Source: Candidatus Binataceae bacterium
Lineage (GTDB): Bacteria > Desulfobacterota > Binatia > Binatales > Binataceae
Assembly: GCA_035531615.1 (NCBI GenBank)
Contig: DATKSQ010000092.1
Coordinates: 4,220 to 68,219, forward strand
Direction: 5' to 3'
DNA length: 64,000 bases
Part shown: positions 1-64,000 of the stretch, one piece after another
How the letters are laid out: each line of letters opens with the position of its first letter
How positions within the stretch are numbered: position 1 is the stretch's first letter
The notes under the pieces: model-generated
Database searches by the model: none
Told to the model about the DNA's origin: nothing
Seen by the model: only the letters and a program-made list of their open reading frames with translations
Position numbers and translations under genes: made by a program

Positions 1-262
1 CGGCAAGATTGTAAACCTCGTCGGGGCGGACCTGCTCGATAATCCGGCGCAGCCCCGTGCCGTCGCCCAGATCGCCGTAGTGCAATTGCAATCCATCGGA
101 GCCGGGCATGAAGCCCTTGCGCAGATGGTCGATACGCCCGGTCGCGAAACTCGAAGTGCGGCGCACGATTCCATGCACCTGGTAGCCCTTGGCTAGCAGC
201 AGCTCGGCGAGGTAGGAACCGTCCTGTCCGGTTACGCCGGTAATGAGGGCGACTTTGGCCAT
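1..262 (-). CDS. gmd: GDP-mannose 4,6-dehydratase, N-terminal part (runs off window)
   Basis: Manual translation from ATG 262: [39 protein letters not shown], the classic Gmd N-terminus. Absent from the ORF track because it is open-ended. Confidence 0.95.
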
Positions 263-301
263 TTTGCCTCGATATCGAGCGGCGCGCGCGAGGCCGCCGT
301 T

Positions 302-664
302 TCAGTCTCCACGGACTATGCGATGCGAATCGCTGTCGAAGTGCTGCGTCGAGAACTCATAGAGTTCCGCGTCCTCGAGCGCTTCCATCTGATGCACCAG
401 ACCGATCGGCACGTCCATACACTCGCCCGCCTCGAGAATAAACTCCTCGAGGGTGTCCGAATCGGCGGACTCCTTGATGCGGATTATTAACCGTCCGGCG
501 CGCAGGTAAAACGATTCGGTCTTGATCTTGTGAAAGTGCAGCGAGCAGCGCTTGCCTTTTTTGATTTCCAGAATTTTGCCGCAATATCGATCGTTGTTGG
601 CGATCCATACCTCGCGGCCCCAGCCCTTGGGCTCGATATGCACCGGCTTGCGCGCTCGATTCAT
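302..664 (-). CDS. Cupin-domain protein (sugar isomerase/epimerase-like)
   Basis: KGWGRE, SLHFHKIKTESFY and VHQMEALED cupin motifs; directly upstream of gmd. Confidence 0.8.
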   Translation of the reverse strand: MNRARKPVHIEPKGWGREVWIANNDRYCGKILEIKKGKRCSLHFHKIKTESFYLRAGRLIIRIKESADSDTLEEFILEAGECMDVPIGLVHQMEALEDAELYEFSTQHFDSDSHRIVRGD

Positions 665-967
665 CTCAACTCAATCCCCCTGCTGCAGATTCCAACGACT
701 GAAAGATTATGTCATGTGGCTCGCTCGGATTCATCATCGGGCGCACCCGCGCGCCGGTGCGGTAATCGCTGACCTTCCGGGCCGGACACGAGACGGTTAG
801 CCGGGCGCGGAACAACCCGCTGGCACGAGGTTGAAAGACGTACTTTGAGCCTCCTGCGCCTTCGGTGGCTCTTTGCGCAGGCAGCGAAGACGAAGGAAGG
901 AAGGCGCCCTGTCTTTTGAGAGGTGTAGCCGAGAAGAGAGTTCCCGCAGCGCAGGAACTGCCATTTA

Positions 968-2863
968 TCAAACCCTTGCTAAACGGCGTTTGGCTCTCTG
1001 ATCCAATACCTGTTGGTCCCCCCGGGCATGCGCAGGATCGGAGATTGCCGCCGCGCCCATCTCGTTCACCTGTATCGAGAAGCGGCGCAAGCTGATTGCG
1101 TGCCGTTCGGCAAAGGCGGAAAGCTGCCCGAGCCGGGCGTCGGGCAGCCCGTCGTCGGCCAGCAGCAGTTCCTGGAACGGCGCGATCGCGTAAATCCGCT
1201 CGAGATCGTCCAGGGAACCGAGCACCCGATGCCCGTGCATCACTTTGCCCCGCTTGAACGCGTCGTCATCGACAAACCCGATCATTCGCGCGCTTTGCCC
1301 CAGGCTGGTAAAGACGAAATCCGCGGCGGCGGCTGCCTTCTCGCTGGCCCCCACCACCAGCACGCGCTCGTCAGTGGCCGCAAGCTGGCTGATTCCCCTG
1401 CGAATCGCCTGGAAGGAAATCCGCGTCATCATCAGCAGGTTGAACAACAGAATCACGAACAGCACCACGATCGATCCCGAGAGCTCCAGCGGCGCCACGC
1501 GCGCCGCAAGACTCACAAACACTCCCGCCAGCACGGCGCCGTTGGCGAATCTCAACCCGTCGGACAGGCTCGTGTAGCGCCAGATGCCGCGGTAAACGCC
1601 CGCGATAATAAATGCCGGATAGCTCGCAAGCGCCACGTATGGAACCTCGCGCAGGATGCCTCCGATGGCGGCGCTGTCGAGATTGAAGTCGTGGCGCAGC
1701 GCCTGCGCGGCCAGGAACGCTCCGCTGATCAGCGCAAAATCGATCGCGGCTTCGATAATTCGCTGCTTGTAGCCGAAGCTGAGAATGAAGCGCGCGACTC
1801 CCCGCATGTGTCCATACGCCATCCCGGGAGGATTCGTCTCGAAGGTCAGATCCATCATGAACAGCGCCAGCACCGCGGTGGCAAGCACCAGAAATGGCAG
1901 CGCCACGATTACGTTTTCATGCGTCAGCACGTTAGCCGCAAAGCCGCACACGGCGCCAACCGCCGCCACCGCGCAGCATACGGCGACGGCGACCCGATCC
2001 GTCAGACCCAGAGAGAGCAGCCGATGATGCGAATGATCCGCGCCGCGATGCGAAATCCAGCCACCGGTCGCAAGCCGCGTCACGCTGACGATTCCCGTAT
2101 CGAGCAGCGGCACGATCATTACCAGGATCGGAAACGCGTACTTGGTAAGCCGCGAATTCGTCGCCAGCGCCCCGCCGGTCAACGCGAGCGCCCCGAGCAG
2201 ATAACCAAGCGGCAGCGCACCCGCGTCACCCATGATGATCGCCGCGGGGGGGAAGTTGAAGATCATGAATGCGCCGAGCGCACCCGCAATCGCAAGGCTC
2301 GGCATCCAGACCTGCGGCGCATGATGCATGAATCCCGTGACCGCGATCGCCGCCGACGCGACTATCCCGATACCGCCGGCCAAACCGTCCAAGCCGTCAA
2401 TCAGGTTGAACGCATTGGTCGTCGCCAGCAGCCAAAAAATTACCAGCGCGCCGTCAAGCGCGGGCCAGGGCGTCAGCGCATACGCCGGCAGCGCATACCG
2501 AACCGCCCACGCGCAAATCACCAATTGGCAGATAAATTTCTGATAGGGACGCAGGTCGATCGAGTCGTCGATCAGGCCGACAATCAGCAGGCTTCCCGCA
2601 CCGACGAGGATCCACATCGGCAGACTATGGACCACGGCCAAGCTCGCGATAATCGCGCCGATTATCGGCGCGCCGCCGAACTCTACAACTCGCTTCCGGC
2701 CCGAGATTGCCGAGCCGTGACTCGCAGTGATCCCCAACCTTCCACCGACAAAAATCGCCAATGGAAGAGTAGCGATTGCGACACCAAACGCGATCGCTAC
2801 GATTTTCGCGAGCCCATTAAAATGCTCGATCATCGCGAAAAGCCGACTATTAAATTGGCCCAC
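968..2863 (-). CDS. WecA/MraY-family undecaprenyl-phosphate sugar-1-phosphate transferase fused to a 4-TM plus Rossmann (CoA-binding-like) C-terminal region
   Basis: GLIDD, NAFNLIDGLDGLA, FNFPPA..MGDAG, ADHSHHRL; C-terminal GIWRYTSLSD and VLVVGA...GFVDDD. Alternative start ATG 2833. Confidence 0.88.
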   Translation of the reverse strand: MGQFNSRLFAMIEHFNGLAKIVAIAFGVAIATLPLAIFVGGRLGITASHGSAISGRKRVVEFGGAPIIGAIIASLAVVHSLPMWILVGAGSLLIVGLIDDSIDLRPYQKFICQLVICAWAVRYALPAYALTPWPALDGALVIFWLLATTNAFNLIDGLDGLAGGIGIVASAAIAVTGFMHHAPQVWMPSLAIAGALGAFMIFNFPPAAIIMGDAGALPLGYLLGALALTGGALATNSRLTKYAFPILVMIVPLLDTGIVSVTRLATGGWISHRGADHSHHRLLSLGLTDRVAVAVCCAVAAVGAVCGFAANVLTHENVIVALPFLVLATAVLALFMMDLTFETNPPGMAYGHMRGVARFILSFGYKQRIIEAAIDFALISGAFLAAQALRHDFNLDSAAIGGILREVPYVALASYPAFIIAGVYRGIWRYTSLSDGLRFANGAVLAGVFVSLAARVAPLELSGSIVVLFVILLFNLLMMTRISFQAIRRGISQLAATDERVLVVGASEKAAAAADFVFTSLGQSARMIGFVDDDAFKRGKVMHGHRVLGSLDDLERIYAIAPFQELLLADDGLPDARLGQLSAFAERHAISLRRFSIQVNEMGAAAISDPAHARGDQQVLDQRAKRRLARV

Positions 2864-2911
2864 TTCGGCCGGCTACAGGATAGATTTATGCCGTTCAGTC
2901 TGCAAGGGACG

Positions 2912-2917
2912 ATTATA
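2912..2917 (-). promoter_or_regulatory. Candidate internal sigma70 -10 element (TATAAT)
   Basis: Perfect TATAAT on the minus strand in an AT-rich gap upstream of the WecA fusion; no convincing -35. Confidence 0.35.
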
Positions 2918-3018
2918 GATAAATAGATTACAGGAGTATGAGTAAAAGCACAGGACAGAACCTAGGGTTTAGTAAGGTTTTTGCTGACCGGCTTAGCGTC
3001 GCTCGAACAGATGGAGAT

Positions 3019-4221
3019 TCAAGCCATCTCGCCGACTCGCGCGAGCATCGCGGCGAATGCGCTGGTTGCGATCCCGCGATCGAAGCGGTTCACCGCGAGC
3101 GCGCGTGCCCGCAGACCCATCGCGCGAAGTTCATCCCGATCCTCGGCGGCGTCGGCGATGGTCCGCGCCAGCGCGACGGCATCCCCGGGCTCGACCACGA
3201 AGCCGACGCGATGTTCGAGTGCGATTCGAGCGACTTCGGCCCCCGGCTCCATCATCGCGACGAACGGGCGTCCGGCGGCGAGGATCGCATAGACTTTGCT
3301 CGGCACCAGGCATCCCGCCGCACCGGGCATCAGGGGAATCAAGTGCAGGTCGGCGGCGCCAAGCGACTGTGCGAGTTCCTCCTTGGGGCGGTAAGGCAAG
3401 AACTCTACGTTGGCCAGGCCGCGCTCTCGCGCCAGCCTCACCAGGGCGGGCTTGCGCGCACCTTCACCGATCAGGACGAAGACGATCCGCGCATCGCGGG
3501 CCAGGCATGCGGCGGCGTCGAGCACGGACTCGAGTTGCTGCGAGAGTCCGATATTGCCCGAGTACATCACGACGAAGCGACCGCCAAATTCGCCGCGAAA
3601 CGGGTTGCACTCGAGCGGATGGATGAGCGTCGTATCGACCCAGTCGGGAATGACTGACACTTTCGCGGTGGGTACTCCCTTGGCGATTATCCGTTCAGCC
3701 ATGTCGTTGCCGAGGGTCACAATCGCCTCGCTGTGCTCATAGGCGAATGCGTTGGCGCGGCGCAACGTCGCTAGCAACGCGGGGTTTTTGAGCCCGCCAT
3801 TGGCGTAAGCAATATCGGGATAAAGATCGCGGACGTTATACACCAGGCGGCAACCAAAGCGTCGCTTGAGCATCGCCCCCAGCGCACCAAGCAGCGGCGG
3901 GTCGGTTGCCGCGATGATAATGTCCGGGCGCTCGAGGCGCCGGGCCGCGATCGCCGCGAGCACATAGTAGGTGGCCAAATTGGTGAGGCGTCCGGCGAGC
4001 CGGGTCTTCGAGAAACGCGTGCCGAAGGTCCGGATGATCTCGATCTCGCCGCGGCGATTGCGCGAAAGGAGCGCGCGCCGCGCCACCGCGCGATAGAGCG
4101 GTGGCCCCGCGATCACGGTAATGCGATGCGCGGCCGACAGATCGTCGCACAGTTCAGTAAGGAACTGGCCGGTCGCTTCGGGATCCGGCCAGAACGAGCG
4201 ATTTAGAAAAAGCAGTCGGAT
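3019..4221 (-). CDS. GT4 glycosyltransferase (WbuB-like), probable ATC start
   Basis: The frame extends upstream of the track start (4116) as IRLLFLNRSFWPDPEATGQFLTELC. It contains MYSGNIG and PSKVYAILAAGRP. There is an in-frame stop just upstream, and GGAG lies 8 nt before ATC 4221. Confidence 0.88.
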   Translation of the reverse strand: MRLLFLNRSFWPDPEATGQFLTELCDDLSAAHRITVIAGPPLYRAVARRALLSRNRRGEIEIIRTFGTRFSKTRLAGRLTNLATYYVLAAIAARRLERPDIIIAATDPPLLGALGAMLKRRFGCRLVYNVRDLYPDIAYANGGLKNPALLATLRRANAFAYEHSEAIVTLGNDMAERIIAKGVPTAKVSVIPDWVDTTLIHPLECNPFRGEFGGRFVVMYSGNIGLSQQLESVLDAAACLARDARIVFVLIGEGARKPALVRLARERGLANVEFLPYRPKEELAQSLGAADLHLIPLMPGAAGCLVPSKVYAILAAGRPFVAMMEPGAEVARIALEHRVGFVVEPGDAVALARTIADAAEDRDELRAMGLRARALAVNRFDRGIATSAFAAMLARVGEMA

Positions 4222-4279
4222 GCGACACGCTCCAGACGAGCGTCAGGCGGATATTCGCGATGAAATAGCGGAGTCCCGG

Positions 4280-5272
4280 TCAGGCCGACGCGGCTGCGCG
4301 CCGACTGCCGAGCTTGAGCCGAACCTGCTCTTCGATCCAAGCGTAGGTGCTTCTGAGACCCTCTTCGAGCGAGATCTCTGGCTCCCACTTCAGCACCGCG
4401 CGCAGGCGCGTGTTGTCGGAGTTGCGTCCGCGGACGCCCTGCGGGCCTTCAATATGCTTCTTACTGACCCGGATCGCCGCGATCTTCGCCACCATGTCGG
4501 CCAGTTCGTTGATCGTGACCATTCGGTCCTGTCCGAGGTTGAGCGGCTCACGATGATCCGAACGCATCAGCTTGTAGATGCCGAGCACGCAGTCGTCGAT
4601 ATAGCAAAACGAGCGGGTCTGCTCGCCGTCGCCCCAGATCTCGATTTCGTGATTTCCGGTGAGCTTGGCGTATGCGATCTTGCGGCACATCGCGGCCGGC
4701 GCCTTCTCACGGCCTCCATCCCAAGTGCCGTTGGGGCCAAAGATATTATGGAAGCGCACGATTCGCGTCTCGAGCCCGTAATCCTCACGATAATGTGTGC
4801 ATAGCCGCTCGGTGATGAGCTTCTCCCATCCGTACGCGTCCTGCGGCATTGCGGGATATGCGTCTTCCTCGCGCAGCGGGGTGACGTTGGTCTCGGTCTG
4901 CTTGAACTCGGGATAGATGCACGCCGAAGAGCTGTACAGGTAGCGCTTGACGCCGTTTTGATGCGCGGCTTCGAGGGTTTGAAAATTGATCATCGCGTTG
5001 TTGTAAAGAATCTGGGAATGATGCGCCGAGATGAACCCCATCCCGCCCATGTCCGCCGCGAGCGCATAGACTTCCTCGATTCCGCGAGTTGCTTCGAGGC
5101 AGTTTTCCCATCGCCGCATATCGAGCAGGCGGAAATCGTCGCATGCCGAGCGCCCGAATTCAGGTTGCTTGATATCGACCCCGCGAACCCAATAACCCTT
5201 CTCTTTGAGAAACGTGGCCAGAAAACTGCCGATGAAGCCGCCCGCGCCGGTAACGAGAACTTTTGTCGCCAT
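4280..5272 (-). CDS. NAD-dependent epimerase, GDP-mannose 3,5-epimerase-like
   Basis: TGAGGFIG, AADMGGMGFI, YSSSACIYP, DAYGWEKL, REKAPAAMCRK and GVRGRNSDN match the GME subfamily. Confidence 0.85.
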   Translation of the reverse strand: MATKVLVTGAGGFIGSFLATFLKEKGYWVRGVDIKQPEFGRSACDDFRLLDMRRWENCLEATRGIEEVYALAADMGGMGFISAHHSQILYNNAMINFQTLEAAHQNGVKRYLYSSSACIYPEFKQTETNVTPLREEDAYPAMPQDAYGWEKLITERLCTHYREDYGLETRIVRFHNIFGPNGTWDGGREKAPAAMCRKIAYAKLTGNHEIEIWGDGEQTRSFCYIDDCVLGIYKLMRSDHREPLNLGQDRMVTINELADMVAKIAAIRVSKKHIEGPQGVRGRNSDNTRLRAVLKWEPEISLEEGLRSTYAWIEEQVRLKLGSRRAAASA

Positions 5273-5317
5273 ATACTCTCCTAGCTGCGAAGATTATTTC
5301 AGTGATGCATACTGGAG

Positions 5318-7069
5318 TCAATTTAGCGCCTCGCGGGTAATAACGTATGAACCCATCGCCAGCAGATCCATCCGCGTGCGCAGAAAACAGTCCAAGGCTT
5401 CTTCCGGTTTTTGGACCACCGGCTCGTTTTCGTTAAACGAGGTGTTGAGCAGGACTGGCACTCCGGTCTGCCTGTCGAACTCGCGGATAAGCCCAAAATA
5501 CAGCGGATTCTGGCGCTCATTGACGGTCTGGAGCCGTCCGCTGCCGTCGATGTGTGTAGTCGCCGGAATAACGGCGCGCTTCTCGGGACGCACCGAGTAC
5601 GCCATCAGCATGAACGGTGACGGATGCGACTGGGTGAAGTACTCGGGAACCTTGTCCTCAAGAATCGAGGGCGCGAACGGGCGGAATGCCTCGCGCCGCT
5701 TGATCTTCGTGTTCAGGATTTCGCGCATCTCGGCGCGTCGCGGGTCGGCCAAAATACTGCGGTTGCCAAGCGCTCGCGGACCCCATTCCATGCGCCCCTG
5801 AAACCATCCGACGACCTTGCCCTTTGCGATCTCACTGGCGACCAGGCTCAGCAGCTCGGGTTCGATTTCGATTTTGCGGATCACGCAGCCCTGGCGCTCG
5901 ATTTCGCCGCCCGCCCGCTCGAGTAGCGCCGCGATTTCGGCGTCGCTGTACTGCGCGCCCCAGTAGGCGTGCTCCATCACAAACTCGCGCGGATGCGCTC
6001 CGGCTCGATGCCACGCCTGCATCGCCGCGCCGATCGCAAGGCCCGCGTCACCCGCCGCTGATTGTATATACACCTGCTCGAAGCCGGTGGCCGCGAGGAT
6101 CTTGCCGTTGGTCACGCAGTTGTAGGCGACTCCGCCCGCCAGACACAGATTGCGCATTCCGGTCGCGCGCCGCAGCGAGCTGAGATTGTCGAGCACAACT
6201 TCTTCGAGCCGGCGCTGCATCGAGGCCGCGATCGCGTGATGGCGCTCACCGATTGGCTCGGCGGCGTCGCGCGCCGGTCCGAGCCGCTCGACGACCCGGT
6301 CCGAGTACAGCCGTCCGATTGCCGGCTCGCCCGCGTCCCAGGTCATGTCGGCGGTCGAGCGGTGATGCAGGAAATAATCGGGATTGAGCGCGAACCCCAT
6401 TCGCCCGCCGCCGGGAGCGGTCACGATGCGCCGGAACTCGTCGAGCATCTCGGGCTCGCCGTACGACGCGAGTCCCATAACCTTGTACTCGTCGCCGTAG
6501 CGCGGAAAGCCGAGATACTGGGTGAGCGCGGTGTAGTAGATCCCGAGTGAATGCGGAAACGCGACCGCGCCCCACGGTTCGATTTTGCCGCCGCGTCCGA
6601 CGCCCCACATCGCGCTGGCGAAGTCGCCCAATCCGTCGATCGAAAACAGTGCCGCTTCCTCGAACGGCGAGACCAGAAATGAACTCGCCAGATGCGCCAG
6701 ATGATGCTCGACGCGGCGCACCTCGAAGCCGGCGCCCGCCGCGCCAAGCGCGCGCCCGGCTTCGGCGCCGATAGTGGCGAACCTGCCTTGCACTCCCAGC
6801 CGTCCCGCCGCCCGCGCCGGCATCCGCAGGGCATACAGCACCTTGCGCAGGATGCGCGCCCACGGGTCGCGCGCGACCGCGATCAGGTCGATCTCGCGCG
6901 GCGACGCGCCCACGGCCTCGAGCACATAGCGCAGCGCATGAGCGGGAAATCCGGCGGCGTGCTTGACCCGCGTGAAGCGTTCTTCTTCGGCAGCCGCCAC
7001 CAGCCGTCCATCGACGATCGCGGCGGCGCTGGCGTCACCGTGATAGGCATTGAGTCCGATAATCAGCAT
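5318..7069 (-). CDS. O-carbamoyltransferase (NodU/CmcH/TobZ family)
   Basis: HGDASAA, EEERFTRVKH, HHLAH, EYKVMGLASYG, GDAGLAIG, GPRALGNRSILADP, LLNTSFN. Confidence 0.95.
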   Translation of the reverse strand: MLIIGLNAYHGDASAAAIVDGRLVAAAEEERFTRVKHAAGFPAHALRYVLEAVGASPREIDLIAVARDPWARILRKVLYALRMPARAAGRLGVQGRFATIGAEAGRALGAAGAGFEVRRVEHHLAHLASSFLVSPFEEAALFSIDGLGDFASAMWGVGRGGKIEPWGAVAFPHSLGIYYTALTQYLGFPRYGDEYKVMGLASYGEPEMLDEFRRIVTAPGGGRMGFALNPDYFLHHRSTADMTWDAGEPAIGRLYSDRVVERLGPARDAAEPIGERHHAIAASMQRRLEEVVLDNLSSLRRATGMRNLCLAGGVAYNCVTNGKILAATGFEQVYIQSAAGDAGLAIGAAMQAWHRAGAHPREFVMEHAYWGAQYSDAEIAALLERAGGEIERQGCVIRKIEIEPELLSLVASEIAKGKVVGWFQGRMEWGPRALGNRSILADPRRAEMREILNTKIKRREAFRPFAPSILEDKVPEYFTQSHPSPFMLMAYSVRPEKRAVIPATTHIDGSGRLQTVNERQNPLYFGLIREFDRQTGVPVLLNTSFNENEPVVQKPEEALDCFLRTRMDLLAMGSYVITREALN

Positions 7070-7100
7070 TCAAGCATCCGGTGCCGCATCGATGCGCGCC

Positions 7101-8339
7101 TCAGAGCGCGCCCGGCGCGCGTGCGATCGCGGATTCGCGGGGGCCGTCGCATCGGCCGAGCAGGTCACGGTAGCATCGCATCATATCGCGCGCGCATCGC
7201 TCCCACGAAAACTTGTCAATCATCCAAGCCCGCCCGCGCGCGCCCATCGCGGCTCGCGGCATCACCGCGATCCGTTCGAGCGCCGCCGCAAGGCTCGCCG
7301 CGTCGTTGGCGACCCAAAGCCCGCAGCCGTGCGTTTCAAGCTCGGCCCACGGCGTGCCGTGGCTCGCGATGACCGGGACCTCGCGCGCGAGAGCCTCCGC
7401 GATCACGATGCCGAAGTTTTCGGTGAATGACGGCGCCACGATCACGTCGCGATCGGCGAACCATCGCTCCTTGGCATCGTCCCGCACATCGCCGGACATA
7501 AGCACGTCGATACGTGCTGAAAGTGCGGCCACCCGCACAGAGAGCCTTCGTTCGTAGGCCGGCGCTCCGCTTCCGGCTATAGCGAGCGAAAAGGAAATCC
7601 TTCCGCGCTCGGCAAGCAACACGCACGCCTCGAGCAGGTTCTCGATTCCTTTCTTCGGATCGAGCCGGCCGATGAATCCAATGCGGAGCCGGTCCGCCGA
7701 TTCCAGACGCACCGCGCGCTCCGGAATCTCAACCCCATTGGGGACGATTATCCGGGCCGCGTTCGGAAACCGATCCGCGCACTCGCGCGCCTCATCTCGC
7801 GAAGTCAGGTGTAACGTCCACCGGCGCGGCGCGATCGCGCCAGAGATTTTTTCCCACAGCGACTTGAGCTTCACCCGCCGCGAGCCCGGCCATCGTTGCA
7901 ACGCGCCGTGCGGAGTCCATACGACGGGACGGCCCGCAAGCCGCGCCGCCGCGAGGGTGGGGATGCTCGGGAACGAATACGCCGCGTGCAGATGCACGAG
8001 ATCGGCCCAGCGGACCATCGCGGGTAGCCGCGCGAGCATCGCAGGCGCAACCGACTTCGCCGCGCGCCGAGCGCAGTAGATTGCCTCGACACCGAACGCG
8101 CCCGAGTATTGCGCGCGCGCCCGCGGCGGCAGGCGGCGATGCTCTCCGTTGGCATCGGTGGTCAGCACGCGAACGCAGGCCCCCGCGCAAGCCAGATGAC
8201 GCGTCAGGTGGAAAACGGCCTCGACCAGACCGCCGTACGACCACGCCGGTGCATAGTGCGGCGTGACGTGCAGCACGCGCAGTGCGCGCTGGGATGCGGG
8301 AGTGTCCGAGCCGGATTCCTGCTTGCGCAAAAACGTCAC
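7101..8339 (-). CDS. GT4 glycosyltransferase
   Basis: RVLHVTPHY..AWSYGG, FIGRLDPKKG, ENFGIVIAEALA. GTG 8339 chosen to avoid overlap with the upstream gene. Confidence 0.9.
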   Translation of the reverse strand: MTFLRKQESGSDTPASQRALRVLHVTPHYAPAWSYGGLVEAVFHLTRHLACAGACVRVLTTDANGEHRRLPPRARAQYSGAFGVEAIYCARRAAKSVAPAMLARLPAMVRWADLVHLHAAYSFPSIPTLAAARLAGRPVVWTPHGALQRWPGSRRVKLKSLWEKISGAIAPRRWTLHLTSRDEARECADRFPNAARIIVPNGVEIPERAVRLESADRLRIGFIGRLDPKKGIENLLEACVLLAERGRISFSLAIAGSGAPAYERRLSVRVAALSARIDVLMSGDVRDDAKERWFADRDVIVAPSFTENFGIVIAEALAREVPVIASHGTPWAELETHGCGLWVANDAASLAAALERIAVMPRAAMGARGRAWMIDKFSWERCARDMMRCYRDLLGRCDGPRESAIARAPGAL

Positions 8340-8367
8340 GCCTATGCCCGGCGAACCGCGGTCGTCC

Positions 8368-9897
8368 TCACGCCTGCTGAGGCGCGGCATATGCGGCGGT
8401 GCGCTGATCAAGTCCAGACAGTTCGAAGTGCAGCAACATAACGAACAGATTGATCCCAAACAGATAAACCAGCGTCCACGGAATACCCCCGAAGACCATC
8501 GAGGTTCCGCCTTCGATATCGAACAGTGAACTGACGATAAATACCGCGGCGATTAGAGCGCCAAATCCCATCTCAGGATGGATGAACATGCCGAGCAGCG
8601 CGCGATAAATCATCCCGATAATGAACATCCCGATATATACGCCGAATCTTCCGAAGTTGGCGTACTGTTCAACCACCTGGGGAAGATTTATCGAGGTGCC
8701 GGGATCGTCCAAGCCGGTATATCCATAGCGATGGCCGAACGTGCGGCCCGTCACTTCTTCCGGCTTGTCGGGCCAGACGAATCGCGGTATCGGCTTAGCC
8801 AGCAGCGGGTAATAGGTTACTCCGCCCCAGTACGGAATAATCGAAGGCGTCTGCGCCATCACGTCGGCGAGCGTCGGAAACATCGAGAGCCGCCCGCCCG
8901 CCATCTGGATCAGCGTATCGGGTGGAACCTCGCCGCCCACGGTCGTCCGATAGACAAGATTGGACATATACTCGGCTTTTTGCAGGCTGGACGCGCCGTA
9001 GAGTTCCCCGCTCGGCGACCAGGTAGCTTCGCGATACGGCATTTCGAGCGGCCGGATCACGAAGATTGCCGCGGTCCCAACGAAGACTAGAACCCATGGA
9101 ATCCGATGCGACATCGCCGCGTACATAAGCACCAGGGTAAAGGTGATTACGATCATGCCACCGGAACCGGCGGCCAGCAGCAGACCGATCCCGAGCCGCA
9201 GCGGCACCAGCACCGCGAGGAACAGCAACGCCGAAACCCGACCGAGCCGCCCCATCCACCAAAGACCAAGCACCGCGCAGACGCCAATTGTGCAGGTGTT
9301 CTGCGCATAGCCTTGTACCTGAGCGAGTGATGTCGGTAACCCCGGAATCCTGACTACCGCGAACACCAAACCGCCGATAGCCATTATCACCGCGGCCAGT
9401 TTCACGGCGCGAGCGTCAGTCCACTTCATCCGGAAGCGCGGCGTAATCGAATTAAGCGGAGTCCACGGAAATGCGTAGTAACCGGCTAACATGCAAACCA
9501 TCCCGGCTATCGAAAGGCGCAGCGCAGCTTCAACCCACCGCGACGACACATCCTGCTGGTACACATTGCCGGCGAATTTTTCGAGCAGAAAGACCCCGAA
9601 CCCATATACGTAAAAGTAAAGCAAGCTGATCAGTACGATGAACGGAGGATTGCGATCGATACCAAGCCGCCATAGCCACAGCGGCACCGCCAGGATGACG
9701 ATCATCAGCGAAGCGTAGAGACGTTCGGCGGGCGTGCTATGCTCGGGCGCAAAGTAGTTTAGCGCCGCGATGATCCCGGCGAAGACCGCGACGGTTACGG
9801 CCTGGCGCAGAATTGTAAACTCAGCGCCCCGGCGCTCTGCAATGCGCCGATAGATATCGCCGGGCATCCGGTGGAACTGGTCAGGGCCGTCGTTCAT
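8368..9897 (-). CDS. Multi-pass membrane protein, probable Wzy polymerase
   Basis: About 11-12 hydrophobic segments with a large loop (PIPRFVWPDKP, YANFGRFGV); position within a Wzx locus. Confidence 0.7.
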   Translation of the reverse strand: MNDGPDQFHRMPGDIYRRIAERRGAEFTILRQAVTVAVFAGIIAALNYFAPEHSTPAERLYASLMIVILAVPLWLWRLGIDRNPPFIVLISLLYFYVYGFGVFLLEKFAGNVYQQDVSSRWVEAALRLSIAGMVCMLAGYYAFPWTPLNSITPRFRMKWTDARAVKLAAVIMAIGGLVFAVVRIPGLPTSLAQVQGYAQNTCTIGVCAVLGLWWMGRLGRVSALLFLAVLVPLRLGIGLLLAAGSGGMIVITFTLVLMYAAMSHRIPWVLVFVGTAAIFVIRPLEMPYREATWSPSGELYGASSLQKAEYMSNLVYRTTVGGEVPPDTLIQMAGGRLSMFPTLADVMAQTPSIIPYWGGVTYYPLLAKPIPRFVWPDKPEEVTGRTFGHRYGYTGLDDPGTSINLPQVVEQYANFGRFGVYIGMFIIGMIYRALLGMFIHPEMGFGALIAAVFIVSSLFDIEGGTSMVFGGIPWTLVYLFGINLFVMLLHFELSGLDQRTAAYAAPQQA

Positions 9898-10712
9898 CGC
9901 GTCGGCTTCTCAAAATAGACCACGTGCTGGCGGCCCACGTCGTCATCGATAGTCGCGCGCCTTGCTATCGGCTCGGCCACAATCTTTGTGAAGCCCGCCG
10001 AGCCGGCCAGCTCCGCCATTTCAGCCGGTGTGAACGTCACCATCCGGAGCTTGAGCCATTTCTCCCATCCCGTAAGCTCGCCCTGATTTAAGGCGGCGGC
10101 GGTATCGCCGGCCATAAAATGGCACACGCCGACACCGCCTGGCTTCAATACCCGATGAAGGCCTTTGAATACCGCACGGGTCAGTTTCTTGTCCAGATGT
10201 TGCAGCACGGCAATTGAATAGACAAAATCGATTTCCTCGTCCGGAACACATGTAATATTGGGGTCGCGGCTTACGCGGTAACTGATGTTCGGCGCTGCGT
10301 TGAGCACTTGCGCGCAGGCAATCACGCCGCGCGAGACGTCCACCCCAATCACTTGCCCGGCGAACTCGCTCACCGCTTTTGCCAGGTAGCCTGGGCCGCA
10401 CCCAAAATCGAGCAGGGACATCCCAGGGACCAGCGACGGTCTGATCAGGTTCGCGCAGATTGCGCGGCGTGACGCGACGTTTCGATTGAATTCCCGCTCC
10501 AGCACATCGATGCGTGCGGCGCCCACAGGATGGTCCGAAAAATGCGGGCTGAGTCCGAGCAATCGGATCGCAAGGTTGCGTCTGCGATGGATCGGCGCTG
10601 CCGCGAGCATCAACGGCACCACTGGCCGGTCAAGAAACGCTTGCTGTCTCGACAGCAAGGGAATGAGCGCTCGGCCGAGAATCTGGCCGGGCGATTTGCC
10701 GCCTAATCTCAC
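9894..10712 (-). CDS. Class I SAM-dependent methyltransferase
   Basis: LLDFGCGPG, GVDVS, VLQHL, LKPGG; GTG start downstream of GGAGG. Confidence 0.85.
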   Translation of the reverse strand: MRLGGKSPGQILGRALIPLLSRQQAFLDRPVVPLMLAAAPIHRRRNLAIRLLGLSPHFSDHPVGAARIDVLEREFNRNVASRRAICANLIRPSLVPGMSLLDFGCGPGYLAKAVSEFAGQVIGVDVSRGVIACAQVLNAAPNISYRVSRDPNITCVPDEEIDFVYSIAVLQHLDKKLTRAVFKGLHRVLKPGGVGVCHFMAGDTAAALNQGELTGWEKWLKLRMVTFTPAEMAELAGSAGFTKIVAEPIARRATIDDDVGRQHVVYFEKPTR

Positions 10713-10716
10713 TTCG

Positions 10717-11808
10717 CTAATAGTCCTCCGTTCGTGATTGCCCATCGGGCGGGCCATTTTTCCAGATGGATTGCGGCCGAGGCTGCGCCGCGGCAAGAAT
10801 TTCCGCCAGCCGGTCGGCATAGGTATTCCGCCCCTGCGTAATGCGCCGCAAGCCGGCCGCCGCGACGGCGCGCCGAGTATCGTCACGTGGCAGCCAGTCG
10901 CGAATTTTTCCGGTCATCTCATCGGGAGTGCTGAAGAACGCCGCCTCCCGATCCTCGGCGAACAATTCCTGATGCGTGTCCGTCCTCTCCGCCAGCACAA
11001 AGCCGCCGCAGGCCGGCAGCTCGAAGGTCCGCATGACATGGTCGTCGTGATTCGCGCGCCGGACCAAATTTACCGCGATCTTGGCGCCGCCAACCGCGAG
11101 CCGGAAATCGCGCCCGACCGCGTTTCCGCGCCAATACGGCCGCAGCTTCGGATAGCGGCCCCAATAGCCGCCGTACAGATGCAGGCGCAGCTCTGGAATC
11201 TCGCGGATTAGAGTCTCGAAGTAGGGGGCGCGGTCAGCATCGCCGCCCCCGATAAACGTCACATCGCAATCAAACCGCCGCCGCTCTTCGTCGGTGGCGG
11301 GCGGTTCAGGGAAATGCACCTGCGGCATATAACCGAAACGGACGTAAGCGACATTGCCGCATCCGGCCCGGCGCACGTCGTCCATGATCGCGCGCTTGGT
11401 GCATACGTAAAGATCGTACAGCGGTATCGATTCGATCAGTTCGCGGGTGCTGTTGGCCGGATTAAACGGATCGTCGGTGGCCCAGTTGATCAGGGTCGCG
11501 CCGGATGCCTCCCGGACGGCGGCGAGCGTGCCGGGTGCGAAGTAGGCGCCCTTGCCGATTAGCACCAAATCTGGGCGGATACGCCGCGCCTCGGCGACGA
11601 GCGCGGCGTTGAGCGCGCGATAACCGATTGGATGCCCGAGGATCCGACGTGCGACGCGGCTCGGGATCGAGGGCCGCGCGCCGAGATATTTTGCTTCATC
11701 GAAAAACACGAACTCGCATTCCCCGCGCGCCGCCATCGCCCCGAGCCCTTCGATAAAGTGCGCGCTCAAGGGCAGAAACGCGCTCGTCTCAGCGTACAGA
11801 ATTCGCAT
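10717..11808 (-). CDS. CgeB-like glycosyltransferase (Glyco_trans_1_2 type)
   Basis: MRILYAE, WATDDPF, DVTFIGG, MRTFELPACGGFVL. Confidence 0.8.
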   Translation of the reverse strand: MRILYAETSAFLPLSAHFIEGLGAMAARGECEFVFFDEAKYLGARPSIPSRVARRILGHPIGYRALNAALVAEARRIRPDLVLIGKGAYFAPGTLAAVREASGATLINWATDDPFNPANSTRELIESIPLYDLYVCTKRAIMDDVRRAGCGNVAYVRFGYMPQVHFPEPPATDEERRRFDCDVTFIGGGDADRAPYFETLIREIPELRLHLYGGYWGRYPKLRPYWRGNAVGRDFRLAVGGAKIAVNLVRRANHDDHVMRTFELPACGGFVLAERTDTHQELFAEDREAAFFSTPDEMTGKIRDWLPRDDTRRAVAAAGLRRITQGRNTYADRLAEILAAAQPRPQSIWKNGPPDGQSRTEDY

Positions 11809-12964
11809 CGGCTTGATTGAGGCGGCGTCCCGCGAGCGCGGTCTGATACATCGCCGCCATCCGCTCGCCGTAGCTGCTCCATCCGCCGAGCGACTGCACC
11901 CGCGCCAGCGCCGCGGCGCCCATCGCGTCACGAATGTCAGGATGCTCGTGCAGGAAGACCAGCTTGTCCGCTATCGCGGCTGCGTCACGAATCGGGACGA
12001 TAAAACCCTCGATACGGTCGGTGAAAAGGTCTTCGGCTCCCGTGTTCGTGGTCGCAATCACCGGAACGCCGCACGCCATCGCCTGCGCCATGACCAGCCC
12101 AAAGCCGTCCTCTATCGATGGAAGCACGAGGACCGAGGCCTGCGAGTAGTGCCCCGCCAGTTCGCCGCGTGGAAGTACGCCCAGATGGCGCAGTGGAACC
12201 CCGCAATTCCCCACCGTCTTTTTCGTATCGTCGTCCATAGATCCGATCAGCACCAGATCGAGGCCCGCAATCGCGGCGCGCTTCGCGGCTTCGAGCAGGT
12301 AGGCGATTCCCTTGCGGATCGATATCGATCCCACGAACAGGATGCGGAAGACCGAGTCGCGCTTCGGCATCGGATGGAACATCGAGAGATCGACGCCGTA
12401 GGGATTAAGCCGCAGCTTTTCGCGCGGCACGCCATATTCGAGGAACGAGCGCATCGCGAAGCTGGAGGGCACGCTGATCAAATCGCAGAATTCGTATTCG
12501 GCGAGTTCGCGATCGAGGATGCGCTGATCCGTGCCGCGAAACGGAATATCGAAGCGCGCGTATTCCTCGCGCAGAATCTCATTCTGAAACACTATGTGCG
12601 ACGAGCCGCGATCGCATACGGTCAGCGCGCCGTGGCGCGCGCGCGCCGCGCGATGGCTCTCAAGCCCAAACGAAGACAGGCAATGAAAGACCTCGCACGG
12701 CTCGACCCGCGCGGCCATCCAGCGGTCAAAGGTCTCGATCGCACGCATGTTCAGCCGCTCGCGCAAGCCCAGCATCCCGAACCGTCCCGCGATAGTCGCG
12801 GGTCCCATCAACCATGGAAAGGTACTGACTTTCCCGGCCGGCAATCCGTCAACCTTGAAGCGCGGATAGGCGGTATATAGCCGCGCCAGATGCCCGAGGC
12901 GCTCCATCTGCCGCGCCAGATCGAACGCCCAAAACGGCGCAGCGCTGGCAACTGCGACTTTGAT
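11789..12964 (-). CDS. GT4 glycosyltransferase; start uncertain (ATC 12964 aligns with the ATG of the duplicated stub)
   Basis: LFVGSISIRKG, PSIEDGFGLVMAQAMACG. Upstream in-frame ATGs at 13036/13057 overlap the start region of the divergent gene. Confidence 0.88.
   Translation of the reverse strand: MKVAVASAAPFWAFDLARQMERLGHLARLYTAYPRFKVDGLPAGKVSTFPWLMGPATIAGRFGMLGLRERLNMRAIETFDRWMAARVEPCEVFHCLSSFGLESHRAARARHGALTVCDRGSSHIVFQNEILREEYARFDIPFRGTDQRILDRELAEYEFCDLISVPSSFAMRSFLEYGVPREKLRLNPYGVDLSMFHPMPKRDSVFRILFVGSISIRKGIAYLLEAAKRAAIAGLDLVLIGSMDDDTKKTVGNCGVPLRHLGVLPRGELAGHYSQASVLVLPSIEDGFGLVMAQAMACGVPVIATTNTGAEDLFTDRIEGFIVPIRDAAAIADKLVFLHEHPDIRDAMGAAALARVQSLGGWSSYGERMAAMYQTALAGRRLNQADANSVR
12840..12964. 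repeat. Direct repeat copy 1 (5' end of GT4 gene)
   Basis: 125 bp, 15 mismatches against 14026..14150 by manual alignment (~88%). Confidence 0.95.
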
Positions 12965-13038
12965 CCGTGGGCATTGCGCGTTGCCTTTCGGGGAGGCAAC
13001 TTGACTTGCTTCCGCCAACGTTCCTAGGCTCCCCATCA

Positions 13039-14055
13039 ATGGATTCCCAACTGGCATCGGCGTTGGTCTGTCCGCGGGACCACTCCCCTCTGGAAACCTC
13101 CGGCCGCGCGCTGCGATGCGAAAGCGGCCACAGCTACCCGGTCATAGACGAAATTCCGGTCATGCTGCTGGACGATAGGGGGCAGACCCTGGGGGTCGCA
13201 AACGATGCGCTTCGCGAAGCTGCGCAATCGGAATCGGATTCGCCCGGCGAGCGACCGCTCGAACCAGAAGAGGTTGATAGTTACGTAGCGCACGCGATTG
13301 CCGCGACCGGGGGATTCTTTTACCTGCCGCTCATCGGGTCGCTTTCCGCGTATCCGATCCCGGCGCTCCGCCTGCCACCGGCATCGGGATCCCGCTTTCT
13401 CGACCTGGGATGTAATTGGGGGCGATGGTGTATTGCTGCGTCGCGGCTCGGATACGAGCCGTTCGGAATAGACCCCAGTCTCGACGGCGTGCGGGCAGCG
13501 CGCCGCGTGGCGAGCCAGCTCGGCGTCGCGGCTCACTACGCAGTTGCCGACGCGCGGTTTCTCCCATTCGCCGACGATAGTTTTGGGGTCGTGCATTCCT
13601 ACAGCGTGCTGCAGCATTTCAGCAAAGCCGACGCGAGGACCGCATTCACTGAGGCGGCGCGCGTTCTGCGCGCCGGAGGGACGGCGCTGGTTCAGATGCC
13701 GAACGTAATCGGTATCCGCAATTTGTATCATCAGGTGCGCCGTGGATTCCGCGAGCCGACCGGATTTGAAGTTCGATATTGGACACCGCGCGAGCTGCGC
13801 CAAACCGGTGAGAGTCTGATCGGACCGACCGAGATCTCCATCGATGGATTCTTCAGCCTGAACCCGCAACCCAATCAACTCCTTCCGCTGCGGTTTCGCA
13901 TGATCACAGGAGCATCGGAAATTTTGCGCCACACCGCCGAGTATATTCATCCGCTGCTTTATGCCGCCGATAGTCTGTACCTGACCGCTATAAAGACGCA
14001 GCACCATCAGCGCGATCGCTCCGCGGGCAATCCGTCCACCTTGAAGCGCGGATAG
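13039..14055 (+). CDS. Trm112-like domain fused to class I SAM methyltransferase (inverted relative to the operon)
   Basis: LVCPRDH..LRCESGHSYPVIDEIPVML followed by FLDLGCNWGRW and ADARFLPF; the only plus-strand gene in 1-37 kb. Confidence 0.88.
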   Translation: MDSQLASALVCPRDHSPLETSGRALRCESGHSYPVIDEIPVMLLDDRGQTLGVANDALREAAQSESDSPGERPLEPEEVDSYVAHAIAATGGFFYLPLIGSLSAYPIPALRLPPASGSRFLDLGCNWGRWCIAASRLGYEPFGIDPSLDGVRAARRVASQLGVAAHYAVADARFLPFADDSFGVVHSYSVLQHFSKADARTAFTEAARVLRAGGTALVQMPNVIGIRNLYHQVRRGFREPTGFEVRYWTPRELRQTGESLIGPTEISIDGFFSLNPQPNQLLPLRFRMITGASEILRHTAEYIHPLLYAADSLYLTAIKTQHHQRDRSAGNPSTLKRG

Positions 14056-14150
14056 GCGGTATAGAGGCGCGTCAGATGCCCGAGCCGCTCCATCTGCCGC
14101 GCCAGGTCGAACGCCCATAGCCGCCCCGCACTGGCTACTACGACTTTCAT
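14007..14150 (-). pseudogene. GT4 N-terminal stub (47 aa)
   Basis: MKVVVASAGRLWAFDLARQMERLGHLTRLYTAYPRFKVDGLPAERSR*. The ATG overlaps the upstream stop (ATGA). Homologous to the N-terminus of 11789..12964. Confidence 0.9.
14026..14150. repeat. Direct repeat copy 2 (5' end of GT4 gene)
   Basis: Aligns colinearly with 12840..12964 at an offset of 1186 bp. Confidence 0.95.
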
Positions 14151-15103
14151 GGATTCACGGCTTGCGCGGTGCGCACGCGCAGATAGATCGAGGAGGGAAA
14201 GTGGCTTTCTGGGTCATCGAAGAGAGGACTACCCGCACCGCGCAATCCATTTTCGGCCGGCTGTGGGTGATAATCCGGAAATACTTCTTGCAGGAGGCCA
14301 GGCCGATCGTAATGAAGCTGGGAGAGACAGAACGTAATCTCAACGCCGCGATTGCCGATCAGGAATGCATGCAGCAGCGCCGTTTCCTGCCACTGGAAGA
14401 AGGTTCGCAGCGCATCGCGCGGATAGTCGTAAGGCAGAAAAATATCGTGGAAGTGAACCACGACTCCCGGCTTAAGCCGCGGCAGCACCTCGAGGATCAG
14501 GAAGTTCGCGTCGCTGCCGGTCTTAACCGCGTGCGACGAGTCGATGAACAGGAAATCTCCGTCGCCAAGCGCCTCGAACAAATCGAAGGGGACCGCCTGC
14601 ACCGGTTTTTCTATCAGCGCCACCTGCGCGCCTTTAAGCCACGCGCTTGGATAGGGCTCTACGCAAGTGATCGCGCATCGCACGCCATTGCGCGCGGCGG
14701 CTTGCAGGATGCAATAGGTCGAGACCCCCGAACCCACCTCGACGATACGCTTTGGCTTGAGACTGCGGACGACGCAATGGAGCGCCTGCGCCTCTATATA
14801 CCCGTAGCCTGGTCCGCAGCCGGCTGAAAGGGCGCTAAAGTAATGGGGGTTGCCGTGAACCTCGGTTGCATACGGAGCGCAAATCTCACGCAACCGCGCG
14901 GCCTGCTGATCCAGGTCGGTCTCAACCCCCGCGAGCTGCGAGGGCTTGGCCCAAATATCCTTGCTCTTGGCGAGCTGAATAACGTCAGGAAAATCGATAT
15001 AGTAATGATTCGGAAGGACAACGGCCCCGCACCGCAGCCCGAGCTTATGGATTGAGAATAGCAACTCCTTGGCCCGGTTCTTGAGTTTTCGCTTAATCGA
15101 CAT
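14147..15103 (-). CDS. Class I SAM methyltransferase (Methyltransf_24-like)
   Basis: IVEVGSGVST, LFIDSSH.VKTGSD, LKPGVVVHFHDIFLPYDYP. Confidence 0.88.
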   Translation of the reverse strand: MSIKRKLKNRAKELLFSIHKLGLRCGAVVLPNHYYIDFPDVIQLAKSKDIWAKPSQLAGVETDLDQQAARLREICAPYATEVHGNPHYFSALSAGCGPGYGYIEAQALHCVVRSLKPKRIVEVGSGVSTYCILQAAARNGVRCAITCVEPYPSAWLKGAQVALIEKPVQAVPFDLFEALGDGDFLFIDSSHAVKTGSDANFLILEVLPRLKPGVVVHFHDIFLPYDYPRDALRTFFQWQETALLHAFLIGNRGVEITFCLSQLHYDRPGLLQEVFPDYHPQPAENGLRGAGSPLFDDPESHFPSSIYLRVRTAQAVNP

Positions 15104-15105
15104 CG

Positions 15106-15237
15106 CTATGCGCGTTTCCCAGCGACGATGGCGATGCGCAGATGGCGGCGCAGCCAGCGCAGGCGGTCATAGACCATCGGATCGCCCTGGATAAACATCG
15201 CGCGCCATCCGAGGAGGCGAATCAGCGGGTCAGTCAT
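15106..15237 (-). pseudogene. MTDP stub copy C (43 aa truncated gene start)
   Basis: MTDPLIRLLGWRAMFIQGDPMVYDRLRWLRRHLRIAIVAGKRA*; the stop lies 2 nt before the next ATG. Confidence 0.75.
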
Positions 15238-15302
15238 GGGAGCACCGGCATCATTGCTTGCGGGCGGTGCCTTGGCTGGTGAAATCGCATCGCTCCAGGC
15301 CC
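15178..15302. repeat. Direct repeat (3' end of the 17365 gene + spacer + MTDP start), copy C
   Basis: About 10 mismatches over 116 bp against 17292..17407; offset 2114 bp. Confidence 0.95.
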
Positions 15303-15331
15303 ATGTCTGCGCTTTTTCATCGAAATCACGC

Positions 15332-16219
15332 TCAGCCGTTCGCAGAGGCTGGTTTGGCAAGAATATCCGCGACGAGGTCCGGCCGCGCTCGGTTCGCGGG
15401 ACTCAGCGGCAGCTCACTGCCATCTTTCAAGAGATTATAAAATTCGTATTCAGCAATGCTCCGCAGGTACCCGACGACGTCATCCTGGGTGTATCCGAAC
15501 CGCTCGCTGTTGATGTCGCTCTCGAAGACAATCACTGGGCGATGAGAAGCGAGGGTCTTATGCGCGCCCTGAAACGCCGCCAACTCGCCGCCCTCGATAT
15601 CGATCTTGATCACATCAGGTGGCGGAATCTCGCCACTCGCCACCATTTCGTCGATCGTGGCCGCAGGGCACACCAAGGCTCTTGAACGCTTTTCGCGGGC
15701 GACCGCGGAGGCATGTATCTGATGTGATCCAATGAAGAGACGGCCCGAACCTGGCGTATTTCCAAGCATGACTGGGAGCACTTTCAATCGGCGGAAGGCG
15801 TTCAGGCCAGCCGACCGGGCGATCGCGAGCGCGAGATCCGGTTGGGGCTCGACCGCAATCACAAAAACCTGATCGTTAAAGAATCGCGCGACTTCGACCG
15901 ACATGTAACCTACGTTCGCCCCGATGTCGTAGAAGACCTTGTCTTTTCCGAGATAGCGAGCGCAGGCAAGAAAGACGTGGTAGTCCCACGACCCGCCGTT
16001 GTTCAGAAGATTTGCGAATACGTCGAAACTCCTGGAGGTTACCGCCAGCTTGCCCCCGTGTTTCGTCGGTACCCACTGATTGCCATCGGTGGAAAAACGC
16101 CCGGCCAAACGTGGAAACCATCCTTTGCCCCGGGGAACGTACTTTGCCCAGAGGCGGGCCAAGTCGAGCGCAAGACCGATATTTCCTTTGTCAGGCGTGT
16201 TCGATTTTTCGATGTTCAT
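15332..16219 (-). CDS. FkbM-family methyltransferase
   Basis: VFYDIGANVGY, AVEPQP, VIKIDIEGGE. Confidence 0.92.
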   Translation of the reverse strand: MNIEKSNTPDKGNIGLALDLARLWAKYVPRGKGWFPRLAGRFSTDGNQWVPTKHGGKLAVTSRSFDVFANLLNNGGSWDYHVFLACARYLGKDKVFYDIGANVGYMSVEVARFFNDQVFVIAVEPQPDLALAIARSAGLNAFRRLKVLPVMLGNTPGSGRLFIGSHQIHASAVAREKRSRALVCPAATIDEMVASGEIPPPDVIKIDIEGGELAAFQGAHKTLASHRPVIVFESDINSERFGYTQDDVVGYLRSIAEYEFYNLLKDGSELPLSPANRARPDLVADILAKPASANG

Positions 16220-16227
16220 CGTCAGAC

Positions 16228-16317
16228 TCAGTTAACCCAAGCGGGGTAAACAAGCCGGAGGAGTTCCGGCCGCGCTGGAACGCGCCACCCGAGGACGCGA
16301 ATCAGCGGGTCAGTCAT
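16228..16317 (-). pseudogene. MTDP stub copy B (29 aa)
   Basis: MTDPLIRVLGWRVPARPELLRLVYPAWVN*; 16281..16319 matches copies A and C at 37/39 nt. Confidence 0.75.
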
Positions 16318-16342
16318 GGATTCAATCAATCGGGCAACCCAC

Positions 16343-17272
16343 TCAGACTCTGCCGGCCCCGCCGCAAGGCCAGAAGGCGGCAAGATGCTCCGGCGGCACG
16401 ATCAGCACCTCGCACTCGGTGAAACCGGGTTCGGCCCGGAAACGCGCGAGCGAATGGGCAAATTGAGATCTGCCGGTAACCCCAAATACCGTCGCGCCGT
16501 CATAGAAGCACGAACGAAGCCCGGCCTCGCCGCCCAATTCGTTTAGCCCCGGCTCCGAGAGCTCCAGCAAGACGAACGGGCGATCGCGCGCGAAAACCGC
16601 CTTGAGGCCGCGAAGGACGGCAGGCTCAAAGCCCTCTACATCGATCTTGAAGATCCCAACGCCGGAGATTCCCTTCTCAGCCAGGAACTCGCTGGCTTGC
16701 CTGACCTCGATTGGAATGGAGGCGCGCGCGTTGCCGCCATGCGTCGCGAGAAAGGAGCCGGTCCCCTCGTTAACCGTGCATGGCGGAAAATACGCCATGG
16801 TCTCGTCCCGATCGCCGAGCGCGGTCTCAAATAAGGTGGCGTTTGCGATGTGGTTCAGTTCAATCTTTTCACGGGCACGCCGCAGGACGGACCCGTTCGG
16901 GTCAAACCCGTACAACTCATCGGCAAGGCCGCTCATAAGCAGCAGGTGATGACCGACGTTGACGCCGATATCCACATACACGACGCGCCGGCCGCGGCGG
17001 CGAAGATAACGGGCCGCGCGATCAAGGACGCTGAGCTCGGAGGGCGCGTGAGCTCCGTAAAGCAGCACGACCCAGTCGAGATAGTTCTTGGTATTTCCGC
17101 GGTAGCGTAAGCCGAAAAAGTCCACCTCGAAAGGCAGATCATAGCCCCGGTCGGGATTTAGGATCATAAACAAGAGCCGGTTTTGCCCCCTGAGTATCCA
17201 GCGTTGATGGCCTAGCCATCTCGCGAATCGAACCCGCAAGGGGAATTGGTTGGCGAATTTATCGTCAGGCAT
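16343..17272 (-). CDS. FkbM-family methyltransferase
   Basis: YVDIGVNVGHH, GFDPN, FKIDVEGFE. Confidence 0.92.
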   Translation of the reverse strand: MPDDKFANQFPLRVRFARWLGHQRWILRGQNRLLFMILNPDRGYDLPFEVDFFGLRYRGNTKNYLDWVVLLYGAHAPSELSVLDRAARYLRRRGRRVVYVDIGVNVGHHLLLMSGLADELYGFDPNGSVLRRAREKIELNHIANATLFETALGDRDETMAYFPPCTVNEGTGSFLATHGGNARASIPIEVRQASEFLAEKGISGVGIFKIDVEGFEPAVLRGLKAVFARDRPFVLLELSEPGLNELGGEAGLRSCFYDGATVFGVTGRSQFAHSLARFRAEPGFTECEVLIVPPEHLAAFWPCGGAGRV

Positions 17273-17351
17273 TATCAACCCCGAACCAAACCGGATCGCC
17301 CTGGATAAACATCGCGCGCCATCCGAGGACGCGAATCATCGGGTCAGTCAT
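17265..17351 (-). pseudogene. MTDP stub copy A (28 aa)
   Basis: MTDPMIRVLGWRAMFIQGDPVWFGVDNA*; its end overlaps the ATG of the FkbM gene. Confidence 0.75.
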
Positions 17352-17415
17352 GGGGATGTCGGCATCACTGCTTGCGGGCGGCGCCCTGGCTGGTGAAATC
17401 GCATCGCGCGAGGCC
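17292..17415. repeat. Direct repeat copy A (gene end + spacer + MTDP start)
   Basis: Colinear with 15178..15302. Confidence 0.95.
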
Positions 17416-18162
17416 GTGCGCGCTGCAGAAGTCCGGCCAGGCGGAATGGCCTAGGATATCGTCGCTCCACATCACGCCGCCCGGCCTCAGAAATGGCAGC
17501 GCAGTCTCGAATTCCCACATCATGTGGTCGTAGGAGTGGTCGCTGTCATGGATGAATATGTCGATCGAGCCGAGCGACTGGAGCAGCGGCGGCAGTTTCT
17601 CGCGCGCGTCGCCTGACACTACAGTATGGCGTTCAAGCAGGGCGCCGGGAATCGCCCATCCCGAGGTCAGGCCATCAGGGGTGAAGGAGTGGCCCTCGGC
17701 GGGATTCAGCTCGCGGCCGTCCGCGGGCGGCGGGGCGAGATCGACGGTCCATAGATGGCCGGCGGCGTTGCGATCGAGCGCGCGCAGGATAAAGGCCGAG
17801 GACTTGCCGGGGGTGCCTCCAGTCTCGACGATTTTTTCGGGGCGCATGATCCGGGTCAGCGCATAGAGCGCCACGCATGAGAAGAACATCGTATTGCCGT
17901 CGGGGGCGACCATGAAGTCAGTCGGCAGCGGGAAATAGTTTACGTGCTCGCGATAGCGGCCTCGGACGTCGGCGGTGAACTCGCGATCGTTTTCGATCTC
18001 GCGGCAGAAGCGGTCGGCCTCGGCGGATGAGGAGCCGGTAAGGCGGGCGAGTGAATCGTTGCGCACGCGCCGGAACTTTCCATATTGGAGCATCAATCGC
18101 GCGCGATTGACGATAGTGCGTGGCCGGCGGATCGCGATTCCAGCCGCTTCAATCCAATTCAT
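17365..18162 (-). CDS. Class I SAM methyltransferase (Methyltransf_24-like)
   Basis: IVETGGTPGKSS, DIFIHDSDHSY.HM.WE, LRPGG..WSDD. Confidence 0.88.
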   Translation of the reverse strand: MNWIEAAGIAIRRPRTIVNRARLMLQYGKFRRVRNDSLARLTGSSSAEADRFCREIENDREFTADVRGRYREHVNYFPLPTDFMVAPDGNTMFFSCVALYALTRIMRPEKIVETGGTPGKSSAFILRALDRNAAGHLWTVDLAPPPADGRELNPAEGHSFTPDGLTSGWAIPGALLERHTVVSGDAREKLPPLLQSLGSIDIFIHDSDHSYDHMMWEFETALPFLRPGGVMWSDDILGHSAWPDFCSAHGLARCDFTSQGAARKQ

Positions 18163-19456
18163 TTTGATGTTCAACCGAACTCCTTCGGCATCGCGCAGCC
18201 GGATCGTCCGCCACACCGGCGAGCGCAAGCAGTCTTTCCAGCACGGGGGCGAAGACCTGCTCGTAGTTGTATTTGGTTTCGTGCGCGCGGCGCGCCGCGA
18301 GGCTCATCGCGATATAGCGATCGCGGTCGGCGAGGATGAACTCGATCGCGCGGGCGATCGACGCGGGGTCTTCGGGATTGGCGTACGCGACCCATTCGTC
18401 ATCGGCGAAGAACTCGCGGAAGCTCTTGCGATCGGGAACCACCACCGGCAAGCCCCACGCCGCGTACTCGAACAACTTGTTGGGCGACGGCCCCGAATGC
18501 TCCCAGTTCGGGTTCGCGGCGTGATAGAGCACCAAGCCCACGGCCGCATCCTCGGCGCGCCGGATGCGCTCCGGATTCGGCACCCATCCGGCGATACTCA
18601 CGCGGCCCGCAAGCGCAAGTGCGGCGGCCATCTGCGAGAGCCGTATGCGATATTCCGGCGTGCTGAAGCCGATCAAGTCGAGAGCTACCGGAGCGGGCAG
18701 AAATTCGAGCGCGCGGATCGCGTCGGGCTGGCCGTTTTCGGCGCCCATCGAACCCACGTAGAGGACGCGCTTTGATTCCCAGCGGCGACGCGCCAACGCG
18801 CTCCAATCTTCGTCTTCGCGGGGCGGGTAGAAATCGCGCGCGGCGCCGTTGGGGATGATCATCGGCGGGCGCGGATCGCGGGCCTTATCGAGCCAGATCG
18901 GCGCGCGATATTTCGACGGAAAGATCGTGAACGCGGCGTCGCGCGTGTGGCGCATCGCATAGCGTAAAATCCAGTCCTGGAGCGACGCGAGCCGGACGCG
19001 GCCGAGCGCGGGAGTGTCGTGGCAGTGGAACACCACGGGGATATCTTTGCGCCGCGGGCCGAGCGCCGCGATCGAGGCGGCAAAGCCGATCGGATCGTAG
19101 GCGTAAATCAATGCGGGTCCGGTTTCGGCGATTACGCAACCCAGGCGGCGCACGAATCTTCGATACCACGACAGCTTGCGCCATGCGGGCGCATCGAAAG
19201 CCTGAGCCGCGGTGATAATCTCGCCGACCCGCTCGATCGTAACTCCGGGCGCCCAATCCGCCGCCGGTCCCGCGTCATTGCGGCATACGATTTGCACCTC
19301 GAAACGCTCGCTCATCATGCGCACGCCGTTGACGGTCGGCGGGTGGTAGTTGGGATTCGCGTACATCACGACGAGCAGGCGCGGGCGCGCGCGCGCGGCG
19401 GGAGTGATAGCCGGCGCGGGCGCGGCGCTAATTCGCGGTGGCGATGATGTGGCCAT
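18149..19456 (-). CDS. GT4 glycosyltransferase
   Basis: VLYVGSM, SPNKLFEYAAWGLPVV, DPASIARAI. Confidence 0.88.
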   Translation of the reverse strand: MATSSPPRISAAPAPAITPAARARPRLLVVMYANPNYHPPTVNGVRMMSERFEVQIVCRNDAGPAADWAPGVTIERVGEIITAAQAFDAPAWRKLSWYRRFVRRLGCVIAETGPALIYAYDPIGFAASIAALGPRRKDIPVVFHCHDTPALGRVRLASLQDWILRYAMRHTRDAAFTIFPSKYRAPIWLDKARDPRPPMIIPNGAARDFYPPREDEDWSALARRRWESKRVLYVGSMGAENGQPDAIRALEFLPAPVALDLIGFSTPEYRIRLSQMAAALALAGRVSIAGWVPNPERIRRAEDAAVGLVLYHAANPNWEHSGPSPNKLFEYAAWGLPVVVPDRKSFREFFADDEWVAYANPEDPASIARAIEFILADRDRYIAMSLAARRAHETKYNYEQVFAPVLERLLALAGVADDPAARCRRSSVEHQNELD

Positions 19457-19458
19457 AG

Positions 19459-20385
19459 TCAATGAATCACGCGCCGCAGGATCGCGTTCAGTTGGCATCC
19501 CTGTCCGCGTTCTGCGGCGTGCCGGTAGCGGAACCGAGTCAGGGAATTGCGGATCGCGACCTGCGGTTCGAGCATCAGTCTCAGTGGCCGCGGCAGAGCA
19601 TTCAACCGATATTGCATCGGCGCAACCGGGTAGCCCTCGGACCACGACTTGACGACTTCGAGGCCGTGGCTGCGGGCAAGATGCCCGAGGCTCTCTCGCG
19701 ACAGGTAATGCAGATGCTCGTAATTGATATGCAGATGGCACCATCGGTCGCCGGCCGCGCTCAGACCGCCTGCGTCAGGGGTGGAAACATAGATCGAACC
19801 GGCCGGCGCAAGACATCGCGCGGCCTCGTGGAGGAACGCGTCGAGCGCAGTCACGTGCTCGATTACATCGACCATCAAAATCAGATCGAATTCGCCTGGA
19901 GCAAAGTGCGCATCCTCGAGCGCCGCGCGCCGAAGATCGAGTCCGTAGCGCGTGCGTCCGAACTCGAGCGGTTCATCGGCGATATCGATTCCGACCAGCC
20001 GCCGGGGAGCATGGCGGCCGAGGCTCTGGAGCAAAGCACCGCTGGCGCATCCGATATCGAGCACGGATTTGCCGCCCAGCTCGAAATTAGCCGTGACCTC
20101 GCGGTACCCGGTAACATTACCGGCCTCGATCGAACGGTCGCGAACCTCGCAATAATTTTGTCCGTTGAAGAAATCCGAAGCGCCCGAGAAGTAGCCATTC
20201 TGGTAGCGCGAGAGTAGCGCCGAGGGCCTCGGCGCCGGATCGACAAATAGCAGGCCGCATCCACCGCAAGCCCGCAGGGGCAGACGGTCGCCACGATGCG
20301 CGACGAGAGGACCGTCCGGGCGCGCGCCGCATCCGGGGCACTCGAGGCGCGCCGCCAAGTCCTCAGAGTTCCAGGCTGGATTCAT
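19459..20385 (-). CDS. Class I SAM methyltransferase with N-terminal CxxC...CxxC
   Basis: CPGCG..CGGCG, VLDIGCASG, DVIEHV, EHLHY. Confidence 0.9.
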   Translation of the reverse strand: MNPAWNSEDLAARLECPGCGARPDGPLVAHRGDRLPLRACGGCGLLFVDPAPRPSALLSRYQNGYFSGASDFFNGQNYCEVRDRSIEAGNVTGYREVTANFELGGKSVLDIGCASGALLQSLGRHAPRRLVGIDIADEPLEFGRTRYGLDLRRAALEDAHFAPGEFDLILMVDVIEHVTALDAFLHEAARCLAPAGSIYVSTPDAGGLSAAGDRWCHLHINYEHLHYLSRESLGHLARSHGLEVVKSWSEGYPVAPMQYRLNALPRPLRLMLEPQVAIRNSLTRFRYRHAAERGQGCQLNAILRRVIH

Positions 20386-20445
20386 GCTGCTCGCATGCGG
20401 TAGTGCCTCGCGAAGGCGCGCATCTCGCGCGCGGCGTTAATCCGC

Positions 20446-21783
20446 TCAAGCCGATTCATGCGCGATGCTCCCCCATCCGGGATGTGCGATCGCGCGCGTA
20501 AATTCCCTGCCACTCATGCCGATAGCTCTAAGCGCCGCCGCCGGCAAATACCATCCGTTGGTCACCAGCCGTGCCGTGACCGTGGCGGCGACCACGCCCG
20601 CGGTTCCGAAGTGGCGTACCCACCACAACGACAGCGCCAAGTTGAGCGCAGCCTCGACCATGGCAAGCGCGGCATAGCCGTAATGGTGGGTGGTCGCCAT
20701 CAGGACCGCGTCCGCAGGAATCAGCAGCACGGACATGAAAAGAAGCGCCGCTTGCCATGCGAAGGTGGGACGGCCCGGAAATACGGTTGGACCGACCCAC
20801 AATCGGAGGAATGCCGGCCCTGCGAAGAAAAACAAAGATGTCGCGCAAAGCGCGTAGATTACCGAAAGTCTGGAAACCGCAACGAACCCGTCCGACACGG
20901 TGGCGCGATCGCCGCGCGTGAAGCGTGCGGTTAGCGTAGGCCATAGCGCGGTCGTGCCGACGGAGAAAACGCTGGTCGCAATCAGCGCAAGCCGCATCGG
21001 TACGGCGTATCGGGTTACCGCGGACCCGCCGAGCGCGTAACCGATAACCAGATTGTCCGCGCCAAAAACGAGGCTCGATCCGATCGAGAGTCCCAGGAAT
21101 CCCAGGCTCGGCTTGGCGAGATCGCGCACCACGGAGAACGAGCAACGCCTCAAGAGCGGACGCCCCTGCGGGAAGAGCCGGAGCGCAATGACGGTCGCCG
21201 CAATGCCCCCGCCAAGTCCCACCGCGCCTTGCACGATAGAAATCGCAACGAGCTTTTGTCCCGCGAGCATGACCGCGGCCAATCCTGCTACCCGGGCGAT
21301 ATTGGCAACGGCGGCAATCGCCTGCTCGCGATCGACGCGCTCGATACCGCGCAGAAGGGTCGCATACAGCCGCAGCGGATATGCGGCGGCGGTGAATGCA
21401 ACGAACAGCGCGCAGGCCGCTGTCGCTCGCGTGCTTGCACGCGGTGCGAGCCGGGCAGCCAGAGCCGGAGTCAGTATTGCGGCGCTTGCGATCACCGTGA
21501 AGGCCAGGACAACGTAGAACCAAAACGAGGTTGAAACGATCCGCGAAATCTCCGCGCTCTGGCGGCGGGCGGAGGCCTCGGCGATCCGGTTGCCGATCGC
21601 TTGCCACGAGCCGAGCCCGACGATGCCCAAATAGGAGCCAATTCCCACGATCACCAGCCATTGGCCGTAGAGCTCGCTCCCCAGGCATCGAACGTAAATC
21701 GGGATCAAAATCAGCGGTGCGGCGAAGCCGACCACGAAGTTCACATAGCTCCAGACGACGTTGCCGCGGATCGAGACTGTCAT
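20446..21783 (-). CDS. Wzx-type polysaccharide flippase (MOP superfamily)
   Basis: 12-14 TM pattern; GSELYGQW, ADNLVIGYALG..VTRYAV. Confidence 0.85.
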   Translation of the reverse strand: MTVSIRGNVVWSYVNFVVGFAAPLILIPIYVRCLGSELYGQWLVIVGIGSYLGIVGLGSWQAIGNRIAEASARRQSAEISRIVSTSFWFYVVLAFTVIASAAILTPALAARLAPRASTRATAACALFVAFTAAAYPLRLYATLLRGIERVDREQAIAAVANIARVAGLAAVMLAGQKLVAISIVQGAVGLGGGIAATVIALRLFPQGRPLLRRCSFSVVRDLAKPSLGFLGLSIGSSLVFGADNLVIGYALGGSAVTRYAVPMRLALIATSVFSVGTTALWPTLTARFTRGDRATVSDGFVAVSRLSVIYALCATSLFFFAGPAFLRLWVGPTVFPGRPTFAWQAALLFMSVLLIPADAVLMATTHHYGYAALAMVEAALNLALSLWWVRHFGTAGVVAATVTARLVTNGWYLPAAALRAIGMSGREFTRAIAHPGWGSIAHESA

Positions 21784-22901
21784 CAGACATATCGCCTGGC
21801 GGCAACCGTATGCGCAGCGGCATTGGCCTCGGCCCCCTGCGCGATATCGCGCAACGCGCGATCGATGATCTCGGCGTCGGGTGCGATTGATTCGATCGCC
21901 GTCCGACGGCGCTTATTCCGGGAACGGAGCGCCAGCCGCATTCCTGCGCGCGCTGCCCTTCCGGTCAGTCGATCTCCCGCAAGGCATCTTAGTATCGCGG
22001 CGCGAACCGGATCGCGGAAATAGCTGAATTCAAAACCGGCGCCCTTCTTAGCTAAATCGCTCCTCCCGGTAAGCGCCGCTCCGACGGCTTGGCGGAAGAC
22101 CCATTCCCGGAAACCCTTGCGGAGGTCGGCGCGCATTTCCGCGGTGAGCCTGGGGTTGAGTTCGCCCGCCTTCAACCCCTCGTCGATAGCCGCCGTGATG
22201 TTGCTAACAATTCTGGGCATATCGTGCAGCCAGGTCAGAAATGGATCCTCGCGGTAGTTGGAAGAGGGATACATGAAAAAAACCGCCGAGGGATGATGCG
22301 AGACAATCGCACTATGCCGCGATGCGGCACGCACCTCGAAATCAACGTCGCCGCACGAGCCGACCACCAGATCGAGTCCGCCCGAACGCCGTATCACAGA
22401 GGTCCGAAACACCATTCCGGTCCAGGTCAGCGAGGAGCGAAGCCGGATCAGGCGCTTGAATATCGATGGGACCGGACTGAAGCCTTCCGCCCAGAGTTTA
22501 ACCGGCTCGCCGATAATTCGTCCGTCCAAATCCGCCTGCAGTTGATTGCCGATGAAAAACCCAGCGCGTGGTTCGCGCTCCAATTCAGACAGCGCGACGG
22601 TGAAAAATCCGGGTAAAAGAATATCGTCGTCGCTCAGGATGCTGAAGTAAGGGGATTCGACGTGGTTCATGGCGTACGCGAAGTTCGGCATCATCCCGAC
22701 GTTGTTGGGATGGCGGAAGTATTTGACCCGGGCATCGCGCCGCATGATGTCGCCGACCACAGCGGCGGTATCATCCCCCGAGCAATCGTCGTAAACAGCG
22801 ACCTCGAAATCGGCGAAGTCCTGCGCGAGCACGCTGAGAATCGCGCGGCGCAACAACTCGGGCCGCCTGAAAGTTGGAATGACGGTCGTGATCAATGCCA
22901 T
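21783..22901 (-). CDS. GT2 glycosyltransferase
   Basis: VIPTFRRP, VYDDCSGD, LSDDD. Confidence 0.92.
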   Translation of the reverse strand: MALITTVIPTFRRPELLRRAILSVLAQDFADFEVAVYDDCSGDDTAAVVGDIMRRDARVKYFRHPNNVGMMPNFAYAMNHVESPYFSILSDDDILLPGFFTVALSELEREPRAGFFIGNQLQADLDGRIIGEPVKLWAEGFSPVPSIFKRLIRLRSSLTWTGMVFRTSVIRRSGGLDLVVGSCGDVDFEVRAASRHSAIVSHHPSAVFFMYPSSNYREDPFLTWLHDMPRIVSNITAAIDEGLKAGELNPRLTAEMRADLRKGFREWVFRQAVGAALTGRSDLAKKGAGFEFSYFRDPVRAAILRCLAGDRLTGRAARAGMRLALRSRNKRRRTAIESIAPDAEIIDRALRDIAQGAEANAAAHTVAARRYV

Positions 22902-22929
22902 CGAATCAATCTTAATTCAGCTTAACTAC

Positions 22930-23988
22930 TTACTTCGTCGCGGTGAGCAGAATTTCTTCGCCTGCGGGCATTATCCAATTCAAGCCGCGCTCGATGCGGC
23001 AAAAGGTTCCGGCAAGAATGGTCTCCACCCGCGATTGAGCGCGACCCGCCGCGAAGCGGCCGGTTCGGCGAATCGAGAGACTGGCGACAAGGATCCATCC
23101 AGAGGTATGCGTGCTCGCCACGGTCTTAGCACGCGAAAATCCCGCTTGGCGCGCGAGTTCGGAGAGCGCCTCGGGTGTGAACAACATCAGGTGCCTGGGC
23201 GGGTCAAGGTGGGCCCAGTTGCTGCCGAAAAGCCGGTGCCCAACACTTCGAATGTTGGGAGTGGCAATGGACAACTGGCCGCCGGATTTGAGCACGCGTC
23301 TAGCCTCGCTCAGAACCGCAAGCGGATCGGGTACGTGTTCGATCGAATGGATCATCGTCACCGCGTCGAAGCTGTCGGCCGGGTAGCGGTGCTCACCCAA
23401 GCTGCCCAATTCGACGTTTAGTCCACGCCGGTTGGCACTCCGAACCGCCTCGGGATCGAAATCGACTCCGTGCGGCTCCCAACCAAGTGATTTCATGGCA
23501 AGAAGGAAGTCGCCCGATCCGCATCCGACGTCGAGGAGCCTTCCTCCTGGAATCGCACGCAGCCTCATCACCAAGGTTTCGACAAACTCGCGCCGCGCAG
23601 GCATTACCCAAGCAATGAGGGCTGCGAGGCGATGCGCTGCCGTCGCACCTCCCTGTGGAACGTAGCCGAAGCGCGACCACAGGTAACTCTCGCGCACGAA
23701 TCGGCTGGCGCGGCGCAGCGCGCTAGCCGGGCCGACGGAGCCGGCCGCTGGCGCCACAGAATCGTCTTGCTGGTGGGTAAAATAGGCCGCGTAAGCAAGC
23801 CCGAGATCTTCTGCCAGCGGCGCCGGATTCAACCACATGGAACGGCATCGCCGATTTGCGCATTTCATCAAGGACCACCGGCCCGGAGCCGCGAAGAGCC
23901 TGTCCGTAAGATCGGCATAGGTAGGCACGCCGCCGGATCCGCAGAGCGGGCAATTCGGTCGGGTAACGGTGCGAATTGTACGAGCCAT
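22930..23988 (-). CDS. Class I SAM methyltransferase with N-terminal Cys cluster
   Basis: CPLCG..CANRRC, LLDVGCGSG, HSIEHVPDP, DPPRHL. Confidence 0.9.
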   Translation of the reverse strand: MARTIRTVTRPNCPLCGSGGVPTYADLTDRLFAAPGRWSLMKCANRRCRSMWLNPAPLAEDLGLAYAAYFTHQQDDSVAPAAGSVGPASALRRASRFVRESYLWSRFGYVPQGGATAAHRLAALIAWVMPARREFVETLVMRLRAIPGGRLLDVGCGSGDFLLAMKSLGWEPHGVDFDPEAVRSANRRGLNVELGSLGEHRYPADSFDAVTMIHSIEHVPDPLAVLSEARRVLKSGGQLSIATPNIRSVGHRLFGSNWAHLDPPRHLMLFTPEALSELARQAGFSRAKTVASTHTSGWILVASLSIRRTGRFAAGRAQSRVETILAGTFCRIERGLNWIMPAGEEILLTATK

Positions 23989-24037
23989 ATCCGCGGTTTG
24001 TGGGGATAAAATCAACTCAAACTCCCTTTCACAACTC

Positions 24038-25045
24038 TCAGGATTTGGCCCGCGTCCACTGTGCCCAGCTTGGCGGTAGATTTCGATCGAGCTCGATTCG
24101 CGTGAACGGCTGTGTCTCACGCGCACCATGGCTGCGAGCCCATCGGGCCATCCGCTCGATTCCATCCTCGAGGCCGATACAGGAATGGCGGCCGAAAACG
24201 CGCTGAGCCTTATCGTGCTGCGAAAAGGCGTGCTCAACCTCGAGGCGAGCCGGAAGAAACTCGATGCGCGGTTCCACGCCGAAGACGCGCGCGACCGCTT
24301 CCGCGACCGCGCGGACGGTATAGGGCTGATCGGCGCCGACGTTGAACACGTCGTTGCGGGCTTCGGGAATATCGACGCTGCGGGCAATCAAGGGTGCGAC
24401 GTCGTGGATATGGCTGAAAGCTCGGGTCTGCGTGCCGTCGCCAAATATCGTCATCGGCTCGCCGCGCATCACCTGATTCATGAATATCCCGATGACGTTG
24501 CGATACCTGTCGCCAATATTTTGGTGCTCGCCATAGACGTTATGCGGGCGAAAGACGATGAAGTCGAGTCCGAACATCGCGTGCGCGCTGCGAAGATCGA
24601 GTTCGACCGCGTACTTGCTGATTCCGTAAGGATCCTCTGGGAGCGGCGTTTGGTCTTCTTCCATCGGCGTCTGAGCCGCCCCGTAAACCGCGATCGAAGA
24701 CGTGAACACAAGGCATCGGACCGAATGCGCCACAGCGGCGTTGATGAGGTTCGCGCTGCCAACCAGATTATTGGTGTAATTGAAGCGGCGAATGAAGTGC
24801 GATAGACCCTCGGCCGCATAGGCCGCAAGGTGATAAACGAAATCAAATTTGCTCTCCGCGAACACGCGCTCGACCAAGGCATGGTCAGTGACGGACCCCT
24901 CGATCAGCCGCGCCGCGCGCGGAACGTTCTGCTCGAATCCGCCTGAGAGGTCGTCGAGGACGACGACTTCGTGACCCAGTTCCAGACAGTGACGTGCGAC
25001 GTGCGAGCCAATGAAGCCCGCGCCGCCCGTGACTAGCGATCGCAT
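24038..25045 (-). CDS. NAD-dependent epimerase/dehydratase (GalE-like SDR)
   Basis: TGGAGFIG, DDLSGG, SSIAVYG, PYGISK. Confidence 0.92.
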   Translation of the reverse strand: MRSLVTGGAGFIGSHVARHCLELGHEVVVLDDLSGGFEQNVPRAARLIEGSVTDHALVERVFAESKFDFVYHLAAYAAEGLSHFIRRFNYTNNLVGSANLINAAVAHSVRCLVFTSSIAVYGAAQTPMEEDQTPLPEDPYGISKYAVELDLRSAHAMFGLDFIVFRPHNVYGEHQNIGDRYRNVIGIFMNQVMRGEPMTIFGDGTQTRAFSHIHDVAPLIARSVDIPEARNDVFNVGADQPYTVRAVAEAVARVFGVEPRIEFLPARLEVEHAFSQHDKAQRVFGRHSCIGLEDGIERMARWARSHGARETQPFTRIELDRNLPPSWAQWTRAKS

Positions 25046-25167
25046 GAGTTACCTCCGGACACTCTGACCTCGGCGTCCGCGAGCACGCTGTCGATTGCGC
25101 GCGCGATCGTGCGCGCGCCGTTGAAGACGGGAATTATCGCCGCGACGGCTGGGTGCTTGGTAGTCAT
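25033..25167 (-). pseudogene. GT2 N-terminal stub (44 aa)
   Basis: MTTKHPAVAAIIPVFNGARTIARAIDSVLADAEVRVSGGNSCDR*; the ATG is 1 nt after the upstream stop. Confidence 0.8.
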
Positions 25168-25168
25168 C

Positions 25169-26371
25169 TCAATTTTCCGCCGCGCGGCCGGTCACCGCGG
25201 CGATCGCCGCGAGCAGGCCTGCGCGGTCGGCTGCGAAGCTGTAGCGCGATACGATTTCGAGGCTCTTTGCGCCCATCGCGGCGGCGTGCTCGGGGCTGCG
25301 CGTGACGCGTTCGAGCGCTCGCGCGAGCGCGCCGATATCGCCCGCCGGATAAACGAATCCGTTTGCGCCGTCGATCACCAGGTCGGGCGCCGCGCCGACC
25401 GCATCGCTGGCGATTACGGGCTTGGCGGCGTTCATGACTTCATTGAGGATCAATCCCCACGGTTCCGCATTGGAGGGCAGCACGAAAACATCGCACAGGT
25501 CGTACAGGCGCGGCAGCTCGGTCTGGTTGCGGAAGCCGAGGAAACGGACCGCGCCGCCCAGTCCAAGCTCGCGCGTGCGGGCTTCCAGAGCCGCGCGCTC
25601 CTCGCCGTCGCCGACCATCAGCAGGTAAGGATGCGGGGGAGCCCCGATGGCGGCGCAGGCCTCGATAAGGTCGCGGGCGCGCTTGCGCGGCTGGAATTTC
25701 GAGGCGAACAGGATGATCGGCCGTCCCGTCGCCAGTCCGAGCTCGCACCGGAGTTGCTCGCGGCGCGGGCGCGCCGCCTCGGCGTGCGAGCGGAAAAATT
25801 CGTTATCGACCGCATACGGCATCGAAAAGATTTTCGCCTCGGGAACTCCATAGGCGAGATAGTACTCGCGGTTGCGCGTGCCGACCGCAAGAAACCCGTC
25901 GATCGCGGAGAACAGGCGCGGGAGAATCCGGGCCTTGAGTGCGCGGCGGGCTGGTGACCTGGCGCCATCGGCGATATTCGAATCGCCGCGCATCAGCACC
26001 TTGATTCCGAGCGAGCGCGCCGCGGCGACGGCGCGGAGCATCGCCTGATGCGCATAGCCGTGGACCCATAGCGCGTCGAAGCGGCCCTCGCGCAGGCGGC
26101 GGCGGATTCGGCGGGTGAACGGGCGCCAGAACGAGATTTCATCGATTGCGCCGAACGCGGGCAGAAATTCGCTTCTGTATCCTTCGATCAGCGGAACATC
26201 CCATTTGAACGCGACGCCGAATCCGGGGTCATGATATTCGCGCACGGAAAGGTCGCTTAAGAACAGCACCGTCAGATCGATTTCGGGCGACGCCGCCAGA
26301 TAGCGGAACATCGGCGCCTGGTACTGGATCGGATGCGAGACCAGGCATGCGATTCGATACGGCGAGGTCAT
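25169..26371 (-). CDS. GT4 glycosyltransferase
   Basis: SHPIQYQAP, LFASKF..RK, PSNAEPWGLILNEVM. Confidence 0.92.
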   Translation of the reverse strand: MTSPYRIACLVSHPIQYQAPMFRYLAASPEIDLTVLFLSDLSVREYHDPGFGVAFKWDVPLIEGYRSEFLPAFGAIDEISFWRPFTRRIRRRLREGRFDALWVHGYAHQAMLRAVAAARSLGIKVLMRGDSNIADGARSPARRALKARILPRLFSAIDGFLAVGTRNREYYLAYGVPEAKIFSMPYAVDNEFFRSHAEAARPRREQLRCELGLATGRPIILFASKFQPRKRARDLIEACAAIGAPPHPYLLMVGDGEERAALEARTRELGLGGAVRFLGFRNQTELPRLYDLCDVFVLPSNAEPWGLILNEVMNAAKPVIASDAVGAAPDLVIDGANGFVYPAGDIGALARALERVTRSPEHAAAMGAKSLEIVSRYSFAADRAGLLAAIAAVTGRAAEN

Positions 26372-27642
26372 CGGGAGTCAGCCGCCGAATCGAGAATTCC
26401 CGTGGCGGCGGCGAGGGCCTCGGCGGCGGTGACCAGGGCGACGCAGCGGTTGTCGTAGGGGCATCGGTCGAGAAAGCAGGTGTGGCACGGCACCCATTTG
26501 CGCAGCGTCACGTTGCGCGCGCCGGTGGGAAACCATTTGCCGCGGAAATCGCGCGACGAGAAGATCGAAACGCAGGGCGTGCCGGCCGGGGCGGCCAGAT
26601 GCTGGACGCCCGAGTCGTTGCACACCAAAAGCGCGCAGCGGCGCAGGACCTCGCACGACTCCCGGACCGAGGTTTTTCCGGCCAAGCTGCGCGCATCCGA
26701 GCCAATCGCGGCCGCGATCTCGCCGCACAGGACGGCTTCCTGGGCGCTGCCAATCACGACGATCCGGAAGCCGCGCGCGGCAAGCTCGCGGCCGACTTCG
26801 ATAAAGCGCGCGGCGGGCCATCGATTGGCCGGCGCCTTCGCACCCGGCGCCAGCGCGGCGAGCGGGGTGTTGGCGATACCCTCGGCGGCGAGAATCCGAT
26901 CGACGGCGGCGCGTTCGGCGGCGGAAATTTCAAGCGGAAAATCTTCCGATGGATTCTCGGGCGCCGGAACCGTGAAGCCGCCGGCGGCGAGCAGACGCAC
27001 GAGCCTCGTGGTTTCATTGGGAAACTCGAGCAGCTCCGATTGCGCGCGCGCGAATATGCGTATCCGCTCGTAGCGCCATCCGAAGCCCCAGCGCGCGCCC
27101 GCAATCCGCGCGGCGATCATGTTGCGCGCCAGCATCGCCAGCGGCGCATCGACAGCCGGCAGCTCGATCCATGCGTCGAACCGCCGCGCGCGCATCGCGG
27201 CGACCCATCGCAGCCGCGCGCGCGGTCCGGCGATGTCCTCGGAATGGTACGCGAGGATTTCATCGAGCCAGCCGACGCCTCGCAGCAGGTCCGCGGCGCC
27301 GGGCATCCCGCGGCGTCCGGGTGAGGTGACCAGCGTCAGATGCGCGGCGGGAAACATGCGCCGGATGGCGTGGATGGCGGGAATCGCGCATGCGATATCG
27401 CCGAGGTTGCCGATTTTGTAGATGCATACGCGCGCGGGCGCCAACGGACGCGGTCCCGGCCAGAGCATCCGGCGTAGGGCGGCCAGGAACGTGTTGGCGA
27501 GCGTCTTGAGCGCAGTTGCGATATGGACTTGAAAGCGCGCGGCTCGACGCGTGCGCACCGGCTCGATGACGTGCGGGCGGGTGCGGGTGGCGCGATCGAC
27601 CGCGGGGTTCGCGGAGTTCGCGGAGTTTAATGCGGCGTTCAA
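26368..27642 (-). CDS. GT9 (heptosyltransferase-like) glycosyltransferase
   Basis: IGNLGDI, APGAK..ANRWP..F, CNDSGVQHLA, CHTCFLDRC. Confidence 0.88.
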   Translation of the reverse strand: MNAALNSANSANPAVDRATRTRPHVIEPVRTRRAARFQVHIATALKTLANTFLAALRRMLWPGPRPLAPARVCIYKIGNLGDIACAIPAIHAIRRMFPAAHLTLVTSPGRRGMPGAADLLRGVGWLDEILAYHSEDIAGPRARLRWVAAMRARRFDAWIELPAVDAPLAMLARNMIAARIAGARWGFGWRYERIRIFARAQSELLEFPNETTRLVRLLAAGGFTVPAPENPSEDFPLEISAAERAAVDRILAAEGIANTPLAALAPGAKAPANRWPAARFIEVGRELAARGFRIVVIGSAQEAVLCGEIAAAIGSDARSLAGKTSVRESCEVLRRCALLVCNDSGVQHLAAPAGTPCVSIFSSRDFRGKWFPTGARNVTLRKWVPCHTCFLDRCPYDNRCVALVTAAEALAAATGILDSAADSR

Positions 27643-27689
27643 GATTCAACTCGAGGGCGTCCCGGCATGGGCGCGACTTAGCGCGCGGA

Positions 27690-28751
27690 TCATCCGCCGG
27701 GACTGGGCGGAGGCGGCTCGGATTCGGAGCGCTCGGCGGCGTCGAGCGGAGGCGGCGATTGCACCGCCATCAGCGGGGCCGGAAAGGGCGCGCGCTCGAA
27801 GGCGGCGATCTGCGCACGCGCGCGGCTAACAAAATCCCAGGCGAGGGTAGCGGCGCATAGCAGGATGAAAGTGAGCATGCCGGCGACCGTCGCATTGCGC
27901 CGCGCCATAGGCGCGAAATAGTTGTCGGGCACGACCGGAGGCTCGATCACCTTGAATGCGAAGTCGGCCTGCACCTGCGCGATCTTCTCGCGCTGAATCT
28001 GGCGCGCCATCAATTCATAGAGCTGATTCTGCAACAGCGCGTCCGAAGTATCGCGAATTTCATCTTGCAGCGAGACGACCGCGGCGGCCGCGGCCTGCAC
28101 TTCCTCGCTGCGGACCTTGTCGCGCAGGCTGGCGAGGTAATCTTCGAGGGCCGACTTGGCCAGGGCGGGACTCGGATCGACAAAATACAGCGTGAGATTT
28201 CCGCTGCGATAATCGTAGTCGGTCTTGAAGCGGCCGGTTATCGCCTGGTACATCTGCCACGGCGACAGATTCGGAACATGGCCGGCGGCGGTCTTCACGA
28301 TTTTGCGATCCAGGTGATAGCAGTTGATCAGATCGGTCGTGAACGCATAGCTGGACATGATCGCGATATAGCGCTCCGAGATAGAGACGTTGTCGCTCTC
28401 ACCGCTTAGGTTGAACATCTCGGCCAATCCGCTGGCTCCGCCGGCTCCGGGCGTGGCGCCTTCGCCGACCGAGCTGGCCAGGGTGGCGTCGGGCGAGACC
28501 GGCGTGATGAGCGCCTGCGCGCGGTACCATTTCACGGAGTAATACTTGTCGCGGATCGCGACGTATCCGGCGACGGCGACGGTGATGAGGATTATCGGGA
28601 TCGCGCGCCTTAGGAGCAGCCGCGCGACGCGCATGAGCTCGAAGATCGCGAACTGTCCTTCGGAGAGCTGCACCGGCTCGGCGGCTGCGTTGCGTCCGTT
28701 GACGGCGGCGGGAACAGCACCGCGATGGCCATTTAGGGGCGCGGGGATCAT
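27690..28751 (-). CDS. Wzz/GNVR-type polysaccharide copolymerase (no kinase domain)
   Basis: Two TMs flanking a periplasmic coiled region; FKVIEPPVVP; no Walker A motif. Confidence 0.75.
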   Translation of the reverse strand: MIPAPLNGHRGAVPAAVNGRNAAAEPVQLSEGQFAIFELMRVARLLLRRAIPIILITVAVAGYVAIRDKYYSVKWYRAQALITPVSPDATLASSVGEGATPGAGGASGLAEMFNLSGESDNVSISERYIAIMSSYAFTTDLINCYHLDRKIVKTAAGHVPNLSPWQMYQAITGRFKTDYDYRSGNLTLYFVDPSPALAKSALEDYLASLRDKVRSEEVQAAAAAVVSLQDEIRDTSDALLQNQLYELMARQIQREKIAQVQADFAFKVIEPPVVPDNYFAPMARRNATVAGMLTFILLCAATLAWDFVSRARAQIAAFERAPFPAPLMAVQSPPPLDAAERSESEPPPPSPGG

Positions 28752-28776
28752 CGCGGAACCGGGCGGTAGCGCGGGT

Positions 28777-30447
28777 TCACTTCCATTGAAGGCTGTTCCA
28801 CGCGGGGGTGAGCGCGAAGGTCAACTGCAGCATCGTGCGCACGGAGCTATGGTTCGAGTAGTTGATATTTTCGACGTATTCGGCGGCGGCGCGGGCCTGG
28901 ACCTCGCCCAGCGAATCGCCGAGCGGCGCGATCTCGAACGGCAGATGGAAGATGTCAAAGGCGCCGCCAAATCCGCTCTCGTTGTATATCCCAAACGTGA
29001 TCGGAACGAACGACGCGTCCGAGCGCCGTTCGAAAAAGAATTCCGCGGTCAGCTTGTTCTCGTCATCGAACCAGCGCCCGAGCTTGGCGTTGACGTGCCA
29101 TCCGCCGGGCCCGAGCGCGTCGCCCATCAGCGCGTTCTGATAGGTCCAGTAAAGGCTGTCGCTGTGGGTCGAGTAGTTGCTGTCGAGCAAGGTGTACTCG
29201 GCTCCCACGTCGGTCAGGCCGTCGGCGGTCAATTGCGGTGCGTAAACTCCAAAAGTGTAGGAGGGCGACTTGAAGGGCATCTTGAGGAAGGTGTTATGGC
29301 CGAGCGGCGCATAGAAATCTTCGCTGAGAATCTCGGAATAGACCTGGGTATTGCGCAGTTGCGGGATGTAGAACTTGCCGTACATCCCGAAGCGCGAGTT
29401 GGTATTGGCTACCGCCGAACTTCCGGTCGCGAATCCGGTCGTCCGGCCTAAAAATCCCAGCGCGCTGTAATTGGCGTTGCCGGAACCGCCGAACATGATC
29501 GCGTGATTCATTCCCCACTCGAACCACGGCAGCGGCTTGAAGCTGATCACCTGCGCGCTGATCCAGGGGCGCGCGTACACCCGCTCGGCGTCGAGCTGGC
29601 CGAACACCACCTGATAACGCATCAGGCCAAGGTAGCGGAAAATCCACGGCAGATGGCGCGGATGGATATTTTGCACACGCAGCGCCGGAAACGGCTTGGC
29701 GTTGGCGCTCTGCGCGAGCTGGCTCGACCATCCGAGTCCCCAGGTCATCTCCTCCTGACCGAACGAAATCGCGGTATTGCCCAGCGACACGACCGCCGCG
29801 CCGGTCAGCAACTGCGCCCGTCCGACGGTGTTGGGGTTCTTCGACAACGGACCCGCGATCGCGCCCTCGCCGTAGCCGGTGATGAATCCGCCCAGTCCCG
29901 CCCATCCGGCCCAGCGCGCAACCTCGTTGCTGCCTGGTGCGGTATCAAGATTGTCGTTGTAGGGCAGCAGCGGAGTGCCCTCGCGGAAATTCAGCCCGGA
30001 ACCGGTGCCGCTCGTGAACTGGCGCCGATCGCCACTCGAGTACACGTACTGCGCTTCGAGCCGCTCGACCGGATGCACCATCGTGGGGAGTTTGTCCTCC
30101 TGGCCCTTTTCGAGCCATGAGACTTCCTCGCGCAATTGCGCGCGCAGGACGTGGACCAGGCGATGCGCGAGCGGATTTCCGGAGCGCTCGTCGAGATTGG
30201 ATTCGGCCTCGATCGTCAGCCGCGCCGCCTCCACGCGCGAGATGGGCTTGATGTACGAGATATAGCTGTCGAGCAGGCCGAGACCGTTGAGCGTGTCGAG
30301 CTCGCGATAGATCGAGCTATCCAGCGGGATATAAACCGCGTAGGTCGAGGCCCGCGCCAGCGGTGGCCGCAGCCCTACAACACCAGCGGCGAGCGCCACG
30401 ATCGCCAGGGCGGCAAGGGCGGCGTGATGTTTGCGCCGGGTGGTCAC
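28777..30447 (-). CDS. Capsule assembly Wzi-family outer-membrane protein
   Basis: Signal peptide; GQEEMTWG, NAKPFPAL, ISFKPLPWFE.G, YWTYQ..LMG..LGP. Confidence 0.82.
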   Translation of the reverse strand: MTTRRKHHAALAALAIVALAAGVVGLRPPLARASTYAVYIPLDSSIYRELDTLNGLGLLDSYISYIKPISRVEAARLTIEAESNLDERSGNPLAHRLVHVLRAQLREEVSWLEKGQEDKLPTMVHPVERLEAQYVYSSGDRRQFTSGTGSGLNFREGTPLLPYNDNLDTAPGSNEVARWAGWAGLGGFITGYGEGAIAGPLSKNPNTVGRAQLLTGAAVVSLGNTAISFGQEEMTWGLGWSSQLAQSANAKPFPALRVQNIHPRHLPWIFRYLGLMRYQVVFGQLDAERVYARPWISAQVISFKPLPWFEWGMNHAIMFGGSGNANYSALGFLGRTTGFATGSSAVANTNSRFGMYGKFYIPQLRNTQVYSEILSEDFYAPLGHNTFLKMPFKSPSYTFGVYAPQLTADGLTDVGAEYTLLDSNYSTHSDSLYWTYQNALMGDALGPGGWHVNAKLGRWFDDENKLTAEFFFERRSDASFVPITFGIYNESGFGGAFDIFHLPFEIAPLGDSLGEVQARAAAEYVENINYSNHSSVRTMLQLTFALTPAWNSLQWK

Positions 30448-31217
30448 TTTGCGCTCGAGCCTTGCCCCGGCGCGGGCGCCACGAGCGGGTTGCGCTCGCG
30501 CTCGAGCTCGGCGGCGCGGGCGATCCGAATCGCGCCCAGCCGGGCCAGCGCATTATCGTGGGATTGCGAATCAGCGGGCCGCCTCACGCGTGGCGCGCGA
30601 TTTCCGTGAAGTTGGGATTGACCGCCAGCAGCCGGGAGCCTTTGGTTCAACGCGCTGGCACGCAGCTTTTGCGCGAGCTGGCCGCGATCATCGCCGAGCA
30701 GGTATGCGATCAGGACGCGGCGCACGTAGAGCTGGGTCTCGGCGTAGGGAGGAATTCCGCGATATTTGTCGACCGCGCCTTCGCCGGCATTGTACGCCGC
30801 CAGCATCTCAGGCAGCGTCAGCGCACCCGCCGCCGGCCCGCCGCCGGATTGCGGATGATAGCCGCGCAGGAAGGCTATAAAGCGCGCGGCGCCGAGCACG
30901 TTCGCGATCGGATCGAATGGGTCGGCGATTCCAAAGCGCTGCGCGGTGGCCGGCATCAACTGCATCATGCCCTCGGCGCCTTTGGGCGAAATCGCCTGCG
31001 GATTGCCGCCCGACTCGACGTGGGCGATGGCGGCCAGCAGCCCGGGGTCGAGACCGTACATCCGCGCCACCACGCGGATTAGGCGGTCGGACTCGGGACG
31101 CGAGATTTGCGCGCGGACGCCGGCCCCAGCGCCGATCGAACCGGCGCGCGCGGGCGCAGCGGCCAAAACCGCCGCCGTCACAATCGCGGTCAGCACAATT
31201 GCGCCCCGGTGCCGCAC
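30444..31217 (-). CDS. Lytic transglycosylase (SLT domain)
   Basis: AIAHVESG, GMMQLMPATA, AAYNAGEG, ETQLYV; signal peptide; GGAGGAG RBS. Confidence 0.93.
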   Translation of the reverse strand: MRHRGAIVLTAIVTAAVLAAAPARAGSIGAGAGVRAQISRPESDRLIRVVARMYGLDPGLLAAIAHVESGGNPQAISPKGAEGMMQLMPATAQRFGIADPFDPIANVLGAARFIAFLRGYHPQSGGGPAAGALTLPEMLAAYNAGEGAVDKYRGIPPYAETQLYVRRVLIAYLLGDDRGQLAQKLRASALNQRLPAAGGQSQLHGNRAPRVRRPADSQSHDNALARLGAIRIARAAELERERNPLVAPAPGQGSSAK

Positions 31218-31302
31218 GCACTCCTCCCTGGATCGTTGCGCTCAGATCGCGCTCGAAATTTAGAGCCTGAAGCATCCGCTCCAGACCGTGCAAGCAAACC
31301 TG

Positions 31303-34233
31303 CTAAAGCGTCGCCCCCATAATTCCGACGATGGCGAGGCCGGTGAGAGAGTTCGCGATGATGCCGGTTATCGTGGCCGCATATTGCAGCTTGCTCGTGT
31401 AGATGAGCTGCTCAGGAACGTAAATCGTGTCTCCCGGCTCAACCTTCGAGGTCATCAGGCCGCCCGAGATCACCGGCAGCAGCGGGAACATCGTCGAGCG
31501 CGCGCTTTGCTTGATACCCTCGTCGGTCCAGACCGAACCGTCGGCCTTGATGACCATCATATGGCTCGGGTCGGCGCCTTCGGTGGGTCCGCCCGCCATG
31601 TTCAGGCAGTCGCGCACCGAAAGACCGGGGCGCCAGACCACGGCGTTGGGGCTGTAAACCTCGCCCAAGACATTCACGTCGGAGGGCCTGCGCGGAATCG
31701 TCAGCACGTCCTGATCGATCATCACGATGTTGTCGGGCGAGCTGGCGAGTTCGTCGAGCGGGCGCAAATGGATCACGAGACGGCCCTGCGCCTGCTGTCC
31801 TTCGGATTCCGACAGCACCTGCTGGAGCATCGTAAGGCCCGCGGATTGGTCGCTGGGCTGGCTGGTGGGGGAAGCCGACGCGGCAACCGAGGCCACGCTC
31901 GGAGTAAGTTGAGCGCGCGCGATCGCCTCACGCAGGCGGCCACGCGCCTGATCAAGACGGGCCTGCTGCAACTGCTTGACCGACTGGCGAATTAGAATCG
32001 CGGCGGGGAGATACGCGTCCGGCATCAGGCCGCCCGCGCGCTCGAGCACCGAAGCGACTCGTTCGCCCTCGTGGACGGTATATGGGCCCGGGCGCGCGAT
32101 CCGGCCGCGGACGTAAACCACCCAGGGCATATGCCAATCGGTGGCCTTGCGCACGAAGAGTTGGTCGTTGGCTTCGAGCACCGGGTTATGTTCGTCCGTG
32201 CCGCTGAGCGCCGAGCGCAGATCCACGTCGATAAACGAATGGCTGGTATGGGCGCCGTTGATGACCTGGGTGCGCGCCAACTCGGCCCGCTTGCGATAGG
32301 CGTCGTCCTTGAGGCCGCCGGCCAGATAGAGCAGGTCGCTCACGTGCATCCCTTGGCTCAGCATGTAGTAGCCGGGGTTGCGCACCTCGCCCATCACCTC
32401 GACGGTCGGCAGATATTTCATCTGCGATTCGCTATAAACAGTAAGATCGTCTTCCTGCTGGAGCGCGATATCGTTCGTCCCCGCGGCAGGACCCGTGATC
32501 GCGCCGCCCAGATCGACCGGGACCAGGCGGACCGTCCGCGTCTTGCCTTCCTTGCGGCGAACCAGCGCGTACTTGAAAAAAGTGTGCGGCGCGACTCCCT
32601 CGGCGGAGGCGATCAGGTCGGAGACCCGCATCCCCGCGTGCCATTCGTATTTGCCGGGACGGTTGACGTTGCCGCGCACGACCACGATGCCATGCTCGGC
32701 GGGCAGCACCGGGTAGACCTTGATCAGATCGCCGTCGTGAACCTCGAAGCGGGCGGACCGGATCGCGCCCAGGTCGACGTCGAGCGCGATCCGCTGCGCG
32801 TGATTCTCGACCCGTTCGAGTTGCACGCGCTGCGAATAGCCGAACGCGCTGATTCCGCCCGCCAGCTTGAGCAGATTTTCGATCGAATCGGATTGCCCCG
32901 GCAACTCGTAGATCGCGGGGCGCTTGACATCACCCGCAACCCCGGCGACCGGACCGATCACGGGCACGAAGATCACGTCGCCGGGCTGAAGCTGGTCATC
33001 GTACGGGATGCGCCCGTTAAGCAGCAGCCCGTAAAGATCGATGACGGTGGCGAGCTGATTGCCGCGCCGCAGCTCGATTCTGCGCAGGCTGCCGATCTTG
33101 GTGATCCCGCCCGCCGCATCGAGCGCGTTGGCCACATGCGATAATGCGCTGACCGAGTATGCACCGGGTTTCGCGACCTCGCCGACCACGAAGACCTGGA
33201 TCGAGCGCAGCCGCCCCATCGTGACATCGACCTTCACGCCGGTGATCTGGCCGGCGCGATCCTCGATGAGTTTTTTGGCCTGGTCGAAGCTCAACCCGGC
33301 GATCTGCAGCGGGCCGATCTGCGGAACCAGGATCGCGCCGTCGCGCCCGACGGTCAGGGTCAGCGTGTTGTTGATGCGCCCCCAGATGAGCACCCGCATC
33401 TCATCGCCGGGCCCCATGATGTAGTTGCTGCCCAGCGGTATGTCGGAACCCTTGGTCCCGCCCATCTGCGCGGAGAACAACGAGTAACCGAATTGCGTCA
33501 GATTGCGGGCGGTAGGAGCCCGCGGCGTCGCGCCGGAATCAAGGCCCCTAAAGGTTTGCTCGATTGAAGAGACCTGGTTGCCGGAGGCGCTGGCGGCGGG
33601 CGGCGGCGCCGCGGATGGAAGCGCAAGCTGGGCGCAGCTCTTGAGCTGCTCGACCTGCGCATCGGTGAAGTCCAGGCCAAGCGCGCTCAGGATTCCCGGC
33701 ACGTCACCCGGACCCAGTTGCTTGGAGGCGAAATGCACGCACAACTCTTGAATATCGTCCGAACTGAGCCCGCCGGTTGACATCCGGCTCTTGAGCGCGC
33801 CGACTTCGTCGGAAGAGATGCCGAGCTTCTGCATCATCTCCGCTACCGATTGCTTGTTGACGGAATTTCCGAAGCCCGGCAGCGCGCTAGGCGACGCGGC
33901 GCCCAGCGGCGCGGAACCCCCGTCGAGCGTTTCCGCACTGGCGCCCGGCGCCGGAGCGCACGGCGGAATTCCCGCCGCGGCTTTCGAGTCGGCATTGGGG
34001 TCGTCGAGCTTGAAGCATCCGCTTGAATCCGATGGCGCCGAACCGAAGCCGGAATTGGATCCGCCGCCGCTCTGGTCAGAGCCTGACAGCGTCGATCCGC
34101 CGTCGAGTCCCGCCGCGCGCGCCACGCGCGGCGCACCCATGAGCATGAGGATGAGCAGCGGCGCGAGGGCAAGAATCAGAGCGCTCGCAAACCGCGGCCG
34201 AAAGGAGGGAATGATGTTAACCGTACGCATCAT
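31303..34233 (-). CDS. Large multi-SLBB polysaccharide export protein (OPX; KpsD/OtnA-like)
   Basis: QFGYSLF, YIMGPGDE, repeated V.GEV..PG.Y SLBB units, PGDTIYVP; signal peptide after ATG 34233/34230. Confidence 0.88.
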   Translation of the reverse strand: MMRTVNIIPSFRPRFASALILALAPLLILMLMGAPRVARAAGLDGGSTLSGSDQSGGGSNSGFGSAPSDSSGCFKLDDPNADSKAAAGIPPCAPAPGASAETLDGGSAPLGAASPSALPGFGNSVNKQSVAEMMQKLGISSDEVGALKSRMSTGGLSSDDIQELCVHFASKQLGPGDVPGILSALGLDFTDAQVEQLKSCAQLALPSAAPPPAASASGNQVSSIEQTFRGLDSGATPRAPTARNLTQFGYSLFSAQMGGTKGSDIPLGSNYIMGPGDEMRVLIWGRINNTLTLTVGRDGAILVPQIGPLQIAGLSFDQAKKLIEDRAGQITGVKVDVTMGRLRSIQVFVVGEVAKPGAYSVSALSHVANALDAAGGITKIGSLRRIELRRGNQLATVIDLYGLLLNGRIPYDDQLQPGDVIFVPVIGPVAGVAGDVKRPAIYELPGQSDSIENLLKLAGGISAFGYSQRVQLERVENHAQRIALDVDLGAIRSARFEVHDGDLIKVYPVLPAEHGIVVVRGNVNRPGKYEWHAGMRVSDLIASAEGVAPHTFFKYALVRRKEGKTRTVRLVPVDLGGAITGPAAGTNDIALQQEDDLTVYSESQMKYLPTVEVMGEVRNPGYYMLSQGMHVSDLLYLAGGLKDDAYRKRAELARTQVINGAHTSHSFIDVDLRSALSGTDEHNPVLEANDQLFVRKATDWHMPWVVYVRGRIARPGPYTVHEGERVASVLERAGGLMPDAYLPAAILIRQSVKQLQQARLDQARGRLREAIARAQLTPSVASVAASASPTSQPSDQSAGLTMLQQVLSESEGQQAQGRLVIHLRPLDELASSPDNIVMIDQDVLTIPRRPSDVNVLGEVYSPNAVVWRPGLSVRDCLNMAGGPTEGADPSHMMVIKADGSVWTDEGIKQSARSTMFPLLPVISGGLMTSKVEPGDTIYVPEQLIYTSKLQYAATITGIIANSLTGLAIVGIMGATL

Positions 34234-34320
34234 CGAGAACTCATCGAGATCTCGTGGAGAACTCTTAAGCAGGGCGGATACTCCTCCGCCTGCGCGCGCA
34301 TCGGGAATCAAGTTTGGAGT

Positions 34321-34328
34321 ATCATAGC
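34321..34328 (-). promoter_or_regulatory. Candidate -10 element (GCTATGAT) upstream of the SLBB gene
   Basis: The same octamer occurs at 35795..35802 upstream of the NusG paralog; AT-rich intergenic region. Confidence 0.35.
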
Positions 34329-34645
34329 CAGTATTTTATGAAAAGGGAGCAGCAGAGAAGGTTTAAGATTATCTGATGGGACACTGAATATTCCGTCGCG
34401 GATTTTAGACCGCGAACGCGTCCGCCATCTCTACCAATCTTTGATTGGCGAATTTATGTTTAATTGTCATTCATCAGGCGCAACTTACCAGCGGATGCCC
34501 CGTGAGCAAACGCCCCTTCGCCGTGTTATGCCCGCCTATGAATTCTGCTGTCGCTTATCCGCAATGGTGGATTTAATACGCTATCTTGACGCGGTTCAAG
34601 ACGCCAAATTTGAACCCGCAACAATGCGTCAACTTGGACCGCCGC

Positions 34646-35194
34646 TCACTCGGTTCCGTTGTTCCGCGCCCGCCGGAGCACCGCGTCATGACGCAGCGGC
34701 GAACCGGCGGGACCCAGCATCTCGACCTGCTGATCGGGGCCGTTGAACGTCACCCGCTCGTTGTGCGGCAGCTCCCAGCTTGCCATCAGCGTATCGGGAT
34801 CCGAGGCAGCGCCGCCTCCCGAACGCAGGGCGGCAGGCTCGCCGAGCGCGCGCTTGAGCTGGCCGAGCACCGTGGCGGCCGCTCCAGGAGCGAATTGCGC
34901 GATCGCCATCTGCATCCCGAGGTTGCTGGTGAACTCGAAGACCACGGATCTGTAGATCACCCCGCCCGACTCGACATTGCTGACCCGCCACGCATCGGCG
35001 CCGTATGGACTGGTTTCGAAATCGCCGTCGGGCAGTTCCTCACGCACCCGGTCGAGCGACGCGCCGAAGCGCACGCCCAGAAATGAAGTCAGGTTGGGCT
35101 TGCCGAAGCCGAACCAAGTCGCCAAATCGTAGGGTGAGTTCGCGCCGGCGCATCCGGCGAGCGTGGCCGCCGCCAGCGCGATGATCGCGGCCAT
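34646..35194 (-). CDS. Hypothetical lipoprotein
   Basis: Lipobox LAGC after a hydrophobic stretch. Confidence 0.7.
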   Translation of the reverse strand: MAAIIALAAATLAGCAGANSPYDLATWFGFGKPNLTSFLGVRFGASLDRVREELPDGDFETSPYGADAWRVSNVESGGVIYRSVVFEFTSNLGMQMAIAQFAPGAAATVLGQLKRALGEPAALRSGGGAASDPDTLMASWELPHNERVTFNGPDQQVEMLGPAGSPLRHDAVLRRARNNGTE

Positions 35195-35219
35195 CGCAAT
35201 CGCCGCGGCCCGTCTCGGC

Positions 35220-35729
35220 TCAGGTGGATTTGGCAACGGCTGCCGCCGGCAGAAGCACGCGCAGCGCGGTGGATTCGACCGCATTGAGCAGAATCGCGAC
35301 CCGCTCCGCCCCGGACAGGTAGTGGTCGAAAATGGCCTCGAAGCCGCGAAACGGCCCATCGACGACCGTCACGTGCTGGCCGGGGTTGAGCGGAGATTCG
35401 GGAATCTCGATTATATCGCCGATCCCGCGGCGGCGGATTTCCGTGACGATCGACTCTGCCACCACCAGCGGATCGCTGCCGGCGGATACGATCCCGCGCA
35501 CCCCGGTCATGTACTTTACGTCGAAGTAGCGCGCTTCGAGATCGAAGCGCGCGAACACGTAGCACGGGAACAGCGGACCCAAGCCGGTAGACATTCTGCC
35601 CCAGCGCGAGACCTTCGCGCGCAGCATCGGCAGGAACACCTCAGGCACCGCTCGGCTCAGTTGATCGCGGACCCAGCGCTCCTTGCCGGTCTTGGTGCGA
35701 ATCAGGTACCAATTGGCAGCGTCCGACAA
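35220..35729 (-). CDS. NusG-paralog antiterminator (RfaH/LoaP/UpxY-like)
   Basis: WYLIRTKTGKE, PLFPCYVF, KOW motif V.DGPFRGFEAIF; TTG start with GGAGGAG RBS. Confidence 0.9.
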   Translation of the reverse strand: MSDAANWYLIRTKTGKERWVRDQLSRAVPEVFLPMLRAKVSRWGRMSTGLGPLFPCYVFARFDLEARYFDVKYMTGVRGIVSAGSDPLVVAESIVTEIRRRGIGDIIEIPESPLNPGQHVTVVDGPFRGFEAIFDHYLSGAERVAILLNAVESTALRVLLPAAAVAKST

Positions 35730-35794
35730 GCGTCTCCTCCGGAGGTCATCTCGGCCCGAAATTCCGCCGCACGGCGATCGCCGAGCACGTGGCG

Positions 35795-35803
35795 ATCATA
35801 GCA
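35795..35803 (-). promoter_or_regulatory. Extended -10 promoter candidate (TG-C-TATGAT)
   Basis: Lies immediately after the terminator U-tract, about 65 nt before the NusG-paralog start. Confidence 0.45.
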
Positions 35804-35845
35804 AAAACAAAGGCGGCTGTGGCAAACGCCACAGCCGCCCTTTTT
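35803..35845 (-). terminator. Intrinsic terminator downstream of the DUF1302-like gene
   Basis: GGCGGCTGTGGC-GTTT-GCCACAGCCGCC stem followed by TTTGTTTTT on the minus strand. Confidence 0.85.
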
Positions 35846-35861
35846 CAGCCCAGGTTAAAGA

Positions 35862-37709
35862 TCAGATTTCGTAAGAGGCCGTGAACTCGAGCAGATTCTC
35901 ACGCACCGATCTGCTGTACAGGAACGGGTCGGTGTAACGCCCCGTGCGGCCCAGGAACCACGTCGAGTTTACTCCGAACAGGACGTTGCGCGAGTAGCGA
36001 TATACGTTGGTGGTCGCCAGCGCGCCGCAGTTGTCGTCGATATCCCACTGGAACACGTTGGTGGTCGTGAGCTGCCCGTTCATCACCCAGTTGGTCGCGG
36101 CCAGGAAGAACCAGTTGTTGTCCTGGCGCACCTTGCCGATGAAGTTGCCGACGTTCGGCGTCGCGTTGTTCGGCAGATCCGGATACCAGGTGTTGACGTA
36201 CTGGAAGGTCAGGAACGTGTGCTGCTTAGAGATCCATGGAATGTACGTCGGACGGTCGCCCGCCAAAATGAAACGCGCGTTCTCAGTGAGCGCCGCCGCA
36301 CTGCCGGGCCCTGCAGCCTGGGTCCCGTTGCCCGCCACGTTGACGCCCACATTCGGCGCATACAGTACGTCGTAGCGATAGACGATATCGGTCAGGTCCT
36401 TGTCATAGTACGTGCCGGTCATTCCAAAGAAATTGTCGCGGCGAAAGTCTTCCGAGAGCAAAATCTTGATGGTGCCAGCCTTCGGCACACCCGGACGCGG
36501 TCGGCCGAACGCGTAGTGGCCATAGTTGATGAATAGGCCCGGACCAATGGAGGTGTATCCGGGACCGGCCTCAGCACCAGTGCATGAGGAGCAAAAACCT
36601 TCCGCGTTATTGCGAGCCTCGTAGAGATAGATGAAGCTGGTCTGGAGGCCGTTGCCGATCGGCAGCAAGCTCGACAGGCGCGCGCCGAATTCGCTGTTCT
36701 GGAGCGAGTTCGAGGGCGTGCTGCCATATGTCGCCACTGATTCGTCGAAGAACAGCCCGCCCGAATAGATCATCGGCGACATGCCGTCACTAGGATACAT
36801 CTGATTGCGGTACGGCTGCCCGTTCTGATTGTAACCGACTCTGCCGGAAGCGGCGGGAACCACCCACGGATTGCGGGCGTCGGCCGTATTAACGATAGTA
36901 CCGTTGCCCTGGTAGTCGCCCGGGATCACGAACGCTTCGAGTTCGTTGTTCGCGGTCTTCAGGAAATCGGGCAGGATATAATTGAGCTTGATCATCTGCA
37001 GGTTCTTGCGCTGGTCTTCGGGAGCTTCCGCGCCGTAGAACCCGTGATACGTCCCATCGACCGAGTTGGTGATTTCGGTGCCTGACAGCGCGTCGGCCTC
37101 CGACCAGATGACTTCCTGCTTGCCGACCCGGGCCGAGAAGTTATCCGTGAAATTCAACTGCGCATAATACTCGTGCAGGTCGTTGCGGACGTACTGTTGC
37201 TGAATCGCTTGCTGGCTGTATGCCGTCCAGTCGCGATTGCTCTCCGCGCGGCCGATCTGCTTGAGCGTTCCCATCGCGTCGTACCACGGCCGATAGAACG
37301 CGAAGAAGTCCGCGTCTTTCAAGAGCAGCGTGTCGAAGCGGCCCAGGAACTTGTAGTTCTTGACGAAGTGGTAATCGGGGCGGATGTCGCCAAGCTGGCG
37401 CATCTCGTCCAAGTCCCAGTGATTGAAGTCGAAGCTGCCGCCCGTTTCGGTGGCCGCCATGCCGGGCTTCGCCAGCGTCACGCCCGGAACAGCGTTGCTG
37501 ACCGTGGTCGGCGTGCCGCTATTTGAGCTCGAGCCTTCACCCCAGCGCCCTTCCTCGCGGGTCTCGAAAAACCCGAACACCGAAAAGTCGCCCTGCGTAA
37601 TCGTCGCCATCGCCGCCGACGACCATAGCGTCGCAAGCGTGGCAACCGCGGCTACGATCAAGCTGCGCCATCGCACTTCTCGACCCTTGTCTCGATTCCC
37701 GTTCAGCAT
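35862..37709 (-). CDS. Outer-membrane beta-barrel protein, DUF1302-like
   Basis: Signal peptide; RNDLHEYYAQL..ARVGKQEVIWSEAD; terminal ASYEI. Confidence 0.7.
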   Translation of the reverse strand: MLNGNRDKGREVRWRSLIVAAVATLATLWSSAAMATITQGDFSVFGFFETREEGRWGEGSSSNSGTPTTVSNAVPGVTLAKPGMAATETGGSFDFNHWDLDEMRQLGDIRPDYHFVKNYKFLGRFDTLLLKDADFFAFYRPWYDAMGTLKQIGRAESNRDWTAYSQQAIQQQYVRNDLHEYYAQLNFTDNFSARVGKQEVIWSEADALSGTEITNSVDGTYHGFYGAEAPEDQRKNLQMIKLNYILPDFLKTANNELEAFVIPGDYQGNGTIVNTADARNPWVVPAASGRVGYNQNGQPYRNQMYPSDGMSPMIYSGGLFFDESVATYGSTPSNSLQNSEFGARLSSLLPIGNGLQTSFIYLYEARNNAEGFCSSCTGAEAGPGYTSIGPGLFINYGHYAFGRPRPGVPKAGTIKILLSEDFRRDNFFGMTGTYYDKDLTDIVYRYDVLYAPNVGVNVAGNGTQAAGPGSAAALTENARFILAGDRPTYIPWISKQHTFLTFQYVNTWYPDLPNNATPNVGNFIGKVRQDNNWFFLAATNWVMNGQLTTTNVFQWDIDDNCGALATTNVYRYSRNVLFGVNSTWFLGRTGRYTDPFLYSRSVRENLLEFTASYEI

Positions 37710-38287
37710 ATACACCCCCAAGCCCGGTTGGACCCTCTTGATTGGTCGCGCTCGTCAAACCCCAAACCCCGATGTAAAAGCGGGACGCGGGATCGGCACA
37801 ATCCCCCGGCACCGCACTACAACTACGAACGGGGCTTAGCTAGCACTTGGATTGGCAGCATGTCAAGACCGATGTCACGAAAAATTCAAAGTGCGGAAAC
37901 CCCGGCCTCACGAAATATCGCGCCGGGCGTCCGGGCGGCCCCGCCGCGCAGCTTCGAGCATGGCGCAAACGGTGCACCAGGAAATTGACCGCCGTCGGCT
38001 CATCCCATAAATTCGCGCCATCGATTTGCGCGCGCGCAATGCGCCGGACTCATCGGGCCGCGCGAAGCGCTCGGTTAAGAATATTTACCGGCACTTGAAT
38101 TTGTCGGTCGAAGAGTGTACGTAAAGCGACCGATAGGGGTATCCGGGGCGGGCGGCCTTAGAATGAATTTCCCGGGAGGGCATTCTTGCTGGACCGGATT
38201 GCGAGGGGTTCTTGAATGCGACGCGTATCGAAAGTTGGTTTGAGTCGGCTGGCGCGATACCGAATGACTTGGCGGGGGTTACACACA

Positions 38288-39811
38288 ATGATTCAGGGAA
38301 GGAACAAGAACATGATTAATGAGGGCGGCTTTGGACTTGGGCGTCCGGTCACTGGACGCCGCGCGAGGCTCGGGAGATGGTTCCCGTCGATGTTCGCGGC
38401 GATGTCGGTGTGCGCACTCGCCCTTTCCTCGGCCGGTTCCACATTTGCGCAGCAGAAGAGCCCAGTGGCGGCCCCCAACCTGAGCGTCTCGGGGATTGCC
38501 GACAGCGTGGTGGTATCCAACAGCGGCGCGCTCCTCGGTAGTTCGGTGGCAGTCTTTGCCGCCGGCTCAAAGATGCACGCGAAGCCTGAGGTGTACAACT
38601 CGGGGCCGGGACCGCACAACACGGACCTGGAGGGCGCCGCCGGGGTTGCGATCAATCCCTCCACCTCTCACAACTTCGTCGCGTCGAGCGCGGACAACTT
38701 GGTGCTGTCGTTCTCGCCGACTGCCAACGGCTCGGTCCCGCCCGAGCAGTTGATCGTCGGGCTCGACAACCCCGATGACGTCGCATTCGATGCGACTCCG
38801 ATTCCGAACCTCGACACAGCGCTGAATAACAGCGGGGATATCACTTCCACGACTCCCAACGCATACGTCAGCAACACGCTGCCGCCGTTGTGCGTTTCGA
38901 GTTCGCCCTGCCTGACTACGTCGCCCGATCTTTGCAGCATCGGCAGCATCGAAGGTTTCGAGCCCGTTGGCGAGTTCATTGCGGTCCCGAATACGGTTAT
39001 CAAGGGTTGCAGTACGTTAAATTTCGGCCCGGTCGGCCTTTATGTCGATGAAGCGACCGTGCACGAATGCACCTGTACAAGCGAATCTCCCTCGACCGAT
39101 TGCGCCACCGCTGCCGATACTTGCAACATAGGTAATGGCAACACGGTCACCCCGATGCAGACGCGGCGTATCTTCGCGACGCAGCGCTTCGGCGGCTTCA
39201 TAACGGTTTACGAACCCGAGTTCGCCGCGGCATTGGGCATAACCGGCGCGGATCAGCCGCCGGTGGGCGGATTTATTTCGACCGCGCTCGCGTCGGGCGA
39301 TGCCACCGAGCCGAACTTCCTGGCGACCAACGGCTTCCTTAGCGTCACTTCGTCCGGGTCTGTGTTCTACACCGTTCCCACTCAGCTTTATGTCACGGAT
39401 ATCCTGGGTGGCCACAACAGGCGCGGCCGCGTGAAGACGTTCAATATCGCGAGTATCGCGAACTGTTTGGTCACGGCGTCGGATGGCACGTGCGAGGTGG
39501 CGAATGGAGACTTCCTGGTTGCGGCCAGCGCGACTGACATCGAAGGCAAGCACACCCGGCTGAGCCTTCCGATGGGAATCGCGGCGCAGCCCGATCCGGA
39601 CTTCGACGGGACTTTCAAGCTGTTCGTCACCAACGTGAACAGCAATTCCGTCGTGCAGTTCTCCAACCTGGATTCGGGTGATGCCCGACCCGAGAGCATC
39701 CTGATCGGAGGCCGTACGAAGCTCAACCAGCCCGCGGGTATCGCCGCCTTCCCGGTGGTGGTTCCGGGGGCGCCTCCGCCGTCGGTCGCTCAGGCGACCA
39801 AACCAAAGTAG
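38288..39811 (+). CDS. Secreted NHL-repeat/beta-propeller-like protein with Cys-rich inserts
   Basis: Signal peptide; LEGAAGVAIN, LDNPDDVAFD, LSLPMGIA, LNQPAGIA. Alternative start 38312. Confidence 0.65.
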   Translation: MIQGRNKNMINEGGFGLGRPVTGRRARLGRWFPSMFAAMSVCALALSSAGSTFAQQKSPVAAPNLSVSGIADSVVVSNSGALLGSSVAVFAAGSKMHAKPEVYNSGPGPHNTDLEGAAGVAINPSTSHNFVASSADNLVLSFSPTANGSVPPEQLIVGLDNPDDVAFDATPIPNLDTALNNSGDITSTTPNAYVSNTLPPLCVSSSPCLTTSPDLCSIGSIEGFEPVGEFIAVPNTVIKGCSTLNFGPVGLYVDEATVHECTCTSESPSTDCATAADTCNIGNGNTVTPMQTRRIFATQRFGGFITVYEPEFAAALGITGADQPPVGGFISTALASGDATEPNFLATNGFLSVTSSGSVFYTVPTQLYVTDILGGHNRRGRVKTFNIASIANCLVTASDGTCEVANGDFLVAASATDIEGKHTRLSLPMGIAAQPDPDFDGTFKLFVTNVNSNSVVQFSNLDSGDARPESILIGGRTKLNQPAGIAAFPVVVPGAPPPSVAQATKPK

Positions 39812-39849
39812 GGCGCCACCGCGTTTCGATCGCCCTTACGGCAGAAACC

Positions 39850-39890
39850 AAACCCCCGCGGCGGAAACCCGCCGCGGGGGTTTTCATTTT
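39850..39890. terminator. Bidirectional intrinsic terminator
   Basis: AAACCCCCGCGGCGG-AAAC-CCGCCGCGGGGGTTTT between convergent genes. Confidence 0.9.
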
Positions 39891-39905
39891 GCGCGGCGTA
39901 CGAAC

Positions 39906-40487
39906 TCAGACCAGGTCTTCGGCGAGCGCCACCGCGAGTTGCGCGGTAATTACGGCGCGGGCCGCAAGGCTTGGATGGTCGCTCTCGAGCGCGCATTTGC
40001 CTGCGCGCGCGAACTCAAGGAACTGCTCGGCCGCGATTCCAGCGACCGGAAAGCGCACGAACTGAACCGAGCTTATCCGCGCTTCGTTCATCTGCCGGGT
40101 GTCGAAGATCGCGCGTTCGCGCCGATCGCCAATGACGATCCACAGATGGCGCTCTAGCCCGAGCAAGCGGCGCAGCGCACCGTCGCGCTCGGCCGTCTCC
40201 GGATACTGGATGAACATGGTCGCCGACAGCGCCGCGGCGCCGGGCAGCAGTTCGTTATAGGTGTCCAGTTCGTGCTGGATTGCGCCGCGCTCGGTCATGC
40301 GCTCGGTGCGAATCATCTCCTGCACCTGGTACCAGACGGTCTGCGGATTCTCGAACAGAAAACTTAAGTGCGATCCGACCTCGAGGCGGCGGCGTTCCTT
40401 TTCATGCATGAATATCGGGCGCAGGCGCTCGCGCACGCGATCGTAATCCGCCAGCGCCAGAGTCTCGTCGAAGGTGATCGGCTTCAT
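39906..40487 (-). CDS. DUF3501-family protein
   Basis: FLFEN.QTVWYQVQEMIRTER, ELDTYNELLP, SSVQFVRF; rubrerythrin operon context. Confidence 0.85.
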   Translation of the reverse strand: MKPITFDETLALADYDRVRERLRPIFMHEKERRRLEVGSHLSFLFENPQTVWYQVQEMIRTERMTERGAIQHELDTYNELLPGAAALSATMFIQYPETAERDGALRRLLGLERHLWIVIGDRRERAIFDTRQMNEARISSVQFVRFPVAGIAAEQFLEFARAGKCALESDHPSLAARAVITAQLAVALAEDLV

Positions 40488-41836
40488 GTGCTTTTCTCCG
40501 CCGGCGCCGGCACGCGATCGGGAAAGCCGCCGTCGCCGGGGGCGCGGTAAGCGCGCTCCAACACTTCGATCGGATGCATCGGATGGATTCCCGTCGCCTG
40601 TTCGATCTGCACCGCCGCCAGCGGACAATCGGTGGCCATCACTTTGGCCCCCGCATCGCGCATCCCGGAAAACGCTTTCGCCCCAGCCTGCATCGAGAGC
40701 TCGAAAAATTCCCGCTTCATCGCCCAGGTGCCGTCGTGCGCCGTACACGCGTCAACGGTCACGATGCTCGTGGCCGGGATGATGCGCATCAGGTCGCGCG
40801 AGCGAAAGCCGATTGCCTGCGCCTTCAGATGGCAGGGCACGTGATAAGCGATCGAGACCGGAGTGCTGAGGAATCCGCGGTTGAAACGCTCGGCCTGCTT
40901 CAATTGCCAGAGCACCTGATGCGGATCGACCACCGCGGCGGCGAATTCCTTGGCGTCGCCGCCTTCGATAATCGACGGATATTCCTGACGCATCATCAGC
41001 GAGCAGGTCGGATTGATCGCGGCGATCTGGTAGCCCTGCCGGACTAGCGGCAGCATCGCGGCGATATTCGACCGCGCCTGCGCCTGCGCGAATTTTATGT
41101 CCCCGCCGTCGAGCGCCGGCATCCCGCAGCAGTTCTGCTTCGGACACTTCACGGCGCATCCGTTTTTCGCCAACACCTGAACGGCGGCGATACCCGGGCC
41201 CGGGTTGTAGTAGTTGACGAAGCAGGTCGGAAACAGCGCCACTTTGGCGCCACGCTCCGCAGGCGCCGGCGGCAGCGGATTGCGCTCGAGCCACTTGTCG
41301 AAAGTCTCAGCGGCGAAATCGGGGAGCAGCTTGCCGCAATGAATCCCGAGCAGCTTCTCCATCATCACGCGCTGGAATTTCTGATGGCATCCCCAGTTGG
41401 CGAGCCCCGGCGCCTTGCTTCCGAGCCGGCCGAGCAGATCGGGATTGCCGAGCAGCTTCTCGCGAATGCCAATCCCCTGCTCCTTGGCGCGGATCGATTT
41501 CGCGCGCACCATCAGGCGCGGGAAGTCGAGCTGAAACTCATGCCCGTCGCGCACAGTGTAGGGGCATTTCACCTCGCACAGTTTGCATCCGTAACAAAGA
41601 TCGATGACGCGCTGGTTTTCATCCTTGGTCATCGCGCGCACGTCGCCGTCATTGCGATCGACGGCCTCGAACAGCGCCGGGAACGACGGACACAGGTTGA
41701 AGCACAAGCGGCATCCGTGACAGATGTCGAAAACCCGCTCGATTTCCTTATCGAGTCCGGAATGATCCCAGTACTTCGGCTCGGTCGGCGTGTAGGACAG
41801 GCCGTCGGTCGGCTGCGCTTGGATGCGGCTGGACAT
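40484..41836 (-). CDS. Fe-S oxidoreductase (GlpC/HdrD-like, CCG domain)
   Basis: CHGCRLCFNLC, CYGCKLCEVKC, CCGMP, HVPCH, TDCPLA. Confidence 0.9.
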   Translation of the reverse strand: MSSRIQAQPTDGLSYTPTEPKYWDHSGLDKEIERVFDICHGCRLCFNLCPSFPALFEAVDRNDGDVRAMTKDENQRVIDLCYGCKLCEVKCPYTVRDGHEFQLDFPRLMVRAKSIRAKEQGIGIREKLLGNPDLLGRLGSKAPGLANWGCHQKFQRVMMEKLLGIHCGKLLPDFAAETFDKWLERNPLPPAPAERGAKVALFPTCFVNYYNPGPGIAAVQVLAKNGCAVKCPKQNCCGMPALDGGDIKFAQAQARSNIAAMLPLVRQGYQIAAINPTCSLMMRQEYPSIIEGGDAKEFAAAVVDPHQVLWQLKQAERFNRGFLSTPVSIAYHVPCHLKAQAIGFRSRDLMRIIPATSIVTVDACTAHDGTWAMKREFFELSMQAGAKAFSGMRDAGAKVMATDCPLAAVQIEQATGIHPMHPIEVLERAYRAPGDGGFPDRVPAPAEKST

Positions 41837-41903
41837 GGTTGATCGATCTCCAGAGGGACTGCGTCCGGCGGCGCGGCGCGATGCACCTGATCCGCGCACA
41901 GCA

Positions 41904-41980
41904 CCCTCACCCGCGCGTCACGATGCTTGCGAAAAAAGCGCAAGCATCGCGCCGCGCCGCCCTCTCCCGGAGGGAGAGGG
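41904..41980. repeat. REP-like intergenic palindromic element
   Basis: CCCTCACCC...hairpin CGATGCTTGCG/CGCAAGCATCG...CCCTCTCCC-GGA-GGGAGAGGG; single copy in this window. Confidence 0.6.
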
Positions 41981-42041
41981 CGTGTTTACCTGGCGCACGG
42001 ATGCGGATACGGGCGGCGCTGCGGCATCCGGGCCGACGCTT

Positions 42042-42461
42042 TTAGCTGAGCGTCTTCGCGGCTTTCTCGAAACGCCCGGCGTGCGATTTTTCGGCCTTGG
42101 CAAGCGTCTCGAACCAGTCGGCGATCTCGGGGAAGCCCTCGTCGCGCGCGGTCTTCGCCATTCCGGGATACATGTCGGTGTACTCGTAGGTCTCGCCGTG
42201 AACCGCGCTCTTGAGATTCAGCATCGAGTCGCCGATCGGCTGATCGGTGACCGGATCTCCAACCGCCTTGAGGTAGTCGAGATGGCCGTGTGCATGGCCG
42301 GTTTCACCATCGGCGGTGTCGCGAAACAGACCCGCGATTTCGGGCTGCCCTTCGATATCGGCGACCTTGGCGAAATAGAGATAGCGGCGGTTGGCCTGGC
42401 TCTCGCCGGCGAACGCATCTTTGAGATGTTGGTGGGTTTTGGTTCCTTTCAGACTTTTCAT
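42042..42461 (-). CDS. Short rubrerythrin (no rubredoxin domain)
   Basis: [40 protein letters not shown]. Confidence 0.95.
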
Positions 42462-42524
42462 TGGTGCCTCCTGACAGATAAATCGGTGAACAAATGCGGC
42501 TTGGATTCCAGCTTGATCGTGAAT

Positions 42525-43022
42525 TCATCCGCGGCGGTTGGCCGCGCGCGCGCGCGGCGCCTTGCAGCGCTCGCACAGCGCGAGGATCTCGAGCGACGCG
42601 CCGAGCAACGTGAACTTGCCCAATCCCGAGCGCCCTTCCAGAACCTTATCCAGCTCCGGGATTTCGATATCGCGAATCCTCCGGCACTTGACGCAAACCA
42701 CGTGATGGTGCGGCGTCAGGTTGCCGTCGTAGCGCGCGCTGTCGTGCAGCATCGTGACCTTGCGCGCCTCTCCGACCTCGCACAGGGTTTCCAGCGTTCG
42801 ATGCACGGTGGCGAGCGAGATGTGCGGATGGACCCGGCGCACTTGGGCGTAGATTGCGTCGGCGCGGGGATGCTCCCCTGATTCGAGGAGCGCCTGGATG
42901 ATCGCCAAGCGCTGTGGCGTCACCGCCAAGCCCGCCCTGGCGCAGCGCGCGGCGAACTCCCGGAGTCTGCGCGCGGCGTAGCCGGCGCGGCGGCCCTCAT
43001 TGACCAGCTGCAGTTCCATCAC
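42525..43022 (-). CDS. Fur-family regulator, PerR-like
   Basis: TPQRLAI, HPRAD, SLATVHRTL, RYD...HHHVVC..C..IRD, CERC. Confidence 0.88.
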   Translation of the reverse strand: MMELQLVNEGRRAGYAARRLREFAARCARAGLAVTPQRLAIIQALLESGEHPRADAIYAQVRRVHPHISLATVHRTLETLCEVGEARKVTMLHDSARYDGNLTPHHHVVCVKCRRIRDIEIPELDKVLEGRSGLGKFTLLGASLEILALCERCKAPRARAANRRG

Positions 43023-43027
43023 TCAGA

Positions 43028-43042
43028 TGATAATTATTACCA
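43028..43042. promoter_or_regulatory. Fur-type 7-1-7 box overlapping the promoter of the PerR-like gene
   Basis: TGATAAT-T-ATTACCA, one mismatch to TGATAATnATTATCA; a TTGACG -35 lies upstream on the minus strand. Confidence 0.8.
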
Positions 43043-43078
43043 TTCGATTATTGCTCGCGTCAAGCCCCGCGCGCGCGA

Positions 43079-44362
43079 TCACAGGCGCGCAAGTAACGGG
43101 GCGCGGCGCGCCAGCGGCCCCACCAGCAGCATCTGCACGTCGCCGATATAGCGCTCGCGAAATCCGCCCTCGCAGTAGCACAGGTAGTATTCCCACATCC
43201 GAATGAACTCGCCGGGGTAACCCAGCGCTTTTATCCGGTCGAGATTCGCAAACGTGTTCCGCCGCCAATGCTTGAGGGTCTCGGCATAGTTGGGCGTCAG
43301 ATCCTCAAGATGAAAGATGCGCAGATCGCTGGCGCGCGTGATCGAATCCGCCAGCGCGGTGACCGACGGGAGGAAGCTGCCCGGGAAGATGTACTTCTTG
43401 ATGAAATCGACCGTGCGGATCGCGCGCGCGTAGTGCTGGTCGGCGATCGTGATCGCCTGGAGCAGCATCATGCCGTCGGGCTTCAGAAGCGCGCCGCACT
43501 TGCGGAAATAGGAATCGACGAAGTGATGCCCGACCGCCTCGATCATTTCGATCGAAACGGCCTTGTCGTAGCGGCCCTCGAGATCGCGGTAGTCCTTGAG
43601 CAGGACCGTGATTTGGCCGGCCAGTCCGGCGGCCGCGATGCGGGCGACCGCGAAGCCGTGCTGCTGGCGCGAGATGGTGGTGGTCGTGACGCGGCATCCG
43701 TAGTTACGCGCCGCGTAAATCGCGAATCCGCCCCAGCCGGCGCCGATCTCGAGTACATGATCGGTGGGCTTGAGCTCGAGCTTGCGGCAGATGCGCTCGA
43801 GCTTGGCCGTCTGCGCCTCTTCGAGCGTGGCTCCGGCGCGCTCGAAGATCGCGCACGAGTACATCATGTTGCGGTCGAGCACGAGTTCGAAAAAATCGTT
43901 GCCCAGGTCGTAATGCGCGGCGATATTGCGGCGGCTGCCCGCACGCGTGTTGCGATTCAGATAGTGCAGCAGCCGGCGCACTGGGCCGGTGGCGCGCGCA
44001 AGACCGCTGTCCATGCTCTGGGTCACGTCGCGGTTGCGCACCATCAGGCGCATTAGTGTAGTCAGGTCGTCCGCGCTCCAGCATCCCGCCATATAGGATT
44101 CGCCCGCGCCAAGGCTCCCACCGAGCGCCAGATCCGCATAGAAGCGCCGGTCATGCACGCGGACCGAGGCGCGCAGCTCGGCGTCTTCGATATCTTCTCC
44201 GAACGTGATTCGGTCGGGCCCATCCTCGACCGTCAAACGGCCGTAGTGCAGAGCTTCGAGCCGCGCGAGAACCATCTTGCGCGCGAGACCTTCCAATATC
44301 GCCGGACGGCGCGCGCGCGCCGCGCGTTCACCTGCGGCTACGATCGAGTCCGGCGGCGCCAT
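43079..44362 (-). CDS. cfa: Cyclopropane-fatty-acyl-phospholipid synthase family methyltransferase
   Basis: IAAHYDLGNDFF, MMYSCA, LEIGAGWG, SIEMIEAVG, KYIFPG, MWEYYL.YCE. Confidence 0.9.
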   Translation of the reverse strand: MAPPDSIVAAGERAARARRPAILEGLARKMVLARLEALHYGRLTVEDGPDRITFGEDIEDAELRASVRVHDRRFYADLALGGSLGAGESYMAGCWSADDLTTLMRLMVRNRDVTQSMDSGLARATGPVRRLLHYLNRNTRAGSRRNIAAHYDLGNDFFELVLDRNMMYSCAIFERAGATLEEAQTAKLERICRKLELKPTDHVLEIGAGWGGFAIYAARNYGCRVTTTTISRQQHGFAVARIAAAGLAGQITVLLKDYRDLEGRYDKAVSIEMIEAVGHHFVDSYFRKCGALLKPDGMMLLQAITIADQHYARAIRTVDFIKKYIFPGSFLPSVTALADSITRASDLRIFHLEDLTPNYAETLKHWRRNTFANLDRIKALGYPGEFIRMWEYYLCYCEGGFRERYIGDVQMLLVGPLARRAPLLARL

Positions 44363-45492
44363 CAGCTACTCGCGCCGTCCGATCTGGCCGCGTGCGCCGA
44401 GGGCGAGATCGCCTCGCCAACCGCGACCGCCTTGGCCGACTCGGCGATCGGGGCATGGGCGCCCTCGACGCGCGGCGCGCGCGACCGCCTGCGAGCCGCC
44501 GTCAGCGCATCGCCCTGCCGCGCCGGGCGCGCGGCCGCGGCCGCCTGGTGCGGCGCCGCGACCCGGCGTGAGTACAGAACATGTTCGGGGACTGGACGCA
44601 GATCCCAGATTATCCCGACCGCCGCGAGAGCCCTGAGCGCGTAGTAAGTGATATCGATCTCCCACCAGAAAAAGCCCTGCCGCACCGCCGCGGGATAATG
44701 ATGATGATTGTTGTGCCAGCCCTCACCGAGGGTCAGCAGCGCCAGCGCGAAGCTGTTGCGGCTGTCGTCGCCGGTCTCGTAGCGGCGCCGCCCGAATACA
44801 TGTGCGAGCGAGTTGATCGTAAACGTGCCGTGCAGCAGCGCCACGCTCGATATGAAGAATCCCCAGATCAGCATCTGCGCGCCGCTGGTGTGGAGTCCCG
44901 GCCACAGATACTCGAGCATCGCGCCCAAGCCAAACATCGCAAAGCCCGTGATGATCGGCACCAGCACATCGAAGCGATCAAGAAACCGCAGCTCGGGATA
45001 CCCAGCCAGGTCGTGCACGATTTTCAAATCGGTGCCGAAATTGGCCTCCGACGTGATCCATCCCATGTGGCTCCAGATAAAGCCCTGCTGGCGCGGCGAA
45101 TGCACGTCACCCGGCTCGTCGGAGCGCTGATGATGCATCCGATGATGCGACGCCCACCATAGCGGTCCGCGCTGCACGCAGGTCGCACCCAAAAGCGCGA
45201 AGCCAAACTGCGCGGCGCGCGAGGTTCGGAAGCTGCGATGGGAAAAATAGCGATGGTAGAAGCCGGTAATCGCGAACATCCGGATGAAGTAGAAGGCGGC
45301 AGCGACCGCGGCAGCGACCGGACTCCATCCGACCCAGATCACCCCAAGGCACATCAGGTGAATCGCGGCGAAGGGAATACATCGCAGCCAATCGACTTCC
45401 TGCGGACCGTCGGCGGGCGCGGCGCCGCCTGCCGCGGTGTCGAACCATCGCGCCAGAGCGATCAGAAAGCTGCGCGCGTTTGCGTATGCCAT
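44362..45492 (-). CDS. Delta-9-type fatty acid desaturase
   Basis: His boxes HRYFSH, HRMHH and HNNHH; INSLAH; TGATG overlap with cfa. Confidence 0.92.
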   Translation of the reverse strand: MAYANARSFLIALARWFDTAAGGAAPADGPQEVDWLRCIPFAAIHLMCLGVIWVGWSPVAAAVAAAFYFIRMFAITGFYHRYFSHRSFRTSRAAQFGFALLGATCVQRGPLWWASHHRMHHQRSDEPGDVHSPRQQGFIWSHMGWITSEANFGTDLKIVHDLAGYPELRFLDRFDVLVPIITGFAMFGLGAMLEYLWPGLHTSGAQMLIWGFFISSVALLHGTFTINSLAHVFGRRRYETGDDSRNSFALALLTLGEGWHNNHHHYPAAVRQGFFWWEIDITYYALRALAAVGIIWDLRPVPEHVLYSRRVAAPHQAAAAARPARQGDALTAARRRSRAPRVEGAHAPIAESAKAVAVGEAISPSAHAARSDGASS

Positions 45493-45584
45493 GCGGTACC
45501 TCGGAGATGCCGCGTCCCCATCGCGGCCGGTGCAGCGATTTTGCGCAGAAATCCGCTCGTGAAGGAATAGCCGCGCGCCGCGCG

Positions 45585-46454
45585 CTAGCGAAGCGGCGCA
45601 TCGACCACGTCGTCGAAGCGCGAGTAATCCACTTCAGTGCTGCCGCCGGGGGTAAAGGTCATGATGTCAGCCAGCCGTTTGCCGAACAGGATCGCGGCGG
45701 CATCGTAGTAATGCCGCGCGTGCACGGTCTGGGAAAAGGTTTCGTCCAGCCCGGTGATCGACACGGTCAGCGCCGCATTCTCGCGCGTCAGCGACTCGGG
45801 CGTCGCATTGGCGAGCGGGCTCGATTCGTCCACGCGATGCTGCGCGGTCCAGCTAAGCGCGAACAGCGCGCTGCGGTCGCGCAGCATCGCAAGGTCGTAC
45901 CAGCGCCGCACCGTTTCGCCTTCCGCGGTCTTCTCGATCCGCGTAAGGGACACGTGCATTTGCGCCTCAACGATTCGGTTCGCGCGCAGGTTGGCCATCC
46001 GGAACATCAGGGTCGATACGCCGTCGCGGCGCGAGATAACCGCGAAATTGCTGAAGCGCACCCGCGCGGTCGGCAGCGAGAACTTCGCGAACACCAGCCC
46101 GGTCATCATCGCGAGCCCAACCAGGCCGAACAGCGCCTCGACCGACATCAGCGCGTTGGACAGAAACGTGGTCGGCGTCATGCGTCCGTAGCCGATCGTC
46201 GCCATGGTTTGCACGCTGAAGAAAAACACGTCGGAGAATGAGCCCGGCCGCGTGCCACCGACTCCGCCATCGATCCAATAAACCAGCGCGAACAACAGGT
46301 TGGTGAGCACGTATGCGGCCGTGATGAAACCGAGCAGTCCGGGCCATGAGGCGATCAGCACGCGATGATACAGGTCGGTGAAGATCGAGCTGCGCGGCAC
46401 GCCCGCAACCGCGCCGCCAAGATTTATCGAGGGGTGTGCGTCGCGCGGCTTCAT
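45585..46454 (-). CDS. KirBac inward-rectifier potassium channel
   Basis: DLYH..L..SW, FFFSVQTMATIGYG, TGLVFAKFS.P, LMFRMANLR, HARH.Y. Confidence 0.92.
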   Translation of the reverse strand: MKPRDAHPSINLGGAVAGVPRSSIFTDLYHRVLIASWPGLLGFITAAYVLTNLLFALVYWIDGGVGGTRPGSFSDVFFFSVQTMATIGYGRMTPTTFLSNALMSVEALFGLVGLAMMTGLVFAKFSLPTARVRFSNFAVISRRDGVSTLMFRMANLRANRIVEAQMHVSLTRIEKTAEGETVRRWYDLAMLRDRSALFALSWTAQHRVDESSPLANATPESLTRENAALTVSITGLDETFSQTVHARHYYDAAAILFGKRLADIMTFTPGGSTEVDYSRFDDVVDAPLR

Positions 46455-46535
46455 GGCCCAACAATATATCCGACACCGCGGCCGGACGCATCGTGCGCGC
46501 CGGGCCACGCGGGAAATTGCGGTCGGCGCCGTGTA

Positions 46536-46931
46536 TCAGGTCCGCGCGGGCGCCGCGAACCAGTCGCGAGCGTTACCGGTAAATATCATCACGGTGGCAA
46601 TCACCTGCAGTACCAATTGTGTAAGGCTCAGTATCCCCGCGATCGGAGCGAAATGTAGCGTGGGCGCGAGCATCCGAAAGTATCCCGGAAGTCCCAAAAC
46701 TCCAATGATCAGCAGTAGCCATCGAGCCCAGTTTTTGCGCCGCCGCGCGACCAGCCAAATGAAGCAGACGATGATCGCGAGCGTTATGGCCTGAACCCAA
46801 AAGACGAAGGTCGCGCCGCCGACCCGGCCCGCCTGTGCGACCAGCCTGGTCCACGTCAATGCCGAGACCAGCACGCCTATGCCAAGCGACAGGTACATGA
46901 GTCGTTCGAATCGCGCGACGTTGGATGGCAT
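46536..46931 (-). CDS. Small 4-TM membrane protein
   Basis: Four hydrophobic segments; RRRKNWARW. Confidence 0.7.
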   Translation of the reverse strand: MPSNVARFERLMYLSLGIGVLVSALTWTRLVAQAGRVGGATFVFWVQAITLAIIVCFIWLVARRRKNWARWLLLIIGVLGLPGYFRMLAPTLHFAPIAGILSLTQLVLQVIATVMIFTGNARDWFAAPART

Positions 46932-46966
46932 TTCGGTCCCCGTGATCCGCACTAGCGCGGCAGTTC

Positions 46967-47914
46967 CTAGCGCGCGAACGCCGCGCGCAATACGGCGCAC
47001 GCCTGGTTGAGTCCCTGCCTGCCCTTGTCAAGCAGGTCCGCGAAGCTTACGAACCCATGCGTCACCCCGTCGTAGCGCTTGAGCGTGACTGACACGCCCG
47101 CCTTGCGCATCGCGGCGGCGTAGGCCTCGCCCTCGTCGCGCAGCGGATCGTGGCTGGCGGTGAGAACCAGCGCAGGCGGCAGATTGGCAAGGCTCTGCGC
47201 GAAGATGGGACAAGCCAGAGGATTTTTCGCGTCGGCGGGGCTATCAAGATAATGATTCCAGAACCATTTCATATCCGCGCGCGAAAGAACGAAGCCATCG
47301 GCCGCAAACTCGCGCTGCGAGGGCGTGTCGTTGGCCGCCGATATCGCGGGATAGAGCAGCAACTGGAAGCACAGCCGCGGACCGCCGCGCTCGCGCGCCA
47401 TCAAGGCGACAGCAGTCGCCAGATTTCCGCCCGCGCTGTCTCCGCCGACGGCGATAATGCTCTCGTCGCCGCCCAGCGCGGCGGCGTTGGCGGCGCCCCA
47501 TTTGGCGGCGACGTAGCAATCCTCCGGTGCGGCGGGAAATTTGTGCTCGGGCGCCAGCCGGTAATCGACCGCAATCACGATACATCCCGCGCCGACAGAC
47601 AGGTTGCGGCATACGACGTCGTGCGTCTCGAGATTGCCGAGCACCCATCCACCGCCATGAAAAAAAACCAGGATGCCCATCGGAGCGGACGCCTCGGCCG
47701 GTGTATAGATGCGGATCGGGATCGCGCCGTGCGGTCCCGCGACCGCGCGATCCTCGACGCTGTAAATCTCGGGTGGGTCCGACGGCCGCGCCGCTACCAG
47801 CGCCATCATCTTGGCGCGGGCCTGCTCGGGGGTCTCCGCGCGCAGGAACATCGGACCGTCGGCGTTCGCCGCGTCGAGAAAAAGTTTCATCTGAGGGTCG
47901 AGCGCGACCGCCAT
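46967..47914 (-). CDS. HSL-family alpha/beta hydrolase (esterase/lipase)
   Basis: HGGGW, GDSAGG, DPLRDEG, HGF. Confidence 0.95.
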   Translation of the reverse strand: MAVALDPQMKLFLDAANADGPMFLRAETPEQARAKMMALVAARPSDPPEIYSVEDRAVAGPHGAIPIRIYTPAEASAPMGILVFFHGGGWVLGNLETHDVVCRNLSVGAGCIVIAVDYRLAPEHKFPAAPEDCYVAAKWGAANAAALGGDESIIAVGGDSAGGNLATAVALMARERGGPRLCFQLLLYPAISAANDTPSQREFAADGFVLSRADMKWFWNHYLDSPADAKNPLACPIFAQSLANLPPALVLTASHDPLRDEGEAYAAAMRKAGVSVTLKRYDGVTHGFVSFADLLDKGRQGLNQACAVLRAAFAR

Positions 47915-48010
47915 CGGGATCTCCTTGTGCGCCGCGCGCGGGTGCGCGCGTGCGGTAATCGTTGTCAGGTTAAAGTAGGACCGGCTAAAACCGCAAGCGC
48001 GCCTGCACGG

Positions 48011-50380
48011 TCAAAGATGGACGCGGCGCAGCCGCAGCGCGTTGCCGATCACCGATACTGAACTCAGGCTCATCGCGGCGCTCGCGATAATCGGGCTCAG
48101 CAGCAATCCGAAAAACGGGTACAGCACGCCGGCCGCGATCGGCACGCCGAGCAGATTGTAGATGAACGCGAAAAACAGATTCTGCCGGATATTGCGCATG
48201 GTCGCGCGCGACAGCCGCCGCGCCTTGACGATCCCGCGCAGATCGCCGCGCACCAGCGTCACCCCGGCGCTCTCGATCGCGACATCGGTTCCGGTCCCCA
48301 TCGCGATTCCGACCTGCGCCTGTGCGAGCGCCGGCGCGTCGTTGATGCCGTCGCCCGCCATCGCTACGACGTGCCCTTCGGATTGAAGGCGTTTGACCTC
48401 GGCGGCCTTATCGTTGGGCAGCACCTCGGCGCGGAACTCATCGACACCGGCTTTCGACGCGACCACCGCCGCGGTCGCGCTATTGTCACCGGTCAGCATG
48501 ACGACCCGCAGTCCTTCGCGCTGGAGCGCGCGTACGGCATCCGCGGCCGACGGCTTGAGCGGATCGGCGGCGCCGATCGCGCCAGCGGGTCGTCCGTCGA
48601 GCGCGACCATCATCACCGTCTCACCGTCGCGGCGAAGTTCGGCCACGCGCGCCTCGAGCACGGCGGCGTCGAGCCCGAGCTCCGCGAACAGCGAAGGGTT
48701 CCCGAGCGCGACGCTGCGCCCGGCGACCGTGCCGGTAACGCCCATTCCGGCGATCGCGCGAAATTCCGCGACGCTTTCGAGCGTTAGCCCGCGCTCCGAT
48801 GCGGCGGCGACGATCGCGGCGGCAAGCGGATGCTCGCTTGCGCGTTCGAGGCTCGCGGCGAGCCGCAGCATTTCGCCTTCGCCGGCTTTTCCGTCCGGTC
48901 CAATAGTGATCAGATGAGCAACTCGCGGATGGCCCTCGGTCAGCGTGCCGGTCTTGTCGATCAGGAGCGTATCGACCCGCTCGAGCGTTTCGAGCGCTTC
49001 GGCGTTGCGCACCAGCACGCCTTCGGATGCGCCGCGGCCGGTCCCCACCATGATTGCCATGGGAGTGGCGAGTCCAAGAGCGCATGGGCAGGCGATAATC
49101 AGCACTGCGACCGAGTTCACGATCGCGTGGCCCAGGCCGAAGCCGGCGGCCAGCCATACGAAGAAGGTAACCACCGCGACCGCGGCCACAATCGGTACGA
49201 AGTACGCCGCGACGCGATCGGCCAGGCGCTGGATAGGAGCGCGGCTGCGCTGCGCCGACGCGACCATCTGCACGATCTGCGCGAGCAGAGTTTCGGCGCC
49301 GACCCGCTCAGCGCGCATCACGAAGCTGCCGGTCCCATTCACGGTGGCGCCAATCGCGCGGTCGCCGGGATGCTTCTCGACCGGGATCGGCTCGCCGGTC
49401 ACCATCGATTCGTCCACCGCGCTTTGACCCTCGAGCACGCTTCCATCGACCGGAACCTTTTCGCCGGGGCGCACGCGCAGGCGGTCGCCCGGATGGATTT
49501 GATCCAGTGGCAGGTCGGCTTCGGAGCCGTCGCTGGAAACGCGCCGCGCGGTCCGCGGCGCCAGATCGAGCAGGGCGCGAATTGCGCCGCTGGCGCGGCC
49601 GCGCGCGCCCAGCTCGAGCACCTGCCCGAGCAGGACCAGCACTGTGATCGACGCCGCCGCTTCATAGTAGGTGGGAACCAATCCGTGCGCGTCGCGCATC
49701 GCGGCGGGGAACCATCGCGGAAAAACGCTGGCGATAACGCTGTAGCCGTACGCCACGCCGACTCCGCTCGAAATCAACGTGAACATGTTGAGATTCATGC
49801 TCCGCAGCGAAGCGTAGCCGCGCTGGAAAAACACCGCGCCCGCCCACAGCACAACCGGCGTCGCCAGCGCCAGCATCAGCCACTGCGCGGTCGCCATCGT
49901 AACGACGGCCCCGACCCACGCCTCGGGCAGCATCCCGAGCGCGAGAATCGGGACGGTCAACGCGAGCGCGATCCAGAAACGGATCGTCATGTAGGCAAGT
50001 TCGGGGTTCGCTTCTTCGACACCGGCCAGCGCAGATACCGGCTCGAGCGCCATCCCGCAAATCGGGCAGGCGCCCGGCGCGGCGCGGATGATCTCGGGAT
50101 GCATCGGGCAGGTGTATTGCGAGCCGGCCGGCGCCGCCGCGGCCATCGCGGCCGAGCGCTCCGCGGCGGAGGCGCCTGCGTCGGCAAGAAATTTATCCGG
50201 GTTGGCCTTGAACAGCGCGACGCACTTGTCGTTGCAGAAATAATAGGAAACGCCGCCATGCACGACCAGGCGATCGGTCGCGGCGCTATCGACTTCCATC
50301 CCGCACACCGGATCGATCGCGATCGCAGCAGCGGAGGCGGCGTCGCCGTCGTGATGATGCCCGTGATGCGTGTCATCCAT
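48011..50380 (-). CDS. copA: Cu(I)-translocating P1B ATPase with YHS and heavy-metal-binding domains
   Basis: DPVCGM, YTCPMHP, TGE, CPC, DKTGT, GDGIND, YN, MSLSS. Confidence 0.93.
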
Positions 50381-50422
50381 TGCCGAAACCTCAGCGGAAG
50401 TTGCCGCGTTCCCGGCTACCAT

Positions 50423-50441
50423 GATACTCTGGGGGAGTATC
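50423..50441. promoter_or_regulatory. CsoR/RcnR-type operator
   Basis: GATACTC-TGGGG-GAGTATC, a perfect 7-bp inverted repeat around a G-tract between divergent copA and csoR. Confidence 0.85.
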
Positions 50442-50461
50442 TGACGAAAGGGAAATCACCC

Positions 50462-50782
50462 ATGCCCGAATCGAGCGCGCCGCCAGGCCGGCGAGCCAAA
50501 ACCAAATCCCAGCCGCGGCCCACGACGCTGGTGCGCGAGCTGACCGCGCGGCTTGAGCGCGCCGAGGGCCAGTTGCGCGGCATCAAGCGCATGATCGGCG
50601 CGAACGCCTACTGTATCGACGTGCTGCAGCAGGTCTCGGCCGTCCGCCGCGCGCTCGACCGGCTCGCGCTGATGATAGTCCGCGATCATCTCGAAAGCTG
50701 CGTGAGCGACGCGATCATGCGCCGCGGCGCGCCGGCGAAAATCAAAGAGCTGGTCGATACGCTGGATCGGTTCCTGGCGTGA
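50462..50782 (+). CDS. csoR: CsoR-family copper-sensing repressor
   Basis: RLERAEGQLRGIKRMI, YCIDVLQQ, HLESC (Cys/His/Cys ligands); it is the 3' end of track ORF 48830..50782. Confidence 0.92.
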   Translation: MPESSAPPGRRAKTKSQPRPTTLVRELTARLERAEGQLRGIKRMIGANAYCIDVLQQVSAVRRALDRLALMIVRDHLESCVSDAIMRRGAPAKIKELVDTLDRFLA

Positions 50783-51762
50783 GCACCGCCGCCATGATTG
50801 CGCGCGAACGCGTGCGCGGACCGCGCTCGCGGCTCGGCGCGGAGCTGGCCGCGCTGATTTACATCGCGCTGGTGGCCGAGGTGGCGACCGCGACCGGCGC
50901 GTTTTACGTGATGTTTCCGGAGCTCGGCGCGCTGTCGCACGACGTTCTCACCCGCCCCAACGGACGCTGGGCGCGCGCGCCAATCGCGTTGATGGCGACC
51001 CCGGCGCTGACCGCGATCATCGGAATATTCGTCACCCGTGCGATGCCCTATGGTTTCCTTTCCGTGATGCTTACGGTGGGCGGCGCATTGATTGTGATCT
51101 TCGCGATCCGCTCGCCGATCGCACCGGCGATTTCGGCGGGACTGCTGCCGCTGGTGCTGGGAGTAAAAAGCTGGTGGTACCCGCCCGGCGTGCTGTTCGG
51201 CACGGTATTGTTGGCGGCGCTGTCGGTGGGCTGGAAAAGTTTGGGCGGGAGCGGAGCCGAAGCGCCATCGGAAAGCGCGCGCGACGACAACCTGTCCGCG
51301 GACGCGCTCGAGGCCTCACCGGCGGGCTACGGATGGATCGGTGCGCTGATGATCTTCGTGGCGCTCGCGACGATAGTGGCGACCGTGACCGGCCTGCGAT
51401 TCATCCTGTTTCCGCCGCTGGTGGTGATCGGCTACGAGATGCTCGGGCATCCGGATATCTGCCCGTGGGCGCGGCGCCCGCTGTCATTGCCAATCGCCTG
51501 CTTTCTGACCGCGGCGGGGGGCCTGGTGTGTGTGCGATTTTTCGGCGTGGGCGCGCCCGCGGCGGCGCTCGCGATGGCATGGGGCATCGCGGTGCTGCGC
51601 GTCTTCGATCTGCACATCCCGCCCGCGCTCGCGATCGCGCTATTGCCGATGGTGATGACCGCGCCGACGATCGCCTATCCGCTATCGGTCGGAATCGGCA
51701 CGCTGATGCTCACGGTGTGGCTTATTGCCTGGCGGCGAATCACGATCGTGGATGCCGGATAG
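50779..51762 (+). CDS. HPP-family-like membrane protein (two repeated halves)
   Basis: FPELGAL..PAISAGLLP and FPPLVVI..HIPPALAIALLP halves; GTGA overlap with csoR. Confidence 0.65.
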   Translation: MSTAAMIARERVRGPRSRLGAELAALIYIALVAEVATATGAFYVMFPELGALSHDVLTRPNGRWARAPIALMATPALTAIIGIFVTRAMPYGFLSVMLTVGGALIVIFAIRSPIAPAISAGLLPLVLGVKSWWYPPGVLFGTVLLAALSVGWKSLGGSGAEAPSESARDDNLSADALEASPAGYGWIGALMIFVALATIVATVTGLRFILFPPLVVIGYEMLGHPDICPWARRPLSLPIACFLTAAGGLVCVRFFGVGAPAAALAMAWGIAVLRVFDLHIPPALAIALLPMVMTAPTIAYPLSVGIGTLMLTVWLIAWRRITIVDAG

Positions 51763-51783
51763 CGCCGCGCGCTGAGCGCTCCG

Positions 51784-52545
51784 CTATTGCGGGACCGGGC
51801 GGAACAGAGCGCGCCATCGGGCGCGGAACCACGGCGCTCCGTCGCGCGTGCCGTGTACGCTGGCGGCGACCGCCATCGCGCCGTTTTCGATCTTGCAATC
51901 GAGAAGCGTGGTTTCATCGACGTGAAAGGTCGCGCCGTTTCCGCCCGGCTTGACGCGAAACTCGTCGAAGCCAAGCTGCGAGCGCAGCCGCGCGTAAACC
52001 CGACCGTCGGTCGCCAGCGTATCAACCCGGCCGCGGGCGTGGATGATCTTGTCGGTGGGCGCGATTCCAGTCTGGCTGAAGGTCAGTTTGAAAGGGCCGT
52101 CGCCGATCCGCTTGTAGCAAAGGCGGTAGGTTTTCGGGGTCCAGTAACCGACCTTATGCGCGCCGGGCAGCCGCTCGAGCGTGTCGAGCAGATCCACCTG
52201 CCCTTGCCAGCATCCGCGAAACACCGCCGGCAGCACCGGCGCCGATTGGGTCATCATCGCAGGCGGTAGCGCGGGCGGCGGCGCGACTGTTGGCAGTGCG
52301 GGCGGCGGTGCGGGCGCCGCGGCGGGAGTCGCCGCGGGCGCGATCTGGAGCATGTCGCCCTGCGCGGGGCGCATCGGCGCGGAAGTGGCGCGCGGATGCG
52401 GCGTGAGCTGCGGCGCGATCTGCCCGACGCCGGGAGGCTGCACCTGCATCATCGTTTGCGCAAACGCGCCGCGCGCCGCCAGCGCAAGAATCAATCCAGC
52501 CGCGGCCGTGACACGCATGATCGGTCGATTCATCTGGAGCAGCAT
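51784..52545 (-). CDS. Secreted Pro-rich hypothetical protein
   Basis: Signal peptide (AFA), Pro/Ala linker, three Cys in the C-terminal domain. Confidence 0.6.
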   Translation of the reverse strand: MLLQMNRPIMRVTAAAGLILALAARGAFAQTMMQVQPPGVGQIAPQLTPHPRATSAPMRPAQGDMLQIAPAATPAAAPAPPPALPTVAPPPALPPAMMTQSAPVLPAVFRGCWQGQVDLLDTLERLPGAHKVGYWTPKTYRLCYKRIGDGPFKLTFSQTGIAPTDKIIHARGRVDTLATDGRVYARLRSQLGFDEFRVKPGGNGATFHVDETTLLDCKIENGAMAVAASVHGTRDGAPWFRARWRALFRPVPQ

Positions 52546-52612
52546 AGCGTACGGGCGCAGCGCGGATAGACCCGCAAAGCATGCGCATATACGATTCTGA
52601 CATCCGCAACCG

Positions 52613-53314
52613 ATGGCGTCATCAATGAATGAAAAGCCCTATAACTTCGAAACGGAATGGTCCCAGTCACAGGTTCCAGCAACCGGGCGGCGCGCACAGG
52701 CGCATCGGATCGCCGGCGCGATGCGCCGCGTGATCGACCATCTGGTGCAGGTCGCGGCGCCCGAAGAGGATCTTCGAGCGGCGGCCGACGCGCTGGAAAA
52801 ATACGCCGAGCGGCTGTCCAAGTATCCCACCTCACGCGTCTATGAAGGCTTTGCGGAAGTCGCCAATGCCGGAGATACCCACGTCTTTTTCGATCATAGT
52901 CCGCTGATCGGGATGGCCAATCCGCTCGCGCCGCCAATTCGCCTGGTCGTCGCCGGCGATCGCGTCGAGGGACGCGCCACCTTCGGCGTCGCATACGAGG
53001 GTCCTCCGGGCCACGTCCACGGCGGGTGTATCGCCGCGGCGTTTGACGAGGTGCTCGGGATGGCGCAGTCGCTGACCGGGAATCCCGGCATGACCGGAAC
53101 GCTCACGGTGCGCTATCGGCGCCCGACTCCGCTGCTCAAGGAATTGGTGTTCGACGCGCGGGTGGACAGGGTCGAGGGCCGCAAGATTTTCACCCGCGGC
53201 ACGGTCTCCTGCGAAGGGCGGCTCACGGCCGAGGCCGAAGGCGTCTTTATCGCGGTGGGCCACGAGCGCTTCATGGCGATGGCGTCGGAGTTCACGCGCG
53301 ACGACGGCGTCTGA
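52613..53314 (+). CDS. PaaI/hotdog-fold thioesterase
   Basis: GPPGHVHGGCIAAAFDEVLG, TGTLTVRYRRPTP. Confidence 0.9.
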   Translation: MASSMNEKPYNFETEWSQSQVPATGRRAQAHRIAGAMRRVIDHLVQVAAPEEDLRAAADALEKYAERLSKYPTSRVYEGFAEVANAGDTHVFFDHSPLIGMANPLAPPIRLVVAGDRVEGRATFGVAYEGPPGHVHGGCIAAAFDEVLGMAQSLTGNPGMTGTLTVRYRRPTPLLKELVFDARVDRVEGRKIFTRGTVSCEGRLTAEAEGVFIAVGHERFMAMASEFTRDDGV

Positions 53315-53359
53315 ATTTATCTGGATTGATTGATCCGGATCGCCTGATATCGTGGGGGT

Positions 53360-53524
53360 ATGAAGCAAAGTTTTTCGATTTGCTCGGGCATAGCTATCGG
53401 AGCCGCGATTGGCGCTGCGATCGGTTTCACCCTCCATAATCCTGGAATCTGGATGGCAATCGGCGCGGCGGTGGGGCTTGTGGTCGGCGGAGCAGTCGGC
53501 CGCAGACGAAGCCTTAAAGTCTAA
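53360..53524 (+). CDS. 54-aa glycine-zipper membrane peptide (below track cutoff)
   Basis: MKQSFSICSGIAIGAAIGAAIGFTLHNPGIWMAIGAAVGLVVGGAVGRRRSLKV*; fills the gap and has a G-rich RBS. Confidence 0.7.
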   Translation: MKQSFSICSGIAIGAAIGAAIGFTLHNPGIWMAIGAAVGLVVGGAVGRRRSLKV

Positions 53525-55186
53525 TCAGCCGGGACGAATCAATCCCGACAGGCCGGCGAACAAAAGGGGCGTCAGGATCCATCCGGCCAGGATATGCAGC
53601 CACAGGTACCATCGCAGCAGCATCGCAGGAAGGTTGATTGCTCCCGATTTTGATGGCTGCGAATCACGCGAGCGGTGGCGCGTACGATGACGCGGGTTGG
53701 GGCACCAGAAATCGCCTTGATGAAGGTCCACCAGCGGCAAAAAATTTTCGAGCGAGTAGACCAAGGCGCTGAACGGCGGATAATGCGGCGGCGTATCGCC
53801 GGTCTCGGCGAAAGTCCGGTAGGCCGCCTGCTTGGTCGGTGTGATCACCTGGTATCGGTAGCCGGCGCCAAACAGAATCGCGCCCAGAATCACGAATCCG
53901 CCGATCCACCATAGCGCGCGCAGCGGCCGGTACCCGTAGCCGATGGTCGCCTCGAGCAGCAGATTCCACGCGCGCTCGTCCGCATCCTGATGCCCCAAGC
54001 GGCGCTGCGCCACGTGCTGGGCGATCAGCACCTCGATCGCGCCGTCGTCGCGGCCATCTTCGCGCAGCACCTTGGCGAGCTGCCGGTAGGGGCGCGGGCG
54101 GTAGCCGGGAGCTTGCAGCGCGAGCCAGCGCAGACGCTCGCCGGCGGTCGCGGGACCACCGATTATCGCGTTGTAAGCGAACCCATCGACATTCAAATTC
54201 CCGGCCGCGGGCCAGCTCTTTCGGTCGTCGTACAGCGCCTGCGCGGTGGTACCGGCGAGGTCGAGAATCGTGCCCGGAGTATGCGTGATGCCGTCCCAGT
54301 AAAGCGATCCCGCGATCTGCGCGCGCCCGGCGTCGAGGCCATTGGCGCCACCGCCCAGGAATTGCGCGCCTTTGAAGCTCAGCGATTGGCCGATTCGCGC
54401 CAGCCTGAAATCAACGACCCCATCGGTGATGAACCCTTGATCGAATTCCGCGTCGCCGCCGATACGCGCCTCTTGCGCGGAGATCGAGTCCGCGCCCGCG
54501 CCGATCACGCGCGCACCCGAGAGATCGAGGCTGCCGCCGATTTTGGCGCGGAACAGGCTGACCGACGCGTAGCGCCCAAACTGCATCTCGAGGTCGCCCT
54601 CGATCGTCGCCATATCGACGCTGACCGCGCCGGTGCGGCTGGCGCGCAAATCAAGCGTCCGCAGCTTGGAATTCGACGCGTCGATCCCGCCGGGAATATA
54701 GCATTGGAAGATCGTGATCGGTTTGCCGATCGTAAGGAATGAAAGATCCAGGAGCCCCGAGATTCGGGCGGCGGCGATTCCAAGCCCGCTCTGATCCATC
54801 AGCGCATAAGCCTGCGGGTCGCGGTACAGCCAGCGCAAGATCGCGGCGCGAACGGTGCGCTCGGGTCCCCATTTTTCGGCCTGCGTCACGTCGTTGCCGG
54901 CGGCGCCGGGGCCGGGCGCCGGACCGAGCCATTTTAGTTCGCGCTCGGGCGCGGCGCGCACCGTCATCCGTTCGGCCGCGCTCAAGGCGCCAAAACGTTC
55001 GGTCGCCAGATGCTCAAGACGTTCGGCGGCGGCCAGCGCAGGATCGCGCAGAGCCACGGGCGTTGGCGCGGCGTGCGCGAAACCCGCAATCGTGGCGCAG
55101 ATTATGGCCGTCACGACGGACCTGCGAACGATTGCGATTTTTGGACTGCGCAAAGCGGATACGCCGTCAGACGGCGGCCATCTCAA
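53525..55186 (-). CDS. Beta-helix-like repeat protein with C-terminal membrane domain
   Basis: Repeats such as LDLSGARV and LDLAGTTA; PYRQLAKVL; IGYGYRP; YSLENFLPLVDL. Confidence 0.6.
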   Translation of the reverse strand: MRWPPSDGVSALRSPKIAIVRRSVVTAIICATIAGFAHAAPTPVALRDPALAAAERLEHLATERFGALSAAERMTVRAAPERELKWLGPAPGPGAAGNDVTQAEKWGPERTVRAAILRWLYRDPQAYALMDQSGLGIAAARISGLLDLSFLTIGKPITIFQCYIPGGIDASNSKLRTLDLRASRTGAVSVDMATIEGDLEMQFGRYASVSLFRAKIGGSLDLSGARVIGAGADSISAQEARIGGDAEFDQGFITDGVVDFRLARIGQSLSFKGAQFLGGGANGLDAGRAQIAGSLYWDGITHTPGTILDLAGTTAQALYDDRKSWPAAGNLNVDGFAYNAIIGGPATAGERLRWLALQAPGYRPRPYRQLAKVLREDGRDDGAIEVLIAQHVAQRRLGHQDADERAWNLLLEATIGYGYRPLRALWWIGGFVILGAILFGAGYRYQVITPTKQAAYRTFAETGDTPPHYPPFSALVYSLENFLPLVDLHQGDFWCPNPRHRTRHRSRDSQPSKSGAINLPAMLLRWYLWLHILAGWILTPLLFAGLSGLIRPG

Positions 55187-56477
55187 GCCATCGCCGATCG
55201 AGTTTGGTGACCGGCCGCGCGCCGATATAGGCCGCTAGCGCCTGGCTGGCTTCGTCTTTGCGCCCCGCCTTGATCAGGCTCATCAAGCGCGATTCGAGAA
55301 AGACGCCGCGTTGCTCGTCGCTGCCGCCGCCGATCGCGATCTCAGGCAGAATCGGCGCAAGGAGCGCCGCCGCGCGGTCGTATTCGCCGCGCGCATACGC
55401 GACGCATCCACGCGCCTGGGCAAGACCGACTTGTCCCCACACCCGGGCGGCGTTTCCGCTCTGGCGCTCGGCATGGCGGCGCGTTTCGTCGAGCGCGCGA
55501 TCGACCTCGGCCGACTCGCCGGCGCGCTCGAGCGCGAACAGATAGATCGAGGTCAGGAACGGAAAAACCTGCTCGTGGGCTTTGGCGCGCACATGCGGCG
55601 CAATTTCGCGCCAGCGCGGCCCCACCTCGCCGCCGGCCAGCTCGATGTACCACAGCAGCAGGATCGCGTCAGTGTGCTCGACAACCGCGTCGGGCTGAAA
55701 ACCCCAGACCCGCCGGCGATACGCGTCGAGCACGCGCGCGAAATCCAGCTCGGCGCGATAGAACGTGGCCAGATGGAAGGTGTTGTGCGACTGGATGTAC
55801 TGCCCGAAGCGCCGCCAGGTTGGCGCGTAGCGCTGCATCGCCTCGATACCTTCGGCGATCCTCGCGTCGCCGGCCCATACGTGGGCCAGGCAATGCTGCG
55901 CCCACATCGTGAGGGGATCCTGTTCGAGCGCTGCGCGCGCGACCTCTTCAGCCCGCGAGCGCATCGCGTTGAGCTCGAGCGCGAAGGCGAGCATCGCTTG
56001 CGCTTGCGGCGAATCAGGGTTGGCGGGTGCGATCCGCTCCATAAAGCGGAGCTGTCGATCCGCAAGGCCGGTTTCAAAGAAATGAAATTCCGCGATTTTC
56101 GCCGCCAGCAGGTCGCGCGGCCATCGTGCCGCGATCTGTTCGTACAATTCGAGCGCGCGCGTGAAGTCGCCCTCGCATCCGGCGCCCGCGGCGTCGATAA
56201 AAATCCGTTCGCGCTCGGTCAAATCATCAATCCGCTCGCGCGCCCGCGCCAGATAGGGCAGCGCGTGGCGCGACTGCGCGGTTGATTGCGAGAGCGCGAA
56301 CAACGAGGCCGCGCACGCCTGCACCATCGCACAGTCGCGATGCGCGCCAGCAGCGGCGACGATTGCATCCATCCCGGGCTTCAGCGCGATAGCGGCATCG
56401 GCGTAACGATCGATCGCGGCGACGGCATCGTCAGAGCCGGTGGTGACTGGAAGTCCGCGGAAATCAGTTTTCATCAT
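55167..56477 (-). CDS. TTC38-like tetratricopeptide repeat protein
   Basis: WPRDLLA, MLAFALE, WAQHCLAHV, HNTFHLA, GGSDEQR. Confidence 0.8.
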   Translation of the reverse strand: MMKTDFRGLPVTTGSDDAVAAIDRYADAAIALKPGMDAIVAAAGAHRDCAMVQACAASLFALSQSTAQSRHALPYLARARERIDDLTERERIFIDAAGAGCEGDFTRALELYEQIAARWPRDLLAAKIAEFHFFETGLADRQLRFMERIAPANPDSPQAQAMLAFALELNAMRSRAEEVARAALEQDPLTMWAQHCLAHVWAGDARIAEGIEAMQRYAPTWRRFGQYIQSHNTFHLATFYRAELDFARVLDAYRRRVWGFQPDAVVEHTDAILLLWYIELAGGEVGPRWREIAPHVRAKAHEQVFPFLTSIYLFALERAGESAEVDRALDETRRHAERQSGNAARVWGQVGLAQARGCVAYARGEYDRAAALLAPILPEIAIGGGSDEQRGVFLESRLMSLIKAGRKDEASQALAAYIGARPVTKLDRRWLEMAAV

Positions 56478-56581
56478 GGCTATGGCGCGACGGCTCGCTA
56501 TGCGGTCCGCGCGGCGGGCGGTGCGCAATGTTTCGAATGTTTCGATTGCTTCGAGGATAGCCAGCGATAGGCGCATATGCT

Positions 56582-56596
56582 AGAGTTTATAACTCT
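56582..56596. promoter_or_regulatory. Palindromic operator candidate
   Basis: AGAGTT-TAT-AACTCT, an AT-rich inverted repeat between divergent genes. Confidence 0.45.
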
Positions 56597-56724
56597 GGCG
56601 GATTCTCTGGAGGCGCTCGCGCAAACACTCATGTTGGCCATCGAACGAAATAAGACGGTATCGGCCCGTGGGTGCGTGTTCCTTCCGCTTCCTGTCCATT
56701 AGGTAGCATCAGAAACCGGAATTG

Positions 56725-56767
56725 AAAGGCGACCCCGGGTGCAGCGCGCATCCAGGGCCGCCTTTTT
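56725..56767 (+). terminator. Terminator-like hairpin in the 5' leader of the ABC operon
   Basis: AAAGGCG-A-CCC-C-GGGTGC/GCATCC-A-GGG-C-CGCCTTTTT, ending 51 nt before ATG 56819. Confidence 0.65.
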
Positions 56768-56818
56768 CTGTTCGTGGCCGTCAATCCCTCACTCGATGAC
56801 AGACAGGGGACGAAAAAT

Positions 56819-57562
56819 ATGCTCGTGGAAGTAAACAATCTGACCAAGCGCTTCGGAAGTTTCACCGCGGTGGACGGCGTGAGCTTTGGGATCGAGCCCG
56901 GCGAGATTATCGGGATGCTGGGGCCTAACGGCGCGGGCAAGACCACGACGATCCACATGATTCTGGGCCTGATTACGCCCAGCGCGGGCGAGGTGCGGAT
57001 TTTCGGCCACGATATCCAGACGCATCGCGAGGAAATTCTGCAGGCGATCAACTTCACCTCGCCATACGTGGCGTTTCCGTACCGGCTGACGGTGCTCGAA
57101 AACCTGCTGGTGTTCGCGCGGCTATACAACGTGCCGCGCCGGCGCGAAAAGATTGACGAGCTGCTCGAGATGTTCGGGATCGCCGACCTGCGCGATAAAC
57201 CCGTCGTGCGGTTGTCGTCGGGCGAAAACACGCGCGTGGGGCTGGCCAAGGCGATGCTCAACGATCCGCGGCTGCTGTTGCTCGATGAGCCGACCGCGTA
57301 CCTGGACCCGGAAATCGCGTGGCAGGTGAAGGAACTGATGATGCGCGTACAGCGCGAGAACGGCACCACCATCCTGTACACCTCGCACAACATGGCCGAG
57401 GTCGAGCAGATGTGCTCAAGGATCGTGTTTCTCAATCACGGCCGCGTGATCGCGCAGGGCACTCCGATCGAAATCACGCACGCGATTCTCAAGGAAGAGC
57501 GGGACGAGCCCGCGCTCGAAGAAGTCTTCCTGCGCGTGGTGCGGGAAAGGATTAGCGCATGA
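56819..57562 (+). CDS. ABC transporter ATP-binding protein (ABC-2/DrrA-like)
   Basis: GPNGAGKTT, LSSGE, LLLDEPT, H-loop TSHNM. Confidence 0.93.
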   Translation: MLVEVNNLTKRFGSFTAVDGVSFGIEPGEIIGMLGPNGAGKTTTIHMILGLITPSAGEVRIFGHDIQTHREEILQAINFTSPYVAFPYRLTVLENLLVFARLYNVPRRREKIDELLEMFGIADLRDKPVVRLSSGENTRVGLAKAMLNDPRLLLLDEPTAYLDPEIAWQVKELMMRVQRENGTTILYTSHNMAEVEQMCSRIVFLNHGRVIAQGTPIEITHAILKEERDEPALEEVFLRVVRERISA

Positions 57563-58347
57563 AACTACATCGTGTAACGGCGGTAATCGTTCGCCACTGC
57601 TACGAAGCGCGGCGCAACGTGGATCGCTTCATGGACATGGTTTACTGGCCGGTGCTGGACATCATCCTGTGGGGATTTTTCACGATCTACCTGCGCCAGG
57701 GCAATCATCTGCGCCCGGATTTGATCAGCTTTCTGCTCGGCGCGGTGATCCTGTGGGGGATTTTCTTCGCCTTCCAGCGCGACATGACGGTCGGTTTTCT
57801 CGACGAGCTATGGGCGCGCAACATGATCAACCTGTTCTCGTCACCGCTGGGCGTATGGGAGTACATCACGGGACTCATCTGTGTGAACCTGGTGAAGGTG
57901 GCGGTCGGCTTTGCATGCGCCAGCGCGATTGCGGTCGTGGCGTACAAGTTCAATATCATGCCGCTGCTCGGCGCGTTTCTACCCTTCATGCTGAACCTGA
58001 TTCTGTTCGCCTTCGCGATCGGGATCATCATGTCCGGGCTGATCGTGCGTTACACCACGCGAATCCAGACGCTGGCGTGGAGCTTCGCCGGGCCGTTGCA
58101 GCCAGTCTCCTGCGTATTCTACCCGATCAAATCGCTGCCCAGCATTCTGCGCGCGGTCGCCTGGATGCTGCCGACTACGCATGCGTTCGAAGGGATGCGC
58201 CAAATTCTGGCCGGCGGAGGATTCTCGCGCGTCCACTTCTGGTGGGGCATCGGCCTGAACGCGAGCTACTTCGCCGCGGCGATCCTTTTCTTCAACTGGA
58301 TCTTCGCCTCCGCCCGCAACAAGGGCCTGCTGGTGAAGCTCGAGTAG
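57559..58347 (+). CDS. ABC-2 type permease
   Basis: Six-TM pattern, CVFYPI..LP, LPTTHAFEGMR; ATGA coupling. Confidence 0.9.
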   Translation: MKLHRVTAVIVRHCYEARRNVDRFMDMVYWPVLDIILWGFFTIYLRQGNHLRPDLISFLLGAVILWGIFFAFQRDMTVGFLDELWARNMINLFSSPLGVWEYITGLICVNLVKVAVGFACASAIAVVAYKFNIMPLLGAFLPFMLNLILFAFAIGIIMSGLIVRYTTRIQTLAWSFAGPLQPVSCVFYPIKSLPSILRAVAWMLPTTHAFEGMRQILAGGGFSRVHFWWGIGLNASYFAAAILFFNWIFASARNKGLLVKLE

Positions 58348-58432
58348 CGGCACGGACCAACGGTGTGCCGTGCGCGCCCGGAGACTCACCACCCGGCGCA
58401 ACGGCCGACCCGTGGGATGCGAGAGACGGGGA

Positions 58433-58615
58433 CTATTCCGTGGGGTTTTTCGTGGCAGCGGAGGGCTCGAACACGACCGAGAAGTGTTCGCCCTTGCGCT
58501 CATAGACCGCGACGTCGAACGGATCCTGTCCAGTGCGCAACCGCTCGATCTTCTGGCCGATCATTTCGAGGCGCTTTTCGAGCGCAAGCGTTGAGACATT
58601 CGGTTTATTTCTCAT
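58433..58615 (-). CDS. 60-aa hypothetical protein
   Basis: MRNKPNVSTLALEKRLEMIGQKIERL...; directly downstream of the GAF-like gene on the same strand. Confidence 0.45.
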   Translation of the reverse strand: MRNKPNVSTLALEKRLEMIGQKIERLRTGQDPFDVAVYERKGEHFSVVFEPSAATKNPTE

Positions 58616-58641
58616 GGCTGTCACCGGATCGAACTCAGGTT

Positions 58642-59801
58642 TTACTTTAGCAACTTTGCGAGGTTCTGCACAGGCTCCGACGGGGCATTCGTGGCATCAC
58701 TGGTAGCCGCTCTGTCGAGAAGATCGAGTAGTTGAACCAAAATCGCCTGAAACGGGATGATTAGCGGCGCGAACTGTTCACTCAATTGTCTCGCATTGAG
58801 CATTCCGGCACGGTCGGAGTGAATGTTCAGCACCCCCAGCTTTAGCTCGCGATTTTCAAACCGAGAGACCGGAAGCGAGACGAAACTTCGAACCGTGGCC
58901 GAACGCGTGGCGAAATACGCTTCCAGCTCCGCGATGATGTCTCCAGAAAAATCGCCTTGATTCTTACACCACTCGCCGAGGGTGTTGGTATCGCTATACC
59001 CGTCGAGCGCGTTACGGATGAAGGCAAAAGGCGCGCCGGGAGCACCCGCCATCGAAGACTGTCCGCCGTCCGCCAGATCCGCGGCACCGGCAAAGCCATC
59101 GGAACTAGCGTCGGATCTGGTTTGTCAGGAGCCACGCGAGTGCTGGTCGAGAGTTCGCAGTCAAGATCCAATATCCCTTCGAGCTGCCTGAGATCGGTCG
59201 CCGGATCGCAAAATTTCAATCTACGCTGTACGCCTGCGGCCTCGGCCTCGGTGAGCCCCCCCACCGCGCGAAACCGCATGATGTTGACCGCGTAGAGGGT
59301 ATTGGGTGGTTGTCGATCAAATTTCTGCGCGAGGGTTCCGATTCCCGCGCAGACGATCCGGATCGCTTTCTGGATGGCCTCCTTAGGGCTGGCGGCCGGC
59401 AGAACCTCGCTCAAGACAGCAAAGCGATCGCTGTAAATGCTTCCGAACACGTAAAGAAAATCCGGGGGCGGAACCGTCCGAATCAGATTCGCAAGCTCGT
59501 CGGCCTTGCCGTATAAATCGCGAGTGGCGTGGTCGCGTCGCTGTCCGGCGACAAACTGTCCGAGGAAAAAGAGGAAGGCGGACACGAGCGCGGTCGCCCA
59601 AAACACCGCCGCCTGCCAAGGTACGGGGAGCCGCAGGCGCGAAAAAGGAAACTCTGACTGTATCTGCCCCGTGTATAGAGTTCCGAACAGCCCGGCCATC
59701 AGGGTCAGCAACGCGACCACCGCTGCGAGGAGCGCCCCGCTCGCGGCGGTGAGCACCTCCCGCAGTTTCCGTCCCAGCGAATCCCCCTTCATAACGACCA
59801 T
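58642..59801 (-). pseudogene. Two-TM plus GAF-like protein split by a single-base frameshift near 59038-59040
   Basis: Adding one C in CTCCCGG joins ORFs 58842..59801 and 58642..59052 into one 386-aa frame (..RWRVLPGAPFAFIRN..SFVSLPV..LGVLNIHS). Confidence 0.65.
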
Positions 59802-59844
59802 TCAATCCCAGAAGCGCCGAGTGCCTGCAACCGGCGCGAATCCC

Positions 59845-61386
59845 TCACCGCCGCGGCATATCCACCGCGCCCACGGCGTAGGCCACGGTCGCCGATGCCG
59901 TCAGCAGATCCGCCGTGGACTGGATCATCGTGAAGCGGGCGTTGGCCAGCGCCGTGTCGGCGGTGAGCAGCTCGACGATTGTACTGAGTCCCTGCCGATA
60001 GGTCTCAAGGTTGTCGTTGTATGATTCCTGCGCGGCGGCGAGTAGCGCTTGCGCGAACTGATACTTCTTCGCCGCGGTCTGAAAATCGTAATAGGAACGC
60101 CAGACCTCGGCGATGGTCTCGAGCTCGAGCGACTTGACGCTCTCGCGCTCGGCCGCGCGTTCCGCCTCGGTGCGGCGGTCGTCGTTCACACGGCTGAACC
60201 CGGTGAAGATGTCCCAGCGCAGAGTCAGCAGGGCCGCGTACTGCGGCGATGCGCTCTTGATCACGTTCGCGTCCGCAAAATTGTACCACCACGCCTGCTC
60301 GCCATAGTCCGCGCCGGCTGCGACAACCGGATACCATCGCGCGCGCGAGCGCTTCTCGGCCGCCACGCTGGCCTGATACTTCGCCGCTTCTGCTTCGAGG
60401 TCGGGGCGCTGATGAAGCGCCGCGCCGATCAACTGCTCGACTTCCTTGCCCAGTGTCTTCGGCACCGGCTGATTTTCGAGCGGCTGGATTTCCAGCGGCT
60501 CATCGGCCGCGACTCCCACCGCGACCGCGAGCGCGGCGCGCGCATCGTTGACCAGCGTGCGCGCGCTCTCGAGCTCGAAATCGGCCTGCGCCTTGCGCTC
60601 GCGCGCGAGCAACAGCGCGGGCTCGGTGGCAAGCCCCAAATCGACGCGGCGCGCAACCGCCGCCAGGTCGGTGCTCGCCAGCTTAAGGTTCTCAGCCGCC
60701 GCTTGCACCGCGGCCTGCGCCGCCGCGACCGCGTAGTAGGAACGCTGCACGGCGAATACCACCGTCTGCATGGTCCGGTTGAAGCCGAAATTGGCGGCGG
60801 CGAGCTGCTGGCGCGCCAGCTCCGAGTCCGCGCCGCGCCGTCCGAAGTCGAGCAGCGTGTAGGTCAGCTCGGCCATCGGCGACGCGGACCATTGCTTGAT
60901 CACCGCCGGCCCGGGCGCGACCTGGAACAAGAGCCTGTTGTAGCCGCCGTCGGCCTCGAAGCTCGCGTGTGGATAGTAGGGCGCCTGCGCGATTGCGTAC
61001 GCGGCGGCCGCGGCGCGGGCCGATTGCCACGCTTGGCGGGTGCGCGGATTGAGCCGCAGCGCCAGATCGATAAGCCGCGGCAGATCGTAGCGTGCCGCGC
61101 CTGCCGCCGGACGCAGCCCGTGCGCCGATCGCGTGATCTCCTGGGTCACCGCCGCGAGGCGATATTGCGGCGCGGTGGGCGCCGTCGGCTTCCATGGCTG
61201 ATCGGCCGCAACCGGCGAATATAGGTCCGGCGCGATCTCCGGACGTTCCGTGTAGCGGGCGCATCCCGCGGCAAACGCAGCCAGTATCAAGGCCGCCGCG
61301 CCGATCGAAACGCGCGGGCAGGAAAACTTGCGGCGTCGATGCCCGTCAGCGGGAGTCGGATAATTCCGGATCGTTGCCAACTTCAT
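59845..61386 (-). CDS. TolC-family outer-membrane efflux lipoprotein (MdtP-like)
   Basis: Lipobox AAGC, LDFGRR, RPDLEA, YRQGLSTIVELL.AD. Confidence 0.9.
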   Translation of the reverse strand: MKLATIRNYPTPADGHRRRKFSCPRVSIGAAALILAAFAAGCARYTERPEIAPDLYSPVAADQPWKPTAPTAPQYRLAAVTQEITRSAHGLRPAAGAARYDLPRLIDLALRLNPRTRQAWQSARAAAAAYAIAQAPYYPHASFEADGGYNRLLFQVAPGPAVIKQWSASPMAELTYTLLDFGRRGADSELARQQLAAANFGFNRTMQTVVFAVQRSYYAVAAAQAAVQAAAENLKLASTDLAAVARRVDLGLATEPALLLARERKAQADFELESARTLVNDARAALAVAVGVAADEPLEIQPLENQPVPKTLGKEVEQLIGAALHQRPDLEAEAAKYQASVAAEKRSRARWYPVVAAGADYGEQAWWYNFADANVIKSASPQYAALLTLRWDIFTGFSRVNDDRRTEAERAAERESVKSLELETIAEVWRSYYDFQTAAKKYQFAQALLAAAQESYNDNLETYRQGLSTIVELLTADTALANARFTMIQSTADLLTASATVAYAVGAVDMPRR

Positions 61387-61550
61387 AAAGCCCCCGAAAG
61401 TGGATATTTCAAATCCGCCAGCTGGCTCATCCCGGCCGCGGTCCGCATCAGAGTAACCCGCAAGCGCGGCAAAATCGCGCCGCTCGAAAACCATTTCGCT
61501 GCCCTGGCGATGATGCGTGCGGACCAGCGGGCGCGTAGAATCTCCACGGC

Positions 61551-61829
61551 ATGAATCGAAACGTGCGATGGATACTGCCGCGGGCGGGCGCCGCCGCGTC
61601 GGCGACGTTCACGGCGGCGGGATGCGACCCGATCGTCAATATCGCGGGGGCGAACTTCCCGAGCTGGCTGGTGGCCGCGATCGCCGGCGCGGTCTTGGCC
61701 GCGCTCCTGCGCCCGGTGTTCGTCGCGATCGGTCTCGAGCGCTACCTGTGGCCGCTGCCGGCGGTTTACGCGAGCCTCGCGGTGCTGCTCGGATGCGTTT
61801 TCTGGATGATCTTCTTCAACCGGGTATAA
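61551..61829 (+). CDS. YtcA-family lipoprotein/membrane protein
   Basis: GCDPIVNIAGANFPSWL...LWPLPAVY; precedes an MdtN-like gene. Confidence 0.75.
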   Translation: MNRNVRWILPRAGAAASATFTAAGCDPIVNIAGANFPSWLVAAIAGAVLAALLRPVFVAIGLERYLWPLPAVYASLAVLLGCVFWMIFFNRV

Positions 61830-61839
61830 AGGCCTGACT

Positions 61840-62874
61840 GTGGCTCCTGAAGACGACGCGGGCGCGGATAATCCGCTGCTCAAGACCATCGGGCGCCTCC
61901 TGAGCGTCGGTATAATCGCTGCCGCTGCCGCCGCCGCGCTGTTCGTCACGCGCCTGTATTACATCTATCCGCGCACCGACGACGCATACGTGCGCGCCAA
62001 CCTGATCGGCGTGGCGCCGCACGTGAGCGGACCGATCGTCAAGCTGCCGATCGTCGATAATCAGCATGTGCGCAAGGACGAGCTGCTGTTCGTCGTTGAT
62101 CCGCGCCCCTACCAGGCGGCGCTCGACGCGCTGGTCGCCAAACTGCAGTTGACCGACCTGCGGATCCAGGGCCTGAGCGCCGCAATCGCCGCCGCGCAGG
62201 CCGAACAGAAGCGCCGCGAGGCCGACTTGGCTTACGCGCGCCAATACCTGCATCGAATCGAGCCGCTGCTGGCCAAACATTACGTCACCGCCAATGACGT
62301 CTTCGATGCGCGCAGCAAGATGCGCGCGGCCGACGCCGCGGTGGAAAACGCGCGCTCGACTGTGCGCCAGGCGCGAAACGAGCTGGGCCAGTATGGCGAT
62401 ATCAACGCGCGCCGCAAGCAGGCGCAAGCCGAAGTAACCGACGCGCGGCTCAATATCGAATACTGCCACGTGCGCGCCCCGTTCGACGGCTACGTGACCA
62501 ATCTCAATATCGCGGTGGGTCAGTACGCCAACGAGGGCAAGGACGTGCTGAACCTGATCGACAACCGGGTGTGGTACGTGGTCGCTAATTTCCGCGAGAA
62601 TTTTCTCGATCATATCCGGCCCGGAATGACCGCGCGGATTTACCTGCTCAGCTACCCTAACCATCCCTTTCACGGAATCGTGCAGGGCGTCGGATGGGCG
62701 CTTTATCAGCAAAATGGCGCCAGCATCGAGGGACTGCCGCAGGTCGAGCCGACGCTCAACTGGGTGCGGCTGTCGCAGCGCTTCCCGGTGCGTATCACAC
62801 TGGATCATGGCGATCCGAATTTTCCGCTGCGCACCGGGCAGACCGCGGTCGTAACGATCCAGGGTTTCCGCTAG
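61840..62874 (+). CDS. HlyD-family membrane fusion protein (MdtN-like)
   Basis: PRTDDAYV, VAPHVSG, VRAPFDG, WVRLSQRFPVRI. Confidence 0.92.
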   Translation: MAPEDDAGADNPLLKTIGRLLSVGIIAAAAAAALFVTRLYYIYPRTDDAYVRANLIGVAPHVSGPIVKLPIVDNQHVRKDELLFVVDPRPYQAALDALVAKLQLTDLRIQGLSAAIAAAQAEQKRREADLAYARQYLHRIEPLLAKHYVTANDVFDARSKMRAADAAVENARSTVRQARNELGQYGDINARRKQAQAEVTDARLNIEYCHVRAPFDGYVTNLNIAVGQYANEGKDVLNLIDNRVWYVVANFRENFLDHIRPGMTARIYLLSYPNHPFHGIVQGVGWALYQQNGASIEGLPQVEPTLNWVRLSQRFPVRITLDHGDPNFPLRTGQTAVVTIQGFR

Positions 62875-62876
62875 CG

Positions 62877-64000
62877 ATGGCGACCGCGCCGGGCACAGGA
62901 CTTCGCTCGAGCCTGCCGCTGGCACGACTCGCGGCGGCGGGGGCGCACGGCTTTGTACGACGGATTGACTGGCTGTTCGGCGCGCTGGCCCCCGACCTGA
63001 CGGCGCATCCGCGGCGCGCACGCAGCGCCCTTCGCACCGCAGTCATTTGCGCGCTTGGGTTCGGCCTGATGGCTGCCGCGCACGCCGATTCGTTGCTGGG
63101 CCCGTATGCGCTGTGGACCATCGCGTCGGCGGGTGGCGTGCGAATAACCCCGCTCGCCGCACTGCGCTATATCGTCATCACGGGCGCGATGCTGGCGCTT
63201 TCGGTGCCGATGGCGGGCCAGCTCGCCGAGGCGCCGTGGCTGATGCTCCCGTTTCTGGGCGTGGTCGCGATGGCGTTTCGGTACCTCATGACCGTGCGGC
63301 GGCTCCCCTATGCGTGGGTGATCGTCGAGATCACATTCTTGACCTCGTTCTACCTGGTGGTGTTCGAGCCCCGTGATTTCGGAGTCGAAGTAGCCGCGAC
63401 CTTCGGCGGGGTGGTCATCAGTTTCATCCTGGTCGCGCTGTTCGACACCGTGCTGTGGCCCGATCCCGCCGACGCCACGCTGACCGCGATGCTGGGGCAT
63501 AGCTTGGGACGCACCCGCGCGCGGCTCGGGCAAGCGATGGCGCTGTACTTCGCGCCACGGGGAAAATTGAATGCGAAAATTCCCGGCTTCATGTCCGACC
63601 TGCCAGCGCATCTGGCGGTGCTCGAGCGCGCCGTTCAGGAGGGCGCAAGTTCCGAGCGGCGCGCGGTTTTACTCGGCGCGATCACGCTCGAGGAGCGGCT
63701 GCATATCGAGGTTGACCGCCTGATTGTGACCGCGCTCGATCCGCAGCTTGGTGATACGCGCACGATGTTGCGGCCCGAGATCGAGGCAACGGTCCGCGCC
63801 CTGGACGCCGCGCTCGCCGAGCGCGAGGTGGAACTCGCGCGCGGTGAAATTTTATATGGCGAGAACGCCACCGGACCGTCCGCCACCTTGATACCGCCGG
63901 CGATCGCCGCGCTCCAGACACGGCTGGCTGCCTTACGCCCGACCTTGCTCGCACAGTCCACGGGGACCGAGGCCGCCAACCTGGGCGCATTTCTGGACGG
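62877..64000 (+). CDS. FUSC/MdtO-like inner-membrane efflux component (partial, runs off window)
   Basis: Manual translation from ATG 62877: ..PRRARSALRTAVI.. followed by multiple TMs and LWPDPA. Confidence 0.78.
   Translation, partial: MATAPGTGLRSSLPLARLAAAGAHGFVRRIDWLFGALAPDLTAHPRRARSALRTAVICALGFGLMAAAHADSLLGPYALWTIASAGGVRITPLAALRYIVITGAMLALSVPMAGQLAEAPWLMLPFLGVVAMAFRYLMTVRRLPYAWVIVEITFLTSFYLVVFEPRDFGVEVAATFGGVVISFILVALFDTVLWPDPADATLTAMLGHSLGRTRARLGQAMALYFAPRGKLNAKIPGFMSDLPAHLAVLERAVQEGASSERRAVLLGAITLEERLHIEVDRLIVTALDPQLGDTRTMLRPEIEATVRALDAALAEREVELARGEILYGENATGPSATLIPPAIAALQTRLAALRPTLLAQSTGTEAANLGAFLD

Follow-up and report, generated by a model that had tools for sequence, protein, structure and literature searches.

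In Enterobacteria, mosaic O-antigen and capsule loci are known to hold gene remnants at their junctions, as are the cps loci of pneumococci. Phages and islands that insert at tRNA or protein genes carry a replacement gene end, and leave attL/attR direct repeats. Homology-facilitated illegitimate recombination (HFIR, 'homologous recombination at the border') has reportedly been observed during natural transformation in Acinetobacter and Streptococcus pneumoniae (de Vries & Wackernagel, 2002, and Prudhomme et al., 2002, as cited in PMC3784515). Transformation can also give rise to duplications through unequal or inter-chromatid integration, with sizes of 100-900 kb and positions between IS-derived repeats (Johnston et al., 2013; PMC3784515).

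The locus considered here lies in a 64,000-nt stretch of DNA (the window), from a metagenome-assembled genome (MAG) of a Candidatus Binataceae bacterium. Two direct repeats enclose a single SAM-methyltransferase gene on the opposite strand (M); one repeat is the start of a full glycosyltransferase gene (GT4) and the other lies in a short open reading frame, or stub, behind another methyltransferase gene, MT24 (Table 1). We consider it likely that this islet is a recombination scar, which joins two existing layouts of one exopolysaccharide locus.

Each of the systems above resembles the islet in part. As in HFIR, homology within the GT4 body appears to account for one side, the opposite side (GT4 nt ~128 to the M 3' flank) would be a new joint that shows no evident homology, and foreign cargo is placed beside a conserved anchor gene. 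Both an unoccupied site (contigs L099-L102) and the inserted module in its own context (G077/L122, L118 and L119) are present among relatives. However, the islet is inferred from the natural genomes of an uncultured lineage, whereas HFIR was observed in experiment, and it includes duplicated resident sequence (nt ~67-128) rather than an insertion-deletion only. With the O-antigen, capsule and cps loci it shares a polysaccharide locus with conserved flanks, a variable recombined centre and truncated ends that mark former junctions. It differs in that the gene whose 5' end the remnant repeats is itself retained, 1.2 kb away, and in that stubs of one and the same anchor gene, unequal in length, occur in at least four lineages. 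The duplications of Johnston et al. (2013) offer a way in which a linear fragment, its ends pairing at non-equivalent places, could give direct repeats around new material, but the duplication in the islet measures 128 nt and has one illegitimate end. Finally, as with elements at att sites, the module supplies a GT4 5' end of its own, so that the gene stays whole, and the displaced resident end persists as a direct repeat. Unlike those elements, the islet has neither an integrase nor a conserved core site, its repeat length ranges from 0 to ~206 nt by lineage, and its cargo is one methyltransferase gene.

Table 1. Features of the islet and its immediate neighbours, by position in the window
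Feature	Position	Strand	Description
GT4	11789..13018	-	Predicted glycosyltransferase; 391 aa from ATC 12964, 409 aa from TTG 13018, 415 aa from ATG 13036
Repeat copy A	12837..12964	-	First 128 nt of full GT4; ATC at codon 1
Spacer	12965..13038	.	74-nt divergent spacer of the M cassette; collinear with G077
M	13039..14055	+	Predicted class I SAM methyltransferase of 338 aa, encoded against the direction of the operon; Methyltransf_25/11 (Pfam)
Novel joint	14001..14022	.	M 3' flank meets resident GT4 nt ~128-130 (blastn end points, alignment of M 3' ends)
GT4 start stub	14007..14150	-	47-codon ORF
Repeat copy B	14023-14150	-	Equals resident GT4 nt 1-128; within the 47-codon stub
MT24	14147..15103	-	318-aa Methyltransf_24-type methyltransferase; Pfam PF13578, E 1.2e-14

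Genes of the locus

MT24 is the final gene of the 'resident' layout ahead of the joint. Its protein is 89% identical to that of the sister species G007, and its gene is ~89% identical at the nucleotide level to that of a lineage with an empty site, L099. The TGA stop of MT24 overlaps the ATG of the stub in the sequence ATGA at 14150-14147, and the first 26 residues of the stub are identical to protein P0007.

M is predicted to join a Trm112-like zinc ribbon, at its N-terminus, to a class I SAM methyltransferase. The SAM-binding domain matches Methyltransf_25 (E 3.9e-19), and the ribbon gives only a weak match to Zn_ribbon_RlmA (E 0.003, below the cut-off); some homologues carry PF03966, and JGI names them as 'YbaR (Trm112 family)' fusions. 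A dN/dS of 0.19 was obtained against G077. Homologues of M are 320-325 aa long and end in ...ADSLYVTARKR*. The protein here is 18 aa longer because the native stop (~14000) was lost at the joint, and the 18 extra codons run into the joint and the antisense strand of the stub. M is the sole open reading frame of the 1056-nt insert, and the called neighbours are methyltransferases and glycosyltransferases. The original prediction described M as the only plus-strand gene in ~35 kb; within 10147-19103, the part that was checked, every other called gene does lie on the opposite strand.

In the spacer, a block CAACTTGACTTGCTTC at 12997-13012 (+ strand) is conserved in this genome, G077/L122 and L118, and partly in L119. 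M may be driven by a promoter of its own in this spacer. A sigma-70 promoter scan of 11500-15500 returned 0 sites, and terminator-like sites in the same interval were not commoner than in shuffled sequences.

The product of 11789-12964/13018 is predicted to be a GT4 glycosyltransferase with GT-B fold domains, as Glycos_transf_1 (PF00534, E 1.9e-26) and Glyco_transf_4 (PF13439, E 1.4e-7) both pass their curated cut-offs. The body of the gene is 90% identical to that of L099 at the nucleotide level, with a dN/dS of 0.17. The canonical start codon of GT4 (12964-12962) is ATC, a position held by ATG or GTG in ten orthologues. L119 also lacks the canonical GT4 ATG, but 18 codons upstream, at exactly the place of the TTG in this genome, it has an ATG. 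Translation probably starts at TTG 13018, to give a protein of 409 aa; database records hold both this form (P0006, NCBI) and one of 415 aa (P0005, JGI/ENA). The replacement of ATG by ATC, to which the original prediction drew attention, is real, but its corollary that GT4 has no usable start is weakened by the upstream ATG of L119, which matches the TTG here. Decay of the full GT4 was considered as the origin of its Ala-Pro N-terminus (codons 9-10), and was rejected because this feature is common to all M-linked alleles, including those that keep the ATG.

Repeats flanking the islet

The direct repeats (12837-12964 and 14023-14150) are 128 nt long, with 1186 nt from start to start. Their 16 mismatches make them 87.5% identical, and no uninterrupted match between them exceeds 26 nt. 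The repeats of 125 bp and ~88% identity noted in the original prediction are real. It had also remarked on the number of synonymous mismatches, which is borne out by 10 synonymous against 6 non-synonymous, and its arithmetic of excision is correct: loss of 1186 nt would yield a 391-aa GT4 coupled to MT24. A repeat of this length and identity reflects homology and not chance, and it represents the 5' end of the GT4 gene.

A repeat search found no inverted repeats at the ends of the islet, Pfam found no transposase within it, and the duplication is 128-130 nt; a transposon or insertion sequence was rejected on these three grounds. A fixed repeat of ~125 nt, as the mark of a special mechanism, was also rejected, since lengths of 124, 128 and 146 nt are seen and stubs elsewhere measure 0, 28 and ~206 nt.

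The two copies are of different allele types. Ala-Pro is found at GT4 codons 9-10 in all five M-linked alleles, and Gly-Arg in every other allele and in every stub; a table of variable sites places the first ~66 nt of copy A, with its Ala-Pro, in the cassette type. Compared with GT4 nt 1-128 of L099, the stub is 93% identical (dS 0.25; 7 synonymous and 2 non-synonymous differences), and the 5' end of the full GT4 is 84% identical (dS 0.76, compared with 0.34 over the remaining gene). On these grounds the stub is classed as a resident-type allele. At eight sites (nt 11-66) the stub is resident-type and the full copy cassette-type, the pattern is reversed at nt 79 and 114, and nt 129 breaks it, the types having been called with distant proxies because a close donor of M was not found. 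The reciprocal pattern at nt 79 and 114 is what a Campbell-type single crossover would be expected to leave, but it is not significant (~0.18, from position alone). Three variants within nt 67-128 are common to both copies and missing from both proxies, and these would require a closely related parent or later gene conversion.

Empty site and module in related lineages

The contigs L099-L102, from a ~90% identical lineage in the same metagenome assembly (ERZ27256801), have an empty site with the order MT24-ATGA-GT4. A 318-aa MT24 overlaps a 389-aa GT4 by 4 nt, and the N-terminus of this GT4 matches the stub. By blastn, window positions 15159..14021 and 12964..11833 each find a match in L099, and the two matches overlap there at 7677-7806; therefore this genome has, relative to L099, a 1056-nt insert and a 130-nt duplication. 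At the joint, homology of the M flank to G095 runs to ~14018 and homology of the resident GT4 to L099 reaches about 14021. In principle, the empty-site lineage could be a descendant that deleted the islet and not its ancestor, as the sequence expected is identical under both histories. When metagenomes were scanned with MT24, only the G005-type order, GT4-X-MT24, was recovered.

The inserted module occurs in four or five other Binataceae lineages, as an inverted M, a short spacer and an Ala-Pro GT4. Window positions 11829-13988 are collinear with G077 over 2173 nt at 77% identity, covering GT4, the spacer and the inverted M, and the divergent M-GT4 pair is also present in L118, L119 and L122. 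A search for a close donor of M among 165 family genomes and 5.8 billion proteins gave none, with best matches at 76-77% identity. The stub differs in length by lineage: L118 has none, that of G077 measures 28 nt, that of this genome 128 nt and that of L119 ~206 nt. The differing lengths fit separate illegitimate joints. In the sister species G007, MT24 is followed by a 143-nt stub, a different methyltransferase gene (M') and GT4; four other genomes have M' and GT4 side by side as a standard pair. A single ancestral stub for this genome and G007 was rejected in view of M versus M', 128 versus 143 nt, and M'-GT4 as a separate module.

The locus as a whole has conserved flanks and a variable, heavily recombined centre. 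A second islet in the window holds two FkbM genes, and on comparison with L099 a duplication of 124 nt lies on its flanks; with the M' arrangement of G007, it shows the same signature for other cargo. Stubs also precede three further genes of the locus, each stop abutting the next start.

Origin of the islet and alternative explanations

Related Binataceae carry both layouts, and the islet is therefore best explained as a joint between them. In the first layout, GT4 comes straight after MT24, the stop of which overlaps the GT4 start (ATGA). The second consists of an inverted M, a ~74-nt spacer and a GT4 with a cassette-specific 5' end. In this genome one illegitimate joint probably connects the GT4 of the first layout, at nt ~128-130, to the 3' flank of M, and the other side would have been resolved by homologous recombination, inside or beyond the highly conserved GT4 nt ~46-126. 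The first 128 nt of the displaced GT4 would thus remain as a stub behind MT24, followed by the inverted M and then a working GT4; such a stub would have no function of its own. The route may have been one-sided homology-facilitated recombination or the integration of a Campbell-type circle, as the data fit either. Uptake from a related locus by such routes had been put forward in the original prediction, and it is supported by the collinear module, the empty site and the resident-type stub.

The same prediction had proposed a two-state switch, in which an islet state (M present, GT4 poorly translated) alternates through the 128-nt repeats with an excised state (M absent, GT4 coupled to MT24). 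Deletion would indeed give an in-frame GT4 of 391 aa with an ATG and ATGA coupling, much like the natural allele of L099, an islet-free relative co-occurs in ERZ27256801, and the equivalent repeats of L119, 194 nt long and 96% identical, are more prone to recombine. However, the islet-free contigs are ~10% diverged in their flanks and therefore represent another lineage and not an excision product of this strain, and the islet is carried by nine of the nine contigs that have this strain's M, with the Logan contigs crossing both repeats unbranched. No deleted allele of this strain was found among contigs, which drop rare variants. Repeats with this identity and a 26-nt identical run are near the lower limit for RecA-dependent exchange. 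The islet also has no recombinase gene, excision would be irreversible because the circle has no origin of replication, and GT4 probably has a working start at -18, so that there is no defect for excision to repair. We therefore regard such a switch as very improbable. RecA-dependent deletion between the repeats may be possible, but should be a rare, one-way loss of M.

Selection for the stub itself might account for its persistence, either as a coupled short open reading frame that holds ribosomes on the operon mRNA behind MT24 and so prevents polarity, or, by overlapping the 3' end of M, as a means of tying the expression of M and GT4 through convergent transcription. Its start codon and ATGA coupling are kept without a frameshift, only two non-synonymous against seven synonymous differences separate it from L099, stubs with abutting stops stand before the three other genes of the locus mentioned above, and start-codon stubs are kept in G007, G077 and L119. 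A recent event would equally give low divergence, though, and the length and end sequence of the stub vary among lineages (0 to 206 nt, with L118 stubless); here it ends within the antisense of M with no downstream start adjoining, and a useful stub seems very unlikely. In-place decay of an ancestral GT4a-M-GT4b tandem, with GT4a later cut to its first 128 nt, would explain why stub and full copy are mutually closest within each genome (87% identical in this genome and 93% in G007, versus 78-81% between genomes). Against it, two full GT4 copies flanking M are found in none of 165 family genomes, GT4 homology ends abruptly at the M 3' flank, an empty site and a separate M cassette both exist, and the 5' end of the full copy is of cassette type and not a diverged copy of the stub, all of which makes this history highly improbable.

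An assembly artefact or strain chimera, which the original prediction had named as a possible source of the duplication, deserves mention because the MAG consists of 153 contigs, is 86.6% complete and 3.2% contaminated, and the sample also holds a closely related population. Yet exact matches to the window that span both repeats come from nine contigs of separate assemblies, and the islet is therefore not an artefact of assembly. These data include a MEGAHIT contig of 105 kb and three Logan contigs assembled per run, 100% identical across both repeats and the ATC codon, so that different assemblers and single runs yield the same sequence. With 26 nt as their longest shared run, the repeats leave no k-mer graph ambiguity to link the copies. 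Analogous structures are found in independent MAGs of other species, and an artefactual origin is barely credible.

Implications for polysaccharide loci in Binataceae

The islet reveals no new regulatory device. A wider idea, which at present we think unlikely, is that the methyltransferase genes of Binataceae polysaccharide loci are recombinase-free cassettes with a homology arm of their own (the first ~65 nt of GT4 and the ultra-conserved block). These would enter by RecA-type recombination, leave direct repeats, and be lost again and passed on as circles through them. If true, this would allow gain and loss of glycan methylation at the level of the population without a dedicated mobility enzyme, and would offer a simple recombinase-free route to glycan variation.

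For annotators, GT4 here probably begins 18 codons upstream of the usual position, and displaced-start stubs would account for several odd short open reading frames in the locus. With an empty site, a donor-type module and a joint, the islet provides a case of the way in which tailoring enzymes may be gained by an exopolysaccharide locus of Binatota, an uncultured phylum: whole modules would be spliced in beside an anchor gene that is conserved, and the start of the displaced gene would remain as a stub.

Organisation of the islet

As originally predicted, the inverted SAM methyltransferase gene (M) is enclosed by a real pair of direct repeats, 128 nt each and 1186 nt apart, which by our own count differ at 16 of the 128 positions (10 synonymous and 6 non-synonymous changes, bearing out the claim that many were synonymous) and share a longest identical run of 26 nt. 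One copy opens the full GT4 gene, and the other is a stub whose ATG overlaps the stop of the Methyltransf_24 gene (MT24) as ATGA. Removal of 1186 nt would, as had been calculated correctly, give a coupled GT4 of 391 aa. Pfam reports Glycos_transf_1 and Glyco_transf_4 on GT4 and a class I methyltransferase on M, and JGI names the homologues of M as Trm112/YbaR-family fusions.

Features of the islet, its surroundings and a further contig of the same genome
Feature	Coordinates	Strand	Description
First repeat pair	12837-12964; 14023-14150		5′ ends of full GT4 and stub
MT24	15103..14147	minus	Methyltransf_24 gene, 318 aa
47-codon ORF (stub)	14150..14007	minus	first 43 codons are the GT4 N-terminus
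M	13039..14055	plus, opposite to neighbours	SAM methyltransferase, 338 aa
Spacer between M and full GT4			74 nt
Full GT4	ends at 11789	minus	ATC at the codon where the stub has ATG
Second repeat pair	15178-15301; 17292-17415		124 nt, 90% identity, 2114 nt apart
MTDP stubs	15106-15237; 16228-16383 (MTDP part ~16290-16320); ~17270-17317
Contig G000:C90 (L017)	3-305 and 1139-2044 (on that contig)		GT4 5′ end and FkbM homologue

The source genome is a MAG of Candidatus Binataceae (153 contigs, 86.6% complete), and the possibility, raised with the prediction, that the duplication is an assembly artefact was checked against other contigs. The islet is recovered identically in a 105-kb MEGAHIT contig (100% identity over 8957 nt) and in three Logan contigs, each from a single run, which are 100% identical from one repeat through the islet to the other, the ATC codon included. 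Because runs shared by the repeat copies never exceed 26 nt, an assembly graph would not confuse them. The duplication is not an artefact.

An empty site in a related lineage

The 90% cluster of the window GT4 includes a protein of 389 aa (P0007) whose start, MKVVVASAGRLWAFDLARQMERLGHL, is letter-for-letter identical to that of the stub; on its contigs (L099-L102) an MT24 gene of 318 aa overlaps GT4 by 4 nt, with no gene between them. Window 15159..14021 aligns to L099 6669-7806 and window 12964..11833 to L099 7677-8808, each at ~89-90% identity, and since the two alignments overlap on 130 nt of L099, the window carries, relative to this lineage, an insert of 1056 nt and a second copy of the first 130 nt of GT4. 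The flanks of the islet diverge from the L099 lineage by ~10%, so that L099-L102 represent a separate lineage rather than the same strain with the islet deleted; L101 and an islet-bearing contig come from the same assembly. The empty-site lineage has two extra genes, of 310 aa and 610 aa (the latter asparagine synthase-like), between GT4 and the next glycosyltransferase (L100 1882-4788, corresponding to window ~11809-11833), both absent from the locus described here.

Homologues of M terminate in ...ADSLYVTARKR* at 320-325 aa. The window M has lost this stop, and its 18 added codons cross ~20 nt of the M 3′ flank and then the stub in antisense. Homology to the M flank stops near 14018 and homology to the resident GT4 begins near 14021, and judged by these limits the boundary is a novel joint.

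The cassette and its scars in other genomes

None of the ten congeners first searched has M; across the family, 18 of 165 genomes have it. G077, which belongs to another genus, carries the inverted M 75 nt from the GT4 start, and window 11829-13988 is collinear with this locus (2173 nt, 77% identity). The nearest M homologues in a large protein collection gave three more M/GT4 pairs (L118, L119 and L122, the last of the same lineage as G077). GT4 codons 9-10 encode Ala-Pro in 5/5 M-linked alleles and Gly-Arg in 12 other alleles and all stubs; as Ala-Pro is confined to M-linked GT4, the cassette takes in the opening few dozen bases of GT4 along with M and the spacer. Against L099, identity is 84% (dS 0.76) over the first 128 nt of the full copy, ~90% (dS 0.34) over the remainder of the gene and 93% (dS 0.25) for the stub, and the first 64 nt of the G077 GT4 are likewise divergent (77-80% to congeners; next 64 nt 97-100%). 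These divergences agree with a cassette that includes the GT4 start.

On the plus strand of the spacer (12997-13030), TTGACT (13001-13006) and TAGGCT (13025-13030) lie 18 nt apart, a short way before the M ATG, and the TTGACT block is kept in the source genome, G077/L122 and L118. The pair, which a consensus promoter scan did not report, may be M's own promoter and would make the M mRNA nearly leaderless.

Stubs also occur at related loci. That of G077, 28 nt long (ATGAAGATCTGTGTTGGCAGCGCCGG) and identical to its congeners' GT4 start, abuts the stop of M, and L118 has no stub. The sister species G007 carries different cargo, with the order MT24, 143-nt stub, another methyltransferase (M′) on the same strand and GT4; M′ and GT4 also form a standard pair of neighbours in four other genomes. 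L119 has MT24, a ~206-nt stub, an M′ fragment, inverted M and GT4, with a repeat of 194 nt at 96% identity. Within it (JGI Ga0556607_0048842, operon-sense 224-610) the stub frame reads on through the final ~60 codons of an M′-type methyltransferase, a remnant that borders on the 3′ end of inverted M; the arrangement looks as though two recombination events, one after the other, had left their scars at the same position. A fixed stub length of ~125 nt as the mark of a special mechanism was dropped because lengths range from 0 to ~206 nt.

Four Logan contigs of the G007 type (L108, L109, L111 and L112) all stop 27 nt past the MT24 stop, where the G007 repeat copies share a run of ~35 identical bases; an assembly break at the repeat with k=31 would explain these ends, which are not evidence for two alleles. 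L103 and L104 have just 3 mismatches in 3.4 kb to L016 of G007, yet M′ is called there as short fragments only (84 aa), and point mutation may have knocked it out in some populations.

Origin and stability of the islet

In the simplest account, one illegitimate joint would link two existing layouts, MT24-GT4 and inverted M facing GT4, with homologous recombination, within the conserved GT4 block or past it, resolving the other side of the exchange. Homology-facilitated illegitimate recombination fits this account, as does Campbell-type integration of a circle. Recombination with a related locus as the proposed origin draws support from the empty site in L099-L102 and the module in G077, L118, L119 and L122. 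The stub is resident-type and the full copy cassette-type at eight sites; the reverse holds at two, and one site breaks the pattern. This hints at a reciprocal mosaic but is not significant. Three private variants common to both copies at nt 67-128 require either that the parent was a close relative or that gene conversion followed later.

The prediction went further and proposed a potential two-state switch, by recombination between the repeats. Such a deletion would indeed recreate an L099-like locus, but it would be irreversible, the repeats are just 87.5% identical with at most 26 consecutive identical bases, no recombinase is present at the islet, and 9/9 contigs of this strain carry it; a rare deletion variant of the strain may exist. 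The associated premise that GT4 lacks a usable start is also doubtful. The L119 GT4 also lacks the canonical ATG (AGC instead) and has an ATG exactly 18 codons upstream, and the matching window position is TTG 13018, from which a 409-aa GT4, the form in NCBI sources (P0006), would start. With dN/dS of 0.17 for GT4 (against L099) and 0.19 for M (against G077), both genes look constrained.

A second islet and further stubs

The second repeat pair encloses two FkbM-type (Methyltransf_21) genes, each copy consisting of the 3′ end of gene 17365-18228, a spacer and the start of an 'MTDP...' methyltransferase gene. L099 lacks this insertion, and compared with it the target is duplicated over 124 nt, as at the M islet. 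Three stubs starting MTDP(L/M)IR(L/V)LGWR precede MT24 and both FkbM genes; the full MTDP gene (249 aa) is found in G007 (L016 700-1449), G005 and L099, and this genome lacks its central part (L099 6074-6668). Contig G000:C90 (3 kb), from the same MAG, has a third GT4 5′ end at its edge (75% nt, 68% aa) and a homologue of FkbM with 72% aa identity to gene 16343-17278; it may derive from a second locus or from a related strain that was co-binned.

Taken together, the analysis confirms the observation and supports recombination with a related locus as its origin, and it does not support the switch; the islet is a well-documented case of a known type of event, in an uncultured lineage.

Follow-up and report, generated by a model that had tools for sequence, protein, structure and literature searches.

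Five truncated gene starts in a mosaic polysaccharide locus of a Binataceae bacterium are probably scars of recombination and deletion

Gene remnants in O-antigen clusters have been described as signs of recent events or rearrangement and of serial deletions (PMC3715488, PMC7685785), and the same gene can carry different serial deletions in different lineages (PMC3715488). Homology-facilitated illegitimate recombination (HFIR), documented in three transformable bacteria, combines one homologous anchor with one illegitimate microhomology join and works without a site-specific recombinase (PMC6382021). We compared these systems with five short open reading frames (ORFs), here called stubs A to E, that lie in the polysaccharide locus of Candidatus Binataceae bacterium. 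The window, i.e., the whole stretch of DNA analyzed, is 64,000 nt long.

Like the remnants of O-antigen and capsule clusters (wzy in Salmonella groups B1/D1; the "anomalies" of E. coli), the stubs are short pieces, without function, of genes that related clusters carry intact, and they sit at the borders of blocks with different relationships. They differ in their density, with five remnants within 11 kb and three of them from one gene start, and in the ~125-nt duplicated gene junctions on either side of two inserts. In addition, no IS or H-repeat element was found at the junctions in the window, and the host is an uncultured soil bacterium rather than an enterobacterium. HFIR predicts a recipient stub and a donor copy diverged at synonymous sites, as is the case for the direct repeat D1 described below; the experimental evidence for it comes from Acinetobacter, Pseudomonas stutzeri and Streptococcus, whereas here the model of one homologous and one illegitimate crossover is inferred from end products only. 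Deletions between short direct repeats have their counterpart in stub B, in a 51-aa deletion in the metagenome contig L042 and in the first join of locus L043, all between 10-16-nt repeats in one methyltransferase gene (Y); the only unusual point is that one repeat neighborhood served in at least two independent deletions, one in the window and one in the G001/G009 lineage.

Integron cassettes also consist of single promoterless genes in one orientation with short repeated elements between them, but the repeats found here are direct copies of coding 5′ ends rather than imperfect palindromic attC sites, and the junctions are heterogeneous. No integrase (IntI included) or transposase domain was detected among window ORFs of 180 aa or longer between 1 and 50 kb, and the 13.9-17.5 kb interval contains no attC-like site and only one unrelated 15-nt inverted repeat, which rejects an integron and agrees with the recombinase-free character that a preliminary description had proposed for the locus. 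A diversity-generating (DGR, TR/VR) origin was likewise rejected, as the mismatches between the repeats hit all bases and no RT was found among the annotated genes. The stubs are probably a known type of scar of polysaccharide clusters and not a new gene-grafting device or mechanism.

Reading the sequence directly, we found all five ORFs on the minus strand where they had been reported (Table 1). They encode 28-47 aa, none has a Pfam match, and what they preserve is the beginning, 13 to 43 codons long, of three enzyme genes of ordinary kinds. Full-length parents were recovered for all of them, namely Y (stubs B, C and D), GT4 (A) and GT2 (E), which bears out the proposal that the ORFs are truncated N-termini. 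None is long enough for a catalytic domain, which begins at residue 35 in Y and spans residues 9-170 in GT2. The MTDP start said to be shared by three of the ORFs is a 37-nt sequence that occurs three times with at most one mismatch (0 expected, from 100 shuffles), and its proposed likeness to class I methyltransferases was correct, as Y is a ~250-aa member of this class.

Each stub starts close to an upstream stop or duplicated gene end, in agreement with the preliminary description. Stub D starts 13 nt after the stop of gene X, stub C 25 nt after that of FkbM1 and stub E 1 nt after that of GT4. Stub A shares an ATGA with the stop of the 14147-15103 gene, and stub B is preceded, at a distance of 13 nt, by a duplicated 3′ remnant of X that measures 51 nt. 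At their other end, stubs B and C stop short of the next ATG by 2 nt and 8 nt, and stubs D and E overlap the ATG of FkbM1 (17272) by 8 nt and that of the epimerase by 13 nt. The stop-near-start arrangement of a translationally coupled upstream ORF is thus present in B, C, D and E, for which coupling is possible from the sequence, and absent from A. The "next minus-strand gene" that had been placed after stub A is spurious: the 360-aa ORF at 13036-14118 is antisense to the real plus-strand gene at 13039-14055. The 20-kb architecture is reproduced with 100% identity in another public contig, L126, whose length differs.

Table 1. Positions of the stubs, of the repeats' gene copies and of neighboring genes in the window
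Feature	Position	Strand	Description
Stub A	14007..14150	-	First 43 codons of GT4 gene (homology 14023-14150) and 4-codon tail
D1 second copy, 5′ end of intact GT4 gene	12837..12964	-	From repeat search; Pfam GT4
Intact GT4 gene	11789-12964	-	Further ATGs in frame upstream, at 13036 and 13057
Inserted single methyltransferase gene (Methyltransf_25/11)	13039..14055	+	Reversed, between both D1 copies
M24b (Methyltransf_24)	14147..15103	-	Junction with Y (TAG CG ATG) native, as in genome G007
Stub B	15106..15237	-	Y with 206-codon in-frame internal deletion; 33 N-terminal and 10 C-terminal codons, own stop
X 3′ remnant, 51 nt	15251..15301	-	Ends in CDFTSQGTARKQ and stop; upstream of stub B; within D2 copy B (15178-15301)
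FkbM-family methyltransferase 2 (FkbM2)	15332..16219	-	
Stub C	16228..16317	-	12-13 codons of Y (16281-16317) and 16-codon tail
FkbM-family methyltransferase 1 (FkbM1)	16343..17278	-	Probable ATG at 17272
Stub D	17265..17351	-	20 codons of Y (17292-17351) and 8-codon tail; within D2 copy D (17292-17415)
Gene X (Methyltransf_24)	17365..18228	-	
Stub E	25033..25167	-	30 codons of GT2 (25079-25167 homologous to 340-aa GT2 of G009) and 14-codon tail
Block in place of lost GT2	21783..25045	-	Epimerase 24038-25045, methyltransferase ~22930-23970, GT2 21783-22901

Stub B is an in-frame internal deletion of the resident gene Y and not a graft. Full-length Y (249-250 aa, PF13489/PF08241) was found in seven related genomes, six of the same genus and one of another genus in the family, the 33-aa stub portion being 69-97% identical; full-length copies are carried by G003, G005, G007, G008, G009, G010, G025, L043 and L125. 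Against G007, window positions 15240-15136 align with 697-801 of Y and positions 15151-14900 with 1405-1655. The two alignments overlap in GCGCCGCCATCTGCGC, and 206 codons (249 minus 43) are deleted. The junction is a 16-nt microhomology at 15136-15151, and the deletion lies between two ~16-nt direct repeats. The stub keeps the start and the stop of Y together with its native junction with the next gene, and undeleted Y occupies the same place in relatives, including L125 and G007. In L125, the closest relative, colinearity (92%) extends from the ATG of stub C to that very microhomology, after which the sequence continues into full-length Y. What had been taken as a linker behind the breakpoint of stub B is the C-terminus of Y itself.

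The same gene was degraded by different routes elsewhere. G001 and G009 share an older mini-Y whose junction neighbors that of the window, and Y of L042 has lost 51 aa in frame between AAML repeats. In L043, an X-Y′ stub is joined via GGCGCGCGAT to Y codons ~96-110, followed by a 3′ fragment of GT4_531. Of these four different deletions, the simple ones (window, G001/G009 lineage, L042) are in frame and the L043 scar is out of frame. Two other ideas about Y were discarded. In-frame stop readthrough or recoding between stub B or C and the next gene is incompatible with spacers of 2 nt and 8 nt and differing frames, and the 5′ end of Y is not an unusually conserved recombination handle, at 77-86% nucleotide identity versus 61-92% elsewhere in the gene.

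Stub A runs into the 3′ end of the plus-strand methyltransferase gene, so that ribosomes starting at the stub would be delivered to nothing. At the join, the native stop of the inserted gene was lost, and the reading frame runs on for 18 residues, antisense into the GT4′ repeat. All relatives examined have a full-length GT4, and the intact copy in the window has ATC where the stub A copy has the ancestral ATG. In G007, the order is M24b, a GT4′ stub, a different methyltransferase in forward orientation, and GT4, with a breakpoint within ~17 nt of that in the window.

A repeat search identified D1 (12837-12964 and 14023-14150; 128 nt, 88% identity), which brackets the reversed methyltransferase, D2 (15178-15301 and 17292-17415; 124 nt, 90%), which brackets the two FkbM genes, and D3 (39 nt, three copies). 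The copies of D1 differ at 16 sites, 11 of which are third codon positions (P = 0.004), which indicates that they diverged as coding genes and did not decay in place. This is consistent with D1 representing a donor and a recipient allele, although gene conversion may have played a part. The left edges of the repeats coincided with the points at which context diverges, and the right edges were abrupt. This genome has three ~125-nt bracketing repeats, which, together with the two independent GT4 breakpoints, hint at a regularity beyond plain chance recombination. A fixed length of ~125 nt is ruled out genome-wide, as the lengths of bracketing direct repeats spread over 85 to 274 nt without a sharp peak.

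Stubs C, D and E probably mark the left borders of imported or replaced blocks, and to this extent the earlier idea that genes were grafted inside other genes is supported; B is a deletion, and A feeds no downstream gene. Stub C and its stop are retained with FkbM2 in L125, where the upstream gene differs and the ORF extends upstream to an ATGA overlap with it. The junctions of stub C and of the X remnant (X′) both recur in this independent JGI assembly, with 3 of the 16 tail residues differing. The stub C-FkbM2 module recurs with 92% identity in another metagenome, where a different gene precedes it. FkbM2 is rare: homologs were found at 93% and 86% in two metagenome contigs, but the gene is absent from 80 relatives, and matches in species-representative genomes do not exceed 36% identity. 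FkbM1 also adjoins Y in contig C90 and in L124, where FkbM2 lies between CgeB′ and GT4 3′ fragments, and the direct X-Y adjacency preserved in D2 is intact in L042. FkbM1 homologs at 68-71% (L127-L131) were set aside as context for stub D, being in unrelated loci with no Y remnants. The GT2 parent of stub E is intact (340 aa) in G009, of the same genus, directly after the orthologous GT4. The block that replaces it (21783-25045) comprises an epimerase, a methyltransferase and a GT2, and none of these was seen when the orthologous regions of same-genus genomes were fetched. Next to it, Wzx is only 43-53% identical to same-genus versions, and GT4_400, at 78-83% identity to relatives, stands beside a block missing from them. 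Relatedness or gene content thus changes at the stubs bordering the epimerase block, FkbM2 and the stub A insert. The tail of stub E covers the GGAGG and ATG of the epimerase, which has this Shine-Dalgarno sequence of its own; FkbM1 has a G-run at the right distance.

The tails of A, C, D and E have no match in the fetched loci or the whole metagenome-assembled genome (MAG), and for the joins of C and D (tails of 53 and 27 nt) no donor was found among the fetched sequences. An apparent likeness of the stub C tail to the 3′ end of a Zn-ribbon methyltransferase (ELL.L…AW) was dismissed because its alignment scores equal those of shuffled sequence.

We consider it probable, with good confidence, that recombination and deletion left the five ORFs behind as scars, by two routes, in a Wzx-type polysaccharide locus that is highly mosaic. 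In the route shown for stub B, an internal deletion between short direct repeats removed 206 codons of resident Y in frame and left a 43-codon mini-ORF. By the other, which would apply to A, C, D and E, blocks of genes from related loci would be imported or replaced through ordinary recombination, with one crossover in shared sequence and one illegitimate join a few dozen codons into a recipient gene, whose start is left behind as the stub. A donor block bringing its own copy of that start would create a ~125-nt direct repeat around the insert, as in D1 and D2. The stubs might later serve as short homologous crossover sites, which fits the finding that the gene preceding the stub C-FkbM2 module varies between genomes. 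The position of four stub ends at or near the next start is best read as a by-product, since B has a native junction and the joins of C, D and E immediately precede the ribosome-binding site that the newcomer itself brings. Which events survived may have been filtered by selection against polar ones, with no dedicated mechanism implied. The frame of all four forward stubs stays open as far as the next start, which could reflect selection and is a point against a pure by-product. Additional remnants of Y, GT4 and CgeB with different breakpoints in relatives show that the locus is broadly mosaic, and the varied, partly out-of-frame junctions of these and of GT4_531 remnants argue for decay and recombination scars rather than designed coupling.

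The preliminary description had gone further, proposing that new modifying genes are grafted so that the old start delivers ribosomes to them. Methyltransferase genes were indeed gained one or two at a time, but a designed coupling device is not borne out. That grafting a few dozen codons inside genes is preferred, with the stubs selected as coupling ORFs that relay ribosomes in a general process of cassette accretion, is unlikely in our view. Four stubs do stop between 8 nt before and 13 nt after the next ATG, stub C keeps its stop in L125 while overlapping a different gene there by ATGA, three Y deletions (window, G001/G009 lineage, L042) stayed in frame, and two different ORFs elsewhere in the genome (C106) begin with a duplicated gene start of ~129 nt. 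Against this, stub B is a deletion with a native junction, stub A faces an antisense gene, the L043 scar is out of frame, and the downstream genes have Shine-Dalgarno-like sequences of their own. The changes at 3 of 16 residues give no sign of constraint on the stub C peptide, and a 39-codon frame would be open by chance in about one third of cases at 62% G+C, by our own base-composition estimate. A wider version would have the clade regularly add polysaccharide-modifying genes singly, by one-ended homologous recombination breaking in the first 10-45 codons. Surviving stubs would be those that prevent ribosomes from leaving the mRNA before the next start and so avoid polarity, and ~40-130-nt gene-start repeats would be portable homology for moving, swapping or dropping cassettes. 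The result would be a readable, recombinase-free cassette array, with the genome's other ~125-nt bracketing duplications produced by the same process; we regard this as unlikely, if a little less so than the selected relay.

It is very unlikely that D1, D2 and D3 are handles for excision or exchange, by which RecA would remove or swap methyltransferase islets and generate glycan variation in the population. The lengths and identities of the repeats (124-128 nt at 88-90%, and 39 nt) would allow this, and excision at D1 would give back a GT4 that begins with ATG, in place of the present ATC, and is coupled to the operon. The gene occupying the GT4′ slot also differs between the window and G007, and homology of the stub C module begins exactly at the stub ATG in two different contexts. 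However, no excised or alternative form was seen, the other assembly being 100% identical over 20 kb; a divergence of 10-12% cuts recombination efficiency (PMC6382021); and the Y 5′ end is no more conserved than the remaining gene. Chimeric joins between co-occurring metagenome strains, in assembly or binning, are hardly credible as the source of the stubs. The genome is a 153-contig MAG with 3% contamination, and the 3-kb contig C90 is a divergent version of the locus, probably from another organism; but the repeat copies are 88-95% identical rather than exact k-mer overlaps, the breakpoints lie in unique sequence, G007 has a stub-A-like architecture, L126 reproduces the locus exactly, and the L125 assembly has the stub C and X′ junctions.

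For annotation, neither the 28-47-aa ORFs nor the 360-aa antisense ORF should be taken as genes, and the 5′-extended methyltransferase ORF at 22930-24387 is not a gene over its full length. Read as scars of recombination and deletion, the stubs make this locus an unusually legible record of how a surface-polysaccharide cluster is rebuilt, through the in-frame deletion of a methyltransferase, the import of genes with a copy of a neighboring gene start and the reuse of a module behind different genes. The breakpoints recurring inside gene starts, and the ~125-nt bracketing repeats recurring in this genome, may be of interest at the population level.

Within a MAG of 3.67 Mb in 153 contigs (completeness 87%, contamination 3%), a Wzx-type polysaccharide cluster occupies the minus strand from ~3 kb to 34 kb of the window. 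It encodes a Poly_export/SLBB exporter, Wzi, a weak Wzz-like protein, GT9, several GT4 and GT2 glycosyltransferases, a putative Wzx-like flippase (445 aa, without a Pfam match), one carbamoyltransferase and numerous SAM methyltransferases. The coordinates and start and stop contexts of five short ORFs among these genes, stubs A to E, match the preliminary description. ENA contig L126 (104.8 kb) is 100% identical across window 7000-27167, so the stub architecture is reproduced in another assembly.

Stubs, genes and repeats of the locus in minus-strand order, followed by repeat pairs elsewhere in the MAG (window positions unless a contig is named)
Feature	Position	Strand	Neighbors
GT4_400	25169-26371	-	then stub E
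Stub E	25033-25167	-	
Epimerase	24038-25045	-	after stub E; then methyltransferase, GT2, Wzx, methyltransferase, GT4_531
X (Methyltransf_24)	17365-18228	-	after GT4_531; then stub D
Stub D	17265-17351	-	
FkbM1	16343-17278	-	between stubs D and C
Stub C	16228-16317	-	
FkbM2	15332-16219	-	after stub C; then 51-nt X remnant and stub B
Stub B	15106-15237	-	
M24b (Methyltransf_24)	14147-15103	-	between stubs B and A
Stub A	14007-14150	-	
Methyltransf_25 gene	13039-14055	+	reversed; between stub A and GT4
GT4	11789-12964/13057	-	next to reversed methyltransferase; CgeB-like GT follows
Repeat D1	12837-12964 / 14023-14150		
Repeat D2	15178-15301 / 17292-17415		
Repeat pair	C106:44815-44938 / 46841-46968		
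Repeat pair	C2:10489 / 12481		
Repeat pair	C6:50662 / 52167		
Repeat pair	C82:13889 / 15728		

The MTDP start shared by stubs B, C and D was confirmed as a 37-39-nt repeat in three copies, with 0 expected by chance. The 33-aa stub B query matched open frames of 250-315 aa at 69-97% identity in seven relatives, six of the same genus (G003, G005, G007, G008, G009 and G010) and one of another (G025). As the preliminary description suggested, this parent, Y, is a class I methyltransferase: the 249-aa G007 protein hits PF13489/PF08241 from residue 35, so all three stubs stop short of the SAM-binding fold. Stub A DNA and the beginning of the intact GT4, which lies 1.2 kb downstream, are 87% identical. 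Stub E matches codons 1-30 of a GT2 of 340 aa (PF00535), with homology stopping at window 25079. Full-length parents thus exist for the stubs, and comparison of orthologous loci revealed uninterrupted alleles: full-length Y in the JGI contig L125, and the 340-aa GT2 in G009, directly behind the GT4_400 ortholog and ahead of Wzx.

The preliminary description proposed that new genes were grafted a few dozen codons inside an old gene, whose start relays ribosomes to the newcomer. This does not apply to stub B, which is an internal deletion of Y rather than a graft. Window 15240-15136 aligned with G007 Y positions 697-801 and window 15151-14900 with G007 1405-1655, comprising Y's last 15 codons and M24b; the alignments overlap at GCGCCGCCATCTGCGC (window 15136-15151), and G007 has similar 15-16-nt sequences at both sites. 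The deletion removes 206 codons in frame (249 - 43). The tail is no random linker; it is Y's own C-terminus (IAIVAGKRA*), with Y's stop codon, and the native M24b junction, TAG-CG-ATG, follows. L125, the closest relative found, is 92% identical to and colinear with window 16317-15136; its homology runs from precisely the stub C ATG to precisely the 15136-15151 microhomology, beyond which L125 goes on into full-length Y.

Y decays repeatedly within the genus. An older mini-Y that is itself partly decayed (…RWL.RH[LM]|Q.Y.SIA…EK.KP*), with its junction a few bases away from that of stub B, is common to G001 and G009. Metagenome contig L042 has the plain order X-Y-GT4, with a 51-aa in-frame deletion in Y between two AAML-coding repeats. 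In contig L043, X is followed by MTDPLIRILGWRA and an out-of-frame join via GGCGCGCGAT to Y codons ~96-110, then by a 3' fragment of GT4_531 and, after ~5 kb including an IS fragment, by intact Y-GT4. Stub B and the L042 and L043 scars show deletion between short direct repeats. The transposase fragment and ~5-kb insert separating the X-Y' scar from intact Y in L043 (OCZT010003540.1, 2400-3000) indicate that IS elements help remodel the orthologous locus in some relatives.

Stub D overlaps one copy of D2, and stub C lies between the two copies. This 124-nt direct repeat (90% identity) holds the 3' end of X and Y codons 1-20, separated by a 13-nt spacer, and shows that X and Y were formerly direct neighbors, as still in L042. 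The D copy runs from intact X through 20 codons of Y to a break 19 nt ahead of the FkbM1 ATG, and the B copy opens with just 51 nt of X and runs on into Y. FkbM1, stub C and FkbM2 fill the interval. The window and L125 have in common the unit stub C – FkbM2 – X remnant – Y; in L125 a membrane-protein gene takes the place of FkbM1 upstream. FkbM1-Y adjacency recurs on MAG contig C90 and its near-identical ENA counterpart L124; in L124, FkbM2 (86% identity) has another location, flanked on one side by a CgeB' stub plus Y-like fragment and on the other by a 3' fragment of GT4. No donors for the stub C and D joins were found in the fetched loci, the whole MAG, species-representative genomes or FkbM1-homolog contexts. 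C90 (3,019 bp, outside the window) carries the locus in divergent form, in the order X 3' end – Methyltransf_11 – FkbM1 (72% identity) – full-length Y – GT4 start. The C90 copy of Y is 58% identical over the stub and 98.9% identical to that of L124, whose wider context differs, so C90 was probably binned into the MAG from a related second organism.

Stub E forms the left edge of an epimerase + methyltransferase + GT2 block alongside a divergent Wzx. At this position G009 has one GT2 only, and G005 and G003 have no gene between GT4_400 and Wzx. A 485-aa TTG ORF at 22930-24387 runs ~350 nt into the epimerase gene; its methyltransferase domain begins at residue 265, its true start is probably an ATG near 23970 (MARTIRTV…), and another assembly's gene prediction calls it as 302 aa.

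At stub A, the "next minus-strand gene" of the preliminary description is 360-aa antisense noise, and the real gene is a plus-strand methyltransferase, an almost exact single-gene insert between the copies of D1, a 128-nt direct repeat (88% identity) across the GT4 start. Compared with a 320-aa G025 homolog, this gene lacks its native stop and continues for 18 codons antisense into the truncated GT4 start (GT4'); the resulting 18-residue C-terminal extension (window 13999-14055) is partly encoded by the antisense of this repeat. Stub A retains its start ATG, which overlaps the M24b stop as ATGA. In the intact GT4 that codon is ATC (12962-12964), unlike the ATG of the stub and of every relative, so the gene needs an in-frame ATG farther upstream, by 24 or 31 codons (13036, 13057), or is poorly translated. 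Starting at either ATG, it would overlap the 5' region of the divergent methyltransferase gene. The ~20 nt before the GT4 ATG (…GCTGAG..GCTGAAT.CATGA) are alike whether Y, M24b or a Zn-ribbon methyltransferase precedes; exchanged units seem to carry a short leader that supplies the final codons of whichever gene comes before.

Of the 16 D1 mismatches, 11 fall at third codon positions (binomial P = 0.004), so both copies were coding while they diverged. In-place duplication followed by stub decay would not give this pattern; the copies fit a recipient and a donor allele, as expected if blocks from related loci were imported. We infer that import would involve one homologous crossover and one illegitimate join, the latter inside the recipient gene's first 13-43 codons. 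It would account for the abrupt right repeat edges, the left edges at points of context divergence, the synonymous divergence of D1 and the cut-off end of the inserted methyltransferase. Homology-facilitated illegitimate recombination yields such an outcome (PMC6382021), and Campbell-type integration of a circularised fragment could give the same product. In agreement with the recombinase-free route proposed earlier, import would require no site-specific recombinase, and the ORFs >=180 aa in window 1-50 kb yielded neither an integrase nor a transposase domain.

Near-coincident GT4 breakpoints in two species and repeats elsewhere in the genome leave a small probability for a more regular process. 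G007 shares the order M24b – GT4' stub – insert – GT4, its insert being a different methyltransferase in forward orientation and its breakpoint no more than ~17 nt from that in the window. In both genomes the stub most resembles the intact GT4 beside it (87% in the window, 93% in G007, 80% between stubs), which means separate events or else gene conversion. Elsewhere in the MAG, many direct repeats of 85-270 nt (82-97% identity) bracket 1-5 kb and may reflect insertion in the manner of D1 and D2; in the 129-nt C106 pair, MQ(K/E)PIISADSHI occurs as the gene start in both copies, each time at the head of a different ORF. Bracketing-repeat length shows no sharp peak across the whole MAG.

Translational coupling is possible for the four stubs that end <=13 nt from the next ATG, all but stub A; stub B does so because it keeps a native junction. 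The epimerase carries a GGAGG of its own and FkbM1 a G-run, the L043 scar is out of frame, and the stub C tail peptide is unconserved (3/16 residues changed in L125). By our base-composition estimate, a 39-codon frame stays open by chance about 1 in 3 times at 62% G+C. Rho-dependent polarity is a general basis for selection against untranslated gaps, and selection against such polar gaps is plausible here.

In E. coli O-antigen clusters, gene remnants occur in 9 of the 68 anomalies recorded over 178 serogroups, and these anomalies are said usually to point to a relatively recent genetic event (PMC7685785). The window locus is of the same kind, a dense example of this documented class of gene-remnant clusters.

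Follow-up and report, generated by a model that had tools for sequence, protein, structure and literature searches.

In Campbell-type insertion-duplication, an insert lies between direct repeats that copy the native target, the flanking genes can stay whole, and recombination between the repeats would excise the insert precisely. Homology-facilitated illegitimate recombination also brings in foreign genes beside short homology, with far-side joints that lack homology. In remnants of O-antigen, capsule and exopolysaccharide clusters, conserved glycosyltransferase genes flank a hypervariable tailoring zone, truncated fragments stand at the module borders, and mosaic segments have differing nearest relatives. 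In Rhs/CDI toxin-tip arrays and the orphans of T6SS effector-immunity systems, a short piece of a resident gene heads successive modules and supplies homology for the next, and integron cassettes are single promoterless ORFs stacked in one orientation, with a similar short sequence before each.

All these traits have counterparts in the locus described here, which was found in an uncultured Binataceae bacterium within a window of 64,000 nt (the whole stretch of DNA that was analysed). It carries direct repeats around two FkbM methyltransferase genes. We read these repeats as scars of insertion into that part of a surface-polysaccharide operon in which the methyltransferase genes vary, formed by junction duplication and then by homologous shuffling at the gene stubs left behind, and we give this reading a probability of roughly two in three. 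The scar is well resolved and is an ordinary product of recombination, not a demonstrated genetic switch.

Junction repeats and resident genes

The anatomy of the region and the identity of its pieces were read directly, and all genes of the FkbM region are on the minus strand (Table 1). The preliminary description had reported near-identical junction repeats 2114 bp apart, composed of the 3′ end of MT24a, a spacer and the start of MTDP, and enclosing two FkbM genes and a third partial copy, and all of these elements were recovered. A repeat search returned two direct repeats of 124 nt (copies A and B; 112/124 identical) with a start-to-start distance of 2114 nt, and a base-by-base count gave 12 mismatches between them and a longest exact run of 38 nt. 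MT24a ends in ...RCDFTSQGAARKQ and a stop codon, followed by the 13-nt spacer and an ATG; both enclosed FkbM genes are intact; and the third, partial copy, 39 nt at 16281–16319, is 95% identical to each of the other two. When a 39-nt pattern was searched with at most three mismatches, it matched the three repeat sites only, against 0 matches expected (100 shuffles). Each full repeat comprises the last 51 nt of MT24a, the spacer and the first 20 codons (60 nt) of MTDP. The mismatches between copies A and B fall unevenly on these parts, with 5/51 in MT24a, 5/13 in the spacer (a single block) and 2/60 in MTDP (Fisher p = 0.03), a distribution that fits a mosaic from exchange. The only non-chance local direct repeats in the 64-kb window are this FkbM-junction family and a 128-nt GT4 repeat.

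Table 1. Coordinates of the repeats, genes and gene remnants of the FkbM region
Feature	Position	Strand	Content or evidence
MT24a, intact Methyltransf_24-type SAM methyltransferase	17365..18228	(-)	PF13578, E 1e-17
Repeat copy B	17292..17415	(-)	live MT24a 3′ end, 13-nt spacer, first 60 nt of MTDP
Stub B, dead 28-codon ORF	17265..17351	(-)	MTDPMIRVLGWRAMFIQGDP + 8 foreign codons; sequence read
FkbM-2, intact, accessory insert	16343..17272	(-)	PF05050, E 8e-12
Stub C, dead 29-codon ORF	16228..16317	(-)	37 nt of MTDP start, then 53 nt unrelated
FkbM-1, intact, second independent accessory insert	15332..16219	(-)	PF05050, E 5e-16
Dead MT24a 3′ fragment	15251..15325	(-)	reads ...GLERCDFTSQGTARKQ, stop; begins right after the FkbM-1 stop codon
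Repeat copy A	15178..15301	(-)	dead MT24a 3′ fragment, spacer, first 60 nt of MTDP remnant
Stub A, resident MTDP remnant, 43 codons (from 249)	15106..15237	(-)	comparison with the intact G007 gene, L027:700-1449
MT24b, second Methyltransf_24 gene	14147..15103	(-)	PF13578, E 1e-14; native downstream partner of MTDP
GT4 gene-start stub	14023..14150	(-)	128-nt repeat partner of 12837-12964

The target-sequence test identified the repeats as copies of an uninterrupted native boundary, since the ends of the sister MT24a genes and the starts of the intact MTDP genes align with them. MT24a, which starts at 18174 in public gene calls (269 aa), supplies with its last 51 nt the upstream part of copy B. 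Its orthologues in two other genomes (G010 and G013) share 72–75% amino acid identity and the same cluster position, and its C-terminus (GLARCDFTSQGAARKQ, then the stop) aligns with theirs. The ATG within the repeat opens the reading frame MTDP(L/M)IR(V/L)LGWR, which belongs to a class I methyltransferase matching Methyltransf_23/11. In G007, G005, G003, G009 and G010 the full-length gene (249–250 aa) has these neighbours on either side, and its SAM motif, LDAGCGNG, begins at residue 41. In the window, three dead stubs remain of it, none with the SAM-binding motif. The "MTDP start" of the preliminary description is therefore present as sequence, but it no longer opens a gene in any of its three copies.

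Stub A equals the 5′ 102 nt of the G007 gene joined to its last 10 codons; 206 codons (~0.62 kb) were lost in frame between TATCTG(C/A)GC microrepeats, and the native stop was kept, as was the TAGCGATG junction with MT24b. MT24b itself shares 89.5% amino acid identity with its G007 counterpart, which stands immediately behind the intact MTDP. Stub B, which lacks the LDAGCGNG motif, is identical to the start of the intact G007 MTDP at 55/60 nt. The stubs match each other at 58/60 and 35/37 positions, versus at most 55/60 for MTDP of other species, and judging by these comparisons their mutual closeness could stem from in-situ duplication, gene conversion or very close donors. The idea that the 5′ end of MTDP is a specially conserved recombination site was rejected, as its first 100 nt are 71–77% identical among full-length orthologues, like the rest of the gene.

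Accessory FkbM modules and related loci

The two FkbM genes, with PF05050 scores of 46.0 and 59.7 bits (cut-off 22.7), are predicted to encode sugar methyltransferases of a surface-polysaccharide operon. Both are under purifying selection, with a dN/dS of 0.15 for FkbM-1 (versus L044 and L043) and 0.17 for FkbM-2 (versus a 72% copy on contig C90). Both are also accessory. At E≤1e-40, neither gene was found in 10 other species of the genus or in ~150 genomes of the family, bar one 47% match, and the sister loci have neither at the corresponding position; the comparison across relatives proposed in the preliminary description thus finds that the FkbM pair is not invariant, being missing in the 10 genus species. 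That description had further treated the pair as a single two-gene islet, which does not hold: FkbM-1 occurs without FkbM-2 in L044, and the arrangement FkbM-2–spacer–MTDP is native elsewhere. Because the two genes are 23% identical and have separate histories (L044 for one, C90/L043 for the other), they represent two independent modules. Tandem duplication of one FkbM gene was rejected on the same 23% identity, and on the lack of DNA similarity beyond the junctions.

L044, a 2.7-kb contig (JGI 3300054963), is 92% identical to window positions 16317–15136 and has the order stub, FkbM-1, dead MT24a tail and intact MTDP, the last intact as far as the contig reaches (at least 143 codons). Upstream of the stub it carries a membrane-protein gene in place of FkbM-2. 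Its dead MT24a tail reads GLARCDFTSQGATRKQ and a stop, and differs from the live MT24a end of the window at only 2 of ~57 nt, which argues that the duplication arose within this lineage. A Glu that the MT24a tail of copy A shares with G010 and G013 had suggested its separate import from a far-off lineage; this was discarded, as the L044 fragment matches the window's MT24a. Contigs C90 and L043 carry the order FkbM-2′, 27 nt, full MTDP-type gene and GT4. C90, in which the MTDP-type gene is full length, aligns with the window over the FkbM-2 end, the ~25-nt spacer and the MTDP start; it is a second, divergent version of the FkbM locus that was binned into the same MAG. Other FkbM-2 homologues of ~70% lie in unrelated contexts, with homology limited to the ORF. 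In the surroundings of the closest homologues of FkbM-2 and MT24a, homology ended at the ORF ends and no donor was recognised, nor was one found with the exact joint between stub B and FkbM-2. The exact MTDP-start pattern, searched in metagenome contigs for empty-site or ancestral forms, gave 0 matches, even in the sample of L044 itself.

The same architecture was observed elsewhere in the cluster. The GT4 repeat pair brackets an inverted class I methyltransferase gene (12967–14055, plus strand), and the view of the preliminary description that it is a second instance is one we share. About nine further duplications of junctions or gene starts, 35–146 nt long and 75–94% identical, surround other accessory genes in related cluster copies (G007, G003, G009, G010, L043 and L044). 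The duplicated sequence varies by event and is whichever gene boundary was struck. The GT4 stub copies are 88% identical within a genome versus 80% between G007 and the window, as might follow if both had inherited one GT4 stub that gene conversion later homogenised, but their breakpoints differ by ~12–18 nt.

No machinery for mobility accompanies the repeats. The inserts hold FkbM ORFs only and no transposase; no inverted repeats surround them, and the duplications span 37–146 nt versus the 2–15 bp of a target-site duplication expected from a transposon or IS element. No tyrosine recombinase (PF00589) was found on the 70-kb contig C92 and no serine recombinase (PF00239) in the MAG. The signature of an integron was likewise absent, with no attC-like fold, Rfam match or tyrosine recombinase on the contig. 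We rejected the reading of the repeat as a conserved RNA or regulatory element: it had no Rfam match, folded no better than shuffled sequences (z +0.7, +1.6 and -0.05) and yielded no promoter, and the sole terminator-like match is the GC-rich coding start.

Proposed history and alternative explanations

We infer the order of events, which for the two insertions is drawn from L044, a single contig of 2.7 kb, and from a single variant locus, C90/L043. The ancestral order would have been MT24a, the 13-nt spacer, MTDP and MT24b. In a first step, the insertion of FkbM-1 would have duplicated ~130–150 nt of the MT24a/MTDP boundary, leaving MT24a, the spacer, a 12-codon MTDP stub, FkbM-1, a dead MT24a tail, the spacer again and an intact MTDP. 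A circularised fragment could have integrated by a Campbell-type single crossover, or template switching during replication could have given an equal product. The genes of the operon lie 0–15 nt apart and only insertions that bear an overlap spare both neighbours; by this survivorship argument, it would therefore be such insertions that survive. In a second step, FkbM-2 probably entered by homologous exchange with a cluster variant that has FkbM-2 directly upstream of an MTDP-type gene, and crossovers in the short MTDP starts would have placed stub B before FkbM-2 and stub C behind it. In a third step, the resident MTDP would have lost its 206 codons via slippage between short repeats. The test for whole copies of the struck genes found MT24a intact in the window, and MTDP intact after FkbM-1 in L044 and lost later in the window. 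The stubs would now be without an enzymatic role and act as passive homology patches for module gain, swap or, rarely, loss. It is also conceivable, though doubtful, that the duplicated boundaries make up a recombinase-free cassette system: every insertion would leave a stub and a live gene start as paired homologous docking patches, at which strains would swap, stack or drop tailoring genes through ordinary homologous recombination, and the stub would also provide the promoterless arrival with a working translation start; if true, Binataceae would possess a docking-patch system, perhaps widespread in glycan loci.

Two further readings concern how the stubs came about or why they persist. A larger MT24a–MTDP segment (elsewhere GT4) might once have been fully duplicated around the FkbM genes and then whittled by deletions. 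Bacterial genomes have a deletion bias, Stub A is demonstrably what a deletion left of a whole gene, and a methyltransferase gene in L050 was cut to two fragments by an internal deletion. However, across ~12 related loci neither a pair of full-length copies nor a large remnant occurs, and the other stubs measure 35–146 nt and end near the start of the inserted gene, whereas random decay would leave broad sizes and frameshifts; we regard such decay of paralogues as unlikely. Selection for translation leaders is likewise improbable. Ribosomes would start at the MTDP ATG, terminate beside the first codon of the inserted gene and begin again there, leading to FkbM expression, and the stub ORFs indeed end 2–8 nt from, or barely overlap, the following start codon: the TGA of stub B lies 2 nt past the FkbM-2 ATG (ATGCCTGA), the stop of stub C lies 8 nt before the FkbM-1 ATG (TGA, 8 nt, ATG), and Stub A, its large deletion being in frame, runs to its native stop at MT24b. 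The stop of stub C and the spacer behind it are also identical in L044. Yet the foreign peptide of stub C differs between the window and L044, with ~7 changes in 31 nt beside a gene with a dS of 0.13; an open frame of ~20 codons is, by our estimate, expected about half the time by chance at 63% GC; and the GT4 stub, which leads into a gene of opposite orientation, has nothing to couple to.

The repeats could also be taken as a reversible switch, in which copies A and B would regularly recombine by a RecA-type route, deleting 2114 nt and producing a subpopulation with unmethylated glycan. The direct-repeat geometry is right for this and, as the preliminary description had pointed out, removal would be clean: an A × B crossover would delete both FkbM genes, leave MT24a whole and produce a tidy operon of MT24a, spacer, MTDP remnant and MT24b. 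The repeats, however, are just 90% identical with a longest perfect run of 38 nt, the loss would be irreversible and hence no switch, purifying selection acts on both FkbM genes, and no recombinase lies nearby, such that neither a dedicated recombinase nor long near-perfect repeats, the hallmarks of an excision switch, are seen. Six assembled contigs (50–200 kb) with an identical MT24b have the same neighbourhood, and both FkbM genes are present in 6/6 of them, with no deletion form among the six. We consider regular excision very improbable. Least credible of all is a chimera, in which the assembler would have joined strain versions of the locus in series via their common junction sequence. 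The source genome is an 87%-complete MAG of 153 contigs, and the divergent version on C90 sits in the same bin; both circumstances would favour such a join. Nevertheless, no exact run between the copies exceeds 38 nt, little for MEGAHIT to join on at k141. A MEGAHIT contig from ENA, of another length (104,848 nt), matches the window at 100% identity across 12,825 nt that include both repeats, and L044, from an unrelated JGI metagenome, independently shows half of the architecture (stub, FkbM-1, MT24a tail and MTDP, in this order) at 92% identity; sister genomes have similar duplications as well. Because of the identical ENA contig, the six-contig neighbourhood and the unrelated JGI contig, a one-off assembly accident is unlikely as the source of the structure.

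Significance and comparison with known systems

Read as insertion scars, the repeats make this locus an unusually complete reconstruction of how the decoration of a surface polysaccharide changes in an uncultured Binataceae bacterium: a compact operon lost one class I methyltransferase and acquired two FkbM methyltransferases in separate steps, without mobile-element machinery. That a single cluster family shows the signature about a dozen times suggests a rule, namely that in tightly packed operons only boundary-duplicating insertions survive; once formed, the stubs would be recombination anchors for further exchange. This is of use when stub ORFs are to be annotated as scars and exchangeable glycan genes are to be predicted.

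The literature search returned nothing specific on this exact architecture. The locus is not a new kind of genetic element, and the described systems differ from it in definable ways. Integron cassettes are set apart by recombination sites and enzymes, whereas here there are no attC-like imperfect palindromes and no IntI or tyrosine recombinase on the contig, and what is repeated is ordinary coding DNA from the neighbouring genes and differs between events. The likeness to Rhs/CDI tips and T6SS orphans is a functional analogy only: the repeated piece here is a gene start with the end of the preceding gene rather than the end of a conserved core, and the inserts are unrelated to the stub gene rather than its displaced alleles. 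In comparison with the remnants in O-antigen, capsule and exopolysaccharide clusters, the borders here are without IS elements and carry systematic duplicated junctions instead of single remnants, about a dozen of them in one Binataceae cluster family. Homology-facilitated illegitimate recombination in its classical form replaces sequence and leaves its anchor single, and would here need an extra step, whether circularisation, unequal exchange or back-switching. Campbell-type insertion-duplication differs in that neither a plasmid or vector nor a circular or other intermediate is seen here, and in scale: the homology at this locus is very short (37–150 nt), and the inserts are bare ORFs with 0–60 nt extra.

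Junction repeats and gene order in the window

A repeat search of the window (63% GC; the source MAG is 87% complete and comprises 153 contigs, and the window lies on one of 70 kb) recovered two direct repeats of 124 nt, copies A and B, which are 90% identical and 2114 nt apart, and a third copy of 39 nt, copy C. A base-by-base count gave 12 mismatches in the 124 positions of A and B, with a longest exact run of 38 nt, and a 39-nt consensus with up to three mismatches matched copies A, B and C alone in the window (chance expectation 0); the preliminary description of two ~120-nt copies 2114 nt apart plus a third partial copy was therefore correct. The sole further genuine local direct repeat in the 64 kb is a 128-nt pair (12837-12964 and 14023-14150) belonging to the glycosyltransferase gene GT4. 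The FkbM repeat is made up of the final 51 nt of the Methyltransf_24 gene MT24a (ending in RCDFTSQGAARKQ and the stop), 13 nt of spacer and the opening 60 nt of an ORF starting MTDP(L/M)IR(V/L)LGWRAMFIQGDP, here called MTDP.

Features of the variable methyltransferase zone, in 5' to 3' order on the minus strand
Order	Feature	Window coordinates	Strand	Family
1	MT24a	17365-18228	-	Pfam Methyltransf_24
2	Repeat copy B	17292-17415	-	
3	FkbM-2	16343-17272	-	PF05050
4	Short copy C	16281-16319	-	
5	FkbM-1	15332-16219	-	PF05050
6	Repeat copy A	15178-15301	-	
7	MT24b	14147-15103	-	Methyltransf_24
8	GT4 gene-start stub			
9	Inverted methyltransferase gene			Class I methyltransferase
10	GT4			

The MTDP ORF is a true gene elsewhere. 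A 249-250-aa protein with this N-terminus, matching Methyltransf_23/11 and carrying the SAM motif LDAGCGNG from residue 41, is encoded in the related genomes G007, G005, G003, G009, G010 and G025, lying between the same conserved glycosyltransferase genes in the genus-level relatives and in a different context in G025. In the window all three MTDP copies are dead: stub B retains 20 codons and stub C 12, while stub A (15106-15237), compared with the intact G007 gene (L027:700-1449), has its first 33 codons fused in frame to the last 10, through an in-frame deletion of 206 codons whose ends lie at two TATCTG(C/A)GC microrepeats. Stub A keeps the native stop and the native TAGCGATG 2-nt junction to MT24b, exactly as in G007; its in-frame loss could reflect a slippage deletion together with selection for an intact downstream junction, or plain one-in-three chance. 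Copy A also contains a dead MT24a tail, which begins right after the FkbM-1 stop and reads through GLERCDFTSQGTARKQ to its own stop.

The mismatches between A and B are spread unevenly over the three parts of the repeat, with 5/51 in the MT24a part, 5/13 in the spacer (one contiguous block) and 2/60 in the MTDP part (Fisher p = 0.03), and the stubs are closer to each other (58/60 and 35/37) than to the MTDP genes of other species (at most 55/60). This fits a mosaic history, in which the dead tail of copy A decayed neutrally and a swapped spacer arrived with the FkbM-2 module; the near-alike MTDP starts would reflect either origin from close relatives or homogenisation.

A chimeric assembly join is very unlikely, because window 10343-23167, both repeats included, is reproduced at 100% identity on a MEGAHIT contig from ENA (104,848 nt), six contigs of 50-200 kb encode FkbM-2 and MT24b proteins identical to those of the window in an unchanged gene neighbourhood, an unrelated JGI contig (L044, from 3300054963) carries the series stub, FkbM-1, MT24a tail and MTDP at 92% identity, and no exact match longer than 38 nt is common to the copies.

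Two FkbM modules with separate histories

FkbM-1 and FkbM-2 are only 23% identical, the junction copies being the sole DNA similarity between them, and L044 has the FkbM-1 module without FkbM-2, so that the single "two-gene FkbM islet" first proposed resolves into two modules. Both genes are under purifying selection (dN/dS 0.15 for FkbM-1 vs L044 and L043, an ENA contig, and 0.17 for FkbM-2 vs C90, a 3-kb contig of the source MAG; comparison value for MT24b vs G007, 0.15). Apart from one exception at 47%, neither had a match at E<=1e-40 among representatives of the 10 other species in the genus or among ~150 family genomes, and the pair is thus not invariant across relatives.

The order on L044 is a membrane-protein gene, a 37-nt MTDP stub with a homologous diverged stretch, FkbM-1 (ORF 95.6% identical in nucleotides to that of the window), a dead MT24a tail, a spacer and an intact MTDP. 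This order, combined with the absence of FkbM-2, indicates that the FkbM-1 module is older than the split of the window and L044 lineages and independent of FkbM-2. The MT24a tail of L044 (GLARCDFTSQGATRKQ and stop) differs from the end of the live MT24a of the window at 2 of ~57 nt, indicating that the junction duplication arose inside this lineage, and copy A of the window has since drifted at a roughly neutral rate (~10%, vs dS 0.13). In the stretch that leads from the 37-nt stub up to the start of FkbM-1 (window 16228-16280 vs L044:1233-1285), the two sequences differ at ~7 of 31 aligned positions, well above the dS of 0.13 of the adjacent gene. The FkbM-1 orthologue of L044 (1294-2145) lacks 12 residues (EMVASGEIPPPD) right before the conserved KIDIEGGE motif, which could reflect either natural length variation or inactivation of the gene.

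A relative of FkbM-2 (FkbM-2', 72%) was found on C90 (L040, 3019 nt), which is 97% identical to L043 (ERZ25039477 contig_14197) and was probably mis-binned from a related Binataceae organism instead of representing a second locus of the source genome. In the C90/L043 variant, the MT24a end is followed by a 283-aa methyltransferase gene, a GT4 stub, FkbM-2', 27 nt, a full-length MTDP-type gene (262 aa) and GT4. Alignment of the window with C90 runs from the 3' end of FkbM-2 through the spacer (25-27 nt) into the MTDP start, so that stub C is the remnant of an MTDP-type gene natively downstream of FkbM-2. Further FkbM-2 relatives (~70% identity) occur in unrelated loci, where homology ends at the ORF ends.

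Two further contexts of FkbM-2 homologues were observed. One homologue (70%; L045:4653-5543) adjoins a pectate-lyase-like (tailspike-type) gene, and its neighbours on L045 and L046 (ENA ERZ27248265 and ERZ27248002) include a ParE toxin gene and an ERF/YqaJ/HNH recombination module; judged by gene content, these contigs look like phage or prophage with a glycan-modifying methyltransferase. On L050 (Logan SRR28211855), both ends of the C90 283-aa methyltransferase gene, fused by an internal deletion, lie at 2000-2560, upstream of an FkbM-2 relative, and are followed by a degenerate GT4 stub with a stop codon, which represents further decay beside insertion scars.

Recurrence of junction duplications in related loci

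Related loci were each compared with themselves for junction duplications around accessory genes. The GT4 start is duplicated in G007 (146 nt, 88%, around a methyltransferase gene), on G003 contig 11 (79 nt, 75%) and in G010 (45 nt, 82%), the MTDP start in G009 (46 nt, 80%; the enclosed gene encodes 272 aa and belongs to no Pfam family) and L044 (35 nt, 94%), and the 3' end of GT4big, the preceding glycosyltransferase, in G010 (L026; 93 nt, 78%, around MT24a itself). L043 carries a duplicated GT4 3' end (78 nt) and next gene's start (49 nt) around an FkbM-1 relative (86%) in a different slot, and a degenerate GT4 stub lies upstream of FkbM-2' in C90, L043 and L050. The minimal state is seen in the related genome G013, where MT24a is followed directly by GT4. 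In every case the duplicated sequence is whichever native gene boundary was hit, over lengths of 35-146 nt, and two full-length copies were found at none of the related loci compared. The pattern is general in this cluster: the proposal that the FkbM repeats share the architecture of the GT4 repeat was borne out, and this architecture recurs around other accessory genes in G007, G003, G009, G010, L043 and L044.

Several observations concern gene content around these loci. G003 contains two versions of the MTDP-GT4 segment (L023, contig 1, and L024, contig 11) with MTDP genes 98% identical, and an additional methyltransferase gene, preceded by the 79-nt GT4 stub, is present on its 4.8-kb contig alone, which suggests strain-level cassette presence/absence within one assembly. 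MT24a homologues (84%) on L053-L056 (JGI 3300037138 and others; gene L053:3276-4091) adjoin an IS21-type transposase/IstB pair in a glycan locus organised differently from that of the window, and MT24a-type genes thus also move between loci. A 273-aa FkbM-like gene lies between a flippase and a Methyltransf_23 gene in G005 (L022:5879-6700) and G003 (L023:4004-4825), vs only ~60 nt at that place in the window (region compared, 19459-21783), a further FkbM presence/absence difference in the cluster.

Origin and consequences of the duplicated junctions

The repeats duplicate a native gene junction and enclose genes that are foreign to the locus and functional; these genes belong to two independent modules, and the resident gene was deleted later. 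Searches found neither a tyrosine recombinase on the 70-kb contig nor a serine recombinase in the MAG, the repeats yielded no Rfam family, stable fold or promoter, and nucleotide conservation of the MTDP 5' end is not unusual among orthologues. Because the cluster genes overlap or lie <=15 nt apart, a random pair of illegitimate joints would almost always land within genes. Both neighbours would stay whole only if the left joint hit the beginning of the downstream gene and the right joint hit the end of the upstream gene, and joints so placed would duplicate the gene junction. The route could be a single crossover of Campbell type that integrates a circularised fragment, or template switching in which copying resumes upstream, after which selection would retain exactly these junction-duplicating events. 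A stub and its live twin would then form homologous patches, offering sites for exchange with other cluster variants, which could explain why FkbM-2 precedes stub C in the window and a membrane-protein gene precedes the same stub in L044.

As the preliminary description held, recombination between A and B would remove both FkbM genes cleanly, leaving an operon of MT24a, spacer, MTDP remnant and MT24b. However, several points argue against frequent or reversible excision: the repeats are 90% identical with a perfect run of 38 nt at most, loss of the segment is irreversible, purifying selection acts on both FkbM genes, and the full form is present on every assembled contig. Exact-pattern scans of metagenome contigs for the MTDP start, which might have revealed empty sites or ancestral forms, gave no hits, the sample of L044 itself included. 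Translational coupling at the stubs, aiding expression of the newcomers, is a possible and compatible secondary role, for which the evidence is weak. Each stub ORF stop adjoins the next start codon (ATGCCTGA; TGA + 8 nt + ATG; TAGCGATG) and the stub A deletion is in frame, but the foreign portion of the stub C peptide shows no conservation between the window and L044, chance alone would leave a frame of such length open in about half of cases in DNA this GC-rich, and the GT4 stub, which runs into an inverted gene, has no partner for coupling.

The repeats are thus a real and well-explained feature, a recombination scar of a known kind rather than a demonstrated switch. Membership tests identified the feature as neither an integron nor a transposon. 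Rhs/CDI displacement arrays resemble it by analogy only, and among its closest known likenesses are insertion-duplication products and the remnants of genes that mark the borders between modules in O-antigen and capsule loci.
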